In this document: positions 1-64,000 of the stretch, piece by piece
Layout: each line of letters begins with the position of its first letter
Numbering within the stretch: the first letter of the stretch is position 1
Origin: Selaginella moellendorffii
Taxonomy: Eukaryota; Plantae; Lycopodiophyta
Direction: 5' to 3'
Length of the DNA: 64,000 bases
NCBI RefSeq assembly: GCF_000143415.4
Contig: NW_003314325.1
Span: 900,086 to 964,085, forward strand
Notes under the pieces: generated by a model
Told to the model about the DNA's origin: nothing
The model's database searches: none
What the model saw: the letters and a program-made list of their open reading frames with translations, nothing else
Program-made: the position numbers and the translations under genes

Positions 1-827
1 GCCCAAAACGGGTAAGTTCTGGCGTTCTCCCGGCAAATGCCTCTCGATCTAATTCCGTCACATTCTTGCAGCTAATCCCGATGCAAGCTCTCGTCTTCCA
101 GGAGATTGAATTCAAGGACGCCAGCTCCTCGAAGGGATCAAGCCCAACCACATCTCCTTTTTCACGGATGGTCAAGCTCCACCTCTCGAGCTAAGACTTA
201 CCAAAATTCTTCATAAACCGATTAAACAAAACTTTATGTTGGGCAACAAATTCCTTTAGATAGCCGGCACGAACGCCTATGATGCTGATCTACCAGCATC
301 AACCATTCTCTCGTGAGCAGCTGAACCGTCAAAACGGAAGGTTGACCCTGGGCTTTTCGCATTGGGAGCTTTTCGAGCCCACAAGTATGCTGGCTGCATT
401 GTCGATATGGTATGAAGTTCGTTTCAATTTCTGAAAACCATTGGACTTCACAAACTTCTAATGCGGTGAGCGTAGATGGAACACGCGGCCTTAAGATCTT
501 CAGTCTGACGCTCTCTCAACTGGGCTATCCCCGCGTGATAATAATTATCAGCAATATTATCTGGCACATACATATCACATTACAAGTGTCATGAAATTAT
601 TGAGCGCTCTAGAGGAGTGAGATCGTAGAAATGCCACTATAGCTGATATGCTGGCTCAAAACTCACAAGGATCATAGCAAAGATTCTTCCAGCGATCGGC
701 TTTTTTGCTGAAACATGGATGTCTAGAGGTGACTCAACAGCAAACAAAAGAAAACAACAAACGTGGTAGCCGTGTAGAGGGTATAGCTCCTACACGAAAA
801 CATGGAAGAACACACAGAAACAAAGAT

Positions 828-1266
828 CTATCCCATCAGCGGCGGGGGTGCGTAGTGTGGGTTCATGTTCGCGCCTGGACCGCCATAGTCGCTGATCTCT
901 CCAAGGGGCGGGGGCGCGCCGTAGTGTGGGTTCCTATTTGCCCCTGGAGCGTCATAGTCGCTGGTATGGACCTCTCCAAGGAGCTTCCTGCCTTTGAGAG
1001 CCTGGAAGAAAGAGAGAGAACTTCTTATAACAGGAAAGGAAAAGGAAACTTAGAAGAAGATTTCTCAACCTGGCCCTGTGCAGCCGGCAAGCTTGCATCT
1101 GTAAATCCAACTCAAAACAGTGAGAAACGAGATTGTGGAGGAAGGTAACGGAGAAATGAGATCTATATGTGCTCTCTCTACCTTTGTTTCCACTAGTAGC
1201 AAAAGCGGCAGTGATGAGCAGGCATGAGAGCAGGGCTCCGAGCACAAGCTTGCGAGAAGGAGCCAT
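828..1266 (-). CDS. PSY-like sulfated-peptide precursor with two tandem DY cores (95 aa, 3 exons)
   Basis: Exons 1266-1182, 1098-1070, 1001-828, all GT-AG and phase-compatible: MAPSRKLVLGALLSCLLITAAFATSGNKDASLPAAQGQALKGRKLLGEVHTSDYDAPGANRNPHYGAPPPLGEISDYGGPGANMNPHYAPPPLMG*. Signal peptide, RKLL site, cores resemble PSY1 (DYGDPSANPKHDPGVPP). Confidence 0.85.
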
Positions 1267-1542
1267 TTCTATACTAAGAGAGCCTATAGATCCAAACCAG
1301 GAGAAAAAGAATGAGAAAAACAAAGGCCAAGCTCCCGTAGATAAAGGCCGAGGAGCACAGACTCATACAAAAGCTGGCACAGACGTCGAAGGAATGCAAG
1401 TGTTGTCCACTGAGTGGCCAAGAGTTAACGTCGATACATGGTTCCGTTAGTGCATTGGATAAAACGAGTTTTTCTATGTTAATGGGAATTAACATATTTT
1501 ATCAGGAGAGAGAGATCTCGACTAATATATAGCGATCATTAG

Positions 1543-3294
1543 ATGTTGGAAGCATCGAGCAACATCGTGGGATCGCAGCAATCCTTCTTTGCGACGCTCC
1601 TGAGCCAGTCTGGAGGCTCTGGCGATCTCGATCAAACCCGGAAGATCCACTCCCGGATAGTGGACAGCGGCTACTCCAAAGACAAGTTTCTCCTCAATCT
1701 CATCATCCAGGCTTACGGAAAATGCGGCAGTGTCGGAGATGCGCGCCGTGTCTTCTCCGCGATCGATCACCCCAATCTCTTCTCATGGAACATCATGATC
1801 CAAGCATATGCCCGAAACGGGCATCTAGATGAAGCGCGTAACCTCTTTGATCGATCTCATTCCCCCGATCCAGTCGCATGGAATGAAATGATCACTGCCT
1901 ATGCGCAGCTTGGCGAGATGGAGGAAGCCAAAATTTTGTTTGATCGAGTGCCAGAAAAGAGTGAAATCACCTGGACCGGGATGATAACAGCATATGCCAG
2001 AAACGGGCATCTGAACGAAGCCAGGACGGTGTTTGACGCAATGCCGATCGAGAAGAAAACCATAGCTTCGTGGACGGCAATGCTCCAGGGCTACACCCAA
2101 AACTCCCGGATCGATCAGGCCCTTGATTTCTTTCAGACGTTCCCGGCCCACAACGTGGTCTCCATCACCGCCATGGTGTCGGCGCTCACGAGCCACGGCC
2201 GTGGCGACGAGGCCGAGATGCTGTTCTTATTTATGCCCGCGAGGAATTTGCTCTCCTGGACTGTGATGATCCAGGCCTACTCCAAGCAGCAGCGCATCGA
2301 TCGCGTCCGCGAGCTCTTCGAGTCGATGCCCGAGAGGGATCTCATCAGCTCCACGGCGGCGCTCCAGGCATTCTCCCGCGGTGGCGATCTCGACTCGGCC
2401 AAGCGCGTGTTTGATTCCATGCCCGAGCACAACACCATGTCGTGGGGATCAATGGTGGTGGCGCTTGCGGAGCGGCGGCGGCTCGAGGAGGCGGCGCTGC
2501 TCCTGGAAGCTATGCCTGGCGAGAAGAGCGTGGTGGGAGCAACAGCGCTATTCCAGGCGTATGCCCGGGATGGGCATCTATGCGAGGCTGAGATGATCTT
2601 CCGCGAGATGGGTGATCGCGACACCATTGCCCATAATGCGATGCTCCAGGTCTACGCGCAGCACGGCCAGATGGGCGACGCCATTGCGGAGTTTCAATCC
2701 ATGGCGTGGCGAAGCTCCTCATCATGGAACGCGATGCTCTCGGCGTATGCCCAGCACGGGCATGTGGATCACGCGGCGGGTTTCTTCGCGGCTATGCCAA
2801 TCAGGAGCTCTCCTGTGGCGTGGAACGCCATGATCGCGGCGTATAGACGCAACGGCAAGGACGAGCGCGCGATTTCCTCCTTCTGGGCGATGATCCTCGA
2901 GGGGATCCCGTGCGATGCGTCGACCATCGCGAGCGTTCTTGGGAGCTGCAGTCATGCGGGGAGATTTGCCGAGGCGTGGAACTTGTTCCTGGCAATGAAG
3001 AAGGACTTTGGCGTGGATCCATCACACGAGCACTACTCGTGTGTGGCGGACGTTCTCGGGAGATCTGGACTGGTGAGAGACGCCGAGGAGCTCATCAAGA
3101 CAATGCCATTCGTTCCAGATGAGCGTGGCTGCGGTGGATTGCTCAATGCTTGTAGAGTTCATAGGGATTTGGAGAGAGGAGCAAAGGTGGCGATGAATGA
3201 GTTTAAAAGTGAGAGGAGCGAGCCTGTAAGTTACATGCTTCTTGCAAATTTGATTACTGCTAAGATACCAAGTTTGGCTTCTGATTCAAAATAG
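1543..3294 (+). CDS. PLS-class pentatricopeptide repeat protein (many short ~31-aa repeats, E-type C-terminus, no DYW)
   Basis: Intronless 583-aa ORF; repeated SWNxMIxAYAxxGH motifs; C-terminal CSHAG...HYSCVADVLGRSG...MPF...LLNACRVH. Confidence 0.93.
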   Translation: MLEASSNIVGSQQSFFATLLSQSGGSGDLDQTRKIHSRIVDSGYSKDKFLLNLIIQAYGKCGSVGDARRVFSAIDHPNLFSWNIMIQAYARNGHLDEARNLFDRSHSPDPVAWNEMITAYAQLGEMEEAKILFDRVPEKSEITWTGMITAYARNGHLNEARTVFDAMPIEKKTIASWTAMLQGYTQNSRIDQALDFFQTFPAHNVVSITAMVSALTSHGRGDEAEMLFLFMPARNLLSWTVMIQAYSKQQRIDRVRELFESMPERDLISSTAALQAFSRGGDLDSAKRVFDSMPEHNTMSWGSMVVALAERRRLEEAALLLEAMPGEKSVVGATALFQAYARDGHLCEAEMIFREMGDRDTIAHNAMLQVYAQHGQMGDAIAEFQSMAWRSSSSWNAMLSAYAQHGHVDHAAGFFAAMPIRSSPVAWNAMIAAYRRNGKDERAISSFWAMILEGIPCDASTIASVLGSCSHAGRFAEAWNLFLAMKKDFGVDPSHEHYSCVADVLGRSGLVRDAEELIKTMPFVPDERGCGGLLNACRVHRDLERGAKVAMNEFKSERSEPVSYMLLANLITAKIPSLASDSK

Positions 3295-3307
3295 CTCTTT
3301 GTTTCGT

Positions 3308-4350
3308 TTAGCTTTTGCAAGAGACTAGAACGCAACTCCAGCGATTGCCATCGTCGTGCCTACAGCAGTTTTGTCTTGTAATTCGACTTCCTAGGTAGAG
3401 ACAGACAAAGAAACTCACTTGTATCATCAATCTGATCACTGGAAAGCTTTCCAAAACAAGTATAAAAAATACGATGACTACGACTCGCTTTAGTACATTT
3501 CCTACTGCGTGTGACAAAGGTGCTACTCGTTCCAGAGTGTTGTGGCCAACCTGTTAGAAGATAAAAGAATCCCAACGAGAAAGCACAAACCTGATCAGAC
3601 AGATGATAGAAAACTCTGACCAGAACTAGATCTGCTACGAACTTGCGAATGCAACTGGGGAAGCAAGCCCGTGCTTGACAAGGCTTGGACCTTCTATCCG
3701 TAGATAAAAAGCATTGATCCACTAAAAGCTTGTGGATTAAATGAATGCTACTTGGTAGTATGCACATGTAGAGCGATCAAAGATATGTAAACGTAAAAGA
3801 TTAGTGCTGTGTTTCCTGGACAGAAAAAAAAAAACAAAGAGCTTCATCAGATATGAATATGTTAAAAAATACCATAGCCTCCTTGGAAACATTGTTTCAG
3901 TGCATTAGATGTCATGGCACGCGAGAATTGAAACCTCTGTATGCGATGCAATGCTAGAGCAACACCTGAAAGACCAAGCTTGAGAACGCAAGAAATTTAC
4001 AACTTTAGAGCATATGTTTACCAGCAACTACAGGTATCAAGCTAAGCCAGAGGGCAAAAGGAACTGATTATCCTAGAAGAAACTATGATGTAGATGGCTC
4101 CAGCGCTGCCAAAAACTTGAAAATCCTATCAATCTTCACGAACTAAAAGCAAAACCACAAAACTTTTGACCGTATGTCAAGGAAACGGCGACAGTGGAAG
4201 AGGAAATGGTCATGATGTGTTCCAGGGCGTAACAAAACGAAAGTGGCAGAAGCAATCTCATCAGTTCCTTGCTCAATGGCTGGAACCAATCAAATCAGGA
4301 ACAATGTATAGATAGTCTACGTTTTGGCATTTCAGATGCCCAGCAGCCTC
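3308..4350 (-). pseudogene. Degraded inverted partial copy of the triose-phosphate translocator gene (about exons 4-11)
   Basis: Reverse complement aligns to 19230-20400 ([16 protein letters not shown]); indels and stops; 5' exons absent. Confidence 0.85.
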
Positions 4351-6374
4351 AGTATGTAACTATAGGAAGAGCGACCCAGTTGTCAGCACTGGGTATTTGC
4401 TCGACACACCACTGGAGGAGCTAAGATCTTCTAAAGAATATGCTTCCACATCCACATTACCTGTTGTGATCCTGTTAATCCAGGGGAAGCATCTGAGACG
4501 TTATCCATTTGGGCGGTAATTTGAATATAAATGTTTTAGATGCCAACTCCTTGTGACAAGAGGTTGAGAGCAAGTATGTTAACGATATGAGACTTATATT
4601 ATTATTTGCTGAGTTGTGCTAATGTATTTTAATGTAATTTATGTTTTTTTGTATAATTTTTTATTTCTATTTGTTGGGTATATCCTTCTTTTTCCATGAG
4701 TTCTTTTAATCCTTTTTTGACTGTAATCAATATTGAAGTCTCCTGAATATCCTAAATTATTTTGTACATGTCTTTGTAATTGATTTTCAAATTATTTTAT
4801 GTTTTTGTTCTTGGTTTTCGGTGCATATTTGCAATTTATATATTCATCTTATTCTAGTTAATCTTGATGTGTTTGTATTTTTTGGATTGGTGTGTATTCT
4901 TTATAATATTATTTGCAATATACAGTGGCTGATTATGAATTGTAAAATATAATTGCAGTGTTGTACAAGCTTCTTATATGCATGATGTATTTATAGAATC
5001 TATCAAGACAAAAACCTTCAATAATCATATCCATTCAAGCACTGGACGAAGACATAACTTTCCCTATTACATTCTCTAATGACATGACTTGGTGATGGGT
5101 GGTGGCATTGGCTTTTTCTATTCATTTTAACAATATATTCTTGCCACAAATAGGGATCACTGGCACCAATATGGTGAAATTCTTGCAGCTGCCCCAGACA
5201 GATTTCAAAAAAGTATGGAATGATTTTGGTCAAAACTTCTATTTGTTCTTCTTGATTCTAAGTGGCAAGCCTTTCTTGAATTCAAGGAATTTCTTGCTAC
5301 GATGCAAGTTTTTATTTGGTTATCTACCAGCCTCTACTGGGGGCAGATCATGTCCACAAGCCTGGGGAAATGAGATTCCCAATGGAGAGTACGGTAGGAC
5401 CAACACTTCTGGCAATTATTGCAGGATTGGAGCAAGAGAGGAGTTACAAGGAATTTAACTTAAATACACTAATCAAAACCAATCATAGTAGAGACATCAC
5501 CAGTTAAATATAGGACAATTCAGATCATGTTAAGATCTACAACTTTGATTTAACTAATATCAACAATCTATATTTTACAGAGTTAAATTTAATAGGATTT
5601 AACATGAATGAGCCTATATGTTTTTAATGTAGAAGTTAAATTTTTCATGAATGAAACTCTAAATTTCAAGATGGTAGGTCTTTCCTCGTGTTCTTGCTTG
5701 GATTTGTAAAACAAGATTATGCTTATCAGGAAGAAAATATTGGAAAGAGGAGTTAGGAGAATTTAGAGTTACTTACCTTCTATGTAGTGTAAGAGATCTC
5801 CTAAGGTTTTTATGGCACAATAACATGTTTGTGGTCTTGGCTATAAGCAACAGGAAATTAAAGATTGGTCTGTAAGCAACTAAACTTTTTATTTTACTTT
5901 AATCATTTAGGGTATTTACTAGTGTTTAGATGTGTTTTCATAACCACACCAACTTCACACTTACTTTACATGTTTAGTCCCACTTCAGACACCTAAAAGT
6001 ACTATTAATGTACCAACCTTTTATGCTAAGGTTATATTTTTTTTTGTGATCTCATTGGTAATCCAAGATCACATGTATCACAATCCCATCTTTCCAAGAT
6101 TAAATCATCCATCCATGAGTGGTCATCCCATGACCACACTTTAGCATCTTTAAAATACCTTAAGATATAAGGAACACCATCCCCAATTCCTTTTTTTAAT
6201 TTCCATTAAATCCCTTTTTGTCCATAGTAATGTTCACAAATACCACCACTAGACTAAAGCCCAAAGGCCCATCCACTAAATTCTACTAACCTTTAGGACA
6301 TCTTCACTATATAACTATACCTTTATTCACTAAGGAAGAAGACCACTCCTCTTCCTTTTTATGGTCCAAAATTT

Positions 6375-6580
6375 GGTTTGAGATAGAACCCAAGATAAAG
6401 CTTGAGATGGGAGTTTAAGATCAAGTTCGAGATAAAGTCCAAAATTAGGTCCAAGATTGAGTTTGAGATTGAGTTTGACTTTGACTTTAAGTCCGAGACT
6501 GAGTTTGAGTCAATCTGAGACCAAATCTAAGACTAAATCCAAGACCCAGTCTAAGTTTGAGTTTAAGATTAATCTAAGGG
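6375..6580. repeat. Degenerate 6-bp-period tandem repeat (gtttga/gattga/gtccaa variants)
   Basis: e.g. gattga gtttga gattga gtttga ctttga ctttaa gtccga gactga gtttga. Confidence 0.65.
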
Positions 6581-6721
6581 TGAAAGCCCAAAGTAGTCTT
6601 CTCCCAAACCCTAAGAAGTTTGGCAAATCCTTGTAAGATGGAAGAAAACCACACTCACATGATGGATGATAATATAACCAGTGGGGAGTCTAATGCTAAA
6701 GTGAACATAGATGGATATATG

Positions 6722-6916
6722 TGTAACGCTCCTGAGTTTGGACTTCCCGGGAGGTCACCCAGCCCAGTACTATTCAAACCCAAGGATGCTTAACCCCAAA
6801 TATCCCAAGACCCTTAACCGATTGGAAAAGGGGGTGCACTCTTGTTCATGGGCCCTTTCCCTCTATATTTGAACCCTATGGATCGTCTCTCAAGTCGTTC
6901 CCTTTGGTTGCTTACA
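6722..6916 (-). mobile_element. Cassandra-type TRIM solo LTR containing a 5S rRNA-derived segment
   Basis: TGTAA...TTACA termini, 5-bp TSD ATATG on both sides; minus strand GGTTAAGCATCCTTGGGTTTGAATAGTACTGGGCTGGGTGACCTCCCGGGAAGTCC resembles the plant 5S A-box/C-box region; homologous to LTRs at 61397 and 61797. Confidence 0.9.
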
Positions 6917-6999
6917 ATATGAAGTGATTTGGTGGTGTTTAGCAAATATAATAAGCTATCATTGATGATATTAAGGGATTAGTTTTAATACATAAGGGT

Positions 7000-8742
7000 T
7001 CTTGTTACTAACTAGTGCAAAACATAATGAGATGAGAACTCTTTACTAGGCTAAGTATTTGTATAACATATATTCATATTCTAGATGCAAATTGGCAGAA
7101 GCTGGATCCTAGGAGCTAAAATACCATCTTCATGGGCTATCATGCTCATTCTAAGACTTACCACCTTCATGATCTTGCTCTCAAAAAGCTCATAGTTACT
7201 TAAGATGTTTCTTTCAATGAGCAAGAACTCTATCACCATATTCAAAGTGTTAACTTCCTCTAGTTCTAATGTGGTGGACTTGTCCCTCGTCTTGGATGAG
7301 GAGCTCATCCAACAAGCACAAGCAGTTCAAAGTTAGCTTGTTCCAAGAGGAGCAACACCTCCTCCACTTGGCAGTGGCATGACTTCCCCACCAACTTTGC
7401 TGCTAGTCATGATTAGAGGCTCTTCTAGCTTGCCTCCTCTAGATCCTCTCTTGACACCACCACCTCATCAAGAGATTAAGGCTGTTACACATTCAAGACA
7501 TATGAACAAGTAAATGCTCAAAGCTCTTGAGTCATTTGCTCAAGCTCTATGCATTCTACTAGGCCATGAGCTCCATTGCTAAGCCTCATGGCTACCAAGT
7601 TATTCATTCCAATCCTAATGCCTTACAGTGGCAAGTGGCTATGCATGATGAGTATGACTCATTGATCATGAATGGAACTTGGATGTTGGTCTCCCTCCTA
7701 GCAAGAAGGCAATTACAGCCAAGTGGCTCTTCAAAAAGAAATACCAAGCTGATGGTAGTGTCAAGTTGATGGAGCTCTAGGTCAAGCTCAACTGCAAGGC
7801 CCATCAAAAGACAAATGGTTTTTAGCTCATAGTAATCAACTCCCTATATTTGTGAGAAGCTATAAGCTATGAAGCATGCCTTGTAGCGCTCAATATGATC
7901 TCAACGGTGATCTTCAGGAGGAAGTACAAGTAAAGCCTAATGAGGTAGAAAACCATTAATCTTAGTGTACCATGTGTAAGTAGTAGATGAGATGCTCCTG
8001 ATTGGGATGTACAAACCTAGGAGGTTGGGTGGAGGTGTAGACTGATAAGAATCTCTACATATATCGAGATGGCCAAGGATTTCTATTCTTAGCCTTATAT
8101 GTGGATTAGCCTCCAATAAGATGTGGCTCATCAACTAGATTAAGATTTATCTCTCTGCTAAATTTGAGATGACTAATCTGGTAAGACTTATCTCTCTGCT
8201 AAATTTGAGATGACTAATCTGGGAGATTTGCACTATTGCTTCAGAATTCAAGTCTACTGAGATAGGCAACATGGAGTATTTGAGCTCTCTAAAGAGAAAT
8301 ACATCCACAACATTCTCCAAAGGTGCTTTATGCTTAATGCTAACTCAGTGGCTACTCCCATGGAAGCAGGCTCCTTTAACTCGACATCAACTCTAGATGA
8401 CACTCCCAAGGAGGAGAACACAACACTATACTGTTCAATGGTTGAGAGCCTCATCTACTTGATAGCCTTGACTAAGCTTGACCTCGCATCCAGTATGGGA
8501 GCAATCTCAAAGTTCTTGGACAACCTTCATCACCACATTGGGCTGATATGAAGTAGATCATAAGGTATGTGAGTGGTACAAGGAACTACACACTGAAATA
8601 TGTAAGAGGAAATGGAGACAACGGTCTGGTGGGATATATAGACACAAACTAGGCAAGAGATCTAGATGATAGAAGATCTACCTCAGGGTATGTCTTCATG
8701 TACAACCATAATGTGGTTAATTGGTGTTGTAAGAGGCAGCAG
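7000..8742 (+). mobile_element. Degenerate Ty1/copia pol remnant (RT and start of RNase H)
   Basis: WQVAMHDEYDSLIMNGTW, KFEMTNLG, YCSMVESLIYL...LDLASSMG, GY...DLDDRRSTSGYVF...VNWCCKRQ; stops and frameshifts. Confidence 0.9.
8141..8222 (+). repeat. 41-bp tandem duplication inside the copia RT
   Basis: taagatttatctctctgctaaatttgagatgactaatctgg repeated twice with one mismatch. Confidence 0.9.
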
Positions 8743-8749
8743 GAGGCAG

Positions 8750-9350
8750 ACAGGTCAAACAATGACAGAGTGTTCACCCCTACGAGAATCTCTCCATGTA
8801 ATGACATATCCAGTTGCTCCAGCTCCTTAAGCATGCCCAATGTTTTGGGAAGCTCACTAGTGATGTTGTTGTGTGACAAGTTGAGGTACTGAAGGCCAAT
8901 TGGAAGCTCTCCACATAAAAATTGGATGACAAGTCAAGCAATGTAGTTGTCCCAAAGAAACATTCATATCCCGTGTACTGTCCTTTGACTTGCAAGAACA
9001 AGTCACATCCACCACTTGCAGCTGTGTTATTTATCATATCTGGCAAAAATCCTTTAAATTGGATGCCTCCCAACTTAGCTGGTGAAAGTTGACGAGAATC
9101 TCACCACTGAAATTATTTCTTCTCAGACCAATTAACTCCAACAAAGTGTTGGTGCCAAATGGAAGTAATGGGAATTTCCCTCCAAAATTATTCCATGGCC
9201 AATGACAAAATCTCCAACACTTGAAACCAATGTCCATGGATATAGTTATTTCCAAGCTTTAGCTGCTCTAGCTTTGTGCAGTTTTCAAAGTGAACGTGGA
9301 ATGCTTCCAATGAGCTTGAAGTTTGAACGTGTGGTTAAGCTACACAATCA
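8750..9350 (-). pseudogene. Extracellular LRR receptor-like protein/kinase fragment
   Basis: NNFGGKFP, LRRNNFSGEI, LLDLSSNF, LSHNNITSELPKTLGMLKELEQLDMS in shifting frames; island-like LQVKGQYTGYE. Confidence 0.75.
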
Positions 9351-9604
9351 CATTTTCAACCTGGGACACCCCTGATTCAAGTGAAGTCATATCCTAAATA
9401 AAAGAGCCTATAATGTAATGTAATGTCTCTTTGTATTGCCAGTAGACAAGTATATTATGTGGGTGTTGGAGGAGCTGAGGTGGAGTCTAGTTAAGAGTCC
9501 CTGTCTGGTGCAGGCGGGCGACTGCTCTGCATATGTTTGGCTTGACTTGCTTTGCTTGGCACCACAATGAGCATTGTGGTTGAAATAATTATTAATTTAA
9601 ACCT

Positions 9605-11570
9605 TTGTTCTTAAGAGTCAAATGGTCAACTCTAAATCCAAAATGCTTCTTGGTCCAAGAGGGCATTGCCATTGACGCAGAGGAGTTTGGGGCTCTTGTG
9701 TCAAGATGTGGCAGATCCAATGCCCTGGAAGCAGGCAAGCGCTTGCACGCAGCTGCGATTCCATGGGCGCCAGGATCGATAATCTTCTCGTGGAGATGTA
9801 TGGCAAATTGCGCACGACGCCATTGCCGACAAGAACGTCTTCTCTTGGGGATCGTGGCCTAATGCTAGCAGGGATGAGAGATTTAAGGTTCTTGGGGAGA
9901 TGTGCATGGAGGGAGTGAAACCGGACAAGGTGGCGTTCCTTAGCCTGGTGAGGTCTTGCTTGACGCTGGAGCATGGCAACCTTGTTCGATCGCTCCTCGA
10001 GGAGTGTGGCCTTAGGGATTTGCAGATTGCCACAGAGCTTCTGAGGATGTATGGATCACTGCAGGAAGGCCGAGTGGCTGGAAAGGATTTCGAGAGTCTT
10101 GGACAGAAAGATCTGGTGGCCTGGAACGTGATGTCATGCCCAGTGCGGGCAATGCTAAAAAGCATTTGCAATTTACGAGAGGATGCCTTTGAAAGCGGAC
10201 AAAGTCACCTACACGACGCTTCTTTCATGCTGTGACGATCTGGGCGATGGAGAAGAGATCCATGCTTGTAGTGAGGGATGGGACCGAATGGAACGTTGCC
10301 ATGTCCACTGCATTGGTGCGCTGCTACGGTCGCTGCGGAAATCCAGAGAAAGCAGTGGCTGTGTTTGAGAATTTCTCAGGGAACAAGGACGTAGGGCTGT
10401 GGACTGCGATGATCCTCTGCGTCGCTCAGAACCAAAATATCACTGAAGCCATTCAAGTTTTCGAACAGCAAGGTTTTCGAGCAAGCAACTTTCCGCTGGT
10501 TGCTCTGCTCCAGGGATTGTCGAGCTCTTCGAAGTCTGGGTTTAGCACAAGCATGATAAACACGATCAGCTCGAGAGCCATGGAGTTTCTGTGTTCTACT
10601 GGGGGAGATGTTTCGACCACGGACGATTTAGGTGTTGCCACAGCACTGGTGAAATGCTTTGGAAGTCACAGGAGAATCAATGAAACTGAGGTGTTTGAGA
10701 GATTTTGACACTATAGGTTCGACTTGGTGCTCTGGAACGCCATGGTATGGGCTTATGCCGATCCCGAAGAAGCTCTGTTCGTGCTGAAAATGATGGATCT
10801 GGAAGGTGATAAGGATGATACGTTCACGTTCGCGACTGTTTTAACTGCGTGTGCTACCAGTTGCGAGCATGCATTGCTACAAACGAACTTTCTTCACGAT
10901 CGAGCGACCAGTTTGGGGCTTGGATCCGATCCAGTTGTGGTAGCAGCAGTTATCAACTCGTACTCCAAGTCCCAGAGGCTCGGGCTTGCGAGGAGCACTT
11001 TCGAAGGACTTGCGACGGACAAACGAGATGCAGTGGTACGCACGATCAGGTCACATCCAAGGCGCTCTGGAGATCTTCTCCAAGATGGATCATCCGGACA
11101 AGATCACAATCGCGCAGGTGCTGGATGCCTACACGGATCTGGCATGCCTCAGCCAGTGCAAGGCCGCTCATCGCGATTTCGTGTCGCCAAACCAAGAGCT
11201 CGAGTCGGAGAAAATGGTGGCCAACGCTCTTGTAAACATGTACACGAAGTGTGGAAGCCTGGAAGAGGCCAGGAGAGTTTTCGACAGGATGAGCTTGCAG
11301 TCCAGGAACATCGTCTCGTGGACTGCCATGATCTCGGCTTACGCCCAGCACGGCCGGAGCTCCGAGTCGATGGAGCTGTTCCAGAGGATGCAGCAGCAAG
11401 GAGTGGAGCCGAATCAAGTGACTTTCATCAGTATCTTGAGCTATTGCAGCCACTCGGGCTTGATCGATCAAGCAGCGTGCTGTTTCTACAGCATGGAGCA
11501 AGATCACAGCTTGGTGGCGTCCCAGATTGAATTGCTTTTGAAACTGAATGGAATCAAAGCCGCTTTCTAA
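9605..11570 (+). pseudogene. PLS-class PPR pseudogene, frameshifted, ending at the inverted subtilase block
   Basis: PPR motifs split over several frames (NLLVEMYGK, ALVNMYTKCGSLEEARRVF, SWTAMISAYAQHG); sequence switches at ~11570 to the reverse complement of 28305-28337. Confidence 0.85.
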
Positions 11571-11641
11571 GGGGCAAGTCTTATGGTTTATATTCATACC
11601 ATAGGTGATTCATTTATTTCGTCGTTTATTTTTCCACCCAG

Positions 11642-14329
11642 TCAAGCACGAATGAAATCGTTTACCTGGACACTAATGGGGCTCCGTACATAATGGACGC
11701 CATCTGACCAAGTGATGGATCCAAAAGCATAGTGCCCCACTGAACGAACTATTCGAGCAGCCTCAAACGTGATCTCATAAGACAGCTTTGTCACGGAACT
11801 GTTGAAATGGAGAATGTCCGGTTTGACTGTAACTCTGACGCTATGCGGCTCTTCCACGATTGCCCTGTAACTTGAGCATGGTGTCCCTACGTTTGTCACA
11901 ACTCTTCTCACTGTTTTGGCTCCCACCAGATTGGAGATTGTTATCGAGGGATAGTTCAGCTCAGTGGCTGCTAGAGTCTGAGACGAGCATTTGGAGTGTT
12001 CAATCTTGCAAATGCTGCCCAGACTGCAGCAGAAGAGAGCATAGTCTTGAGGAGTGGTAACGTAAACAAGGCCTGGATCTGCTGCTTTGGTTGGATTGAT
12101 GTGTCCGGCACCATATCCGAAGGGGTTGGAATAACTTAGTGTGAAACTATCAGTTATTATATCCCTTGTGTTGTCCATGTTCCAAGCTGCAACCGTGATA
12201 CTTCAGGACAGAACTTGCAAAACCCACATACCTGTTGTCATAATTGCAGACTTGATTGCGGAGGGGCTCCAATCTGGATGCAAGGATTTAAGCAAAGCCG
12301 CAACACCGGAAACGTGAGGACAGGACATGGACGTGCCACTCATCGCTCCAAAACTCTTTGCTGAGCTGCTTGAATGGTTTTTTGGAGGAATAGCAGCGAT
12401 TATGTCAACGCCAGGAGCAATGATATCAGGCTGCAATGCCGGTGATATATCAGATGTTTGAATTTGGAAACCAAATGACTCACAAACCTTTAGAATATCA
12501 GGAGAAATTGGGTTTGGTCCCCTGGCTGAGAAGGTTGCAACAGCAGGGGCTGGTCCAATCCCGGTCACAGTTTCAGGTGGATGGATATAGATCGTTGACG
12601 ATCTGCAATTGAGGTAGGCAAGTTCAAATGATGAAGATAAACAAGATCGATCTGGCTTACTTCTCATGTGATCTGTGACCTAAGAGCTGCACACCGCATG
12701 CACTGGAACTACAAATATAGGGAGCGACAAGCTTCCTGTTATCGATCTGACTGTATCGGTGATTATAATTCCGGTGGCTCCAGCCTTTTCGATAGCATCC
12801 ATGTCCACGGGAAGCTCGGCGCTGGAAGCAAAGCAAAGGACATACTTCCCTCTCAGGGTGGTACCATTCAATCTCGCTTCTGTGCAATAGCTGCAGAGAA
12901 TTCACCTCATCAGAGAGATACTAGTGTCCGAATGTATGCATACCCATCCTCTCCAGAGGCAATTCTATGCAATCCAACTTCAGAACCGGTCCGGTGCTGT
13001 GATGGCGTTGCCTGTCCAAAAACTTCAAAAATGAAGGTTCATACAGCCATTTTGCAAACCTGGCAAGAGGTAGCATTGTCGGGAAGAACGATCTTTGCAT
13101 GGAAACCCCGGTCAATAGTGCTTGCTCCCACACTCAGAATCCAGGGAGCAGTGTTAATGATTGTGGACGGATATGGTCCCGAATTGCCACCACTTGCCAC
13201 AACCAAAATCCCATTCTGGACTGCATGAAATGCGGCAATTGCAATGCCATCCGTGTTGTAGTCGTACGTATTTTCCATGCCTGCAGAAATGGACAGGATG
13301 TCGACTCCGTCATAAATTGCGTAGTCGATTGCAGAAATAATGTCTGCTTCTAAGCTGCTACTCTCTTCATAGAATTTGTACATTGCAAGCCTGGCCATTG
13401 GTGCTCCACCACGAGCTATTCCGCTGCCAAATTCATCATCGCTGGCTCCGTAAACGAGCCTGCCTACAGCGGTCGACGATGTATGCGTGCCGTGAGAGTT
13501 TTTGTCCCTGGGTGATCTGTAATCCTCCACGCTAGGATCCACACTTTGGTCGAAATATCGAGCTCCTATAAGTTTCCTGCATTCATGCAGTTAAAACACA
13601 TGAAACGGCTATACTTCCAAGTTCCAAGCCACTCGGAGGTCCCAACAACGAACCTATTACAGTTTGAAGCCGTGAAGTTCTCGCCTATTTGACATATTCC
13701 CTTCCATCTTGTGGGAACTGCTGGCATTGATTTGTCATTGAAACTCTCAGCTTCAGGCCATACACCTGCAGAAAAGTTCCGAAATTTTGGTATCTGCTGC
13801 ACACTAGAATGTGAAACTTAACAAACACCTGAATCCACAACCCCAACAATTACGTCCACTCCGAAGCCAGATTCTTGCAAAATGCCTTTGGGCTTCATGA
13901 CATCCAGTCCAAGGAAGTCCCAGCTGTGAGTTGTATGCAGCTTCACCTTTTTGCTGCGGAACACAGACACAACTCCAGGCATCTCTGTTGCAGAAGTATT
14001 AGCCTGAAAACTGAGAGCACAGCCACTTACTGGACAAAGCTTTTGCATGCTTTGGATTCATATCTGCTGCGAAACCGCTGAATCCATGCCGGTAGCTGTA
14101 CAAGATAGCACCTTTTGCCAAATCTTCACTTCCCAACACACTGGCCAGCGTTTCGTGATGGGATTTCGTTACCAGTTCGTGGTCTTCGACGATTTTCTTC
14201 CCCATGTAGACTATATAAACCTACGATGGCACCAGTTAGCGACCGATGTAGACTCAATAAAATACTTACCTCTCCCATCGAGCACTGGATTTGAGCCAGA
14301 AGAATAAGAAAAGCGGTTAGTGGTGCCAT
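11642..14329 (-). pseudogene. Subtilisin-like serine protease (S8A) copy 1, frameshifted in the PA domain
   Basis: Signal peptide, I9 prodomain, VDSG / HGTHTSST / [10 protein letters not shown] motifs; 1-bp deletion (gttccagtg vs gttcccagtg in copy 3) gives a stop at 12680 before the catalytic Ser exon. Confidence 0.85.
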
Positions 14330-14666
14330 TCTTCAGGAGTGCAATGCAATGGAAAATCCCTAGCTGCTTTCCGAGCATACCCGGGGTTTGATATAGAGGC
14401 GACACCAGTCAGCATTCTGATCAGATGTACTGTGTGGGCCTTCACGCGCTCAATTTTTCTTTAGTCGCGATGTTGATCTGGCTGGCCCATCCGACCACTA
14501 GTAGTGGACCCGCAAACAGCCAATGGGGTTGTGTGTATCCCCCGTGAAAAGAAAATTCGAGAAGCACATTAGGCTTCGTCCATCGATGATCCTGCATGTA
14601 AAAACATTCTCTTTACAAAGAAAGTCGATGAACAAGAAATTAGCCAACCTTTTAAAAAGAACTTTA

Positions 14667-14801
<135 letters not shown>

Positions 14802-15487
14802 TCACTTCAACCCTGGAGCCTTTACTTTTGAGATACTTGTGGTGATTAGATCCATATGTATGCAAGCCTGAGGTGGTGAATCTGCTGTTTATGAGGCGGT
14901 ATGTGGCACTGGCTTTAAACTTAGTGTGGTACTGGTATGAGTATGCTGATGCGAGAATGACGCCTAGAAATTCAGCCGCAAACAGACTCTACAATTAAGA
15001 TATCAGGCCGAGGCAGGTTGCAAAGTGCTGAAAGACAGTTCTAGGACAAATAATGCTGCTGCCAAGCAGGCCAGCATTTCATTGTTTCTACATCTTCACA
15101 TCAAATGCCCGTCTAACTATCACTTAGTCAGATATCATCGTCGGGAGCACGCAAAAATGCGGCCACATAGCTCTTTTGAGATTTTAGGTGAAGTAAAAAA
15201 AAATTCAAAAAACTATTACTTGCATGATGAAGTTAGCCATGCCCAGGGCCAGCGGCCCATTTGGAGGTACCCAGACGAGCACACTTAACTCTTGCCCGAA
15301 TTTCACCTCTTTATACTGCTCTAGTATGTGGGCTCACCTGAAAACTAACCTGAAACAAAATGAAAGCAACAAACACGCGTTGACTGAAGAGGATTCTTTA
15401 TATCATGAGATTTGTTTGACCAGTCTCACATTTTAAGAGCGTTGTGACGGAAGAAAACGGGTTAGCGATAATATAATTGGCTTTCAC

Positions 15488-16140
15488 TCACGCTGCTCGA
15501 ACTTTCTTCACAACCAAGTCGCTACTAAAACCAGGAGCACTCCTCTTCACTCCACAGTGCCTCCTCCTGTGGATAGTCTTCTTGATTTTACTGCTGCAAT
15601 TTTCCACGATCCAGGGATGCTCCAGCACACCATCCAGTGTCAACCTCTCGCTCGGCTCCACAGCCAGCATCCCGGGAATGTGGACAACCATCCGGGAATC
15701 CCTGGTTCACAACAACTCGATCTCCCTGGATTGCTTGTAGCCTTTCAGCAGCTCATATGCGATCACTCCCAGTGCCCATATGTCAATGGCCAGCGTCCAG
15801 CTGTTCTCCGGCTTGAGATTCCGGTGGACGATGCTGCTGGTATGTATCCCCTTGAGCGCCTTCACCAGACGCTGGATGGTCTTGGCGGCCTCCTTCTCAC
15901 CCAGCGGCCCTCCCTTGATCAATCGATGGCACAGACTAGGGCCGCACAGCTCCATCACCATGGTCCCGTAGGAAGCCCCGCCACTCCTCTCCCTCACGAA
16001 GGCCGCCACATGAGCTAGAGCTCTCTCCCGGCCTCCCTCCCCAATTTAAACATAGCTCATGGCGCCCTTGAGCATCGTCATCCTCGATGACGATGACGGC
16101 ACAATCGTCATCCTCGAACTCACTGTCGCACCATCACAGA
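15488..16140 (-). pseudogene. Ser/Thr kinase-like remnant with internal deletions
   Basis: MVMELCGPSL, IVHRNLKPEN, IDIWALGVIAYELL, RLTLDGVLEHPWI; DFG/APE region deleted. Confidence 0.8.
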
Positions 16141-16299
16141 GCTTCTCCTCTCGCGTAAGAGAAACTAACGATTATATGTCGACGGCTGGATGGCGTTTTG
16201 CTGACGGCTGAGATGTGATCGCCGTGTGCCTAGCCATGAATATTTTTTAAAAAATTAGAATATTTTCTATTACCCTCTTGGACAGGCAAGACAACATAG

Positions 16300-17700
16300 T
16301 TGTAAGTTGGGCTCACCTCCAAACATTTCTATATAAACTTCTACAAGCATTTGATCTCATATTTCTTGGCAGAAAAACATCAAGGATTTAAAAGCATAAA
16401 ACCCAAAATAGAGTGTTATTTGAAAGTTGTAAACTTTTTAGTTGTGTGAACTTTATATTGTGACAAATCCTAATGGGAATATTTATTTTTGCATTGACTA
16501 TTGCCTATTAAACAAAATGACTATCTTGAATATATACCCTTTTCCTCACACTATTAATCTTTTAAATTGTTTGGGGAAAAATTGTTAGTTCGTAAAATTA
16601 TATTTTGCTTTTGGATACTGATAAGTGCTAATGGCCAAGGAAAATATTCCCAAGACTACTTTTTATATATTATTTGGTTTATACAAGTTCTTGGTGATGC
16701 CATTTGATTTGAAAAATGCTTTAACTACTTTTTAGTGGATGATGAATGAAGTTTTTTGCAATATGTTGGAGGTGACTATTAACTTTATTAATGATGTTTT
16801 GATTTATTCAGAAGGGATATAAGCATACATTAGTGATGTTTGTAAAGTGTTGGATCACTTGCAAGAAGTTAGTTTAAAGCTAAAGTAATTGAAGTGTATT
16901 TTTGGGTCCAAGGATACAATTTATCTTGAGTATCATATTTTTCATTAAAAATTTCTCATTAAAGTTTGCAAATTGATCTTAATAAATTCGTTACTCTAAA
17001 GTGTGTGAATGATATGCAATGCTTATTAGGCAAGGTGTAATTTCTCAGCCATTTCATTAATCATATTTCTAATCATATTGCATTATTAGGAGCATTGTTG
17101 AAGTTGTCAATATTATTTTTCATGTAGTATGTAGATTATGAGAGGGTATTTACAGACTTTAAAGAGTTGTTAATAATTTTTCCAGTTTTAGCATATCATA
17201 ACTACACTAGATCTTTAGTTTTGCAGGTGAATGTTTTTTATATAAGTTTTGGAAGTGTGTTGATGTAAGAGAGCCCAAATATGTCTAATTAGCACCATCC
17301 CATTATATCAACTTTATGTTAGAACCAACGGAGATGAATTACTATATAATAAAGGTGTATTTTACAATAGTGAGAAACTTCACACATATCTACATAGTTC
17401 TCAAACATTACTAAAAGATGATCATATTGTAGTTACTTTATTATTGAAATAGAAGAACTTGATTAATTGTATTACTCAATGGGCTTTAAAGTTTAAGATA
17501 TATGATTTTGAGGTTGTTTATCACCAAAGGAGTTTTATATTTGATGTTAACACCTTTTCTCGAGCTCTTTTTCTTTTTTCATTCTCTTCTCATGTTTTTG
17601 ATAAGCTTATTGTTCAAGCATTTGTGTATTTTATGAATAAAGATTCTATGCCGTTATCAGTTGTTATACTTGATGTTTAATGTTCACAATGTATGGAGCA
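16300..17700 (+). mobile_element. Highly degenerate Ty3/gypsy RT-RNase H remnant
   Basis: IPKTTF...FGLYKFLVMPFDLKNALTTF...FINDVLIYS; WALKFKIYDFEVVY; many stops; AT-shifted. Confidence 0.8.
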
Positions 17701-17739
17701 AAATACCTTCTCTTAACAAGGTTTATAAGGCTCAAAAAG

Positions 17740-18490
17740 TAAACGTAAGATTAATCTTATTACAACCATTAGATGGTAAAATAAATAGAATATGCTAAAA
17801 AGTGTTTAGGAAAGTTTATAAATTATAAATATGTTTATATATTATAAATACAAGATTAATGAAATGAATAACAATCATTTACTCCTACAGTTTTGCTTAA
17901 GCATACAAAATTTACTGGATGCAACAATGTTTGGTTACTTAATAATAGTGGTTATTATTTATTAATCTTATTTATTAATTGAAATCTTGAAAGGTGTTTA
18001 GAAAAGTTTGTAAATTATAAATACAAAATTAATCTAATAACTGTTAGATGGTTAGAATATTATATTTTAGGTACATCCACTCTTCCTTTATAAGTTTGCT
18101 TAAGCAAACCAAAAATAATATTTGAAAGTGTTTTTCACATAAATTAAAATAATTTTCTGCATAGCAATGCTTAGTTTGCTTAATAGTAGTGTCATACTTA
18201 TTTAGTATTTTTTAATAACCCAATTGATCAATAATTATAAACATGTTTATAATTTATAAATCAAGATTAATCTTATTGCATATTAATCATTAGATAATGG
18301 AATAAAAAGAATATACTAGGAAGTCTTTAGAAAAGTTTATAGATTATAAATATATTTATAAATTATAAATACAATATTAATCTAAATAAATAACAACAAT
18401 TAAATGATTGAATATTCTTAAAATATTCAAGTATATTTTAAATATATTCAATCCCCTTATCAATTTTGTTTAAGCAAACCAATTATATAG
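17740..18490. repeat. AT-rich degenerate repeats
   Basis: Recurring aaagtttataaattataaata...caagattaat and ttttgcttaagca blocks at ~17800, ~17995 and ~18320. Confidence 0.6.
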
Positions 18491-18659
18491 CCTATAGTTT
18501 TTGATAATTTTTTATGTGAAGAAGTTTCTTCGGTACTTGCTAGGATCCGGGAGGTGGATGTATACGTAACGTATCGATTTTAAGGTGTCCAGGTTCATTG
18601 TACCCAGGCTGAGCAATTTAAAGGCTAGGGTTTTAGCATAAGGAATGTAGCAGCGCCTC

Positions 18660-20407
18660 ATGGATCGATGCTGCGCTCATCTGCGTCTCAGATGCTTCCC
18701 GATCAGCAAAGAATCGCCGCTCCAATTCCATCGCCCTGCTCTTCTTGTGCGCCTCGCGGCTGGAAAATCTGTTATTCCGGGCCCTGGATTAACAGATTTT
18801 CCAGGCAAGAAATCCTCGCTTCGTCTCGTTTGCAGCAGAGCGGCAGCGGCGGCTGCGGAGGAGTGCGATCACAACAGGTAATGTGGATTTGGGGGCCAAT
18901 TCGTTTAGAGATCATGAGTTCTTGTTGCCAGTGGTGCGTCGAGCTTTCTGGACCAATACCCGGCGCTGACAACCGGGTCGCTCTTCCTATCTTGGTAAGA
19001 AGAAAAGATAAGAGATTTTTGTTTTCTTCCCTAGCTCCAAATCAAAGGATCGCACAGGTCTCTGTTAAATGCGGTTTTTAATGTCTTGAACAAGCAGGTG
19101 TTTCACTACTTTCCATATCCATGGTAACTTCCTCTTCTTCTTCGTCTTGTTTAGTCTAAATCTTTTTCCTCGCCTTGAACAGTACCATGTCCGTGATTCA
19201 TCTGGCGGTGGGAGTTACATACTGCAGCGTTTGCTGGGCATTTGGAATGCCAAAACGTGTCGTAAGTTTTCGATTTTTTCGCCAGACTACCTATCCTGAT
19301 TTGATTGGTTCCAGCCATTGAGCAAGGAACTGATGAGATTGCTTCTGCCAGTTTCGTTTTGTCACGCTCTGGGACACATCATGACCAACATTTCCTCATC
19401 CACCGTCGCCGTTTCCTTCACGCACACGGTCAAAGGTTTTGTGGTTTTGCTTTTAGTTCATGGAGATTGACAGGATTACTCGTGTTTGCTGCTGGCAGCG
19501 CTGGAGCCTTTCTTCAACGCATCTGCGTCACAGTTTCTTCTGGGACAATCAGTTCCTTTCGCCCTCTGGCTTAGCTTGATACCTGTAGTCGCTGGTAAAT
19601 ATATGCTCTAGATTTGTAAACCTCTTGCATTCTCAAGCTTGGTCCTTCAGGGGTTTCTCTAGCATCACTCACAGAGGTTTCATTTAACTGGAAAGGATTT
19701 CTCAGTGCCATGACGTCGAACGCAGCATACACATACCGAAACATTGTTTCCAAGGAGGCTATGGTACAAAGCATTTCTTCATATCTGATGACGCTCTTTC
19801 TTGTCCTGTCCAGGCAACAATTGACAGCACTAATCTTTACGCTTACATATCTTTGATTTCGCTCTTCATGTGCATACCACCAGCATTACTGGTAAGTAGC
19901 ATTCATTTAATCCACAAGCTTTTAGTAGATCAATGCTTTTTATCTACAGATAGAAGGTCCGAGCCTTGTCAAGCACGGGCTTGCTTCCTCAGTTGCAAAA
20001 GTAGGCATTCGAAAGTTCGTAGCAGATCTAATCGTGGTGGGAGTTTTCTATCATCTGTACAATCAGGTTCGTTCTTTCTCTTCGATAAAGCACGATGCCA
20101 GATATTTCTTGTACGTCTATCAGGTTGGCAACAACACTCTGGAACGAGTAGCGCCTCTGTCACACGCAGTAGGCAACGTACTAAAGCGAGTCGTAGTCAT
20201 CGTATTCTCTATACTTGTTTTTGGTAAGCCTTTCGAGTGATTAGATTGATGATGCAAGTGACTTTCTTTCTGTCTGTAGGAAATCGAATTACAAGACAAA
20301 CTGCTGTAGGCACGACGATGGCAATCGGTGGAGTTGCCTTCTACTCTTTTGCTAAAGCCAAACTAGACGAGATGAAACAACGAGCTCTTTTGAATCAAAA
20401 GCATTAG
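18660..20407 (+). CDS. TPT: Plastid triose-phosphate/phosphate translocator family protein (11 exons, intact)
   Basis: Transit-peptide-like exon 1; spliced exons give [61 protein letters not shown]; all GT-AG and in frame. Confidence 0.88.
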
Positions 20408-20899
20408 TTTTGGATTTGGTCTACCCGCCTCGATTGCATCACCATGCAATTGACATGCTAGGCTGAGAACATCGTGGACTGGAAAGTTATCTTCTTTGGC
20501 CAAACTGGACTCGAGGAGCATTTGCTATAGACGAGCTTTCTTGACAATCGAGCGCTTAGATCCGATCCAGTCGTGCTTTATCTACTCCACAACTTATCAG
20601 CCTTGCCACCTTCCTTTTCCAGGACATAAGCCCACCGAGTCCAAAATCTACAGAGTCTAAAACTCTCAAACACCTCCTCAGCTTCATTGATCCAGATTGT
20701 CACAGCATGAAAGAAGCGTTGTCGCAAAGGCAAAGTTACAAATGCATTGGGCATACAAATCAATCTACACCAGATCTTTCTGTCCAAGTTTCTCATAAAT
20801 TTCTTTAACCAGTTGACCTTGCAGCATATTAAGCAATCCAAACGTTGCTACATGTGGCAATCTGAAAATCCCTGAAAAGTCACTCTTCAAGGAGCGATC

Positions 20900-21400
20900 G
20901 AACACTCTAGTGTTACACCAGGCTAACGAGCGCTACCTTGTGTCCGGCATCATCCACCTCCTCGCTGCTGATGGGCCGCAATCTTGAAGCCCCAAGAGAA
21001 GACGTTTTTGGCATCGAATGCTCGTGCGCTTGCCATACATGTCCACCAGAGGATTGCCGATACTGGTGGAGTGGCGGCCATGGAATCGCAGCTGCGCTTG
21101 CATGCATCCCACATTTCGACACAAGGGCCCCAAACTCCTCCGCATCGATCGCAATGTCCGTGCTCCTGGACGCATGGAGCTGGATCTCTTCCATCGAATA
21201 CTGGAGCTGGACGACTTGGTCCACTCCACCGCGCTCCAATCCAATCGCTCGCGGTCCTCAAGTGGACCAGATCATTGAGCCATGAGAGCTGGCGCTGGAG
21301 AACGCCATCCTGGAGATGTATGCACGATCATGCCCACACCGAGTTGGCGAGCTGGAGCGTCTTGGATGCTTCTAACTTAGATATTTAATTCAAAACATAG
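20900..21400 (-). pseudogene. PPR N-terminal fragment (homologous to 9650-9950, inverted); second copy at ~34510-34980
   Basis: IAIDAEEFGALVSKCG, GNPLVDMYGK, KNVFSWG. Confidence 0.7.
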
Positions 21401-21681
21401 AAGAGATCTACCAGCGATTTTGCTGACTCTCCACAGGGAGGAGCACCGCCAATCCAATGAATCTAGTAAAGCGCAACATTGATAGCGATGGAAATGAAAA
21501 AGTGAGGGATCACTTGATCCTAATTTCTATCGCATCCCCCGATGAGGAGCTGATCTTGCTGATCTCTACCACGGCGTCTTGTTCAACATACACACATGGG
21601 ACACTGTACAAAGCACCTTCGTGCCTCTCTATCTTGATTCTTGATCCACCGCCCGCGATTCCCACTTCGAACTTCACGCGT

Positions 21682-21971
21682 GAAAGAATGAGAGATCTCA
21701 AGCTCGAGTCTGCAAATCAACTCAAAACAATAAGAACCCAGAAAGATAACAAAGAGCATCTGCGCTCTACCTTGGTCTCCATGGCGACCACAAGCTTGGA
21801 AGGAGCCATTTCTATGGTAAACAAGAGAAAGAATGAGAGATCTCAAGCTCGAGTCTGCAAATCAACTCAAAACAATAAGAACCCAGAAAGATAACAAAGA
21901 GCATCTGCGCTCTACCTTGGTCTCCATGGCGACCACAAGCTTGGAAGGAGCCATTTCTATGGTAAACAAGA
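21682..21971 (-). repeat. 145-bp tandem duplication containing a truncated PSY-like exon 1/intron 1 remnant
   Basis: Units 21682-21826 and 21827-21971 bounded by GAAAGAATGAGA; minus strand ATGGCTCCTTCCAAGCTTGTG...ACCAAG|GTAGAG matches the start of the 828-1266 gene with the signal peptide deleted; single copy at 35262-35406. Confidence 0.85.
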
Positions 21972-22027
21972 GAAAGAATGAGAAAAACAAAACGAATATG
22001 TTAGTGTGGAATTGAGGACATGGTTGA

Positions 22028-22700
22028 TCAGGAGAAAAAGATGGCAGATAATATCATTAGACGCGAGCAACGTGGGCTCGCAGCAATCCCTATTTGCTCG
22101 AACATTGCGTTCTGGTAAAGGTGACGTTCGTGGGACAGCCGCATTCGCTGGTACAAGTCAAAGGCGAGGTCGCCGTAGCCATTGACGGAGTACGCAGCGA
22201 TCAAGCTGTTCCAGGATACAACATCCTTGCGTGGCATTGTCCCGAAAGTTGTCCTGGCGTCGCCCAAGCTCGCGCACCTCGCTGACGAGGGCGTTCCGGA
22301 TTTGAGCTCCGTTCTCTGGGCTGCCGCTCGTCGCAAAGCTCTCTTCGACATTGGAGTGGATCAGCCTCGTGGTGTGCAAGTCGACTGGTCCCGTGCAAGC
22401 GTTCATGATCGAGAGAGGCAACGTCGTTTGCCCTCGAGCTCCATTCTCTGGTAGAGCTGAAGCGATTCCGAATTGAGACCTGATGGCGTTCCAAAGATCC
22501 GCACGATTCTTTGAACACGCTCCTGGCGGTGGTAAGCTGGCCTCCGTTTCCATAGATGCTCACCAAAGAGTTGCAAACAACAGTGTCGGAGGACACTCGA
22601 AGGCCCCTAGAGCTCCAGAGAACTTCCATGAAGCCCGAGAAAGACGCATAGGTGACGATGAGAGTGTTCCGGGAGATCACGTCGGGCTGGTCCGGGACAC
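22028..22700 (-). pseudogene. PPR pseudogene fragment; second copy at ~35640-36300
   Basis: NSLVSIYG, CASLGDARTTFGTMPRKDVVSWNSLIAAYSVNG; frameshifts. Confidence 0.75.
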
Positions 22701-23659
22701 CCCTGATTCAAGTGAAGTCATATCCTAGATAAAAGAGCCTGTAATGTAATGCAATGTCTCTTTGTATTGCCAGTAGACAAGTATATTATGTGGGTGTTGG
22801 AGCTGAGGTGGAGTCTAAGTTAAGAATCCCTGTCTGGTGCAGGTGGGCGACTGCTCTGCGTATGCTTGCTTGCTTTGCTTGCCACCACAATGAGCATTGT
22901 GGTTGAAATAGTTATAAATTTAAACCTTTGATCTTTTTCAAGAGATATTTTGAGAAACAGAAAAATCTGGTGACCTGATGATGCCCAGTGCGGGCAATCC
23001 CAAGATACACGAGCACCTACAGACGCTTCTTTCATGCTGTGACGATCAGGGCGATGGAGAAGAGATCCATGCTTGTATCGTGAGGGCTGGGATCGAATGG
23101 GACGTCGCCATGTCCACTGCATTGGGGCGCTTCTGCTCAGTGGACTCGACCTTAAAACTCCCAAGCTTAAAAGTCTTAGCTACAGCGTAGCTCTTCCATG
23201 CCAGAGCACTGACTTCTCCAGCCAGCCGAGCTTCCTGGAGTGATTCCTTAGAATCTCTGTGGCACACACTCCTCAAGGAGCGACCGAACAAGGTTGCCCT
23301 GCTCCAGAGCCAAGCAAGACCTCGCCAGCCTAAGGAACGCAACCTTATGTGTCCTTGCTTCGCTCACTCCCTCCACCACTCTTTGCTGCTAGCATAGGCC
23401 GTGATCAAGAATCCCAATAGAAGACGTTCTTGTCGGCGATGCGCGTGCGTCGTGCGCGCTGCCATGTGGAATCGCAGCTGCCTGCTTCCAGGAGAAAATA
23501 TTCTAATTGTTTAGAGAATATTCGCGGCTAAGCACATCGGCACCGTTGATAGTCGATCACATCTCAGCCGTCGGCGAAACGCCATCCCAGCCGTCGACAT
23601 ATAGTCGTTGTGGGTTTCTACCCTTTTATTTTTCATATCAAGGAAGCTTGCGCGAGAGG

Positions 23660-24498
23660 AGAAGCTTGCGCGAAGACGGTGAGTTCGAGGAGGACGATTG
23701 TGCCGAGCTCCTCAAGATCCACACGAGGGGCCAGGGCCAGGTTTTCGTGCTCAACGCCGGGAAGATGTTTCAATCGGGGAGGGAGGCCGGGAGAGAGCTC
23801 CGGCTCATGTCAAAGCTCCGCGGCTGCGCTGGAGTGGTCTCCTTGGCGGGCTTCGTGAGGAAGAGGAGCGGCGGGGCTTGCTACGGGACCATGGTGATGG
23901 AGCTGTGTGGTCCTAGTCTGTGCCATCGATTGATCAAGGGAGGGCCGCTGGGCGAGAAGGAGGCCGCCAAGACCATCCAGCGGCTGGCGGAGGGGCTCAA
24001 GGGGATACATACCAGCGGCATCATCCACCCGAATCTCAAGCCGGAGAACATCTTCGTCAAGCTGGACGCTACTGCCGTGCACGAGGTGGTGATTGGAGAC
24101 TTTGGAGTGGCCACGGACGACCCCAAGGAGATGTCGCAGTACTGTGGAACCGGGAAGTATATGGCCCCGGAGATGACGAGCTGTAAGAGTGGTCATGGTG
24201 ACTCAAGGTTGCGGAGCTTTTACACTACAGCCATCGACGTGTGGGAGTGATCACATATGAGCTGCTGAGAGGCTACAAGCAATCCAGGGAGATCGAGTTG
24301 TTTCGAGCCGGAGAATTCCCGGATGGTTGTCCTCTCTCAGACGAGGCGGAGGATTTCATCTGTGGGATGCCGATCGAGAGGTTGACGCTGGATGGTGTGC
24401 TGGAGCATCCCTGGATCGTGGAGAATTGCAGCAGTAAGATCAAGAAGACGATTCATAGGAGGAGGCGCTGTGGAGTGAAGAGGAGTGCTTGGTTGTGA
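23660..24498 (+). pseudogene. Ser/Thr protein kinase-like gene, frameshifted, catalytic Asp replaced
   Basis: IIHPNLKPEN, IGDFGVA, YCGTGKYMAPEM, AIDVW then frameshift (7 nt missing relative to IWALGV in the 15.5-16 kb copy). Confidence 0.8.
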
Positions 24499-25567
24499 AG
24501 AAAGTTCGAGCAGCGTGAGTTATATTATCGCTAACCCGTTTTCCTCCGTCACAACGCTCTTAAAATGTGAGACTGGTCAAACAAATCTCCATGATACAAA
24601 GAATCCTCTTCAGTCAACGCGTGTTTGTTGCTTTCATTTAGTTTTCAGGTGGATTGTTGTGTTTGAGACCACATGCTGGAGCAGTATAAAGGGGTGAAAT
24701 TCGGGCGAGAGTTAAGCGTGCTCGTCTGGGTACCTCCAAATGGGCCGTTGGCCCTGGGCGTGGCCAACTTCATCGTGGTCTTTGATTAAACGTCGTTTTT
24801 TAGAATTTTTTAAAAAAAACTTCACCTAAAATCTCAAAGAGTTATGCGGCCATTAGCGTGAAGATATCTGACTAAGTGATAGGCATTTGGTTGAAGATGC
24901 AACTTTAACATGTTGCAACTAAAAACAGTGAAAGCATTGTTTGCCCTAGAGCTGTCTTTCAACACCTTGCAACTTTGCCTGATATTTTAATTGTAGAGGT
25001 CTGTTTGTTTTGGTTTTGGTTGAATTTCTAGGCGTCATTCTCGCATCAGCATACTCATACCAGTACACATACCGCCTCATAAACAGCAGATTCACCACTT
25101 CAGGATACATTTGAATCTATTCAATCTCAAAAGTAAAGGCTCCAGGGTTGAATTGACACATATTCTCCTATGCGCACTAAGAGCTTACGCAGCTTTGAAC
25201 AGGAACGGCTTGTTCATCGACTTTCTTCGTAGAGAGAATGTTTTTACATGCAGGATCATCGATGGACGAAGCCTAATGTTCTTCTCGATTTTTTTTTTAT
25301 CTGCAATGAGTACTGTGTATTGTTCCTGTTCGATCCTGCATTCAAAGTTCTGCTGCAGTGAATTGCTGGGGGAAGTGGCAGCACTACAACCCCATTGGCT
25401 GTTTGCGGCTCCACTACTAGTGGTCGGATTCAAATTGCAACTAAAGAAAATTCGAGTGCCTGAAGGCCCACACCGTACATCTGATCAGAATGCTGAGCCT
25501 CTATATCAACCCCCGGGTATGCTCGGAAAGCAGCTAGGGATTTTCCATTGCATTGCACTCCTGAAGA

Positions 25568-28246
25568 ATGGCACCACTAACCGCTTTTCTTATTCTTCTG
25601 GCTCAAATCCAGTGCTCGATGGGAGAGGTAAGTATTTTATTGAGTCTACATCGGTCGCTAACTGGTGCCATCGTAGGTTTATATAGTCTACATGGGGAAG
25701 AAAACCGTCGAAGACCACGAACTGGTAACGAAATCCCATCACGAAACGCTGGCCAGTGTGTTGGGAAGTGAAGATTTGGCAAAAGGTGCTATCTTGTACA
25801 GCTACCGGCATGGATTCAGCGGTTTCGCAGCAGATATGAATCCAAGGCATGCAAAAGCTTTGTCCAGTAAGTGGCTGTGCTCTCAGTTTTCAGGCTAATA
25901 CTTCTGCAACAGAGATGCCTGGAGTTGTGTCTGTGTTCCGCAGCAAAAAGGTGAAGCTGCATACAACTCACAGCTGGGACTTCCTTGGATTGGATGTCAT
26001 GAAGCCCAAAGGCATTTTGCAAGAATCGGGCTTCGGAGTGGACGTAATTGTTGGGGTTGTGGATTCAGGTGTTTGTTAAGTTTCACATTCTAGTGTGCAG
26101 CAGATACCAAAATTTCGGAACTTTTCTGCAGGTGTATGGCCTGAAGCTGAGAGTTTCAATGACAAATCAATGCCAGCAGTTCCCACAAGATGGAAGGGAA
26201 TATGTCAAATAGGCGAGAACTTCACGGCTTCAAACTGTAATAGGTTCGTTGTTGGGACCTCCGAGTGGCTTGGAACTTGGAAGTATAGCCGTTTCATGTG
26301 TTTTAACTGCATGAATGCAGGAAACTTATAGGAGCTCGATATTTCGACCAAAGTGTGGATCCTAGCGTGGAGGATTACAGATCACCCAGGGACAAAAACT
26401 CTCACGGCACGCATACATCGTCGACCGCTGTAGGCAGGCTCGTTTACGGAGCCAGCGATGATGAATTTGGCAGCGGAATAGCTCGTGGTGGAGCACCAAT
26501 GGCCAGGCTTGCAATGTACAAATTCTATGAAGAGAGTAGCAGCTTAGAAGCAGACATTATTTCTGCAATCGACTACGCAATTTATGACGGAGTCGACATC
26601 CTGTCCATTTCTGCAGGCATGGAAAATACGTACGACTACAACACGGATGGCATTGCAATTGCCGCATTTCATGCAGTCCAGAATGGGATTTTGGTTGTGG
26701 CAAGTGGTGGCAATTCGGGACCATATCCGTCCACAATCATTAACACTGCTCCCTGGATTCTGAGTGTGGGAGCAAGCACTATTGACCGGGGTTTCCATGC
26801 AAAGATCGTTCTTCCCGACAATGCTACCTCTTGCCAGGTTTGCAAAATGGCTGTATGAACCTTCATTTTTGAAGTTTTTGGACAGGCAACGCCATCACAG
26901 CACCGGACCGGTTCTGAAGTTGGATTGCATAGAATTGCCTCTGGAGAGGATGGGTATGCATACATTCGGACACTAGTATCTCTCTGATGAGGTGAATTCT
27001 CTGCAGCTATTGCACAGAAGCGAGATTGAATGGTACCACCCTGAGAGGGAAGTATGTCCTTTGCTTTGCTTCCAGCGCCGAGCTTCCCGTGGACATGGAT
27101 GCTATCGAAAAGGCTGGAGCCACCGGAATTATAATCACCGATACAGTCAGATCGATAACAGGAAGCTTGTCGCTCCCTATATTTGTAGTTCCAGTGCATG
27201 CGGTGTGCAGCTCTTAGGTCACAGATCACATGAGAAGTAAGCCAGATCGATCTTGTTTATCTTCATCATTTGAACTTGCCTACCTCAATTGCAGATCGTC
27301 AACGATCTATATCCATCCACCTGAAACTGTGACCGGGATTGGACCAGCCCCTGCTGTTGCAACCTTCTCAGCCAGGGGACCAAACCCAATTTCTCCTGAT
27401 ATTCTGAAGGTTTGTGAGTCCTTTGGTTTTCAAATTGATATATCACCGGCATTGCAGCCTGATATCATTGCTCCTGGCGTTGACATAATCGCTGCTATTC
27501 CTCCAAAAAGCCATTCAAGCAGCTCAGCAAAGAGTTTTGGAGCGAAGAGTGGCACGTCCATGTCCTGTCCTCACGTTTCCGGTGTTGCGGCTTTGCTTAA
27601 ATCCTTGCATCCAGATTGGAGCCCCTCCGCAATCAAGTCTGCAATTATGACAACAGGTATGTGGGTTTTGCAAGCTCTGTCCTGAAGTATCACGCTTGCA
27701 GCTTGGAACATGGACAACACAAGGGATATAATAACTGATAGTTTCACACTAAGTTATTCCAACCCCTTCGGATATGGTGCAGGACACATCAATCCAACCA
27801 AAGCAGCAGATCCAGGCCTTGTTTACGTTACCACTCCTCAAGACTATGCTCTCTTCTGCTGCAGTCTGGGCAGCATTTGCAAGATTGAACACTCCAAATG
27901 CTCGTCTCAGACTCTAGCAGCCACTGAGCTGAACTATCCCTCGATAACAATCTCCAATCTGGTGGGAGCCAAAACAGTGAAAAGAGTTGTGACAAACGTA
28001 GGGACACCATGCTCAAGTTACAGGGCAATCGTGGAAGAGCCGCATAGCGTCAGAGTTACAGTCAAACCGGACATTCTCCATTTCAACAGTTCCGTGACAA
28101 AGCTGTCTTATGAGATCACGTTTGAGGCTGCTCAAATAGTTCGTTCAGTGGGGCACTATGCTTTTGGCTCCATCACTTGGTCAGATGGCGTCCATTATGT
28201 ACGGAGCCCCATTAGTGTCCAGGTAAACGATTTCATTCGTGCTTGA
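25568..28246 (+). pseudogene. Subtilisin-like serine protease copy 2, same frameshift as copy 1
   Basis: Same exon structure as copy 3; stop at 27215-27217 after [12 protein letters not shown]. Confidence 0.85.
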
Positions 28247-28915
28247 CTGGGTGGTAAATAAACGACGAAATAAATGTTTCTTGCATCCTAAGCGAGAATC
28301 ATCTATGGTATGAATATAAACCATAAGACTTGCCCCTCTTTGATTTCAAAAGCAATTCAATGTTTCGTGAAGCCCCAAACCATTTACCATTTCAGTTGGC
28401 GAGTGCAACTGTGTTGTAAATCATTGCCTTTGTTCCAAAGCTATCAACAACGTGGGACTATTCCAGAAAACTACGACTTGCGATCAGGAATTGTTGACTC
28501 TTGACGATAGCCTGCTGCTTGTAGCGCTCGTGTCCACCATCGGTCTCCCAATCTGTTTCCAACAGTTCTTCAATCAATTGTAGAGGATAGCGATTCCAGA
28601 CAGTGAAGTCGATCACCAGGCTGCCGTCCTAAGATGGGTGCTCCAGTTGGAGATTGAATGAAGCCTGAAGCAAAATTCTCCTCAATATCGTACTGGCAGT
28701 GGACCCTTTGACTCTTGTAAAAGTCAACATAGTATTATCTTCAAATTATGTGAGCACAATGAGCTCCTCATTCTTTAGACACCACATTTTCTTAACTATT
28801 AAGTTTGTTTAACAGGTGTCAAGCTCAAAGCTACGTGTTGGAATCGACGTAGAACAGGTTTCCTTTCATCCCGAGAGCCCTCCCCCAAACTTGCTGAGAG
28901 ATCCTTCCATCCCAA

Positions 28916-30283
28916 ATGGTGAGGTCGGTGCCCGCCAATGAGAATCACATTCCTTCCGCAGTTGCCAGGCGAAGTGTTGCTTCCGGTAAGAAACTCGAAT
29001 ACAGAAAAGATCTCTATACGAATGCATTGCTCCAGCATGGAAGAGCTACGCCATAGCAGCGACACTGGGTGTTCTTCTCTCGTGGGCTTACTTGTCTGGA
29101 GTGAAGGCTCCGCCTCCTCGAATTTGCGGGCAGCCGAATGGACCTCCAGTGACCGCTCCAAGGATTGTTCTTAGTGATGGTAGAAAATTGGCTTACAGTG
29201 AAAGAGGGGTTCCAAAGGAACAAGCAAAACACAAACTCATTGTTGTGCATGGCCTTGAAGGGTCCAGACACCAATCCCTTTCACTGGTATCACAGGTATG
29301 GTTTCTAGGATTTTCCAAGTTCGGTTTTAAGAATGAAACAAGCAACTCTTCTCATTAACTTCCACCGTGTTTTGGTCTTTCCTAGGAGCTTCTCGAGGAG
29401 CTGAGTGTGTACATGGTGTCTTACGATCGAGCCGGTTATGGACAGAGCGACCCAAATCCAACACGAACCGTGAAGTCGGAGGCTTTCGACGTTGAAGAAC
29501 TCGCAGACCAACTTGAGCTGGGGCCAAAGTTTTACTTGGCATCTATCTCGATTGGAGGCTACACCGCTTGGTCTTGCCTTTACTACATCCCCCACAGGTA
29601 AAACGTTCATTCCATGTCTCATAGTTCTTTTCGTTTCGTTGTTCGGAGAACTAACTTTTCGCTATAGATTGGCTGGAGTTTTGATGTTCTCGCCCGTCAC
29701 AAACTTCTGGTGGTCGAAGCTCCCATCCCGGGAAGCCTACAATGCGTTTCACACGCAGGCCATTGGAGACAAGCTCGCGCTGCTCGTCGCTCACTACACC
29801 CCTTCCTTCCTCTACTTTTGGATGACACAAAAGCTTCTCCCAACCTCGAGCACCATGGGAGCGCTCCACTTACATTGCAACCCAATGGACAGGGACACAA
29901 TACTCGGAGGAAAACCGGATCCTGCTGTAAGTTTCAATACTCCCGATTGTTTCTATGATACTCATGTAGTTTTCATCGTCCAGATTGCCGAAGAGGCAAT
30001 GCAGCAGGGGATCTTCGAGTCGAAAATACGCGACAAGATGGTCATGTTTGGCAACTGGGAGTTCGACCCCTCGGAAGTCCCGGATCCATTCCCGAGCAAG
30101 AATGGGTCGGTTCACATATGGCAGGGTGACGAAGACTGTCTCGTCCCTGTGGCGTTGCAGCGCGCTGTCCATCGATCCCTCCCGTGGATCCAGTATCATG
30201 AACTTGCCGGGGTTGGGCATTTGCTCCATGCTGCGCCGGGTGTGACTGAGAAAGCATTTCGCCAGCTCTTCCAATCATCCTGA
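28916..30283 (+). CDS. Membrane-anchored alpha/beta-hydrolase, copy 1 (intact; start codon uncertain)
   Basis: Spliced: TM anchor, PPPRICGQPNGPPVTAPRIVLSDGRKLAY, VHG, YDRAGYGQSDP, nucleophile SISIG, WQGDED, GHLLH. Confidence 0.8.
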
Positions 30284-30477
30284 TACCCAATGAACACGTC
30301 ACTGTGGATGTAAAATATGCTAATTTACAAAAATGTTTTACGGCCTTTCATTGACTTCGCATTGACGCTGTTGACTTTACATTGACCATGTTGACTTTCA
30401 TAGAGCTTCGACACCATGGAGGGGAAAATGCTGGAATCTTAGCGTTCCAGCTTCTCGGGAGCAATGCTCTTGCTTTT

Positions 30478-32817
30478 TCAAACGCTGGCCAGCAAGAGAT
30501 CATACCCAGCGCCATCCCTGGCATCCATCCTCACCAGATTCTCAAACGCGGCTCTGGCGAGATCATAGCTCTCCCACCGCCGGCAAGAGCTCAAGATCGT
30601 CCTCCACGCCACCGCATTCGCCCGGAAGGGCATCGATCGCAGCAGCTCCACCGCGGCATCCAGCTCGTTGGCTCGACCCAAGAGATCCACCATGCACACG
30701 TAGTGCTCCATCTCCGGCTCCACGCCATACCTCTCCGCCATCGCTGCGAAGAACTCCTTCCCCTTCTCCACCAGCCCGCCGTGGCTACACGCCGCCAGCA
30801 CGCTCTGGATCGTCACGGCGTTGGGCGCCACTCCGTCCTCGACCATCGCTCCAAACAGCGCGATCGCGCGCTGGGACTCGCGGCTGTGGGCGGTGATGAT
30901 CGACGTCCACGCGATCACGCCTCTGGATCCAGCGCCATCGAAGATGCGATCCGCGAGGAGGAGAGCTCCACACTTTCCATACGCGTCCACCAGCGCCGCC
31001 ACTAGAATCTCCTCCTCCGCCAGCCCCGACCGGCAAATCTCGCCATGGATCACTCGCGCGGCGTCCAGCGCCGCCGCCATCGCCGCCGCCTTGAGCCCCG
31101 CCGCGTAGCAGTGAGCGTCCGGCGCGATGGAGCTCGCGCTCGCGAGGATCATGCTCCAGAAGAGATCCAGCGCCGCTCCAGCCTCGCCACTCTCGCAGCA
31201 CGCCAGCAGCAGCGACGTGATCGCCACCACGTCGCAGCGATCGATCGACTGGAAAGCTCGCCGCGCGTCGTCCAAGCTCCCACACTTGGAGTAGAGATCC
31301 ACAAGCGAGCTCGCCACCTTGCTCGAGACGGCTAAAGCTTGGGAGTGTAGCTCCATCCCTCTCTCCAGAGCTCCAAGCTTGACGAGTTTGCCCTCGTCCA
31401 TCTCCACGCTCTCCTCACGGGCCGCCATAGCCATGCAAGCTTTGAGCGCTGGAAGAAGAATGGAGCCACTGCCGCCACCGCCGCCACTTGGATCTTGTCT
31501 CATCCATTCTAGAGCTAGCTCCACGGCGAGCTCGGGCACCTCGTTCTCGGCATAGCCGAGCACCAAAACGTTCCACGACACGGAAGTGTGAGCCGGCATC
31601 CTATCGAAAACCCGGCGAGCATCGACCAAGCTTCCACACTTTGCGTACATTCCCACCAAGCTGTTGGCCACGAAGGTGTCCGAGTCTTGTGAAGATCTCG
31701 CTGCCTGAGAGTGAATCGCCATCCCGGTTTCCAAAGCTTCCAGCTTTCTCGCATCAAACGCTCGGGAGCTTCTTGCCAAGACTTTCTTTCTTCTATCAAC
31801 CTGGACGCTCTTTCCCGGGAAAGTTTCCATCCTTCTTCCATCGATCTGTGAGCTATCTTCCTGTTGAGAGCTCCTTGCCGAGGCTTCCATCTTCCTCCCA
31901 TCCATCTGCGGCTTTCTTTCTGCCTTTGTTCTGTCTCTCTGCGAGGCGATTGTCGTGCAAGCCTTGAGAGCAGCGACGAAAGCTCGAGCATTGGGAGCGC
32001 AGCCCCGGCGTTGCATGCTCCCAAACAGCTCAAGCGCCGTCTCTCCCTGCCCGTTGTCCGCGTAGCCGAGCATGAGAGCGGTGTAAGTCACAACGTCGCA
32101 GCTGGGCATCTTGTCGAAAACTCGCCGAGCCAGCACCAAGCTCCCACACTTTGCGTACATGTCCACGAGACTGCTCGTCACAAAAGCGTCCGACTCGCAG
32201 TGCACCATCGCTGCCTGTGAGTGAATTTCGAGGCCTTGCTCCAGAGCTCGCAACTTCAAACGAGCTCCGTCGTGACTTTGTTGCTCAGCTTCTTTCGCTG
32301 CCAAGTTACTGCAAGCTCTGAGGGCGGCCACGAAAGTTCCAGCATTTGGAGCGTAGCCTCCGAGTTTCATGTTGAAGAAGAGCTTGAGAGCGAGCTCTTC
32401 TTCGCCATTGCTTGCGTATCCCAGCATGAGAGCGTTCCAGAGAACCGTGTCCTGGTTGAGAGTCGAGTTGAAAACCTTTAGTGCCTCCCCCATGCTCTCG
32501 CATTTTGCGTACATGTTGATCAAGGAGGTGGCGATGAATGTGTCCGACTGCAGCCCGATCTCGGTGGCTCGAGAGTGAAGGATTTTTCCCGTGCGGAGGT
32601 CTCTTGAGCTCGTGCATACCTTCAGCGCAGCAAGTAACTTGGATCTCGCTGCTCCGTTTGCAAGCATACAAGGATGCAAAGGCTGCAAAACAAAGACATG
32701 ACAAAATGATGAAGCATTCACTAATGCTTTAGCTGAATGAAAGTGCAAGGTACCTATATCACTGTTGAAGGCATTTGGGTCGAAGCAGCGCAATCCAAAA
32801 GAGCAGCAAAACTTCAT
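30478..32817 (-). CDS. PLS-class PPR protein with insertion loops, E-type end, copy 1 (true start may be the downstream MLANG)
   Basis: 779-aa ORF; SLVDMYAKCGSL..ARRVF repeats; CSHGGLV...HYVCMVDLLGR. Confidence 0.9.
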   Translation of the reverse strand: MKFCCSFGLRCFDPNAFNSDIGTLHFHSAKALVNASSFCHVFVLQPLHPCMLANGAARSKLLAALKVCTSSRDLRTGKILHSRATEIGLQSDTFIATSLINMYAKCESMGEALKVFNSTLNQDTVLWNALMLGYASNGEEELALKLFFNMKLGGYAPNAGTFVAALRACSNLAAKEAEQQSHDGARLKLRALEQGLEIHSQAAMVHCESDAFVTSSLVDMYAKCGSLVLARRVFDKMPSCDVVTYTALMLGYADNGQGETALELFGSMQRRGCAPNARAFVAALKACTTIASQRDRTKAERKPQMDGRKMEASARSSQQEDSSQIDGRRMETFPGKSVQVDRRKKVLARSSRAFDARKLEALETGMAIHSQAARSSQDSDTFVANSLVGMYAKCGSLVDARRVFDRMPAHTSVSWNVLVLGYAENEVPELAVELALEWMRQDPSGGGGGSGSILLPALKACMAMAAREESVEMDEGKLVKLGALERGMELHSQALAVSSKVASSLVDLYSKCGSLDDARRAFQSIDRCDVVAITSLLLACCESGEAGAALDLFWSMILASASSIAPDAHCYAAGLKAAAMAAALDAARVIHGEICRSGLAEEEILVAALVDAYGKCGALLLADRIFDGAGSRGVIAWTSIITAHSRESQRAIALFGAMVEDGVAPNAVTIQSVLAACSHGGLVEKGKEFFAAMAERYGVEPEMEHYVCMVDLLGRANELDAAVELLRSMPFRANAVAWRTILSSCRRWESYDLARAAFENLVRMDARDGAGYDLLLASV

Positions 32818-32927
32818 CTATCTGCAACAAAACCCTAGAGAAGTTCCTCCAACAGAAGTCTTAGTCTTTGTTGTCAATCTTTCAATTAAGAGATTAAATA
32901 AAAGAATCGTCTTGAAGTACCTATCTT

Positions 32928-34176
32928 TCACTCTGCGATGGAAATTGCAACCGCAGTTCCGATTCCACAGGTTAATGCAAACAGCTGGAGCAATGTGCTC
33001 TTGATAGAGCTTCCTTGCTGATGCATTTCAGGTATAACTCCTGCCAAGGAGATGTACAAAAAGCCTCCGGCCGTGAACGCCTGCAAGAGTTTCTAAAAGT
33101 CAGTTGCGGTCCATCTCGTAAGATTTTAATACCTCAATCACCGATGACTGCTCGGGATTGGCCCCAAAAACCAGCGCCTGGATTGAGTTTCAACCATGTG
33201 AACACCACAAAACCGAAATGGCTAGCTAGCTACACATACCACGGCAGTGCCAGCCAAAGCAACCAACGCAGACAAAAAGTTGAATGCCAAAGCCTTGAAA
33301 ACAGTGAAGCCAGATCTTACAAGAATTCCAAAATCTCCAACCTGAAATATACGAGCGATTAAGAAAGCAGCAATGCCAAGAGAGTTATAACCTCTTGAGG
33401 AAGCTCGTGGACAAGAAGGAAGAACGTTCTGGACCAGCCTCCTTTTGTTCCATATAGAAGAAAAGCTGCTCCTATCGCCATTCCGTCGGTGAAGTTATGC
33501 TGCGAAAATAATGAGCTTAAAGCATGATAGGAGCATTCCAAAGCTGCAACCATACCACTCCGTCGGAGAACAGGTTCAGATAACCCAGCACAAGTTTAGA
33601 TCCATCAGCGTTCTTCTGTGCTTTTTTCTTCTTGGAATTTTTTGGAGGGATCTTTTCAGTTTCCTGAAGCGAAGTTTGTTCGTTGAGGCGAAACAAAAGA
33701 GCTTCAGGAAAAACTTACAGAACTTTTGTCGCAGTCAGGTGCATTACCATCATTTTTTTTGGGATGGTGGTGATGTGAATGCGAAGTTTGAAAACCGTGC
33801 TCCTCGACGTAGCGCACTATCTTCTCAACCATGAAGAACAGTAAAATTCCGGCTGCGCAGAAGCATACTACTGTTATCAGAAAACTTCTTACAACAATTT
33901 TACGTACCGAGAACACAAAGTCCAGTTGAGATCTCCTTAAGCGAATGAGCGTGACCTCCGTTATCATGATCGTGTGAATGATGGGAATGAGAGTGCGAAT
34001 GCGTAGAATGGCTTGAATCTCCAAACGCGTGAGGCAGCTGGTGGAGGAACGCATCGCCCATCATGGCACCTCCCTGCCGGTAAAATTCTAAGACCTGTTC
34101 TAAATAACCAGGTTCAAGAACTTACTCCAAATGCCGCCAAAGTGTTCACAAAATTCGCAGGAGGAGGTCCTTTAGC
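32928..34176 (-). pseudogene. 5'-truncated copy of the IAR1-like ZIP transporter
   Basis: Matches 44831-46079; lacks the first exons and the exon acceptor is destroyed at the duplication junction. Confidence 0.85.
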
Positions 34177-34409
34177 AGTAGGCAACGTACTAAAGCGAAT
34201 CGTATTCTCTATACTTGTTTTTGGTAAGCCTTTCGAGTGATTAGATTGATGATGCAAGTGACTTTCTTTCTGTCTCTGTAGGAAATCGAATTACAAGACA
34301 AACTGCTGTAGGCACGACGATGGCAATCGGTGGAGTTGCCTTCTACTCTTTTGCAAAAGCTAAACTAGACGAGATGAAACAACGAGCTCTTATGAATCAA
34401 AAGCATTAG
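34175..34409 (+). pseudogene. TPT 3' fragment (last 1.5 exons) at the duplication junction
   Basis: Copy of 20166-20407 with a 9-nt deletion. Confidence 0.85.
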
Positions 34410-37400
34410 TTTTGGATTTGGTCTACCCGCCTCGACTGCATCACCATGCAATTGACATGCTAGGCTGAGAACATCGTGGACTGGAAAGCTATCTTCTTTG
34501 ACCAAACTGGACTCGAGTCAAGAAAGGCTAACGAACGCTACCTTGTGTCCAGCTTCATCCACCTTGGGCCGCAAACTTGAAGCCCCAAGAGAAGACGTTT
34601 TTGTCGGCGATGGCATCGTGCGCTTGCCATACATGTCCACCAGAGGATTGCCGATACTGGTGGAGTGGCGGCCATGGAATCGCAGCTGCGCTTGGATGCG
34701 TCCCACATTTCGACACAAGGGACCCAAACTCCTCCGCATCGATCACAATGTCCGTGCTCCTGGAGCGCTGGATCTCTTCCATCGAATACTGGAGCTGGAC
34801 GACTTGGTCCACTCCACCGCGCTCCAATCCAATCGCTCGTGGTCCTCAAGTGGACCAGATCATTGAGCCATGAGAGCTGGCGCTGGAGAACGCCATCCTG
34901 GAGATGTATGCACGGTCATGCCCACACCGACTTGGCGAGCAGGAGCGTCTTGGATGCTTCTAACTTAGATATTTAATTCAAAACATATAAGAGATCTACC
35001 AGCGATTTTGCCGACGCTCCACAGGGAGGAGCACCGCCAATCCAATGAATCTAGTAAAGCGCAACATTGATAGCGATGGAAATGAAAAAGTCAGGGATCA
35101 CTCGATCCTAGTTTCTATCGCATCCCTCGATGATGAGGAGCTGATCTTACTGATCTCTACCACGGCATCTTGTTCCACATACACACATGGGACACTGTAC
35201 AAAGCTCTATCGTGCCTCTCTATCTTGATCCACCACGATTCCCACTTCGACCTTCACGCGTGAAAGAATGAGAGATCTCAAGCTCGAGTCTGCAAATCAA
35301 CTCAAAACGATAAGAACCCAGAAAGATAACAAAGAGCATCTGCGCTCTACCTTGGTCTCCATGGCGACCACAAGCTTGGAAGGAGCCATTTCTATGGTAA
35401 ACAAGAGAAAGAATAAGAAAAACGAAGGGGCAGGCTCCCATTGATAAAGGCCGAGGGGTCACATACTCACATAAAGGCTGGCACAGACTTTGAAGAAATG
35501 CAAGGTGTTGTTCACTGAGTGGCCAAGAGATGACGTTGATAACCATGGTAGCACCACCATTTGGTTCACTCGATAAAATAAAAAGTTTTCTATGTTAGTG
35601 TGGAATCGAGGACATGGTTGATCAGGAGAAGAAAGATGGCAGATAATATCATTAGACGCGAGCAACGTGGGCTCGCAGCAATCCTTATTTGCTCGAACAT
35701 TGCGTTCTGGTAAAGGTGACGTTCGTGGGACAGCCGCATTCGCTGGTACAAGTCAAAGGCGAGGTCACCGTAGCCATTGACGGAGTACGCAGCGATCAAG
35801 CTGTTCCAGGATACAACATCCTTGCGTGGCATTGTTTCGAAAGTTGTCCTGGCGTCGCCCAAGCTCGCGCACCTCGCTGACGAGGGCGTTCCGGATTTGA
35901 GCTTCGTTCTCTCGGCTGCCGCTCGTCGCAAAGCTCTCTTCGAAATTGGAGTGGATCAGCCTCGTGGTGTGCAAGTCGACTGGTCCCGTGCAAGCGTTCA
36001 TGATCGAGAGAGGCAACGTCGTTTGCCCTCGAGCTCCATTCTCTGGTAGAGCTGAAGCGATTCCGAGTTGAGACCCTGATGGCGTTCCAAAGATCATGTC
36101 GCACGATTCTTTGAACACGCTCCGTTTCCACAGATGCTCATCAAAGAGTTGCAAACAACAGTGTCGGAGGACACTCGAAGGCCCCTAGAGCTCCATACGC
36201 GAGTAGATGCCGAGAGCTTCCATGAAGCCCGAGAAAGACGCATAGGCGACGATGAGAGTGTTCCGGGAGATCACGCCGGGGTGGTCCGGGACACCCCTGA
36301 TTCAAGTGATGTCATATCCTAGATAAAAGAGCCTGTAATGTAACGTATTGTCTCTTTGTATTGCCAGTAAACTATTTCAACCACAATGCTCATTGTGGGG
36401 GCAAGAAAAGCAAGCAAGCATACGCAGAGTTGTCCACCTGCACCAGACAGGGACTCTTAACTTAGACTCCACCTCAGCTCCTCCATAATATACTTGTCAT
36501 TAATTCAAACCTTTGATCTTTTTCAAGAGATATTTTGAGAAACAGAAAAATCTGGTGACCTGCTGATGCCCAGTGCGGGCAATCCAAAGATACACGAGCA
36601 CCTACACGACGCTTCTTTCATGCTGTGACGATCAGGGCGATGGAGATGCTTGTGTCGTGAGGGCTGGGATCGAATGGGACGTCGCCATGTCCACTGCATT
36701 GGGGCGCTTCTGCTCAGTGGACTCGACCTTAAAAACTCCCAAGCTTAAAAGTCTTAGCAATGATGGAACAGCGTAGCTCTTCCATGCTAGAGCACTGACT
36801 TCTCCAGCCAGCCAAGCTTCCTGGAGTGATTCCTTAGAATCTCTGTGGCACACACTCCTCAAGGAGCGACCGAACAAGGTTGCCCTGCTCCAGAGCCAAG
36901 CAAGACCTCGCCAGCCTAAGGAACGCTACCTTATGTGTCCTTGCTTCGCTCACTCCCTCTACCCTCTTTGCTGCTAGCGTAGGCCGTGATCAAGAATCCC
37001 AATAGAAGACGTATGCGCGTGCGTCGTGCGCGCTGCCATATGGAATCGCAGCTGCCTGCTTCTGCCACTTAAACATAGAAAATATTCTAATTGTTTAGAG
37101 AATATTCACAGCTAAGCACATCGGCACCGTTGATCGTTGATCACATCCCAGCCGTCGGCGAAACGCCATCCCAGCCGATGATTATTTGTCCTAGAACTGT
37201 CTTTCAGCACTTTGCAACCTGCCTCGGCCTGATATCTTAATTGTAGAGGTCTGTTTGTGGCTGAATTTCCAGGCGTCATTCTCGCATCAGCATACTCATA
37301 CCAGTACCACATTAAGTGTAAAGCCAGTGCCACATACCGCCTCATAAACAGCAGATTCACCACTTCAGGCTTGCATACATTTGTAGAATTAATCACCACA

Positions 37401-37846
37401 AGTATCTTAAAAGTAAAGGCTCCAGGTTGAATTGACACATATTCTTCTATCCGCACTAAGAGATTACGCAGCTTTGAACAGGAACGGCTTGTTCATCGAC
37501 TTTCTTCGTAGAGAGAATGTTTTTACATGCAGGATCATCGATGGACGAAGCCTAATGTGCTTCTCGATTTTATTTTTCATCTGCAATGAGTACTGTGCAT
37601 TGTTCCTGTTCGATCCTGCAATCAAAGTTCTGCTGCAGTGAATTGCTGGGGAAGTGGCAGCACTACAACCCCATTGGCTGTTTGCGGCTCCACTACTAGT
37701 GGTCGGATTCAAATCGCAACTAAAGAAAATTCGAGTGCCTGGAGGCCCACACAGTACATCTGATCAGAATGCTGAGCCTCTATATCAACCCCCGGGTATG
37801 CTCGGAAAGCAGCTAGGGATTTTCCATTGCATTGCACTCCTGAAGA

Positions 37847-40500
37847 ATGGGACCACTAATCGCTTTTCTTATTCTTCTGGCTCAAATCCAGTGCTCGATG
37901 GGAGAGGTAAGTATTTTATTGAGTCTACATCGGTCGCTAACTGGTGCCATCGTAGGTTTATATAGTCTACATGGGGAAGAAAACCGTCAAAGACCACGAA
38001 CTGGTAACGAAATCCCATCACGAAACGCTGGCCAGTGTGTTGGGAAGTGAAGATTTGGCAAAAGGTGCTATCTTGTACAGCTACCGGCATGGATTCAGCG
38101 GTTTCGCAGCAGATATGAATCCAAGGCATGCAAAAGCTTTGTCCAGTAAGTGGCTGTGCTCTCAGTTTTCAGGCTAATACTTCTGCAACAGAGATGCCTG
38201 GAGTTGTGTCTGTGTTCCACAGCAAAAAGGTGAAGCTGCATACAACTCACAGCTGGGACTTCCTTGGACTGGATGTCATGAAGCCCACAGGCATTTTGCA
38301 AGAATCTGGCTTCGGAGTGGACGTAATTGTTGGGGTTGTGGATTCAGGTGTTTGTTAAGTTTCACATTCTAGTGTGCAGCAGATACCAAAATTTCGGAAC
38401 TTTTCTGCAGGTGTATGGCCTGAAGCTGAGAGTTTCAATGACAAATCAATGCCAGCAGTTCCCACAAGATGGAAGGGAATATGTCAAATAGGCGAGAACT
38501 TCACGGCTTCAAACTGTAATAGGTTCGTTGTTGGGACCTCCGAGTGACTTGGAACTTGGAAGTATAGCCGTTTACTCTATGAATGCAGGAAACTTATAGG
38601 AGCTCGATATTTCGACCAAAATGTGGATCCTAGCGTGGAGGACTATAGATCACCCAGAGACAAAGACTCTCACGGCACGCATACATCGTCGACCGCTGTA
38701 GGCAGGCTCGTTTACGGAGCCAGCGATGATGAATTTGGCAGCGGAATAGCTCGTGGTGGAGCACCAATGGCCAGGCTTGCAGTGTACAAATTCTATGAAG
38801 AGAGTAGCAGCTTAGAAGCAGACATTATTTCTGCAATCGACTACGCAATTTATGACGGAGTCGACATCCTGTCCATTTCTGCAGGTGTGGATAATACGTA
38901 CGACTACAACACGGATGGCATTGCAATTGCCGCATTTCATGCAGTCCAGAATGGGATTTTGGTTGTGGCAAGTGGTGGCAATTCGGGACCATATCCGTCC
39001 ACAATCATTAACACTGCTCCCTGGATTCTGAGTGTGGGAGCAGGCACTATTGACCGGGGTTTCTATGCAAAGATCATTCTTCCCGACAATGCTACCTCTT
39101 GCCAGGTTTGCAAAATGGCTGTACGAACCTTTTTAAATGTTTTTAGACAGGCAACGCCATTACAGCATCGGACCGGTTCTGAAGTTGGATTGCATAGAAT
39201 TGCCTCTGGAGAGGATGGGTATGCATACATTCGGACACTAGTATCTCTCTGATGAGGTGAATTCTCTGCAGCTATTGCACAGAAGCGAGATTGAATGGTA
39301 CCACCCTGAGAGGGAAGTATGTCCTTTGCATTGCTTCCTTGGACCTAGATGCTATCGAAAAGGCTGGAGCCACCGGAATTATAATCACCGATACAGCCGG
39401 ATTGATACCGATAACAGGAACCTTGTCGCTCCCTATATTTGTAGTTCCCAGTGCATGCGGTGTGCAGCTCTTAGGTCACAGATCACATGAGAGGTAAGCC
39501 AGATCGATCTTGTTTGAACTTGCCTACCTCCAATTGCAGATCGTCAACGATCTATATCCATCCACCTGAAACTGTGACCGGGATTGGACCAGCCCCTGCT
39601 GTTGCAACCTTCTCATCCAGGGGACCAAACCCAATTTCTCCTGATATTCTAAAGGTTTGTGAGTCATTTGGTTTCCAAATTCAAACATCTGATATATCAC
39701 CGGCATTGCAGCCTGATATCATTGCTCCTGGCGTTGACATAATCGCAGCTATTCCTCCAAAAAGCCATTCAAGCAGCTCAGCAAAGAGTTTTGGAGCGAT
39801 GAGCGGCACGTCCATGTCCTGTCCTCACGTTTCCGGTGTTGCGGCTTTGCTTAAATCCTTGCATCCAGATTGGAGCCCCTCCGCAATCAAGTCTGCAATT
39901 ATGACAACAGGTATGTGGGTTTTGCAAGCTCTGTCCTGAAGTATCACGCTTGCAGCTTGGAACATGGACAACACAAGGGATATAATAACCGATAGTTACA
40001 CACTAAGTTATTCCAACCCCTTCGGATATGGTGCAGGACACATCAATCCAACCAAAGCAGCAGATCCAGGCCTTGTTTACGTTACCACTCCTCAAGACTA
40101 TGCTCTCTTCTGCTGCAGCCTGGGCAGCGTTTGCAAGATTGAACACTCCAAATGCTCGTCTCAGACTCTAGCAGCCACTGAGCTGAACTATCCCTCGATA
40201 ACAATCTCCAATCTGGTGGGAGCCAAAACAGTGAAAAGAGTTGTGACAAACGTAGGGACACCATACTCAAGTTACAGGGCAATCGTGGAAGAGCCGCATA
40301 GCGTCAGAGTTACAGTCAAACCGGACATTCTCCATTTCAACAGTTCCGTGACAAAGCTGTCTTATGAGATCACGTTTGAGGCTGCTCAAATAGTTCGTTC
40401 AGTGGGGCACTATGCTTTTGGCTCCATCACTTGGTCAGATGGCGTCCATTATGTACGGAGCCCCATTAGTGTCCAGGTAAACGATTTCATTCGTGCTTGA
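37847..40500 (+). CDS. Subtilisin-like serine protease (S8A; signal peptide, I9, PA, Fn3-like), intact copy 3
   Basis: Triad motifs [24 protein letters not shown]; frame kept through [20 protein letters not shown]; GT-AG introns of ~45-65 nt. Confidence 0.9.
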
Positions 40501-41156
40501 CTGGGTGGTAAATAAACGACGAAATAACTGTTTCTTGCACCCTAAGCGAGAATCATCTATGGTATGAATATAAACCATAAGACTTGCCCCTCTTTGATTT
40601 CAAAAGCAATTCAATGTTTCGTGAAGCCCCAAACCATTTACCATTTCAGTTGGCGAGTGCAACTGTGTTGTAAATCATTCATGTTGCCTTTGTTCCAAAG
40701 CTATCAACAACGTGGGACTATTCCAGAAAACTACGACTTGCGATCAGGAATTGTTGACTCTTGACGATAGCCTGCTGCTTGTAGCGCTCGTGTCCACCAT
40801 CGTCTCCCAATCTGTTTCCAACAGTTCTTCAATCAATTGTAGAGGATAGCGATTCCAGACAGTGAAGTCGATCACCAGGCTGCCGTCCTAAGATGGGTGC
40901 TCCAGTTGGAGATTGAATGAAGCCTGAAGCAAAATTCTCCTCAATATCGTACTGGCAGTGGACCCTTTGACTCTTGTAAAAGTCAACATAGTATTATCTT
41001 CAAATTATGTGAGCACTAGACACCACATTTTCTTAACTATTAAGTTTGTTTAACAGGTGTCAAGCTCAAAGCTACGTGTTGGAATCGACGTAGAACTGGT
41101 TTCCTTTCATGCCGAGAGCTCTCCCCCAAACTTGCTGAGAGATCCTTCCATCCCAA

Positions 41157-42227
41157 ATGGTGAGGTCGGTGCCCGCCAATGAGAATCACATTCCTTCCGC
41201 AGTTGCCAGGCGAAGTGTTGCTTCTCACTGGTATCACAGGTATGGTCTCTAGGATTTTCCAAGTTCGGTTTTAAGAATGAAACAAGCAACTCTTCTCATT
41301 AACTTCCATCGTGTTTTGGTCTTTCCTAGGAGCTTCTCGAGGAGCTGAGTGTGTACATGGTGTCTTACGATCGAGCCGGTTATGGACAGAGCGACCCAAA
41401 TCCAACACGAGCCGTGAAGTCGGAGGCTTTCGACGTTGAAGAACTCGCAGACCAACTTGAGCTGGGACCAAAGTTTTACTTGGCATCTATCTCGATTGGA
41501 GGCTACACCGCTTGGTCTTGCCTTTACTACATCCCCCACAGGTAAAACGTTAATTCCATGTCTCATAGTTCTTTTCGTTTCGTTGTTCGGAGAACTAACT
41601 TTTCGCTATAGATTAGCTGGAGTTTTGATGTTCTCGCCCGTCACAAACTTTTGGTGGTCGAAGCTCCCATCCCGGGAAGCCTACAATGCGTTTCACACGC
41701 AGGCAATTGGAGACAAGCTCGCGCTGCTCGTCGCTCACTACACCCCCTCCTTCCTCTACTTTTGGATGACACAAAAGCTTCTCCCAACGTCGAGCACCAT
41801 GGGAGCGCTCCACTTACATTGCAACCCAATGGACAGGGACACAATACTCGGAGGAAAACCGGATCCTGCTGTAAGTTTCAATACTTCCGATTGTTTCTAT
41901 GATACTCATGTAGTTTTCATCGTCCAGATTGCCGAAGAGGCAATGCAGCAGGGGATCTTCGAGTCGAAAATACGCGACAAGATGGTCATGTTTGGCAACT
42001 GGGAGTTCGACCCCTCGGAAGTCCCGGATCCATTCCCGAGCAAGAATGGGTCGGTTCACATATGGCAGGGTGACGAAGACTATCTCGTCCCTGTGGCGTT
42101 GCAGCGCTATGTCCATCGATCCCTCCCGTGGATCCAGTATCATGAACTTGCCGGGGTTGGGCATTTGCTCCATGCTGCGCCGGGTTTGACTGAGAAAGCA
42201 TTTCGTCAGCTCTTCCAATCATCCTGA
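41157..42227 (+). pseudogene. Alpha/beta-hydrolase copy 2 with ~297-bp deletion
   Basis: At 41224/41225 the equivalent of 28984-29280 is missing (TM anchor and HG motif lost, frame broken). Confidence 0.8.
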
Positions 42228-42383
42228 TACCCTGGATGTAAACATATGCTAATTTACAAAAAAGTTTTAACAGCCTTTCATTGACTTCGCATTGACTATG
42301 TTGACTTTGCATTGACCATGTTGTAGAGAGCTGGAGGGGCAAATGTAGCGTTCCAGCTTCTCGGGAGCAATGCTATGGCTTCT

Positions 42384-44720
42384 TCAAACGCTGGCCAGCA
42401 AGAGATCATACCCAGCGCCATCCCTGGCATCCATCCTCACCAGATTCTCAAACGCGGCTCTGGCGAGATCATAGCTCTCCCACCGCCGGCAAGAGCTCAA
42501 GATCGTCCTCCACGCCACCGCATTCGCCCGGAAGGGCATCGATCGCAGCAGCTCCACCGCGGCATCCAGCTCGTTGGCTCGACCCAAGAGATCCACCATG
42601 CACACGTAGTGCTCCATCTCCGGCTCCACGCCATACCTCTCCGCCATCGCTGCGAAGAACTCCTTCCCCTTCTCCACCAGCCCGCCGTGGCTACACGCCG
42701 CCACCACGCTCTGGATCGTCACGGCGTTGGGCGCCACTCCGTCCTCGACCATCGCTCCAAACAGCGCGATCGCGCGCTGGGACTCGCGGCTGTGGGCGGT
42801 GATGATCGACGTCCACGCGATCACGCCTCTGGATCCAGCGCCATCGAAGATGCGATCCGCGAGGAGGAGAGCTCCACACTTTCCATACGCGTCCACCAGC
42901 GCCGCCACTAGAATCTCCTCCTCCGCCAGCCCCGACCGGCAAATCTCGCCATGGATCACTCGCGCGGCGTCTAGCGCCGCCGCCATCGCCGCCGCCTTGA
43001 GCCCCGCCGCGTAGCAGTGAGCGTCCGGCGCGATGGAGCTCGCGCTCGCGAGGATCATGCTCCAGAAGAGATCCAGCGCCGCTCCAGCCTCGCCACTCTC
43101 GCAGCACGCCAGCAGCAGCGACGTGATCGCCACCACGTCGCAGCGATCGATCGACTGGAAAGCTCGCCGCGCGTCGTCCAAGCTCCCACACTTGGAGTAG
43201 AGATCCACAAGCGAGCTCGCCACCTTGCTCGAGACGTCTAAAGCTCGGGAGTGTAGCTCCATCCCTCTCTCCAGAGCTCCAAGCTTGACGAGTTTGCCCT
43301 CGTCCATCTCCGCGCTCTCCTCACGGGCCGCCATAGCCATGCAAGCTTTGAGAGCTGGAAGAAGAATGGAGCCACCGCCGCCACCGCCGCCACTTGGATC
43401 TTGTCTCATCCATTCTAGAGCTAGCTCCACGGCGAGCTCGGGCGCCTCATTCTCGGCATAGCCGAGCACCAAAACGTTCCACGACACGGAAGTGTGAGCC
43501 GGCATCCTATCGAAAACCCGGCGAGCATCGACCAAGCTTCCACACTTTGCGTACATTCCCAGCAAGCTGTTGGCCACGAAGGTGTCCGAGTCTTGTGAAG
43601 ATCTCGCTGCCTGAGAGTGAATCGCCATCCCGGTTTCCAAAGCTTCCAGCTTTCTCGCATCAAACGCTCGGGAGCTTCTTGCCAAGACTGTTTTTCTTCC
43701 ATCAACCTGGGCGCTCTTTCCCGGGAGAGTTTCCATCCTTCTATCGACCTGTGAGCTATCTTCCTGTTGAGAGCTCCTTGCCGAGGCTTCCATCTTCCTC
43801 CCATCCGTCTGCGGCTTTCTTTCTGCCTTTGTTCTGTCTCTCTGCGAGGCGATTGTCGTGCAAGCCTTGAGAGCAGCGACGAAAGCTCGCGCGTTGGGAG
43901 CGCAGCCCCGGCTTTGCATGCTCCCAAACAGCTCAAGCGCCGTCTCTCCCTGCCCGTTGTCCGCGTAGCCGAGCATGAGAGCGGTGTAAGTCACAACGTC
44001 GCAGCTGGGCATCTTGCCGAAAACTCGCCGAGCCAGCACCAAGCTCCCACACTTTGCGTACATGTCCACGAGACTGCTCGTCACAAAAGCGTCCGACTCG
44101 CAGTGCACCATCGCTGCCTGTGAGTGAATTTCGAGGCCTTGCTCCAGAGCTCGCAACTTCAAACGAGCTCCGTCATGACTTTGTTGCTCAGCTTCTTTCG
44201 CTGCCAAGTTACTGCAAGCTCTGAGGGCGGCCACGAAAGTCCCAGCATTTGGAGCGTAGCCTCCGAGTTTCATGTTGAAGAAGAGCTTGAGAGCGAGCTC
44301 TTCTTCGCCATTTCTTGCGTATCCCAGCATGAGAGCGTTCCAGAGAACCGTGTCCTGGTTGAGAGTCGAGTTGAAAACCTTTAGTGCCTCCCCCATGCTC
44401 TCGCATTTTGCGTACATGTTGATCAAGGAGGTGGCGATGAATGTGTCCGACTGCAGCCCGATCTCGGTGGCTCGAGAGTGAAGGATTTTTCCCGTGCGGA
44501 GGTCTCTTGAGCTCGTGCATACCTTCAGCGCAGCAAGTAACTTGGATCTCGCTGCTCCGTTTGCAAGCATACAAGGATGCAAAGGCTGCAAAACAAAGAC
44601 ATGACAAAATGATGAAGCATTCACTAATGCTTTAGCTGAATGAAAGTGCAAGGTACCTATATCACTGTTGAAGGCATTTGGGTCGAAGCAGCGCAATCCA
44701 AAAGAGCAGCAAAACTTCAT
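42384..44720 (-). CDS. PLS-class PPR protein, copy 2 (intact)
   Basis: 778-aa ORF near-identical to 30478-32817. Confidence 0.9.
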   Translation of the reverse strand: MKFCCSFGLRCFDPNAFNSDIGTLHFHSAKALVNASSFCHVFVLQPLHPCMLANGAARSKLLAALKVCTSSRDLRTGKILHSRATEIGLQSDTFIATSLINMYAKCESMGEALKVFNSTLNQDTVLWNALMLGYARNGEEELALKLFFNMKLGGYAPNAGTFVAALRACSNLAAKEAEQQSHDGARLKLRALEQGLEIHSQAAMVHCESDAFVTSSLVDMYAKCGSLVLARRVFGKMPSCDVVTYTALMLGYADNGQGETALELFGSMQSRGCAPNARAFVAALKACTTIASQRDRTKAERKPQTDGRKMEASARSSQQEDSSQVDRRMETLPGKSAQVDGRKTVLARSSRAFDARKLEALETGMAIHSQAARSSQDSDTFVANSLLGMYAKCGSLVDARRVFDRMPAHTSVSWNVLVLGYAENEAPELAVELALEWMRQDPSGGGGGGGSILLPALKACMAMAAREESAEMDEGKLVKLGALERGMELHSRALDVSSKVASSLVDLYSKCGSLDDARRAFQSIDRCDVVAITSLLLACCESGEAGAALDLFWSMILASASSIAPDAHCYAAGLKAAAMAAALDAARVIHGEICRSGLAEEEILVAALVDAYGKCGALLLADRIFDGAGSRGVIAWTSIITAHSRESQRAIALFGAMVEDGVAPNAVTIQSVVAACSHGGLVEKGKEFFAAMAERYGVEPEMEHYVCMVDLLGRANELDAAVELLRSMPFRANAVAWRTILSSCRRWESYDLARAAFENLVRMDARDGAGYDLLLASV

Positions 44721-44830
44721 CTATCTGCAACAAAACCCTAGAGAAGTTCCTCCAACAGAAGTCTTAGTCTTTGTTGTCAATCTTTCAATTAAGAGATTAA
44801 ATAAAAGAATCGTCTTGAAGTACCTATCTT

Positions 44831-46563
44831 TCACTCTGCGATGGAAATTGCAACCGCAGTTCCGATTCCACAGGTTAATGCAAACAGCTGGAGCAATGTG
44901 CTCTTGATAGAGCTTCCTTGCTGATGCATTTCAGGTATAACTCCTGCCAAGGAGATGTACAAAAAGCCTCCGGCCGTGAACGCCTGCAAGAGTTTCTAAA
45001 AGTCAGTTGCGGTCCATCTCGTAAGATTTTAATACCTCAATCACCGATGACTGCTCGGGATTGGCCCCAAAAACTAGCGCCTGGATTGAGTTTCAACCAT
45101 GTGAACACCACAAAACCGAAATGGCTAGCTAGCTACACATACCACGGCAGTGCCAGCCAAAGCAACCAACGCAGACAAAAAGTTGAATGCCAAAGCCTTG
45201 AAAACAGTGAAGCCAGATCTTACAAGAATTCCAAAATCTCCAACCTGAAATATACGAGCGATTAAGAAAGCAGCAATGCCAGGAGAGTTATAACCTCTTG
45301 AGGAAGCTCGTGGACAAGAAGGAAGAACGTTCTGGACCAGCCTCCTTTTGTTCCATATAGAAGAAAAGCTGCTCCTATCGCCATTCCGTCGGTGAAGTTA
45401 TGCTGCGAAAATAATGAGCTTAAAGCATGATAGGAGCATTCCAAAGCTGCAACCATACCACTCCGTCGGAGAACAGGTTCAGATAACCCAGCACAAGTTT
45501 AGATCCATCAGCGTTCTTCTGTGCTTTTTTCTTCTTGGAATTTTTTGGAGGGATCTTTTCAGTTTCCTGGAGCGAAGTTTGTTCGTTGAGGCGAAACAAA
45601 AGAGCTTCAGGAAAAACTTACAGAACTTTTGTCGCAGTCAGGTGCATTACCATCATTTTTTTTGGGATGGTGGTGATGTGAATGCGAAGTTTGAAAACCG
45701 TGCTCCTCGACGTAGCGCACTATCTTCTCAACCATGAAGAACAGTAAAATTCCGGCTGCGCAGAAGCATACTACTGTTATCAGAAAACTTCTTACAACAA
45801 TTTTACGTACCGAGAACACAAAGTCCAGTTGAGATCTCCTTAAGCGAATGAGCGTGACCTCCGTTATCATGATCGTGTGAATGATGGGAATGAGAGTGCG
45901 AATGCGTAGAATGGCTTGAATCTCCAAACGCGTGAGGCAGCTGGTGGAGGAACGCATCGCCCATCATGGCACCTCCCTGCCGGTAAAATTCTAAGACCTG
46001 TTCTAAATAACCAGGTTCAAGAACTTACTCCAAATGCCGCCAAAGTGTTCACAAAATTCGCAGGAGGAGGTCCTTTAGCTGCAAAGATCGAGCTGGTGTT
46101 AGAGAAAAAAAAGTTCCATGCGAAGGAAAAAAAAAAGCTCATCGTACAGGAAATCAAAGGGACCGTCGCGAGACAGATGAGAGAAACCAGGCTCACCAAT
46201 AACGAACTTCCCATCGCGTAAGTCCAGAGCTCTACAGAGGAAAACAAATAGAGTATTAAACTCTACGCTATAACCTATACTACAAAACATACCAAATTTC
46301 GAGAGCTCGCTCCTGGAATCCTCAAACACCGAGCTGCCGAATCCAAAGCGCTTGAGATCCTCCTCTTCCGCGAGCTCCTCCGGTAGCAGACTGTGATCGT
46401 CGTGATGATGATCATGCGAAGAATGCGAATGAGCATGGTCGCGGGAGTGATGATGCCCGCCATGGCTGCAAGAATGCGAGTGCTCGTGCTCGTGAGCTGA
46501 GGCGAGGAGAGATCCGCGCGCTGCCGAGACGACGACGAGCAAAACGAGGGATGCGCGCTCCAT
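44831..46563 (-). CDS. IAR1: IAR1/ZIP7-like (LIV-1 subfamily) zinc transporter
   Basis: His-rich N-terminus, LPEELAEEED, HNFTDGMAIG, HELPQEVGDFGILVRSGF, FTAGGFLYI, stop at 44831-44833. Confidence 0.88.
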
Positions 46564-46599
46564 GGCGCATCTAGGGCTCCTCTTCTCGAGCAGGGAAAT

Positions 46600-46605
46600 A
46601 AAAAA
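46600..46605 (-). terminator. Pol III T6 terminator of the tRNA
   Basis: TTTTTT 4 nt after the discriminator base. Confidence 0.75.
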
Positions 46606-46609
46606 CCAG

Positions 46610-46682
46610 TGACCACGGTGGGATTCGAACCCACGACCTTTGGATTCGAAGTCCAGCGCGCTATCCACTGCGCTACACGGCC
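46610..46682 (-). tRNA. tRNA-Arg (anticodon TCG)
   Basis: GGCCGTGTAGCGCAGTGGATAGCGCGCTGGACTTCGAATCCAAAGGTCGTGGGTTCGAATCCCACCGTGGTCA; cloverleaf, A and B boxes. Confidence 0.93.
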
Positions 46683-47459
46683 TGGCAGAGATCATGGCAA
46701 ACTGCCAAACTCCCACCGGCAGAGTCAACTCCCTTGGTCAATTTAGTCAACTCTTGCCCCAGTCAAACGAATTCCAAGAGGAGAGAAAGAGAAATCTAGG
46801 TCTTGCTCGCCCACCGCGTCGTGAAATTTTGATCTGGGCACTCCAACAAGAGGCGAAGAACACCACATTGAAGGTACTCGCGCGTGAATTCTTAGCTTGG
46901 ATTGTTCTGGCTTGAATACATATCTTCCCATCTCTACAAAACTTTGTTTTCCAGGTAGATTCTCGTAGAAAGTACGCGCTTCGAAAGAAATGGGCACGAA
47001 TTCTCTACGCTAAGAAACGTTATCTACTTTTCTCCATACGTATCTCGTTCGTCTCCATTTCTTTCCCAATTTCCACTCGAGGTACGCTATCCTTTGGTCA
47101 AAAGCTTCTTTTTTTTCCTTCTTCTTCCTCTTTTGTTCGTGCGTAAGCACTACGTAAGTGTGATCGAGAGATCTCTCGCATGGTTTGGCAGTGAATTCGT
47201 GTGCTTGTGTGTGTGTTGCTACCATTGACGGTGGCTGTCGCTGTGGTCCCTCCTTCCACTTTGTCCTTTCTTCCACTCAGTGGAGAACATCTCATTCGTT
47301 TTCTGGCGAGAGCTAAAGTTGTGGAGAGATAGCCTGTGCGTGTGTGTGTGTGAGTATGTACTTCTGTTCCTCTTCCTGAGGCTGCCCCCTTTGTTTCTCA
47401 TTGTTTTTGCTCGTCCCCCTTTTCAACAGGCTCCGGGTTTCCATCGTCGCTGCGCAAAA

Positions 47460-48047
47460 ATGGCTTCTTTTCGCAAGATAGTGCTTGCATCACTACTATC
47501 ATGCTTGCTCCTCGCCGCTGTTGCCACTGAAACCGAAGGTAGAGCGAGCCTTTCTCTCTTTTGTTTTCTCCTTTTTTACTCTAGAACCGATTGTGTTCCT
47601 GATTCTTCCGTGGAATTCTAGCAGATGAGAGCTTGGTGGCTGCACAGGACCAGGTAAATACTCTTGTTTTCTCTTTTTTCGTACTGTTCTTTAGCCGCGT
47701 GATAGGATCTCTCTTAACTTTCATTCGTTCGTATTGCATGATCTCACCCCCACTGTGTCTTCGCCTTTAGAGACTAGTAGATGAGGTAAAAATCTCTTTT
47801 TTTTGCTGCGTTTCGCCACTGTTCTTCGCGTAATCTCCAGTTCTTAAAGCTCTTCGTTTTCGCCAAGTAACTTATACTTCCTATTCTTCAGGCTCTTAAC
47901 TTCGAGCGTGGATTCGCCATGGAACAGATGCTATCACGGATCCAGAGCAAAAAGCTTCGTCGCGAGAGAAACTTGGTCCACACAAACGACTACGCCGATC
48001 CATCGCCAAACACCGATCCAAAGCGCGGCCCGCCAAAATCCGGATAA
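47460..48047 (+). CDS. PSY-like sulfated-peptide precursor (92 aa, 4 exons including a 15-nt micro-exon)
   Basis: Exons 47460-47538, 47625-47653, 47771-47785, 47892-48047: MASFRKIVLASLLSCLLLAAVATETEDESLVAAQDQRLVDEALNFERGFAMEQMLSRIQSKKLRRERNLVHTNDYADPSPNTDPKRGPPKSG*; paralogous to 828-1266 (same 29-nt exon 2). Confidence 0.82.
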
Positions 48048-48388
48048 GTATAGAACTCTTTTGGAAGCGCGTGTAAATTTACTCTACACGGATATCAAGT
48101 CCATGGTTGTTTTTATACATGGCTGACTCTTTGGCTTCCTCAAAGGAAGCATAGTGTGGTTTTGCTGGCCAGCATCAACAATGAATCTATAATATACAAA
48201 TGGTTTGTGGCTTATAATGCTGGTAGAATAGTGTTCTATCAATTTATAAGCAGCAGCTTGCAGAGAGGCCAGCCACAATATATGACCACTTTGATGGTGT
48301 GAGCTGACCGAGTGGAACAAGTGTTGTTGTAAGAGCTAGGGAGAGTTTAAATGTGAGTGTGGAGCTTCCGGAGAAGCATAGAGAAAGC

Positions 48389-48750
48389 ATGGGCGTGTTT
48401 GCGAGAAGCATGCGTTTGCTCGTTTGTCTCATGATCTTTGCTGCAGTGTTGATCTCACAAGCTGAAGTTGAAGCTTTCAAGGATGGAACAAAAGGTAACT
48501 TTTTCCATGGTTTTCTTCCTGCTAAGATGAATGCAAGCTTAAAAAGAGTCTCTCTTTTTGCTCACAGTGGATAAGGTTTCTTTGCCAAGGAAGGTTGTGA
48601 GGAATTTCAAAATGCTGGTAAGTTCATTCTCAGATCTTTTGAGATGTTTAAAATCTGTGGAGCCTTGTTCTGCACTTGCAGGAAGATAAAAAGTACCATT
48701 CAATTCATGTCACTGATTACGATGACCCTTCACACAACACACGGCCATGA
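48389..48750 (+). CDS. PSY-like sulfated-peptide precursor (74 aa, 3 exons)
   Basis: Exons 48389-48494, 48568-48617, 48682-48750: signal peptide...VDKVSLPRKVVRNFKMLEDKKYHSIHVTDYDDPSHNTRP*; same intron phases (1, 0) as the 828-1266 gene. Confidence 0.8.
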
Positions 48751-49365
48751 TAAGAGAAAGAACTCGGACCCCCACTGTCTTTCAACTCCTTGTTCTCCCC
48801 TTCGACTATCTTTTGTCCTCGTAACTGAGTTTAACAAAATCACTGTTCAGAATATTCTATGATGATTTATATTGCTTAAGAATAATCGAAATCCTTAGTA
48901 GTATAATTATGAACTCTTTAAATTCAACATGACATATGATACAGTGGATTACAGTATGTTATATATATAGTTAGTATCAGAAAATAGTATGCAAAAATGG
49001 AGGATGCATTTTTTTTTGTCACAATAAGAAATAAATTTACTTAATTTAAATTTTTTGTTCAAAATAAAATATAAAAACAAAAAATTCAAATACGACATAT
49101 ATTTTGTTGTAATCATTAATTAAAGTTTATAATTCAAGGAGGACTTTTTAGTTCCATGCCTAGAATAGAATATAAAGATATATTTATATTTTTAACACAT
49201 ACTCTAGTAGAGCTTTCAATATAATAATTTATATATTATGTAAATTAAATAAATTTTAATCTTACTTAATTTAAAATATATTATATAACTTGATAACTTT
49301 ACTAAATCAATTTACATATTTTTTTTTTGTAATTATAGTAATATGCCATCAGTTATTTATAGTAA

Positions 49366-49376
49366 TACACACACAC

Positions 49377-49407
<31 letters not shown>
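49366..49407. repeat. (AC)n(AT)n compound microsatellite
   Basis: acacacacacagatatatatat... Confidence 0.9.
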
Positions 49408-49409
<2 letters not shown>

Positions 49410-49562
49410 TATTACTATAAATATCATTTTTAAGTTCTTATAATAATTGTTATGTTTTAAAAAATTAAAGCTTTTTAGAATCAGTTAAACATCAATAAAT
49501 CCTCTATTTTAACTTATTTAAAAGGAAAACAAAATTCTTGAGTTCCTATTGTTTTGGGAGTG

Positions 49563-50391
49563 TCATCTCCTTCTATCATTGTCTCTTAATCGCCTGCCAT
49601 CATCATCAACACGGCTCTCCCTTCTCGGAGATCTCTTCCGAGACTCTAACCGAGGCCTTTCACCTCTCGACTCGTCGTGTCGATCGTGTTTCCACTTTGT
49701 CTCGTCGTCCGCTCCCCATCCAGTGTTCTTGTTCCTCTGAAGAAACAAGGAAGTTAAAGAGACAAATGTAAACATCTGAACGATTCAACTCACGTTTTCG
49801 TCGTGTGAGAACTTGCAGGAATCACCCCGGCTACAGCTTCCGCGCTGGAACTCGTAGCAAACACCGTTTTCTTCTCGTTTCCTCTGCCGCTCTTCCTCGT
49901 CTTCCTCTTCTTTCTTCCGATACTTTCTCACATGATCCACACGCAGCGTGCGTCCAGCGACTTGAGCTCCATTCAGATTATCTGTGCATCAAATCATCAA
50001 TCAGCCAGCAAGTTTCGGAAAAAATCCAGAGAGAGTTACTCACCCACGGCAAGTGTGGTGCTTCGTTGATCTTCGTACGCGAGAAATCCATAGCCCTTTG
50101 ATTTCCCGGTACCTTTGTCGCGAATTAAATTCACATCGACAACTTCGCCGTACCTATCCCCCCCAAAAAATCGATAAGAGCGAAGAAGCATAGAGATCTA
50201 AACGAAAGAATCACTTACTGTGCAAACACCGCAAGAATATCGCCCTCGTTGAGCTCGTAGGCTAGCCCGCCAAAGAAAATGTAGGCCGAATCCTTGTACT
50301 CGGCGTGCCAGGATGCAGACTCGGCGATCCCAGACGCACTCTCCCGCGCAGTGATCTTCTGGAGATTCTTCACCTGCGTCAAGGGATTCAT
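49563..50391 (-). CDS. RBMX2: RBMX2/Snu17(Ist3)-like RES-complex RRM protein with CCCH zinc finger (4 exons)
   Basis: MNPLTQVKNLQKI...SWHAEYKDSAYIFFGGL...[41 protein letters not shown]...RVDHV...CYEFQRGSCSRGDSCKFSH; mostly missed by the ORF track. Confidence 0.92.
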
Positions 50392-50671
50392 CCCTCAAGA
50401 ACCCTAATTTCAAGAACCCTAACTCAAAGGGCAAAAGGGTGGAGTGAATTGGGTTTATAAGAATATGCGAATCTTAGTTAAAGATTCGCCCTCCACTTTA
50501 GCTAACACGTGAGTGACGTACGGCGCGCTCGATCGTGGAGCTTTAAACAAAGGCTAGCTAGAACACGAAAAAAAAGAGACTAGAACGCGGCTAGCGCGAA
50601 GTCAAATAAATGAAAATGGAGGAGCCTCTCATAGTTTGTTCCTTGGATCTTCTCATCTTTCGTATAAGATC
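50392..50671. promoter_or_regulatory. Short divergent promoter region with telo-box-like AACCCTAA x2 and CACGTG/TGACG motifs
   Basis: 280 bp between two divergent ATGs; aaccctaa at ~50400 and ~50415; aacacgtgagtgacgta at ~50504. Confidence 0.5.
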
Positions 50672-50957
50672 ATGGCAGCGCAGCAGCGTTTACTTGCGAT
50701 CATTCTCATGGCGATCCTGGGGGGAATTTCGCTGCTAGCAAATTCCATCTCTGGAGCTGGAGCTCGTCCACTGGATCATCAAGGTCTGTGTGAACTTTTC
50801 ACAATGTTTTCCCTTGAAGATCTTCCATACTTTGTTCTTCCCAGACGATCACTATCGTTCTCTCGTCGAGGAAGACGGGGACTACGCACCGACGTCGAAC
50901 CAGAGAGACTTCCAGAAGAGCCACGGACCTGTGTCTTCCAAACATCCTGGAAACTAG
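50672..50957 (+). CDS. Small secreted DY-motif peptide precursor, family unassigned (74 aa, 2 exons)
   Basis: Exons 50672-50783, 50845-50957: MAAQQRLLAIILMAILGGISLLANSISGAGARPLDHQDDHYRSLVEEDGDYAPTSNQRDFQKSHGPVSSKHPGN*. Confidence 0.72.
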
Positions 50958-51033
50958 AGAGTAAGCTCTACACTTTGTCCATCCAGTACCTGTGAAAATC
51001 TATGTAGACTATTTCTTCTGTCCAGTAAGTGTT

Positions 51034-51965
51034 CTACAGTCCCAATTCCCTCTCAAAGTCGTCGTCCTCTTCAAAGAGTTTGATGAAGCGAGCCTGCTGT
51101 TCTTCGCGTTTCTTCTGCTGCCACTTCGTGTAGCCGACGATGCCGAGACCCGCGACCATGAGAAAGCTAAAGAGGGCCACCAGCGCTGTGATCGCTGCTC
51201 TTCCATGGCCGGAAGAGGGAGCTTGAGGCTCGTCATTGCTAGAACTTGAGTCTGGAGCGTCTAGCAACAAAACGAAAGGAAAGTCATACAAGGAAAGCAA
51301 GCAAAGAAGGAAGAACTCTCACCGAGCGACTGAAGAAACGTTGCATTGAATTCACCCTTTTTGAAGTGGAAGTACCGGCCACTCTTGTCGAAATCGTCTG
51401 GGCAGAGCTCCCACTCGTCGAAAACGCCGTCCTTGAGGAACTCGTTCTTCTCATACACTCCACACCGCTTGCATCTCACACCGACGAGCGATGTAAGTGG
51501 CTGGAAGTAAATAAAATAGACTTGGATGAGAACTCTAGAAAAGAAACGATCGAAGCAAGCAGAAAAAATATCGAGACTAAAACTTGGATGAGAACTTTCG
51601 AAAAGAAGCGATGATCATCGAAGCAAGCAAAAAAAATCGAGACTACACTATTTGGAACGAGCAATCTTACTTGCCAGGATTCATGGCCAGCAAATTTATA
51701 AATCCGGTCCTTCTCCTTCACATCGGGCAAATCCACCTTGTTCTCGTCCCTACACTTGAAATACAAACTCGGCTTGTGCCCCAGCCATTCGTGCGTCCGA
51801 AAAATCGCTAGCGATTCTAGAGTAACATTCTGCGCAGAGATTCCTAGACAAGAAAAATCAACAATCTCGCCTAGAAATCGCCAGAAACCATCGATCACAC
51901 GCACCTAGGCAGCAGCTGATGATCTCCAGCGCGCAGAGCGCGATCCAGCAGCGAAGAGCGCCCAT
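51034..51965 (-). CDS. Conserved plant type-I membrane protein of unknown function (Cys-containing ectodomain)
   Basis: Signal peptide; IFRTHEWL...LPDVK...ESWQPLT...CKRCGVYE...FDEWELCP...EFNATF; TM helix; WQQKKREEQQARFIKLFEEDDD. Confidence 0.82.
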
Positions 51966-52067
51966 TCTCCTCCCAAACCCTAATTTCCCCGATATATTCT
52001 TTTAATATTCTTTAAGATTCTATTTGAGCTGCCGCCTTGGCATTTGGCCAGCGTTTAGGGTTCCTCG

Positions 52068-53229
52068 ATGGAGCCATCGCCGACGATGCTGGATCCCGGC
52101 GTGGGAGTTCTATCCCCGGGCGTGGCGTCGGGCGCGGGGATCACATCCGGATTCCCGCAGTGCGTCGCGGCGACGAGCGCTGGCGCGGGATTCAAGCAGA
52201 ATGTCTTCATCCTCCGCCACGGCGAGCGCCGGGACGATGTCGACAAGGAGTGGCTCGCGAATGCGTCGCGTCCCTGGGATCCGCCGCTCACCGATGCGGG
52301 TAAGAAGCAGGCCTGGAATGCGGGGAAGAAGCTCCGGCTCGCGGGATTTGAGATCAACAGAGTTTTGATCTCCCCGTATCTTAGATGCGTCCAAACGGCC
52401 GCCGAGGCGATCATGGCGCTTTGCGTGAATCAGACCGATCTGGGGAACGATAGCAGCACTGGAGTTGTGATTGATCCCTCCAAGGTGAAGGTAAGCAAGC
52501 AAGAACTTTTCTCTTCTTCTCTCCCTTGTGCTTTTCGTCTCAAACTTTTCTCTTTTCTTGTCTTTCTGGGAGTGCTTGATCTCAAACTTTTGCTTTGTTT
52601 TCCATAGGCGTCGATCGAGTTTGGTCTCTCGGAGGTCATGAACAGCATTGCTATAAGATTTCCACGCTCCTCTCCGGATGTTCCTTGGATACTTGATCTT
52701 GGCGAACTCCAGTCACTGCTGCCCGCTGGAACTCTGGATGCAGTGGCACAGTCTATGTGGCCACAGGTACTGTTCTTTCGCTTTTCAAGGAGAAAAGAAG
52801 TGATTTTTTCGTCCTTTTAGCTGCCAGAATGGCCAGAGGAAACCGAGGCTTCTCATGTGAGATACGGGAAAACTTTCCGAGCGGCCGCTGATAGGTTCCC
52901 CGGAGAGAACATCCTGTGCGTTACACACGGTACTTTTCTATTCTTCTTGGCCCTGTCAACCGAGAAACGATAAGATCACGCGAAGAACTTTCCGTGTTTC
53001 TCATCATTGGTTTTGGTTTTGCTTGCTTCCAGGTGAAGGAGTCGCAGTTTCGGTGTCCCACTTGCAGCCAGTGCTGGTCTACGGCGTCGACTACTGCGCT
53101 TGCTCGCACTGGCAACGCACAGTCGGAGAGATCGATGGAAAACTGAGCGCTGGCGAGTTCGAGCTTCGCACGGAGCCACTCGAGTCGGGTGTTTTGTTCG
53201 GGGACGTTTTCAAAGAAGTCCCCACGTAG
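52068..53229 (+). CDS. Histidine phosphatase / phosphoglycerate mutase-like family protein (4 exons)
   Basis: LRHGERRD, WDPPLT, SPYLRCVQTA, IEFGLSEV, LCVTHGEGV. Confidence 0.88.
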
Positions 53230-53489
53230 AAGAACTTGTATGATATTGGAACGGAGCGACGATTCCAAAGAATAATCTCGTGAACTTAAATTCTTGGCAT
53301 ATTACAAAGAATAATCTCGTGTTCTTGAAAGAACCAAGTTTCCGGGAAGTAAAGTTTACTCTCTTTTAGTGGAAAGTTACGTTATAATCTATCAACGTAA
53401 CAGCCACGGCAGCGTGAGAGCGTCCGTCCACGACGTGAATCGTGGAATATCGAAGAGTTATTTTCAGCATTCGAGGAAGAGAGACGACT

Positions 53490-54980
53490 ATGGTGAAGAA
53501 GCGATGGGTCGGGAACTCGGTGATGATCCTTCTCCTGGCACTCTTCTTCTTCCGAGAGATTATCGTGGACACTTTCTTCCCTCTTGGCACCTGGACGAGG
53601 ACGAGTTCTTCCACAGACCATTCACTCCTGATCCAAAGGTCTGCTGCTCTTCCCGTAGCTCCAGTCCCGCTGAGACAAGCCTTCGCAGGAAGAACTCTCA
53701 ACGTCTCCGACCGTGTTCTAGAGCTAGCTCCTCCGGGGATTAGAACAGAGTTCGAGGAGAACAGGAACGTCGACGGCTATGGACTCACAGTCGTGAGAAA
53801 CGCTTGCTTTCTTCCTGGAGGAGAGATCGTGTTAGTAAACATCACAGACGAGTACCTCAACCAGACGCTCTCGGCATCGCCCAAGCTCCAGGAACTCTGG
53901 AGCGCCGGCTACAACTCCACTTGCGGGTGGTGCCAGAAGACCGGTTCGCAGCTCTCGCCGGAGGCTCCAGAGGGCGCTCGGTGGATCCCCGGGAACACCA
54001 CTCACATCCTTCCATACTTGGGGAACGTCTTCCACAACTTTGCCGAGCGGATCTGGCCACACCTGGCGTCGCACCACCCCCCGCTCAACCAGACGGCCAT
54101 GCAGCCGATCAATCACTTCCTGATCCACAAGTTCACCACCTGGATCGAGCAGGCCGACGCCGGAAACCACGAGCGCGAGAACTTCATGCTCCAGTTCCGG
54201 GTACTGGCCGAGCTCTCCCCCGGCTCGGACTTCGTCGTCATGGACTCGACCGGCCAGAACCACCCCGTTTGCTTCGAGCGGATCACACTGTCTTGCTCCT
54301 CCTGCGACCGGATGTCCACCACCCTCGGCCACCAAGTCTTCTCGGCCTCCATCACCTCGTACCGCGAGGCCGCCTTTAAGTTCTTCGGCGTCCCGGAGCC
54401 AGCGGTCTCGGCTCCACCCCGGCCACTCCGAGTAGCGTTCTACGGCCGCAGTGACACGAGAAGACGTCGAGTAGCAAACGCTGGCGAGGTGATGGAACAC
54501 CTCCGAGCTTGGGACAGTCCACCGCTTGATATCCTCTTCCTGGACGAGCTTCTTTCGGACAAGCGTTACAACCAGACCATGCCGGAGACGGTGGCGCTCT
54601 TCTCACACACCGACGTGCTCGTCACTGTTCATGGAGCGAATACTTGGGCGACTATGTTCATGCCACGCCGTGCTGCTGTGATCGAGATATACGGCCCCTG
54701 CGGCCCCGGGACTTGGATCGACAACGTCGCGAGAGCTCTCGATCTTAAGCACGACACGACGTCGAATCCATGGCGAGACAAGGTGGCCTCTCCTCTGGCT
54801 GGAAACACCACCCAGTGTGAGGGAGCTATACAAACTCCAGACTTCACCTTGGATACGATCAAGCTGGACGAGGCCATCGCAAAGTTGGCGCTGCCTACGG
54901 GGCCCTTGGATCGGATTCCACTGCACTGGTTATACGACTGGAAGAAACGAGCGTACGCTACTCACTTGGTGGAGGGGTGA
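53490..54980 (+). CDS. Glycosyltransferase family 61-like type-II membrane protein (intronless)
   Basis: N-terminal TM; NVFHNF; CFERI; R...RRVAN; DVLVTVHGANTWATMFM...VIEI matches the GT61 HGA-x-x-x-x-x-F-x..VIE pattern. Confidence 0.78.
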   Translation: MVKKRWVGNSVMILLLALFFFREIIVDTFFPLGTWTRTSSSTDHSLLIQRSAALPVAPVPLRQAFAGRTLNVSDRVLELAPPGIRTEFEENRNVDGYGLTVVRNACFLPGGEIVLVNITDEYLNQTLSASPKLQELWSAGYNSTCGWCQKTGSQLSPEAPEGARWIPGNTTHILPYLGNVFHNFAERIWPHLASHHPPLNQTAMQPINHFLIHKFTTWIEQADAGNHERENFMLQFRVLAELSPGSDFVVMDSTGQNHPVCFERITLSCSSCDRMSTTLGHQVFSASITSYREAAFKFFGVPEPAVSAPPRPLRVAFYGRSDTRRRRVANAGEVMEHLRAWDSPPLDILFLDELLSDKRYNQTMPETVALFSHTDVLVTVHGANTWATMFMPRRAAVIEIYGPCGPGTWIDNVARALDLKHDTTSNPWRDKVASPLAGNTTQCEGAIQTPDFTLDTIKLDEAIAKLALPTGPLDRIPLHWLYDWKKRAYATHLVEG

Positions 54981-55288
54981 CTAATCAAAGACGAGTTCTT
55001 TCGTGGTTTTCCTGAAAACAGCCATTCTTTCAATAAAGTTAACATCCAGATCTCAGGAAACGTTACCCATCGAAGTAGCTCTAGGAAGAACACTCAAAAA
55101 GAAAAGTGTGAGAGAGCATGAAAAAAACCAGAGTGTTCACAGGCACCACACGCTGTCACCAACAAAAAAAGAGCAAAAACACCGTCACCTCTTTACTGGA
55201 AGAAAAGGAAAACATGCCTGGACTTTTCGAAAGAAATTCTTTTTTTCTTTCTTTGATCAGCTGTTAACGCAGCGGTAGAGACCACTGC

Positions 55289-57001
55289 TCAACACGAGTA
55301 AAGCACCGGTTGCGAAGTGTCAGTGCTTCGGGGGAGCGATAGATGCCGCCCGACGAGAAATGGCTCGTGCATGACGATATATGCTGCGTTGAGGCTGCAC
55401 GGAACGCAAAGTTAGAGAACACTCAAAGTTCATGGATATGGCTTCTCTACTCACGTATCAATGTCGGGTGGCGTCAAGGGATCGAAAACCTCGTTGTTAG
55501 GATCATACATTGCATACGGATCGCCCTGGCAGTGGCAGAGAAAAACTTAAATCAAGCAAGAACAATGTTTTTCGCATTTACCGGTTGCATATAGCCTCCG
55601 TATCCTTGGTAGCCTTGATATCCAGCATAACTATACGTAGAGTCTTGGCCTTGTGTGTATCCATAGCCATCGTATCCATATCCATAATAGCCCTGAGATG
55701 GATCACCACCCCATCCAGCGGGATACTGTCAGAGAAAAATTCTTTAGAAGTAAAAACACCGAAGAAGAAAAAGAAAAACATCTGAGAAACCTGTTTATTT
55801 GCGGTTCTCCCCCACGACAATCTGATAGCTTGCTGCCTGATCATGGTACCATGAAGTTTTCCTAATGCTTCCTCGGCGCACGATCTGACAAACGAGTACA
55901 CGATTTTCTCTCAATACAAAGCTTGCAAGTGTCGGCAGTGCTACCTGTGAGTAAACTGGACAAATCCACAGCCTTTCCCCGGAGGTATCTTGACATAAAC
56001 AAGCTCGCCAAACTCACCAAAAGTTTTCTGGAGCTCCTCCTCGGACACTGCAGGGTCCAGACCCCCAACAAATATCTACCAGAAATAAAAGAGAGGAAGC
56101 ATTAGAAAAGTGCAAGAGAGAAAAATTCTGCTGGACTCACGGTTGTGTTGTTCGGATCATTGTCGTTTGGCACATTCTGTAGAGGTGAAGTTGCAAAAGT
56201 GGTCACTGAAAAGAGAGAGACGAAGAAAAAAGCTGTGAGCTACGTTGATAGAAAACGAAGAAACTCTCACCTTTTTGTGGAGCTGGCGCGCTCGGGATCA
56301 AAGCCTTCTTCGGAGTAGCGGCATTAATCCGCATGGGACGGCTGGAGCAGTAGATCCCATTCATCTCGGACATGGCCCGGACCCTCTCCGAGTCGTCGGC
56401 AAAGCGGACGAATCCATAGCCTTTGGAGCGCCCTGTGGCGACATCAGTGACGACTTTAGCACCTCTAACAGACGGGTACCGCGTTCTAAACGTCTCCTGG
56501 AGCATATAGTCGGTCACGTCGGGTGCCAGGTCGCCGACGAAGATGGAGTTCTCGGGGCCTCCCTCGGGGCGGCGCTCGCCAATCCCAAAGTAGGCCCAGT
56601 TGAGGCGGAAGAGCTGCTCGGTCTGCGGCATCTGGGTGCCCGTGAACGCCGTCAGCACCCTCTCGGCGCATGCATGCGACGCAAACTCCACGAATCCATA
56701 CCCCTCGGGGAAGCCCGACGCCTTGTTCCTGATGATCTTGGCGCTCACCAGCTGCTAGAGCAAGAATGCCGAGCGACGCGGTGCCACAAGCGCCAAGAAG
56801 AGCGAAGGATTTAGCAAAGGAAAGAAAGGGAAAACGAAAGAAAGAAGGCGATCGATGCATTCTTACCTCGCCAGTGCTGCTGAAGATGGAATTGAGGTAG
56901 CTCTCATCCATCCAGTACTGGAGATCGCCTACCCACAGCGTCTTCATGTCGATCGGCGGCTGCTGGCTCCATTGCTGCGCGCTCGCGTCGGGCGAATGCA
57001 T
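55289..57001 (-). CDS. RBP45/RBP47-like polyadenylate-binding protein (3 RRMs)
   Basis: KTLWVGDLQYWMDE, KIIRNKASGFPEGYGFVEF, IFVGDLAPDV, RSKGYGFVRF, DPNNTT, IRLSWGR. Confidence 0.9.
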
Positions 57002-58969
57002 CTCACTGACTGACCTAAAAGCACCCCTTGACCTAAAACGTTCAAACCAAACGAGAAATAGGGAAACGGAAATGAAAAATGCACTATCTTTTTACATAGA
57101 GATGAGAAATAACTTATTGAAAATAGATATTTAGTAAAGAAAAATAAATAAATAAATATTAATTTACTTAATTAATCTATTAATTAATATAATATATAAA
57201 CCATTTATTTAGGACTGTCTTGTTTAAGCAAGAGTCTAAACCCTAATTAATATATCTATTAATCACTCACATTGGTGAAAGGAAGGGATAATAGAACAAA
57301 GTTTTTTTAGCATGTTTTCCTTGATGTTCAAGATTATGCCTTTGTTTTTATTCTTTTGTTCTAGATTTATGTTAGCTTTTCACTAGATCTAGGATTGCAG
57401 CTATTAAATCTATTATTCCTTTTCAATCTTTATTATATTTTCTTCTTATGTCATACCATGTCATCATTAATCAAGAAATATATCACTTAAGGCTATTAAT
57501 GGTACTCCATTAGATCAAAGTTTTGATATTGTGAGGTGTGATTATATTAGTATTTTAGCCAACCTTGGTATGTTGCTATTATCATTTTCCATGGGATGTG
57601 ATTATATACCATTTTTTATTCTTGGTGTTTTATTGTTTTTTATTGATGTTGAGCATGATCATGAGTCTTAATAGTACTCAACTGAGGAAATGCACTCAAT
57701 TTAAAACTCTAGTAAAAGTGACTTAACTTTTTGAATTGGGAATATTCAACACTAAAATTGATCAAAGACTCCAATAAAACAAAAGAAATATTATTTGCTT
57801 TATATATATGTTTAGCATTTAAATTAGTATAAAGAAAACGCAAAATACTCAACTTAACAGCAGACTATGAATGAAAATTATAAAAGTCATAAATACTCAA
57901 CATGCTAGGAAAAGAAAATGATATAGAAGAGGAAGAAAAAAAAAACACATGAGAAAAAAAAAGGTTAGAAAACACATTAATTGCAAAGTTATGAATGGAA
58001 AATGTTTAAGATTGAGCTTATGGGAAAATAATGTATATGAACTCAAGTGGATTGTTGACATTAACAAATTGCTTCAGAGCTATAATGATAAATTGAAGAT
58101 TTCATGGAATAAGTGTCAATCTTTAAATTTGCTATATGATTCTTTATTTTTATCTTTTGCATTTTTATTTTACTATTACTATTAAGGAGTTCTTTCATTC
58201 ACTTGAGAATGTGGAGATTTCCTTTAATTTTCTTATCTCAAATGTTGAGTTTAATATTTAGAATGTTGAGCGTGTAAATACTTATCTATATTTAACTGTT
58301 GTATTTTATAATCTCCTATTATCCAATTTTTTTGCTTGGATAGAGTTTCTTATAATAAAAGGTCCCTTATTAAACTTTAAAAACTTATGTGAAATAGATT
58401 TTTTTTAGCTAAAAAAAAACCAAAATAATCATTATATGCCTCTATTATTTACTATGTTTTTCAAGAATTTTTCAGCTTCTTTCATATCTTAAAACAGCTT
58501 CACATCCAAAAAAACACATAAAAAAAACTCTTAACTCTATAAACTTAATAAAAAAAATTTAATTGTGTTTTACAACCAACTCCTTTATATATTGCAACTT
58601 AGTATAACAAGTGTTAAAATGCTTCATATTTCATTATGCAACTATCTATTCAGGTGTGCCTAAAAAATATATAAAATTCCCATTTAGAAATGTTTATATT
58701 AGAACTTTACAAAAGAAAATAAAACCTTTTTTTCTCTTAATTAAAAGTTAGTGTGGATAGCATATATTTTTGGAAGTATTTTAAAACTTGCTATATTAAA
58801 ATTTTAAATGCTTTCTTAGGTTTTGTGTCACATTCTTTGATATTCTTTAAAAAAATTTAAAAGGTTTTAATTCCAATTTTGGTAATCTTTAAGGCTATAT
58901 TAGTTGCAAAAGTGTTTAATTGAGTACAGAATATGTTTGTATTACCCTTTAAAACACTCTAAGTATTTT

Positions 58970-59780
58970 ATGTGTGTATTTTGATGATTTAAAGCCATAG
59001 TTAGTTGCCAGTAAAACACATAATAAACCCTATTAATCACCATTTTCTTAATAACATTTAGTGTTTTATGAGCTTTATTTGTAGGAAAATGTAAAATCAT
59101 TTCATTTCCTACTTCTAGCATTTTCTAATTGAATGTTCCTTTAAACTTGAATTATTTTTGATTTTGAAGCCCAAAATTCAATTAAATTTGAGAGCATAAA
59201 GCAAAAAATTACACATCCAAATAAGACACACTTTTTCTGCTAGTCAGTCTGCTATATTAATTCTAAAGTGTTTAATCTAGCACACAAAATACATATGAGG
59301 ATGAAGAGACTGTTGATGATGTCATTTTAAAACAAGAGCCAAATTAAGAGTTCAAAATGACATAATGAGGTGAATAGACTTAATGTATAGCTTGACTTGG
59401 ATATAGAACTTGTAAGAACACACATAGCAAAAAAAACCAATCTATCTACAAACATCTATATTCCATTGCATTAACTTCCAAATCAGTTTAAGAATTTTAT
59501 ATGTGTATTTTCATTGGACTTGAGATTTAAAGCCAACCACATAATTAACTTTATTAATCACAATTTCTTTAATGACATTTAATATTTCATAAGTTTATTC
59601 GTAAAAAAATGCAAAATCATCTCATTTCCCCTTTAACCTTTTTTCTACTTGAATATTCCTTTAAAAACATAAATTATTTTTGTTTTCAAAGCTCAAGATT
59701 CAATTAGATCTGGGAGCATAAATAAATCATTTCACATCCAAATAAAACACACTTTTTCTACTAACTAGTCTGTATTTTAC
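58970..59780. repeat. Two diverged direct copies of a ~270-bp AT-rich unit (~58970-59250 and ~59500-59775)
   Basis: Shared blocks tattaatcac...aaaatcat...gagcataaa...cacatccaaataa...cactttttct. Confidence 0.7.
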
Positions 59781-60194
59781 ATATTATTTTTGTCCATTAC
59801 ATTAATGAGATATTAGACAGATTAAGCAACAACAATATTTGCATCATCTTGCATTTAAACTATTAAATAGGTCTATATAAAATTTGTAAATAGGTACAAA
59901 TGATATATGAGGTTTTTCCATGATTGAAAATGCATCATATATTAACACTAAATAAAAAAGAAATGCCCAACTAAATAAATATACTCATTATTTGAGAGTT
60001 TAGGGCAAACACAAATATAAAGGATTTTTGCTAGAGGCTTAAATGGAAGATTTGAATAATAAAAAATTTAAAAGAAAAAAGTACAACATATTCACAAAGC
60101 TTCAAAATGATCCAATAGTGAATATTGAAGATCTATAGCTTAAAAGTTTTGATGAATTTCAAATTTTATATATCATTTACAAAAAATAAAAAGG

Positions 60195-60630
60195 GAAGGA
60201 AACAACATTTAGAGAAGCTCGTTAAGAAAGAATGAAACACTATTAGAATAATAAAGTAACACTTTAAAGGAAACATTTGGAAACAATTCGATTAACATTT
60301 GGAAAATAGAGGTAATATTTGGAAAGAAAAGTAACACATTTGGAAAAAATGTAAACAACTCTTGGATGAAGGGAATATTTAGAGAGGATGTAACAGAAGT
60401 AACACTTGATAAATATGCAATAATACTTGGATGGAGTTAACATTTGGTGAAGATATAACATTTGGTGGCAATATAAGGATAGAGATAATACTAGGATGCA
60501 ACATATCTGAAACAAAAATTTAAAGTAACATTTGGTGGTAACACTTGAAATAATACTAAAATGCAACACTTGAAGCAAAACTTGGAGGCAATATTAGAAT
60601 GTAACACTTGAAAGAAGCAATACTTAAAGT
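60195..60630. repeat. Degenerate short-period tandem repeat (gtaacatttggaaa-like)
   Basis: About 20 recurrences of taaca(c/t)ttg / taata(c/t)tt variants. Confidence 0.65.
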
Positions 60631-61396
60631 AATAGATAGAGGTGAATTAGTGTTGCATGTGTAGGGGATTTATATGTTTCCTCTTTCATACTAGATTTGG
60701 AAGAGGTTTGTGATATTTCTCTAGTCCCTATAATAAAACATTATCAACTTTAAAATAATAAGGTTATGGCAAAATTAATAATTTCACAACTCTCAACACA
60801 TTATATAAATAAAAATGTTCTAAAGGACATTTCTTGTTCTAACAATTTAAATATTTACTACATGCCATAATAGGGATGTTTGTTAGAACATAAAATAAGA
60901 TGTTTGCAAAAAAAGTATCCTTATCACTTTTTTAAATTTGTACTCTGTGATTTCTAGCTAGTAAATGTTAGGTTTATTAGAATTTTAAAATTATTAAATT
61001 TGAAATAAGATTCTATGTAAAGCCAAATAACCAAATAACTATTGATATAAATTTTTTGTATATAAACTAGAGACTTGCTTCTTTTTTAGAATATATTCTT
61101 GAGGGGTCAGACAGTATTTGGCACGATTTTGATATATTAGTGGCCTAATATGAGGAGGAGGGTACCCCACCAACTAAAGCAGCATAGAGTTTGGGTTTAA
61201 ACCCAAATCGGACACAGGACAAAGAGTGATATAACCCTTGTTTTGCATTGCTTACATAGTTAAATATACATTCTAACCACTATCTCTATACATTTGGAAC
61301 CTACCCACACACATACACACACTTTGGGAGCCACTCTTGATATTAGGAGTTAGTTTCTGGGACAAGTGAGAAAACTTACTAAATTTAGAATAATGC

Positions 61397-61971
61397 TGTA
61401 AGCTCCTAAGTTTGGACTTCCCAGGAGGTCATCCAACCCAGTACTATTCAAACCCAAGGACACTTAACCCCATGTATCCCAAGACCCTTAACCAATTGGA
61501 AAAGGGAGTGCACTCTTGTTCATGGGCCCTTTCCTTCTATATTTGAACCCTTATGGATTGTCTCTTGAGTTGTTCTCTTTGATTGCTTACAATCAACCAT
61601 GCTTCTTTGCAAGTTCACACCTTCGTGAATGAAAGCTGAGAGCCGTAGCTCTCCTGAGAGCCCCGCTCTCTTGACACCCTACCCCTCGGGTCGAGCCCAA
61701 CAGGAGCAAACTGGACCAGCCAAATGTCAATTAACATGTGGTGTGATTCTTCTAGCCAACCAACAAAGTCGGACCCGAGACCTCTCTGATACTAAATGTA
61801 AGCTCAAGTTTGGACTTCCCGGGAGGTCACCCAACCCAATACTATTCAAACACAATGATGCTTAACCCTATGTATCCTAAGACCCTTAACCAATTGGAAA
61901 AGAGGGTGCACTCTTGTTCATGGGCCCTTTCCCTTTATCGTCTCTTGAGTCGTTCCCTTTGGTTGCTTACA
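61397..61971 (-). mobile_element. Complete Cassandra-type TRIM (two 5S-containing LTRs, 205-bp non-coding internal domain)
   Basis: LTRs 61397-61591 and 61797-61971 with TGTAA/TTACA ends; PBS-like TAGTATCAGAG (cf. iMet PBS TGGTATCAGAG) next to the 5' LTR on the minus strand; TSD AATGC/AGTGC. Confidence 0.9.
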
Positions 61972-62279
61972 AGTGCTAGATCATGAGTTTGAAAACAAGA
62001 ACAACATCATAAGGTTTAAGACACTCTCTACATTCTATAGATATGTTTTTTGAGTAGATCTAAACACTTACCATAAATAGTAGTTGAATCTAAAATGGAA
62101 CTAACACATAAGGCATAATAGTGAAAGTGTTTGGCAGACATGGTAAGTTATCATGTAGCAATATTAAGGGACTAAACTTAATATGCTAGGATTCTTGCGA
62201 AACTAGTGCAAGACAGAGCAAAAGAAAATTAAAAGCTAAGTTGAAAATGCTTAGCAAGAAACACATAGAAGTTCCTACT

Positions 62280-62816
62280 ATATGTCCATCTGGGTAAGTA
62301 TAGATGCTAAGCTTAGTTTACTAACAGTTGGATAAAAGGGGCTAATGAAGGGAATCAGTAGTATCGATCTCTTGCCATTATGGCAGTAAAAAGAGTGTTC
62401 GTAAGGATTAGCTGACAAATATATTTTGATACCTGAAGTCACATTCACAACAAATACATACAAATGTTTGTGGGTTTTAGTGTTAGTAATTTTAACTCTT
62501 GCCATCTTTCTTTCCAGGGTTCAACGGCTAAGAGATACAACAATTATCTCATTACATAATGCAATTAAACCACACAAAAGAAGGAAAGAAAGGATAATGA
62601 AGATAGTGATTATGAGTTAGAGATAAACACAATGATAGAGGGCACAATAAAAAGTGTTGATAAAAATGTAGGGCAAGGAGTATATGTATTCCTATGTTCC
62701 TCGCATTTTGTAAAGTCTAAACATGTGTAAGAAGGAAAGTCTTGAATGGCAATTGTGTACTCTCCATCTTCTATTTTGATTATATACTCTTTTACAAGCG
62801 TAATGATATACTTCAT
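62280..62816 (-). other. Possible degenerate SWIM-zinc-finger / DNA-transposon remnant
   Basis: YTIAIQDFPSYTCLDF...YTPC and HKHLYVF resemble SWIM halves; disrupted. Confidence 0.3.
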
Positions 62817-64000
62817 AAAGAGAATCTCACACTCAAGTGTTTAAGCCAAGTTTATTTAACCTTGCTTCTGCTTGAAAAGGGTACCAATAAATTTAACTAC
62901 CTTACCTTTTCTTGCTAACCTCTTATGCATTTATATGGGAATAATCTGGCTTTGTCACTCATGTCTCCAACTTTCCTCTCAAGATTGAAACCAAATTTCT
63001 TAAGGTTTTCAATCTCATCCGAGATAAGCACAACCCTATTAGCAACTGCCCATTCTTTAGGTACTACATCAGAAACCATGGCTCAACAAATGCAAGGTGA
63101 AATCAAAATATAATAACTATAATAGTAGTCAATAGTAAAATAATAAAGCTTTACAAAAGATAGATTCTCATGAATTTTATCTTTTTTAAACGACTCAATC
63201 TAATAAAAACTTTTAACTTAGATATTACATATTTCAATATTTTAAAGTTTGTTAGAACCTTCATTTCTTTTATTTAGATTTCCTTTGTAAAACTTCTAGT
63301 TGATTCTGTTGGCTTGAGTTTATTTATGTTGAGTTGAGCTCACATGAGCTCAACTCAATTTTATCACTTGGCAAAACTTGGACTTTTTTGAGGATGAGCT
63401 AGCACACTTATCTCATGTGGGAGGCAAAATAACATGCTTTAGCCTTAAGTTCACTTCATTTGGATCTAAGAGTTTGAGTTACATCATGATTAGACATCAT
63501 TTTGGCACTAGAGACACATTGGTGGTGGAATGCTCTATGGTGGGTTTCACATGTTATAAAGTATAATAGATGACTTCAAGTTTTATGGTGGAGTCACTTA
63601 AGAGGCAAATAGCCCAAGAGCTACATTGGGTATTCATGCTCGTACTTTCACTAGTTTCATTTTGTAAGAGTGCTCTCTCAATGTTTTATTTAGTCCCTAT
63701 AGGACATTGAGGAATATACATATACATTTTAACAAATGTGGGGAATTTTACCAAACATTTCCACCAGCTTGATCTTTGTCAAATCTGTCATAAAGAGACT
63801 AATATGTAGAAAAATTATTGGTTCTAACATTTCATCTATAACCTTTCCACCATCAATAATGAAAAATACTGTTTCCAACAAATTTCTCACCTATTTAGTT
63901 ATTTTGTCTATGTCCTCTTTTTTTGGATAAGTGACTCAAGCTTTATTGGATCATGGAGGAATGTGAAAATGAAAGAAGTGTATAAGACATTAGTTAGCAT

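What the first reader, a model, noticed from the sequence alone, without database searches (positions are those of the whole stretch)
828..1001. PSY-like precursor with two tandem peptide cores, each carrying a second tyrosine
An intragenic ~70-bp duplication encodes DYDAPGANRNPHYGAPPP and DYGGPGANMNPHYAPPP, each preceded by LGE...S. PSY precursors that I know carry a single core with N-x-x-H spacing. Here spacing is N-x-x-x-H followed by Tyr and a Pro run (candidate Hyp-arabinosylation site). The PGAN motif also recalls the bacterial PSY mimic RaxX. One precursor could release two distinct ligands.
Basis: partly seen in the sequence, partly recalled or inferred. Interest (0 to 1): 0.8.

Follow-up and report, generated by a model that had tools for sequence, protein, structure and literature searches.

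The report
Spikemoss two-core PSY-like peptide gene
A small three-exon gene missing from the public annotation of the spikemoss Selaginella moellendorffii most likely encodes a secreted precursor with two copies of a divergent PSY-like sulfated growth-peptide motif, which makes it a lineage-specific variant of a known plant hormone type, not a new class.

Summary
Window 1001..828 (minus strand) is an open exon with a tandem 69-nt duplication (77% identical, unique in the window). It encodes two DY-x-x-P-G-A-N-x-N-P-H-Y...PPP cores, each preceded by LGE..S.

With a signal-peptide-like exon 1 (1266..1182) and a 29-nt exon 2 (1098..1070), both introns GT-AG, it gives a 95-aa precursor. The window is Selaginella moellendorffii GL377629.1:900086-964085, where this copy carries no called gene.

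Five further copies lie nearby and on the other haplotype scaffold. Two are annotated as hypothetical proteins and use the same splice junctions.

Between paralogues A and B, exon 3 shows pN/pS 0.12, with 9 of 11 differences at third codon positions. Intron 2 is only 64% identical, so the frame is under purifying selection.

Both published PSY motif definitions (NXXHXP after DY) fail. Only the N-terminal half, DYxxxx[AP]N, fits.

Two points are not new. Rice OsPSY1 has four PSY-like repeats, and moss PSY-like peptides with shifted H/P positions are published.

The scan has already found this kind of gene on other DNA of this genome (s1-348975, s1-394651). Verdict: real gene, new variant of a known kind, modest interest.

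The parts
1182..1266 (-). Exon 1 (85 nt, ATG at 1266..1264). It encodes a signal-peptide-like N-terminus, followed by a GT donor at 1181.
   Evidence: Basic n-region (R5, K6); 11-residue hydropathy windows up to 2.8 over residues 7-18; small residues A-F-A at 21-23. The same exon is present at 97.6% identity in copies A', C and D.
1198..1266 (-). Predicted signal peptide (residues 1-23), with inferred cleavage after the A-F-A triplet.
   Evidence: Hydropathy profile. The cleavage site is inferred from the -3/-1 small-residue rule; no dedicated predictor was available.
1099..1181 (-). Intron 1 (83 nt, GT..AG).
   Evidence: GC 0.41, against 0.54-0.66 in the exons. The public model of paralogue D removes the same intron.
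1070..1098 (-). Exon 2 (29 nt, phase 1), part of the pro-region.
   Evidence: It is needed to keep exon 3 in the frame of the cores. Copy C has a 9-nt in-frame deletion here. The public models P0001 and P0002 join it to exon 3 in the same way.
1002..1069 (-). Intron 2 (68 nt, GT..AG).
   Evidence: GC 0.35. Between copies A and B it is only 64% identical with 38 gap columns, while the flanking exon 3 is 94% identical.
828..1001 (-). Exon 3 (174 nt including stop TAG 830..828). It holds the end of the pro-region, core 1, a 5-residue linker, core 2 and a 3-residue tail.
   Evidence: A versus B gives pS 0.196, pN 0.023, ratio 0.12, with 9 of 11 differences at codon position 3 (P=0.0014). Fisher test on synonymous versus non-synonymous sites gives P=0.0006.
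906..959 (-). Core 1 (18 residues): DY, P5 G6 A7 N8, N10 P11 H12 Y13, and a terminal PPP.
840..890 (-). Core 2 (17 residues), with the same invariant positions. It differs from core 1 at positions 3, 4 and 9 and lacks one Gly before the Pro run.
825..962 (-). Tandem duplication, two units of 69 nt (825-893 and 894-962), 77% identical.

Best explanation
This is a real but unannotated three-exon gene of Selaginella moellendorffii. It belongs to a local family of at least four loci per haplotype.

It encodes a 95-residue secreted precursor with these parts:
- a signal peptide
- a pro-region of about 29 residues
- two tandem 17-18-residue cores that start with Asp-Tyr and end in a Pro run

Inferred mechanism, by analogy with PSY, RGF and CIF peptides. 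After entry into the secretory pathway, the Golgi tyrosylprotein sulfotransferase sulfates the Tyr of each Asp-Tyr pair. Some prolines of the terminal PPP are hydroxylated and possibly arabinosylated. Subtilase-type proteases cut near the repeated LGE..S context. This releases two related but non-identical sulfopeptides, which are read by an LRR receptor kinase of the PSY-receptor type.

What is shown: the sequence anatomy, the paralogues and purifying selection on the frame. What is inferred: secretion, sulfation, processing and the receptor.

The peptides are best described as a divergent, lycophyte-specific PSY-like variant. They are not canonical PSY.
For: - **Anatomy:** a frame-consistent GT-AG model with no internal stop, a GC drop in both introns and a signal-peptide-like N-terminus.
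- **Public models:** the models of two paralogues use the same junctions. These are P0002 = SELMODRAFT_424964 and P0001 = SELMODRAFT_424023/424969.
- **Conservation:** exon 3 is 94% identical between copies A and B, against 64% for intron 2.
- **Selection between paralogues:** pN/pS is 0.12, 9 of 11 differences fall at third codon positions, Fisher P=0.0006.
- **Selection between the two cores:** three synonymous changes and three non-synonymous changes, all of the latter at variable positions.
- **Invariant positions:** D1, Y2, P5, A7, N8, N10, H12, Y13 and PPP are the same in all 11 cores of six loci.
- **Frame kept:** copy C has an in-frame 9-nt deletion in exon 2.
- **Fit to PSY:** DYX4[AP]N is met. 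Similarity is higher to AtPSY1 and RaxX21 than to RGF1, with blastp-short E of 29-41 against 2871 or more. Shuffles reach the AtPSY1 score in 1.3% of trials for core 2 and 7% for core 1.
- **Weak lead:** ESM Atlas feature search rank 2 is 'putative Protein PSY3-like', score 0.81.
- **Enzyme present:** TPST is reported in S. moellendorffii (PMC8462819).
Against: - There is no RNA evidence.
- No transcript-derived copy of the protein exists in the 5.8-billion-protein collection.
- Both published PSY motif definitions fail, because His lies four residues after N8 (or two after N10) and no Pro stands two residues after His.
- The E-value to the AtPSY1 18-mer is 41 at proteome-size search space, above the published cut-off of 20.
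- No relatives were found outside S. moellendorffii among 1.84 billion representative proteins.
- Some copies look degraded. Copy D has lost core 2, copy B has lost the canonical exon 1, and copies A' and C carry Arg or Leu at position 11 of core 2.
Confidence: 0.62

Rival explanations
1. It is a real secreted DY-sulfopeptide precursor, but of a separate lycophyte-specific family with its own receptor. On this reading the likeness to PSY is limited to the generic sulfation and N-terminal context, and it is not a PSYR ligand.
For: NXXHXP is not met in any of the 11 cores. His12 followed by an invariant Tyr13 has no counterpart in the published PSY consensus. No homologue was found outside this species. 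Pfam, NCBIfam and PDB gave no hit.
Against: The first eight positions fit DYX4[AP]N and match RaxX21 at six of eight. The length (17-18 residues), the position near the C-terminus of a short precursor and the terminal Pro run all parallel AtPSY1. A two-residue insertion is tolerated in the active nematode MigPSY3 (PMC10629525). Moss PSY-like peptides with shifted H/P positions are bioactive.
Confidence: 0.23
2. It is a non-functional or silent duplicate: a decaying member of a segmentally duplicated block that is not expressed. The public annotation would then be right to leave it out.
For: No gene is called at L002:1792-2230 in GCA_000143415.2. No transcript-derived protein is in the collections. 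Sister copies show truncation (D), loss of exon 1 (B) and non-conservative changes at one core position (A', C).
Against: The window copy has an intact ATG, intact splice sites and an intact frame. pN/pS between A and B is 0.12 with a strong third-position bias, which a long-neutral sequence would not give. Small peptide genes are commonly missed by annotation (PMC8462819).
Confidence: 0.12
3. [quoted passage not shown]
For: D1, Y2, P5, G6 and H12 coincide with AtRGF1 as quoted in PMC8462819.
Against: There is no C-terminal His-Asn and no PP before His. blastp-short E is 2871 or worse. Shuffles reach the alignment score in 27-46% of trials.
Confidence: 0.03

Closest known systems
PSY family (AtPSY1 and AtPSY1-9, rice and wheat PSYs)
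   Same: Short secreted precursor, with the motif near the C-terminus. The motif starts with Asp-Tyr and has Pro at position 5, Ala-Asn at 7-8, a downstream His and a terminal Pro run. The core length of 17-18 residues matches the 18 of mature AtPSY1.
   Different: The spacing is N-x-x-x-H instead of N-x-x-H. Tyr-Gly/Ala follows His instead of x-Pro, so DYXXXX[AP]NXXHXP and DYX5-7NXXHXP are not met.
[quoted passage not shown]
   Same: Several PSY-type cores in one precursor, arising by internal tandem duplication.
   Different: Here there are two cores, not four. They have diverged (13 of 17 alignable residues identical) and carry the non-canonical second half.
Xanthomonas RaxX (RaxX21, PMC4646787)
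   Same: It shares DY-x-x-PGAN, followed by His and PPP.
   Different: RaxX keeps N-P-K-H-D-P, the canonical spacing. It is a bacterial mimic sulfated by RaxST and unrelated by descent.
Physcomitrium patens PSY-like (PSYL) peptides (bioRxiv 10.1101/2024.05.13.593875)
   Same: Lineage-specific, DY-initiated PSY-like motifs in which the conserved H and P are shifted relative to PSY. They are encoded by small genes that were poorly or wrongly annotated.
   Different: They were found in mosses and one liverwort, with no lycophyte member reported. Their sequences are held only as an image table, so direct homology could not be tested here.
RGF/GLV/CLEL peptides
   Same: DY start, Pro5-Gly6, and His at position 12.
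   Different: The defining C-terminal PP-x-His-Asn is absent, and similarity is no better than shuffled controls.

Membership tests
[quoted passage not shown] | N-terminal secretion signal (criterion 4 of Pruitt et al., bioRxiv 10.1101/116897) | tested here: met
   basic n-region, a hydrophobic core of about 16 residues (hydropathy up to 2.8), and A-F-A before the inferred cut. This is a heuristic only; no SignalP-type predictor was available.
[quoted passage not shown] | Precursor of 60-200 residues with the motif in the second half (Pruitt et al.; Tost et al., PMC7913133) | tested here: met
   The model has 95 residues, with cores at residues 53-70 and 76-92.
[quoted passage not shown] | Motif begins with an invariant Asp-Tyr | tested here: met
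   Both cores here, and all 11 cores of six loci.
[quoted passage not shown] | 13-residue motif DYXXXX[AP]NXXHXP (PMC11641228) or DYX5-7NXXHXP (PMC10629525). The five conserved residues are DY, N, H and P (PMC7913133). | tested here: not met
   both regular expressions fail for both cores, and only DYX4[AP]N matches. His is at +4 from N8 (or +2 from N10), and the residue two after His is Gly or Ala, not Pro.
[quoted passage not shown] | BLAST match to the AtPSY1 18-mer with E <= 20 (PAM30) | tested here: inconclusive
   the best E is 41 at an assumed search space of 1.3e7 residues. The published cut-off depends on the database used, so this is a near miss and not a clear failure.
[quoted passage not shown] | Tyr sulfation by TPST, Hyp formation and arabinosylation, and release of a peptide of about 18 residues | not testable with these tools
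   This needs peptidomics or in vitro TPST assays.
[quoted passage not shown] | Perception by PSYR-type LRR receptor kinases | not testable with these tools
   This needs binding or bioassays.
RGF/GLV/CLEL | DY start with C-terminal PP-x-His-Asn | tested here: not met
   there is no His-Asn, and similarity is at the level of shuffled controls.
Moss PSY-like (PSYL) peptides | Sequence homology to the P. patens Family 2 precursors | not tested
   Only the motif description is in the text. The sequences are not held as text, so only the shared property of a shifted H/P can be stated.

The most novel reading that the evidence does not exclude
The invariant N-x-N-P-H-Y...PPP second half could define a lycophyte-specific class of tyrosine-sulfated ligands with its own receptor specificity. 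The two diverged cores of one precursor would then be separate signals, for example an agonist and a modulator, or ligands of two receptors. That would be a two-hormone precursor in an early vascular plant.
Probability: 0.15. Interest if true: 0.6.

Novelty: new variant of a known kind. Interest (0 to 1): 0.3.

Why it matters
PSY peptides set the balance between growth and stress responses in seed plants, and their history in early vascular plants is thinly documented. The survey of non-flowering plants reports PSY candidates from a moss, a liverwort and a conifer, but names none from Selaginella (PMC8462819).

This family shows that the spikemoss keeps a selected, multi-copy set of PSY-like genes whose second half departs from the consensus used in genome-wide PSY searches. 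Motif-based surveys would therefore miss them.

It also gives concrete peptides to test how much of the PSY motif a PSYR-type receptor needs. It is still an extension of known biology, and its two headline features both have published precedents.

Tried and rejected
- **Family and structure searches:** Pfam and NCBIfam scans of exon 3 found no family apart from a chance amidase match at E 0.64. The PDB sequence search found nothing.
- **Tandem Repeats Finder:** no rows. The duplication was found with the repeat finder instead.
- **Word-index protein searches:** the search with exon 3 found nothing in the 32-100-residue range. The search with P0001 found only P0001 and P0002.
- **Exhaustive phmmer:** the third hit, P0003, is a bacterial seven-bladed beta-propeller lactonase. 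I rejected it as a compositional match.
- **Spliced model:** All searches used exon 3 by reference or stored public proteins. The exons were joined only inside a local script, to check the frame, the absence of stops and the N-terminal hydropathy.
- **Other readings rejected:** the antisense ORF 705..1148 (+) is only an ORF under bacterial start-codon rules, and the third-position bias fits the minus-strand frame. Splicing exon 1 directly to exon 3 shifts the frame away from the cores. The RGF reading fails on the His-Asn end.
- **Papers not available:** Ogawa-Ohnishi et al. 2022 is not held, and the supplements of PMC8462819 are not held.

Full report
**Observation**

On the minus strand, window 1001..828 translates without a stop into the end of a pro-region, an 18-residue core, a five-residue linker, a 17-residue core and a three-residue tail before TAG.
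- Both cores start with Asp-Tyr.
- Both share P5, G6, A7, N8, N10, P11, H12 and Y13, and both end in three prolines.
- Each is preceded by LGE..S.

At the DNA level the two halves are a direct tandem repeat, 825-893 and 894-962, with 53 of 69 bases identical. The binomial tail is 1.6e-18, and it is the only adjacent 69-mer pair in the 64-kb window at that identity. The first half of the motif occurs nowhere else in the six-frame translation of the window.

**Gene model**

| Part | Window coordinates | Notes |
|---|---|---|
| Exon 1 | 1266..1182 | ATG at 1266; 85 nt; basic n-region, long hydrophobic stretch, A-F-A triplet: the usual build of a signal peptide |
| Intron 1 | 1181..1099 | GT..AG |
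| Exon 2 | 1098..1070 | 29 nt |
| Intron 2 | 1069..1002 | GT..AG |
| Exon 3 | 1001..828 | the frame that holds the cores |

The product has 95 residues and no internal stop. The introns have 35-41% G+C, against 54-66% in the exons. Skipping exon 2 would shift exon 3 out of the frame of the cores.

It was joined only inside a local script, to check frame and hydropathy. All searches used exon 3 by reference.

**Organism and copies**

An exhaustive phmmer search of exon 3 against 1.84 billion representative proteins gave three hits.
- Two are hypothetical proteins of Selaginella moellendorffii: P0001 = SELMODRAFT_424023/424969 (UniProt D8SNJ6) and P0002 = SELMODRAFT_424964.
- The third is a bacterial beta-propeller lactonase and is spurious.

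Fetching their loci showed that L002 positions 1-3057 equal window 3057-1 at 100% identity. The window is therefore GL377629.1:900086-964085 of GCA_000143415.2. No gene is called at the place of the finding.

Motif scans and alignment of the loci give six copies:

| Copy | Place | State |
|---|---|---|
| A | the finding (window) | intact three exons, two cores, unannotated |
| A' | L001:1667-2105, other scaffold (GL377635.1) | two cores; Arg at position 11 of core 2 |
| C | L003:363-800 | two cores; Leu at that position; 9-nt in-frame deletion in exon 2 |
| B and B' | L002 and L001, about 3 kb downstream of A and A' | two cores; canonical exon 1 replaced; annotated as P0001 |
| D | L003, from 5001 | one core, then truncated; annotated as P0002 with an extension that looks spurious |

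The public models of B and D use the same exon 2 and exon 3 junctions as my model. The model of D also uses the same exon 1 junction.

**Is it a gene under selection?**

Between A and B, exon 3 is 94% identical. Intron 2 is 64% identical with 38 gap columns, and the 5' part is unalignable.

In exon 3, eight differences are synonymous and three are not. This gives pS 0.196, pN 0.023 and a ratio of 0.12. Nine of eleven differences fall on third codon positions (P=0.0014), and Fisher's test on sites gives P=0.0006. The three replacements lie in the pro-region, at variable position 4 of core 1, and in the linker.

Between the two cores of one gene there are three synonymous changes and three replacements, the latter at positions 3, 4 and 9. 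The internal duplication is older than the A/B split, because both carry the same two core types.

Across 11 cores of six loci, D1, Y2, P5, A7, N8, N10, H12, Y13 and the Pro run never change. This is the signature of a coding sequence whose two cores are both kept.

**Family membership**

Pfam, NCBIfam and the PDB give nothing. The published definitions of the PSY motif are:
- DYXXXX[AP]NXXHXP (PMC11641228)
- DYX5-7NXXHXP (PMC10629525)
- the five conserved residues DY, N, H and P (PMC7913133)

Both cores match DYX4[AP]N, but both fail NXXHXP. His lies four residues after N8 (or two after N10), and the residue two after His is Gly or Ala.

Against the AtPSY1 18-mer and RaxX21 quoted in the papers, blastp-short with PAM30 gives E of 29-41 at a proteome-size search space. 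That is near but above the published cut-off of 20. RGF1 gives 2871 or worse.

Shuffled cores reach the AtPSY1 alignment score in 1.3% (core 2) and 7% (core 1) of trials, and the RGF1 score in 27-46%. A language-model feature search puts a 'PSY3-like' plant cluster second at 0.81, which is a lead only.

So the peptide works most like a PSY, and is closer to PSY than to any other DY peptide. Strict membership is not shown.

**What is already known**

The nematode MigPSY3 tolerates a two-residue insertion between DY and NXXHXP. The second Tyr follows His, not Asp. The Asp-Tyr pair is described as the minimum requirement for sulfation, so a second sulfation there is unlikely. Its invariance still suggests a role in recognition.

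**Most likely mechanism (inferred)**

1. The signal peptide is removed.
2. TPST sulfates Tyr2 of each core in the Golgi. TPST is reported in S. moellendorffii (PMC8462819).
3. Prolines of the terminal Pro run are hydroxylated and perhaps arabinosylated.
4. Cleavage near the repeated LGE..S context releases two related peptides of 17-18 residues.
5. A PSYR-type receptor kinase perceives them.

**Not tested**

No transcript-derived copy of these proteins is in the 5.8-billion-protein collection; this is weak negative evidence, since short ORFs are often not called.

**Verdict**

It is a lycophyte variant of the PSY type, not a new class, and its multi-core build is not new. The same kind of gene was already reported by this scan on neighbouring DNA and on another piece of this genome (s1-348975, s1-394651).

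Noticed in passing
window 1543-3294 (+): An intronless 583-residue PPR protein gene (15 PPR repeats by Pfam) starts only 277 nt from the ATG of the peptide gene, in divergent orientation. The same PPR gene sits next to the sister copies in L001 and L003, so PPR gene, peptide gene(s) and a GDSL lipase gene were duplicated together as a block.
   Followed up: partly
window 20273-33000 vs 34275-45000; inverted copy 11630-14400: There is a tandem segmental duplication of about 12-14 kb at 97-100% identity, which includes a 779/778-residue PPR ORF at 30478-32817 and 42384-44720. There is also an inverted partial copy, with arms 12453-14400 and 25497-27444 that are 99% complementary. It could be true recent duplication or an assembly artefact of the two haplotypes.
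   Followed up: no
window 26355-26858 (+), mirrored near 13000-13524 (-) and about 38600: Subtilase (Peptidase_S8, E 4e-18) gene fragments lie inside the duplicated block, 12-25 kb from the peptide gene. Subtilases process sulfated peptide precursors in Arabidopsis, but nothing here links them functionally.
   Followed up: partly
L002:5001-5135 (paralogue B, 1.9-2.5 kb before the window start): The public model SELMODRAFT_424023 starts with an exon unrelated to the canonical signal-peptide exon of copies A, C and D. Either copy B recruited a new first exon, or the model is wrong at its 5' end.
   Followed up: partly
L003:5001-6299 (paralogue D, P0002): The public 186-residue model SELMODRAFT_424964 keeps exons 1-3 up to the end of core 1. 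It then runs into unrelated sequence where a deletion has removed core 2. It is probably a truncated copy with a spurious annotated extension.
   Followed up: partly
window 857-859 (codon 11 of core 2) and the same codon in L001 and L003: The middle base of this one codon differs in three otherwise near-identical copies, giving Pro, Arg or Leu. It is the only replacement among copies A, A' and C in exon 3. This could reflect relaxed or diversifying selection at a variable ligand position.
   Followed up: no
window 53442-54980 (+) and 23507-24250 (+): An ORF with a glycosyltransferase family 61 domain, and an ORF with a protein kinase domain fragment. Both are ordinary plant genes and were not examined further.
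   Followed up: no
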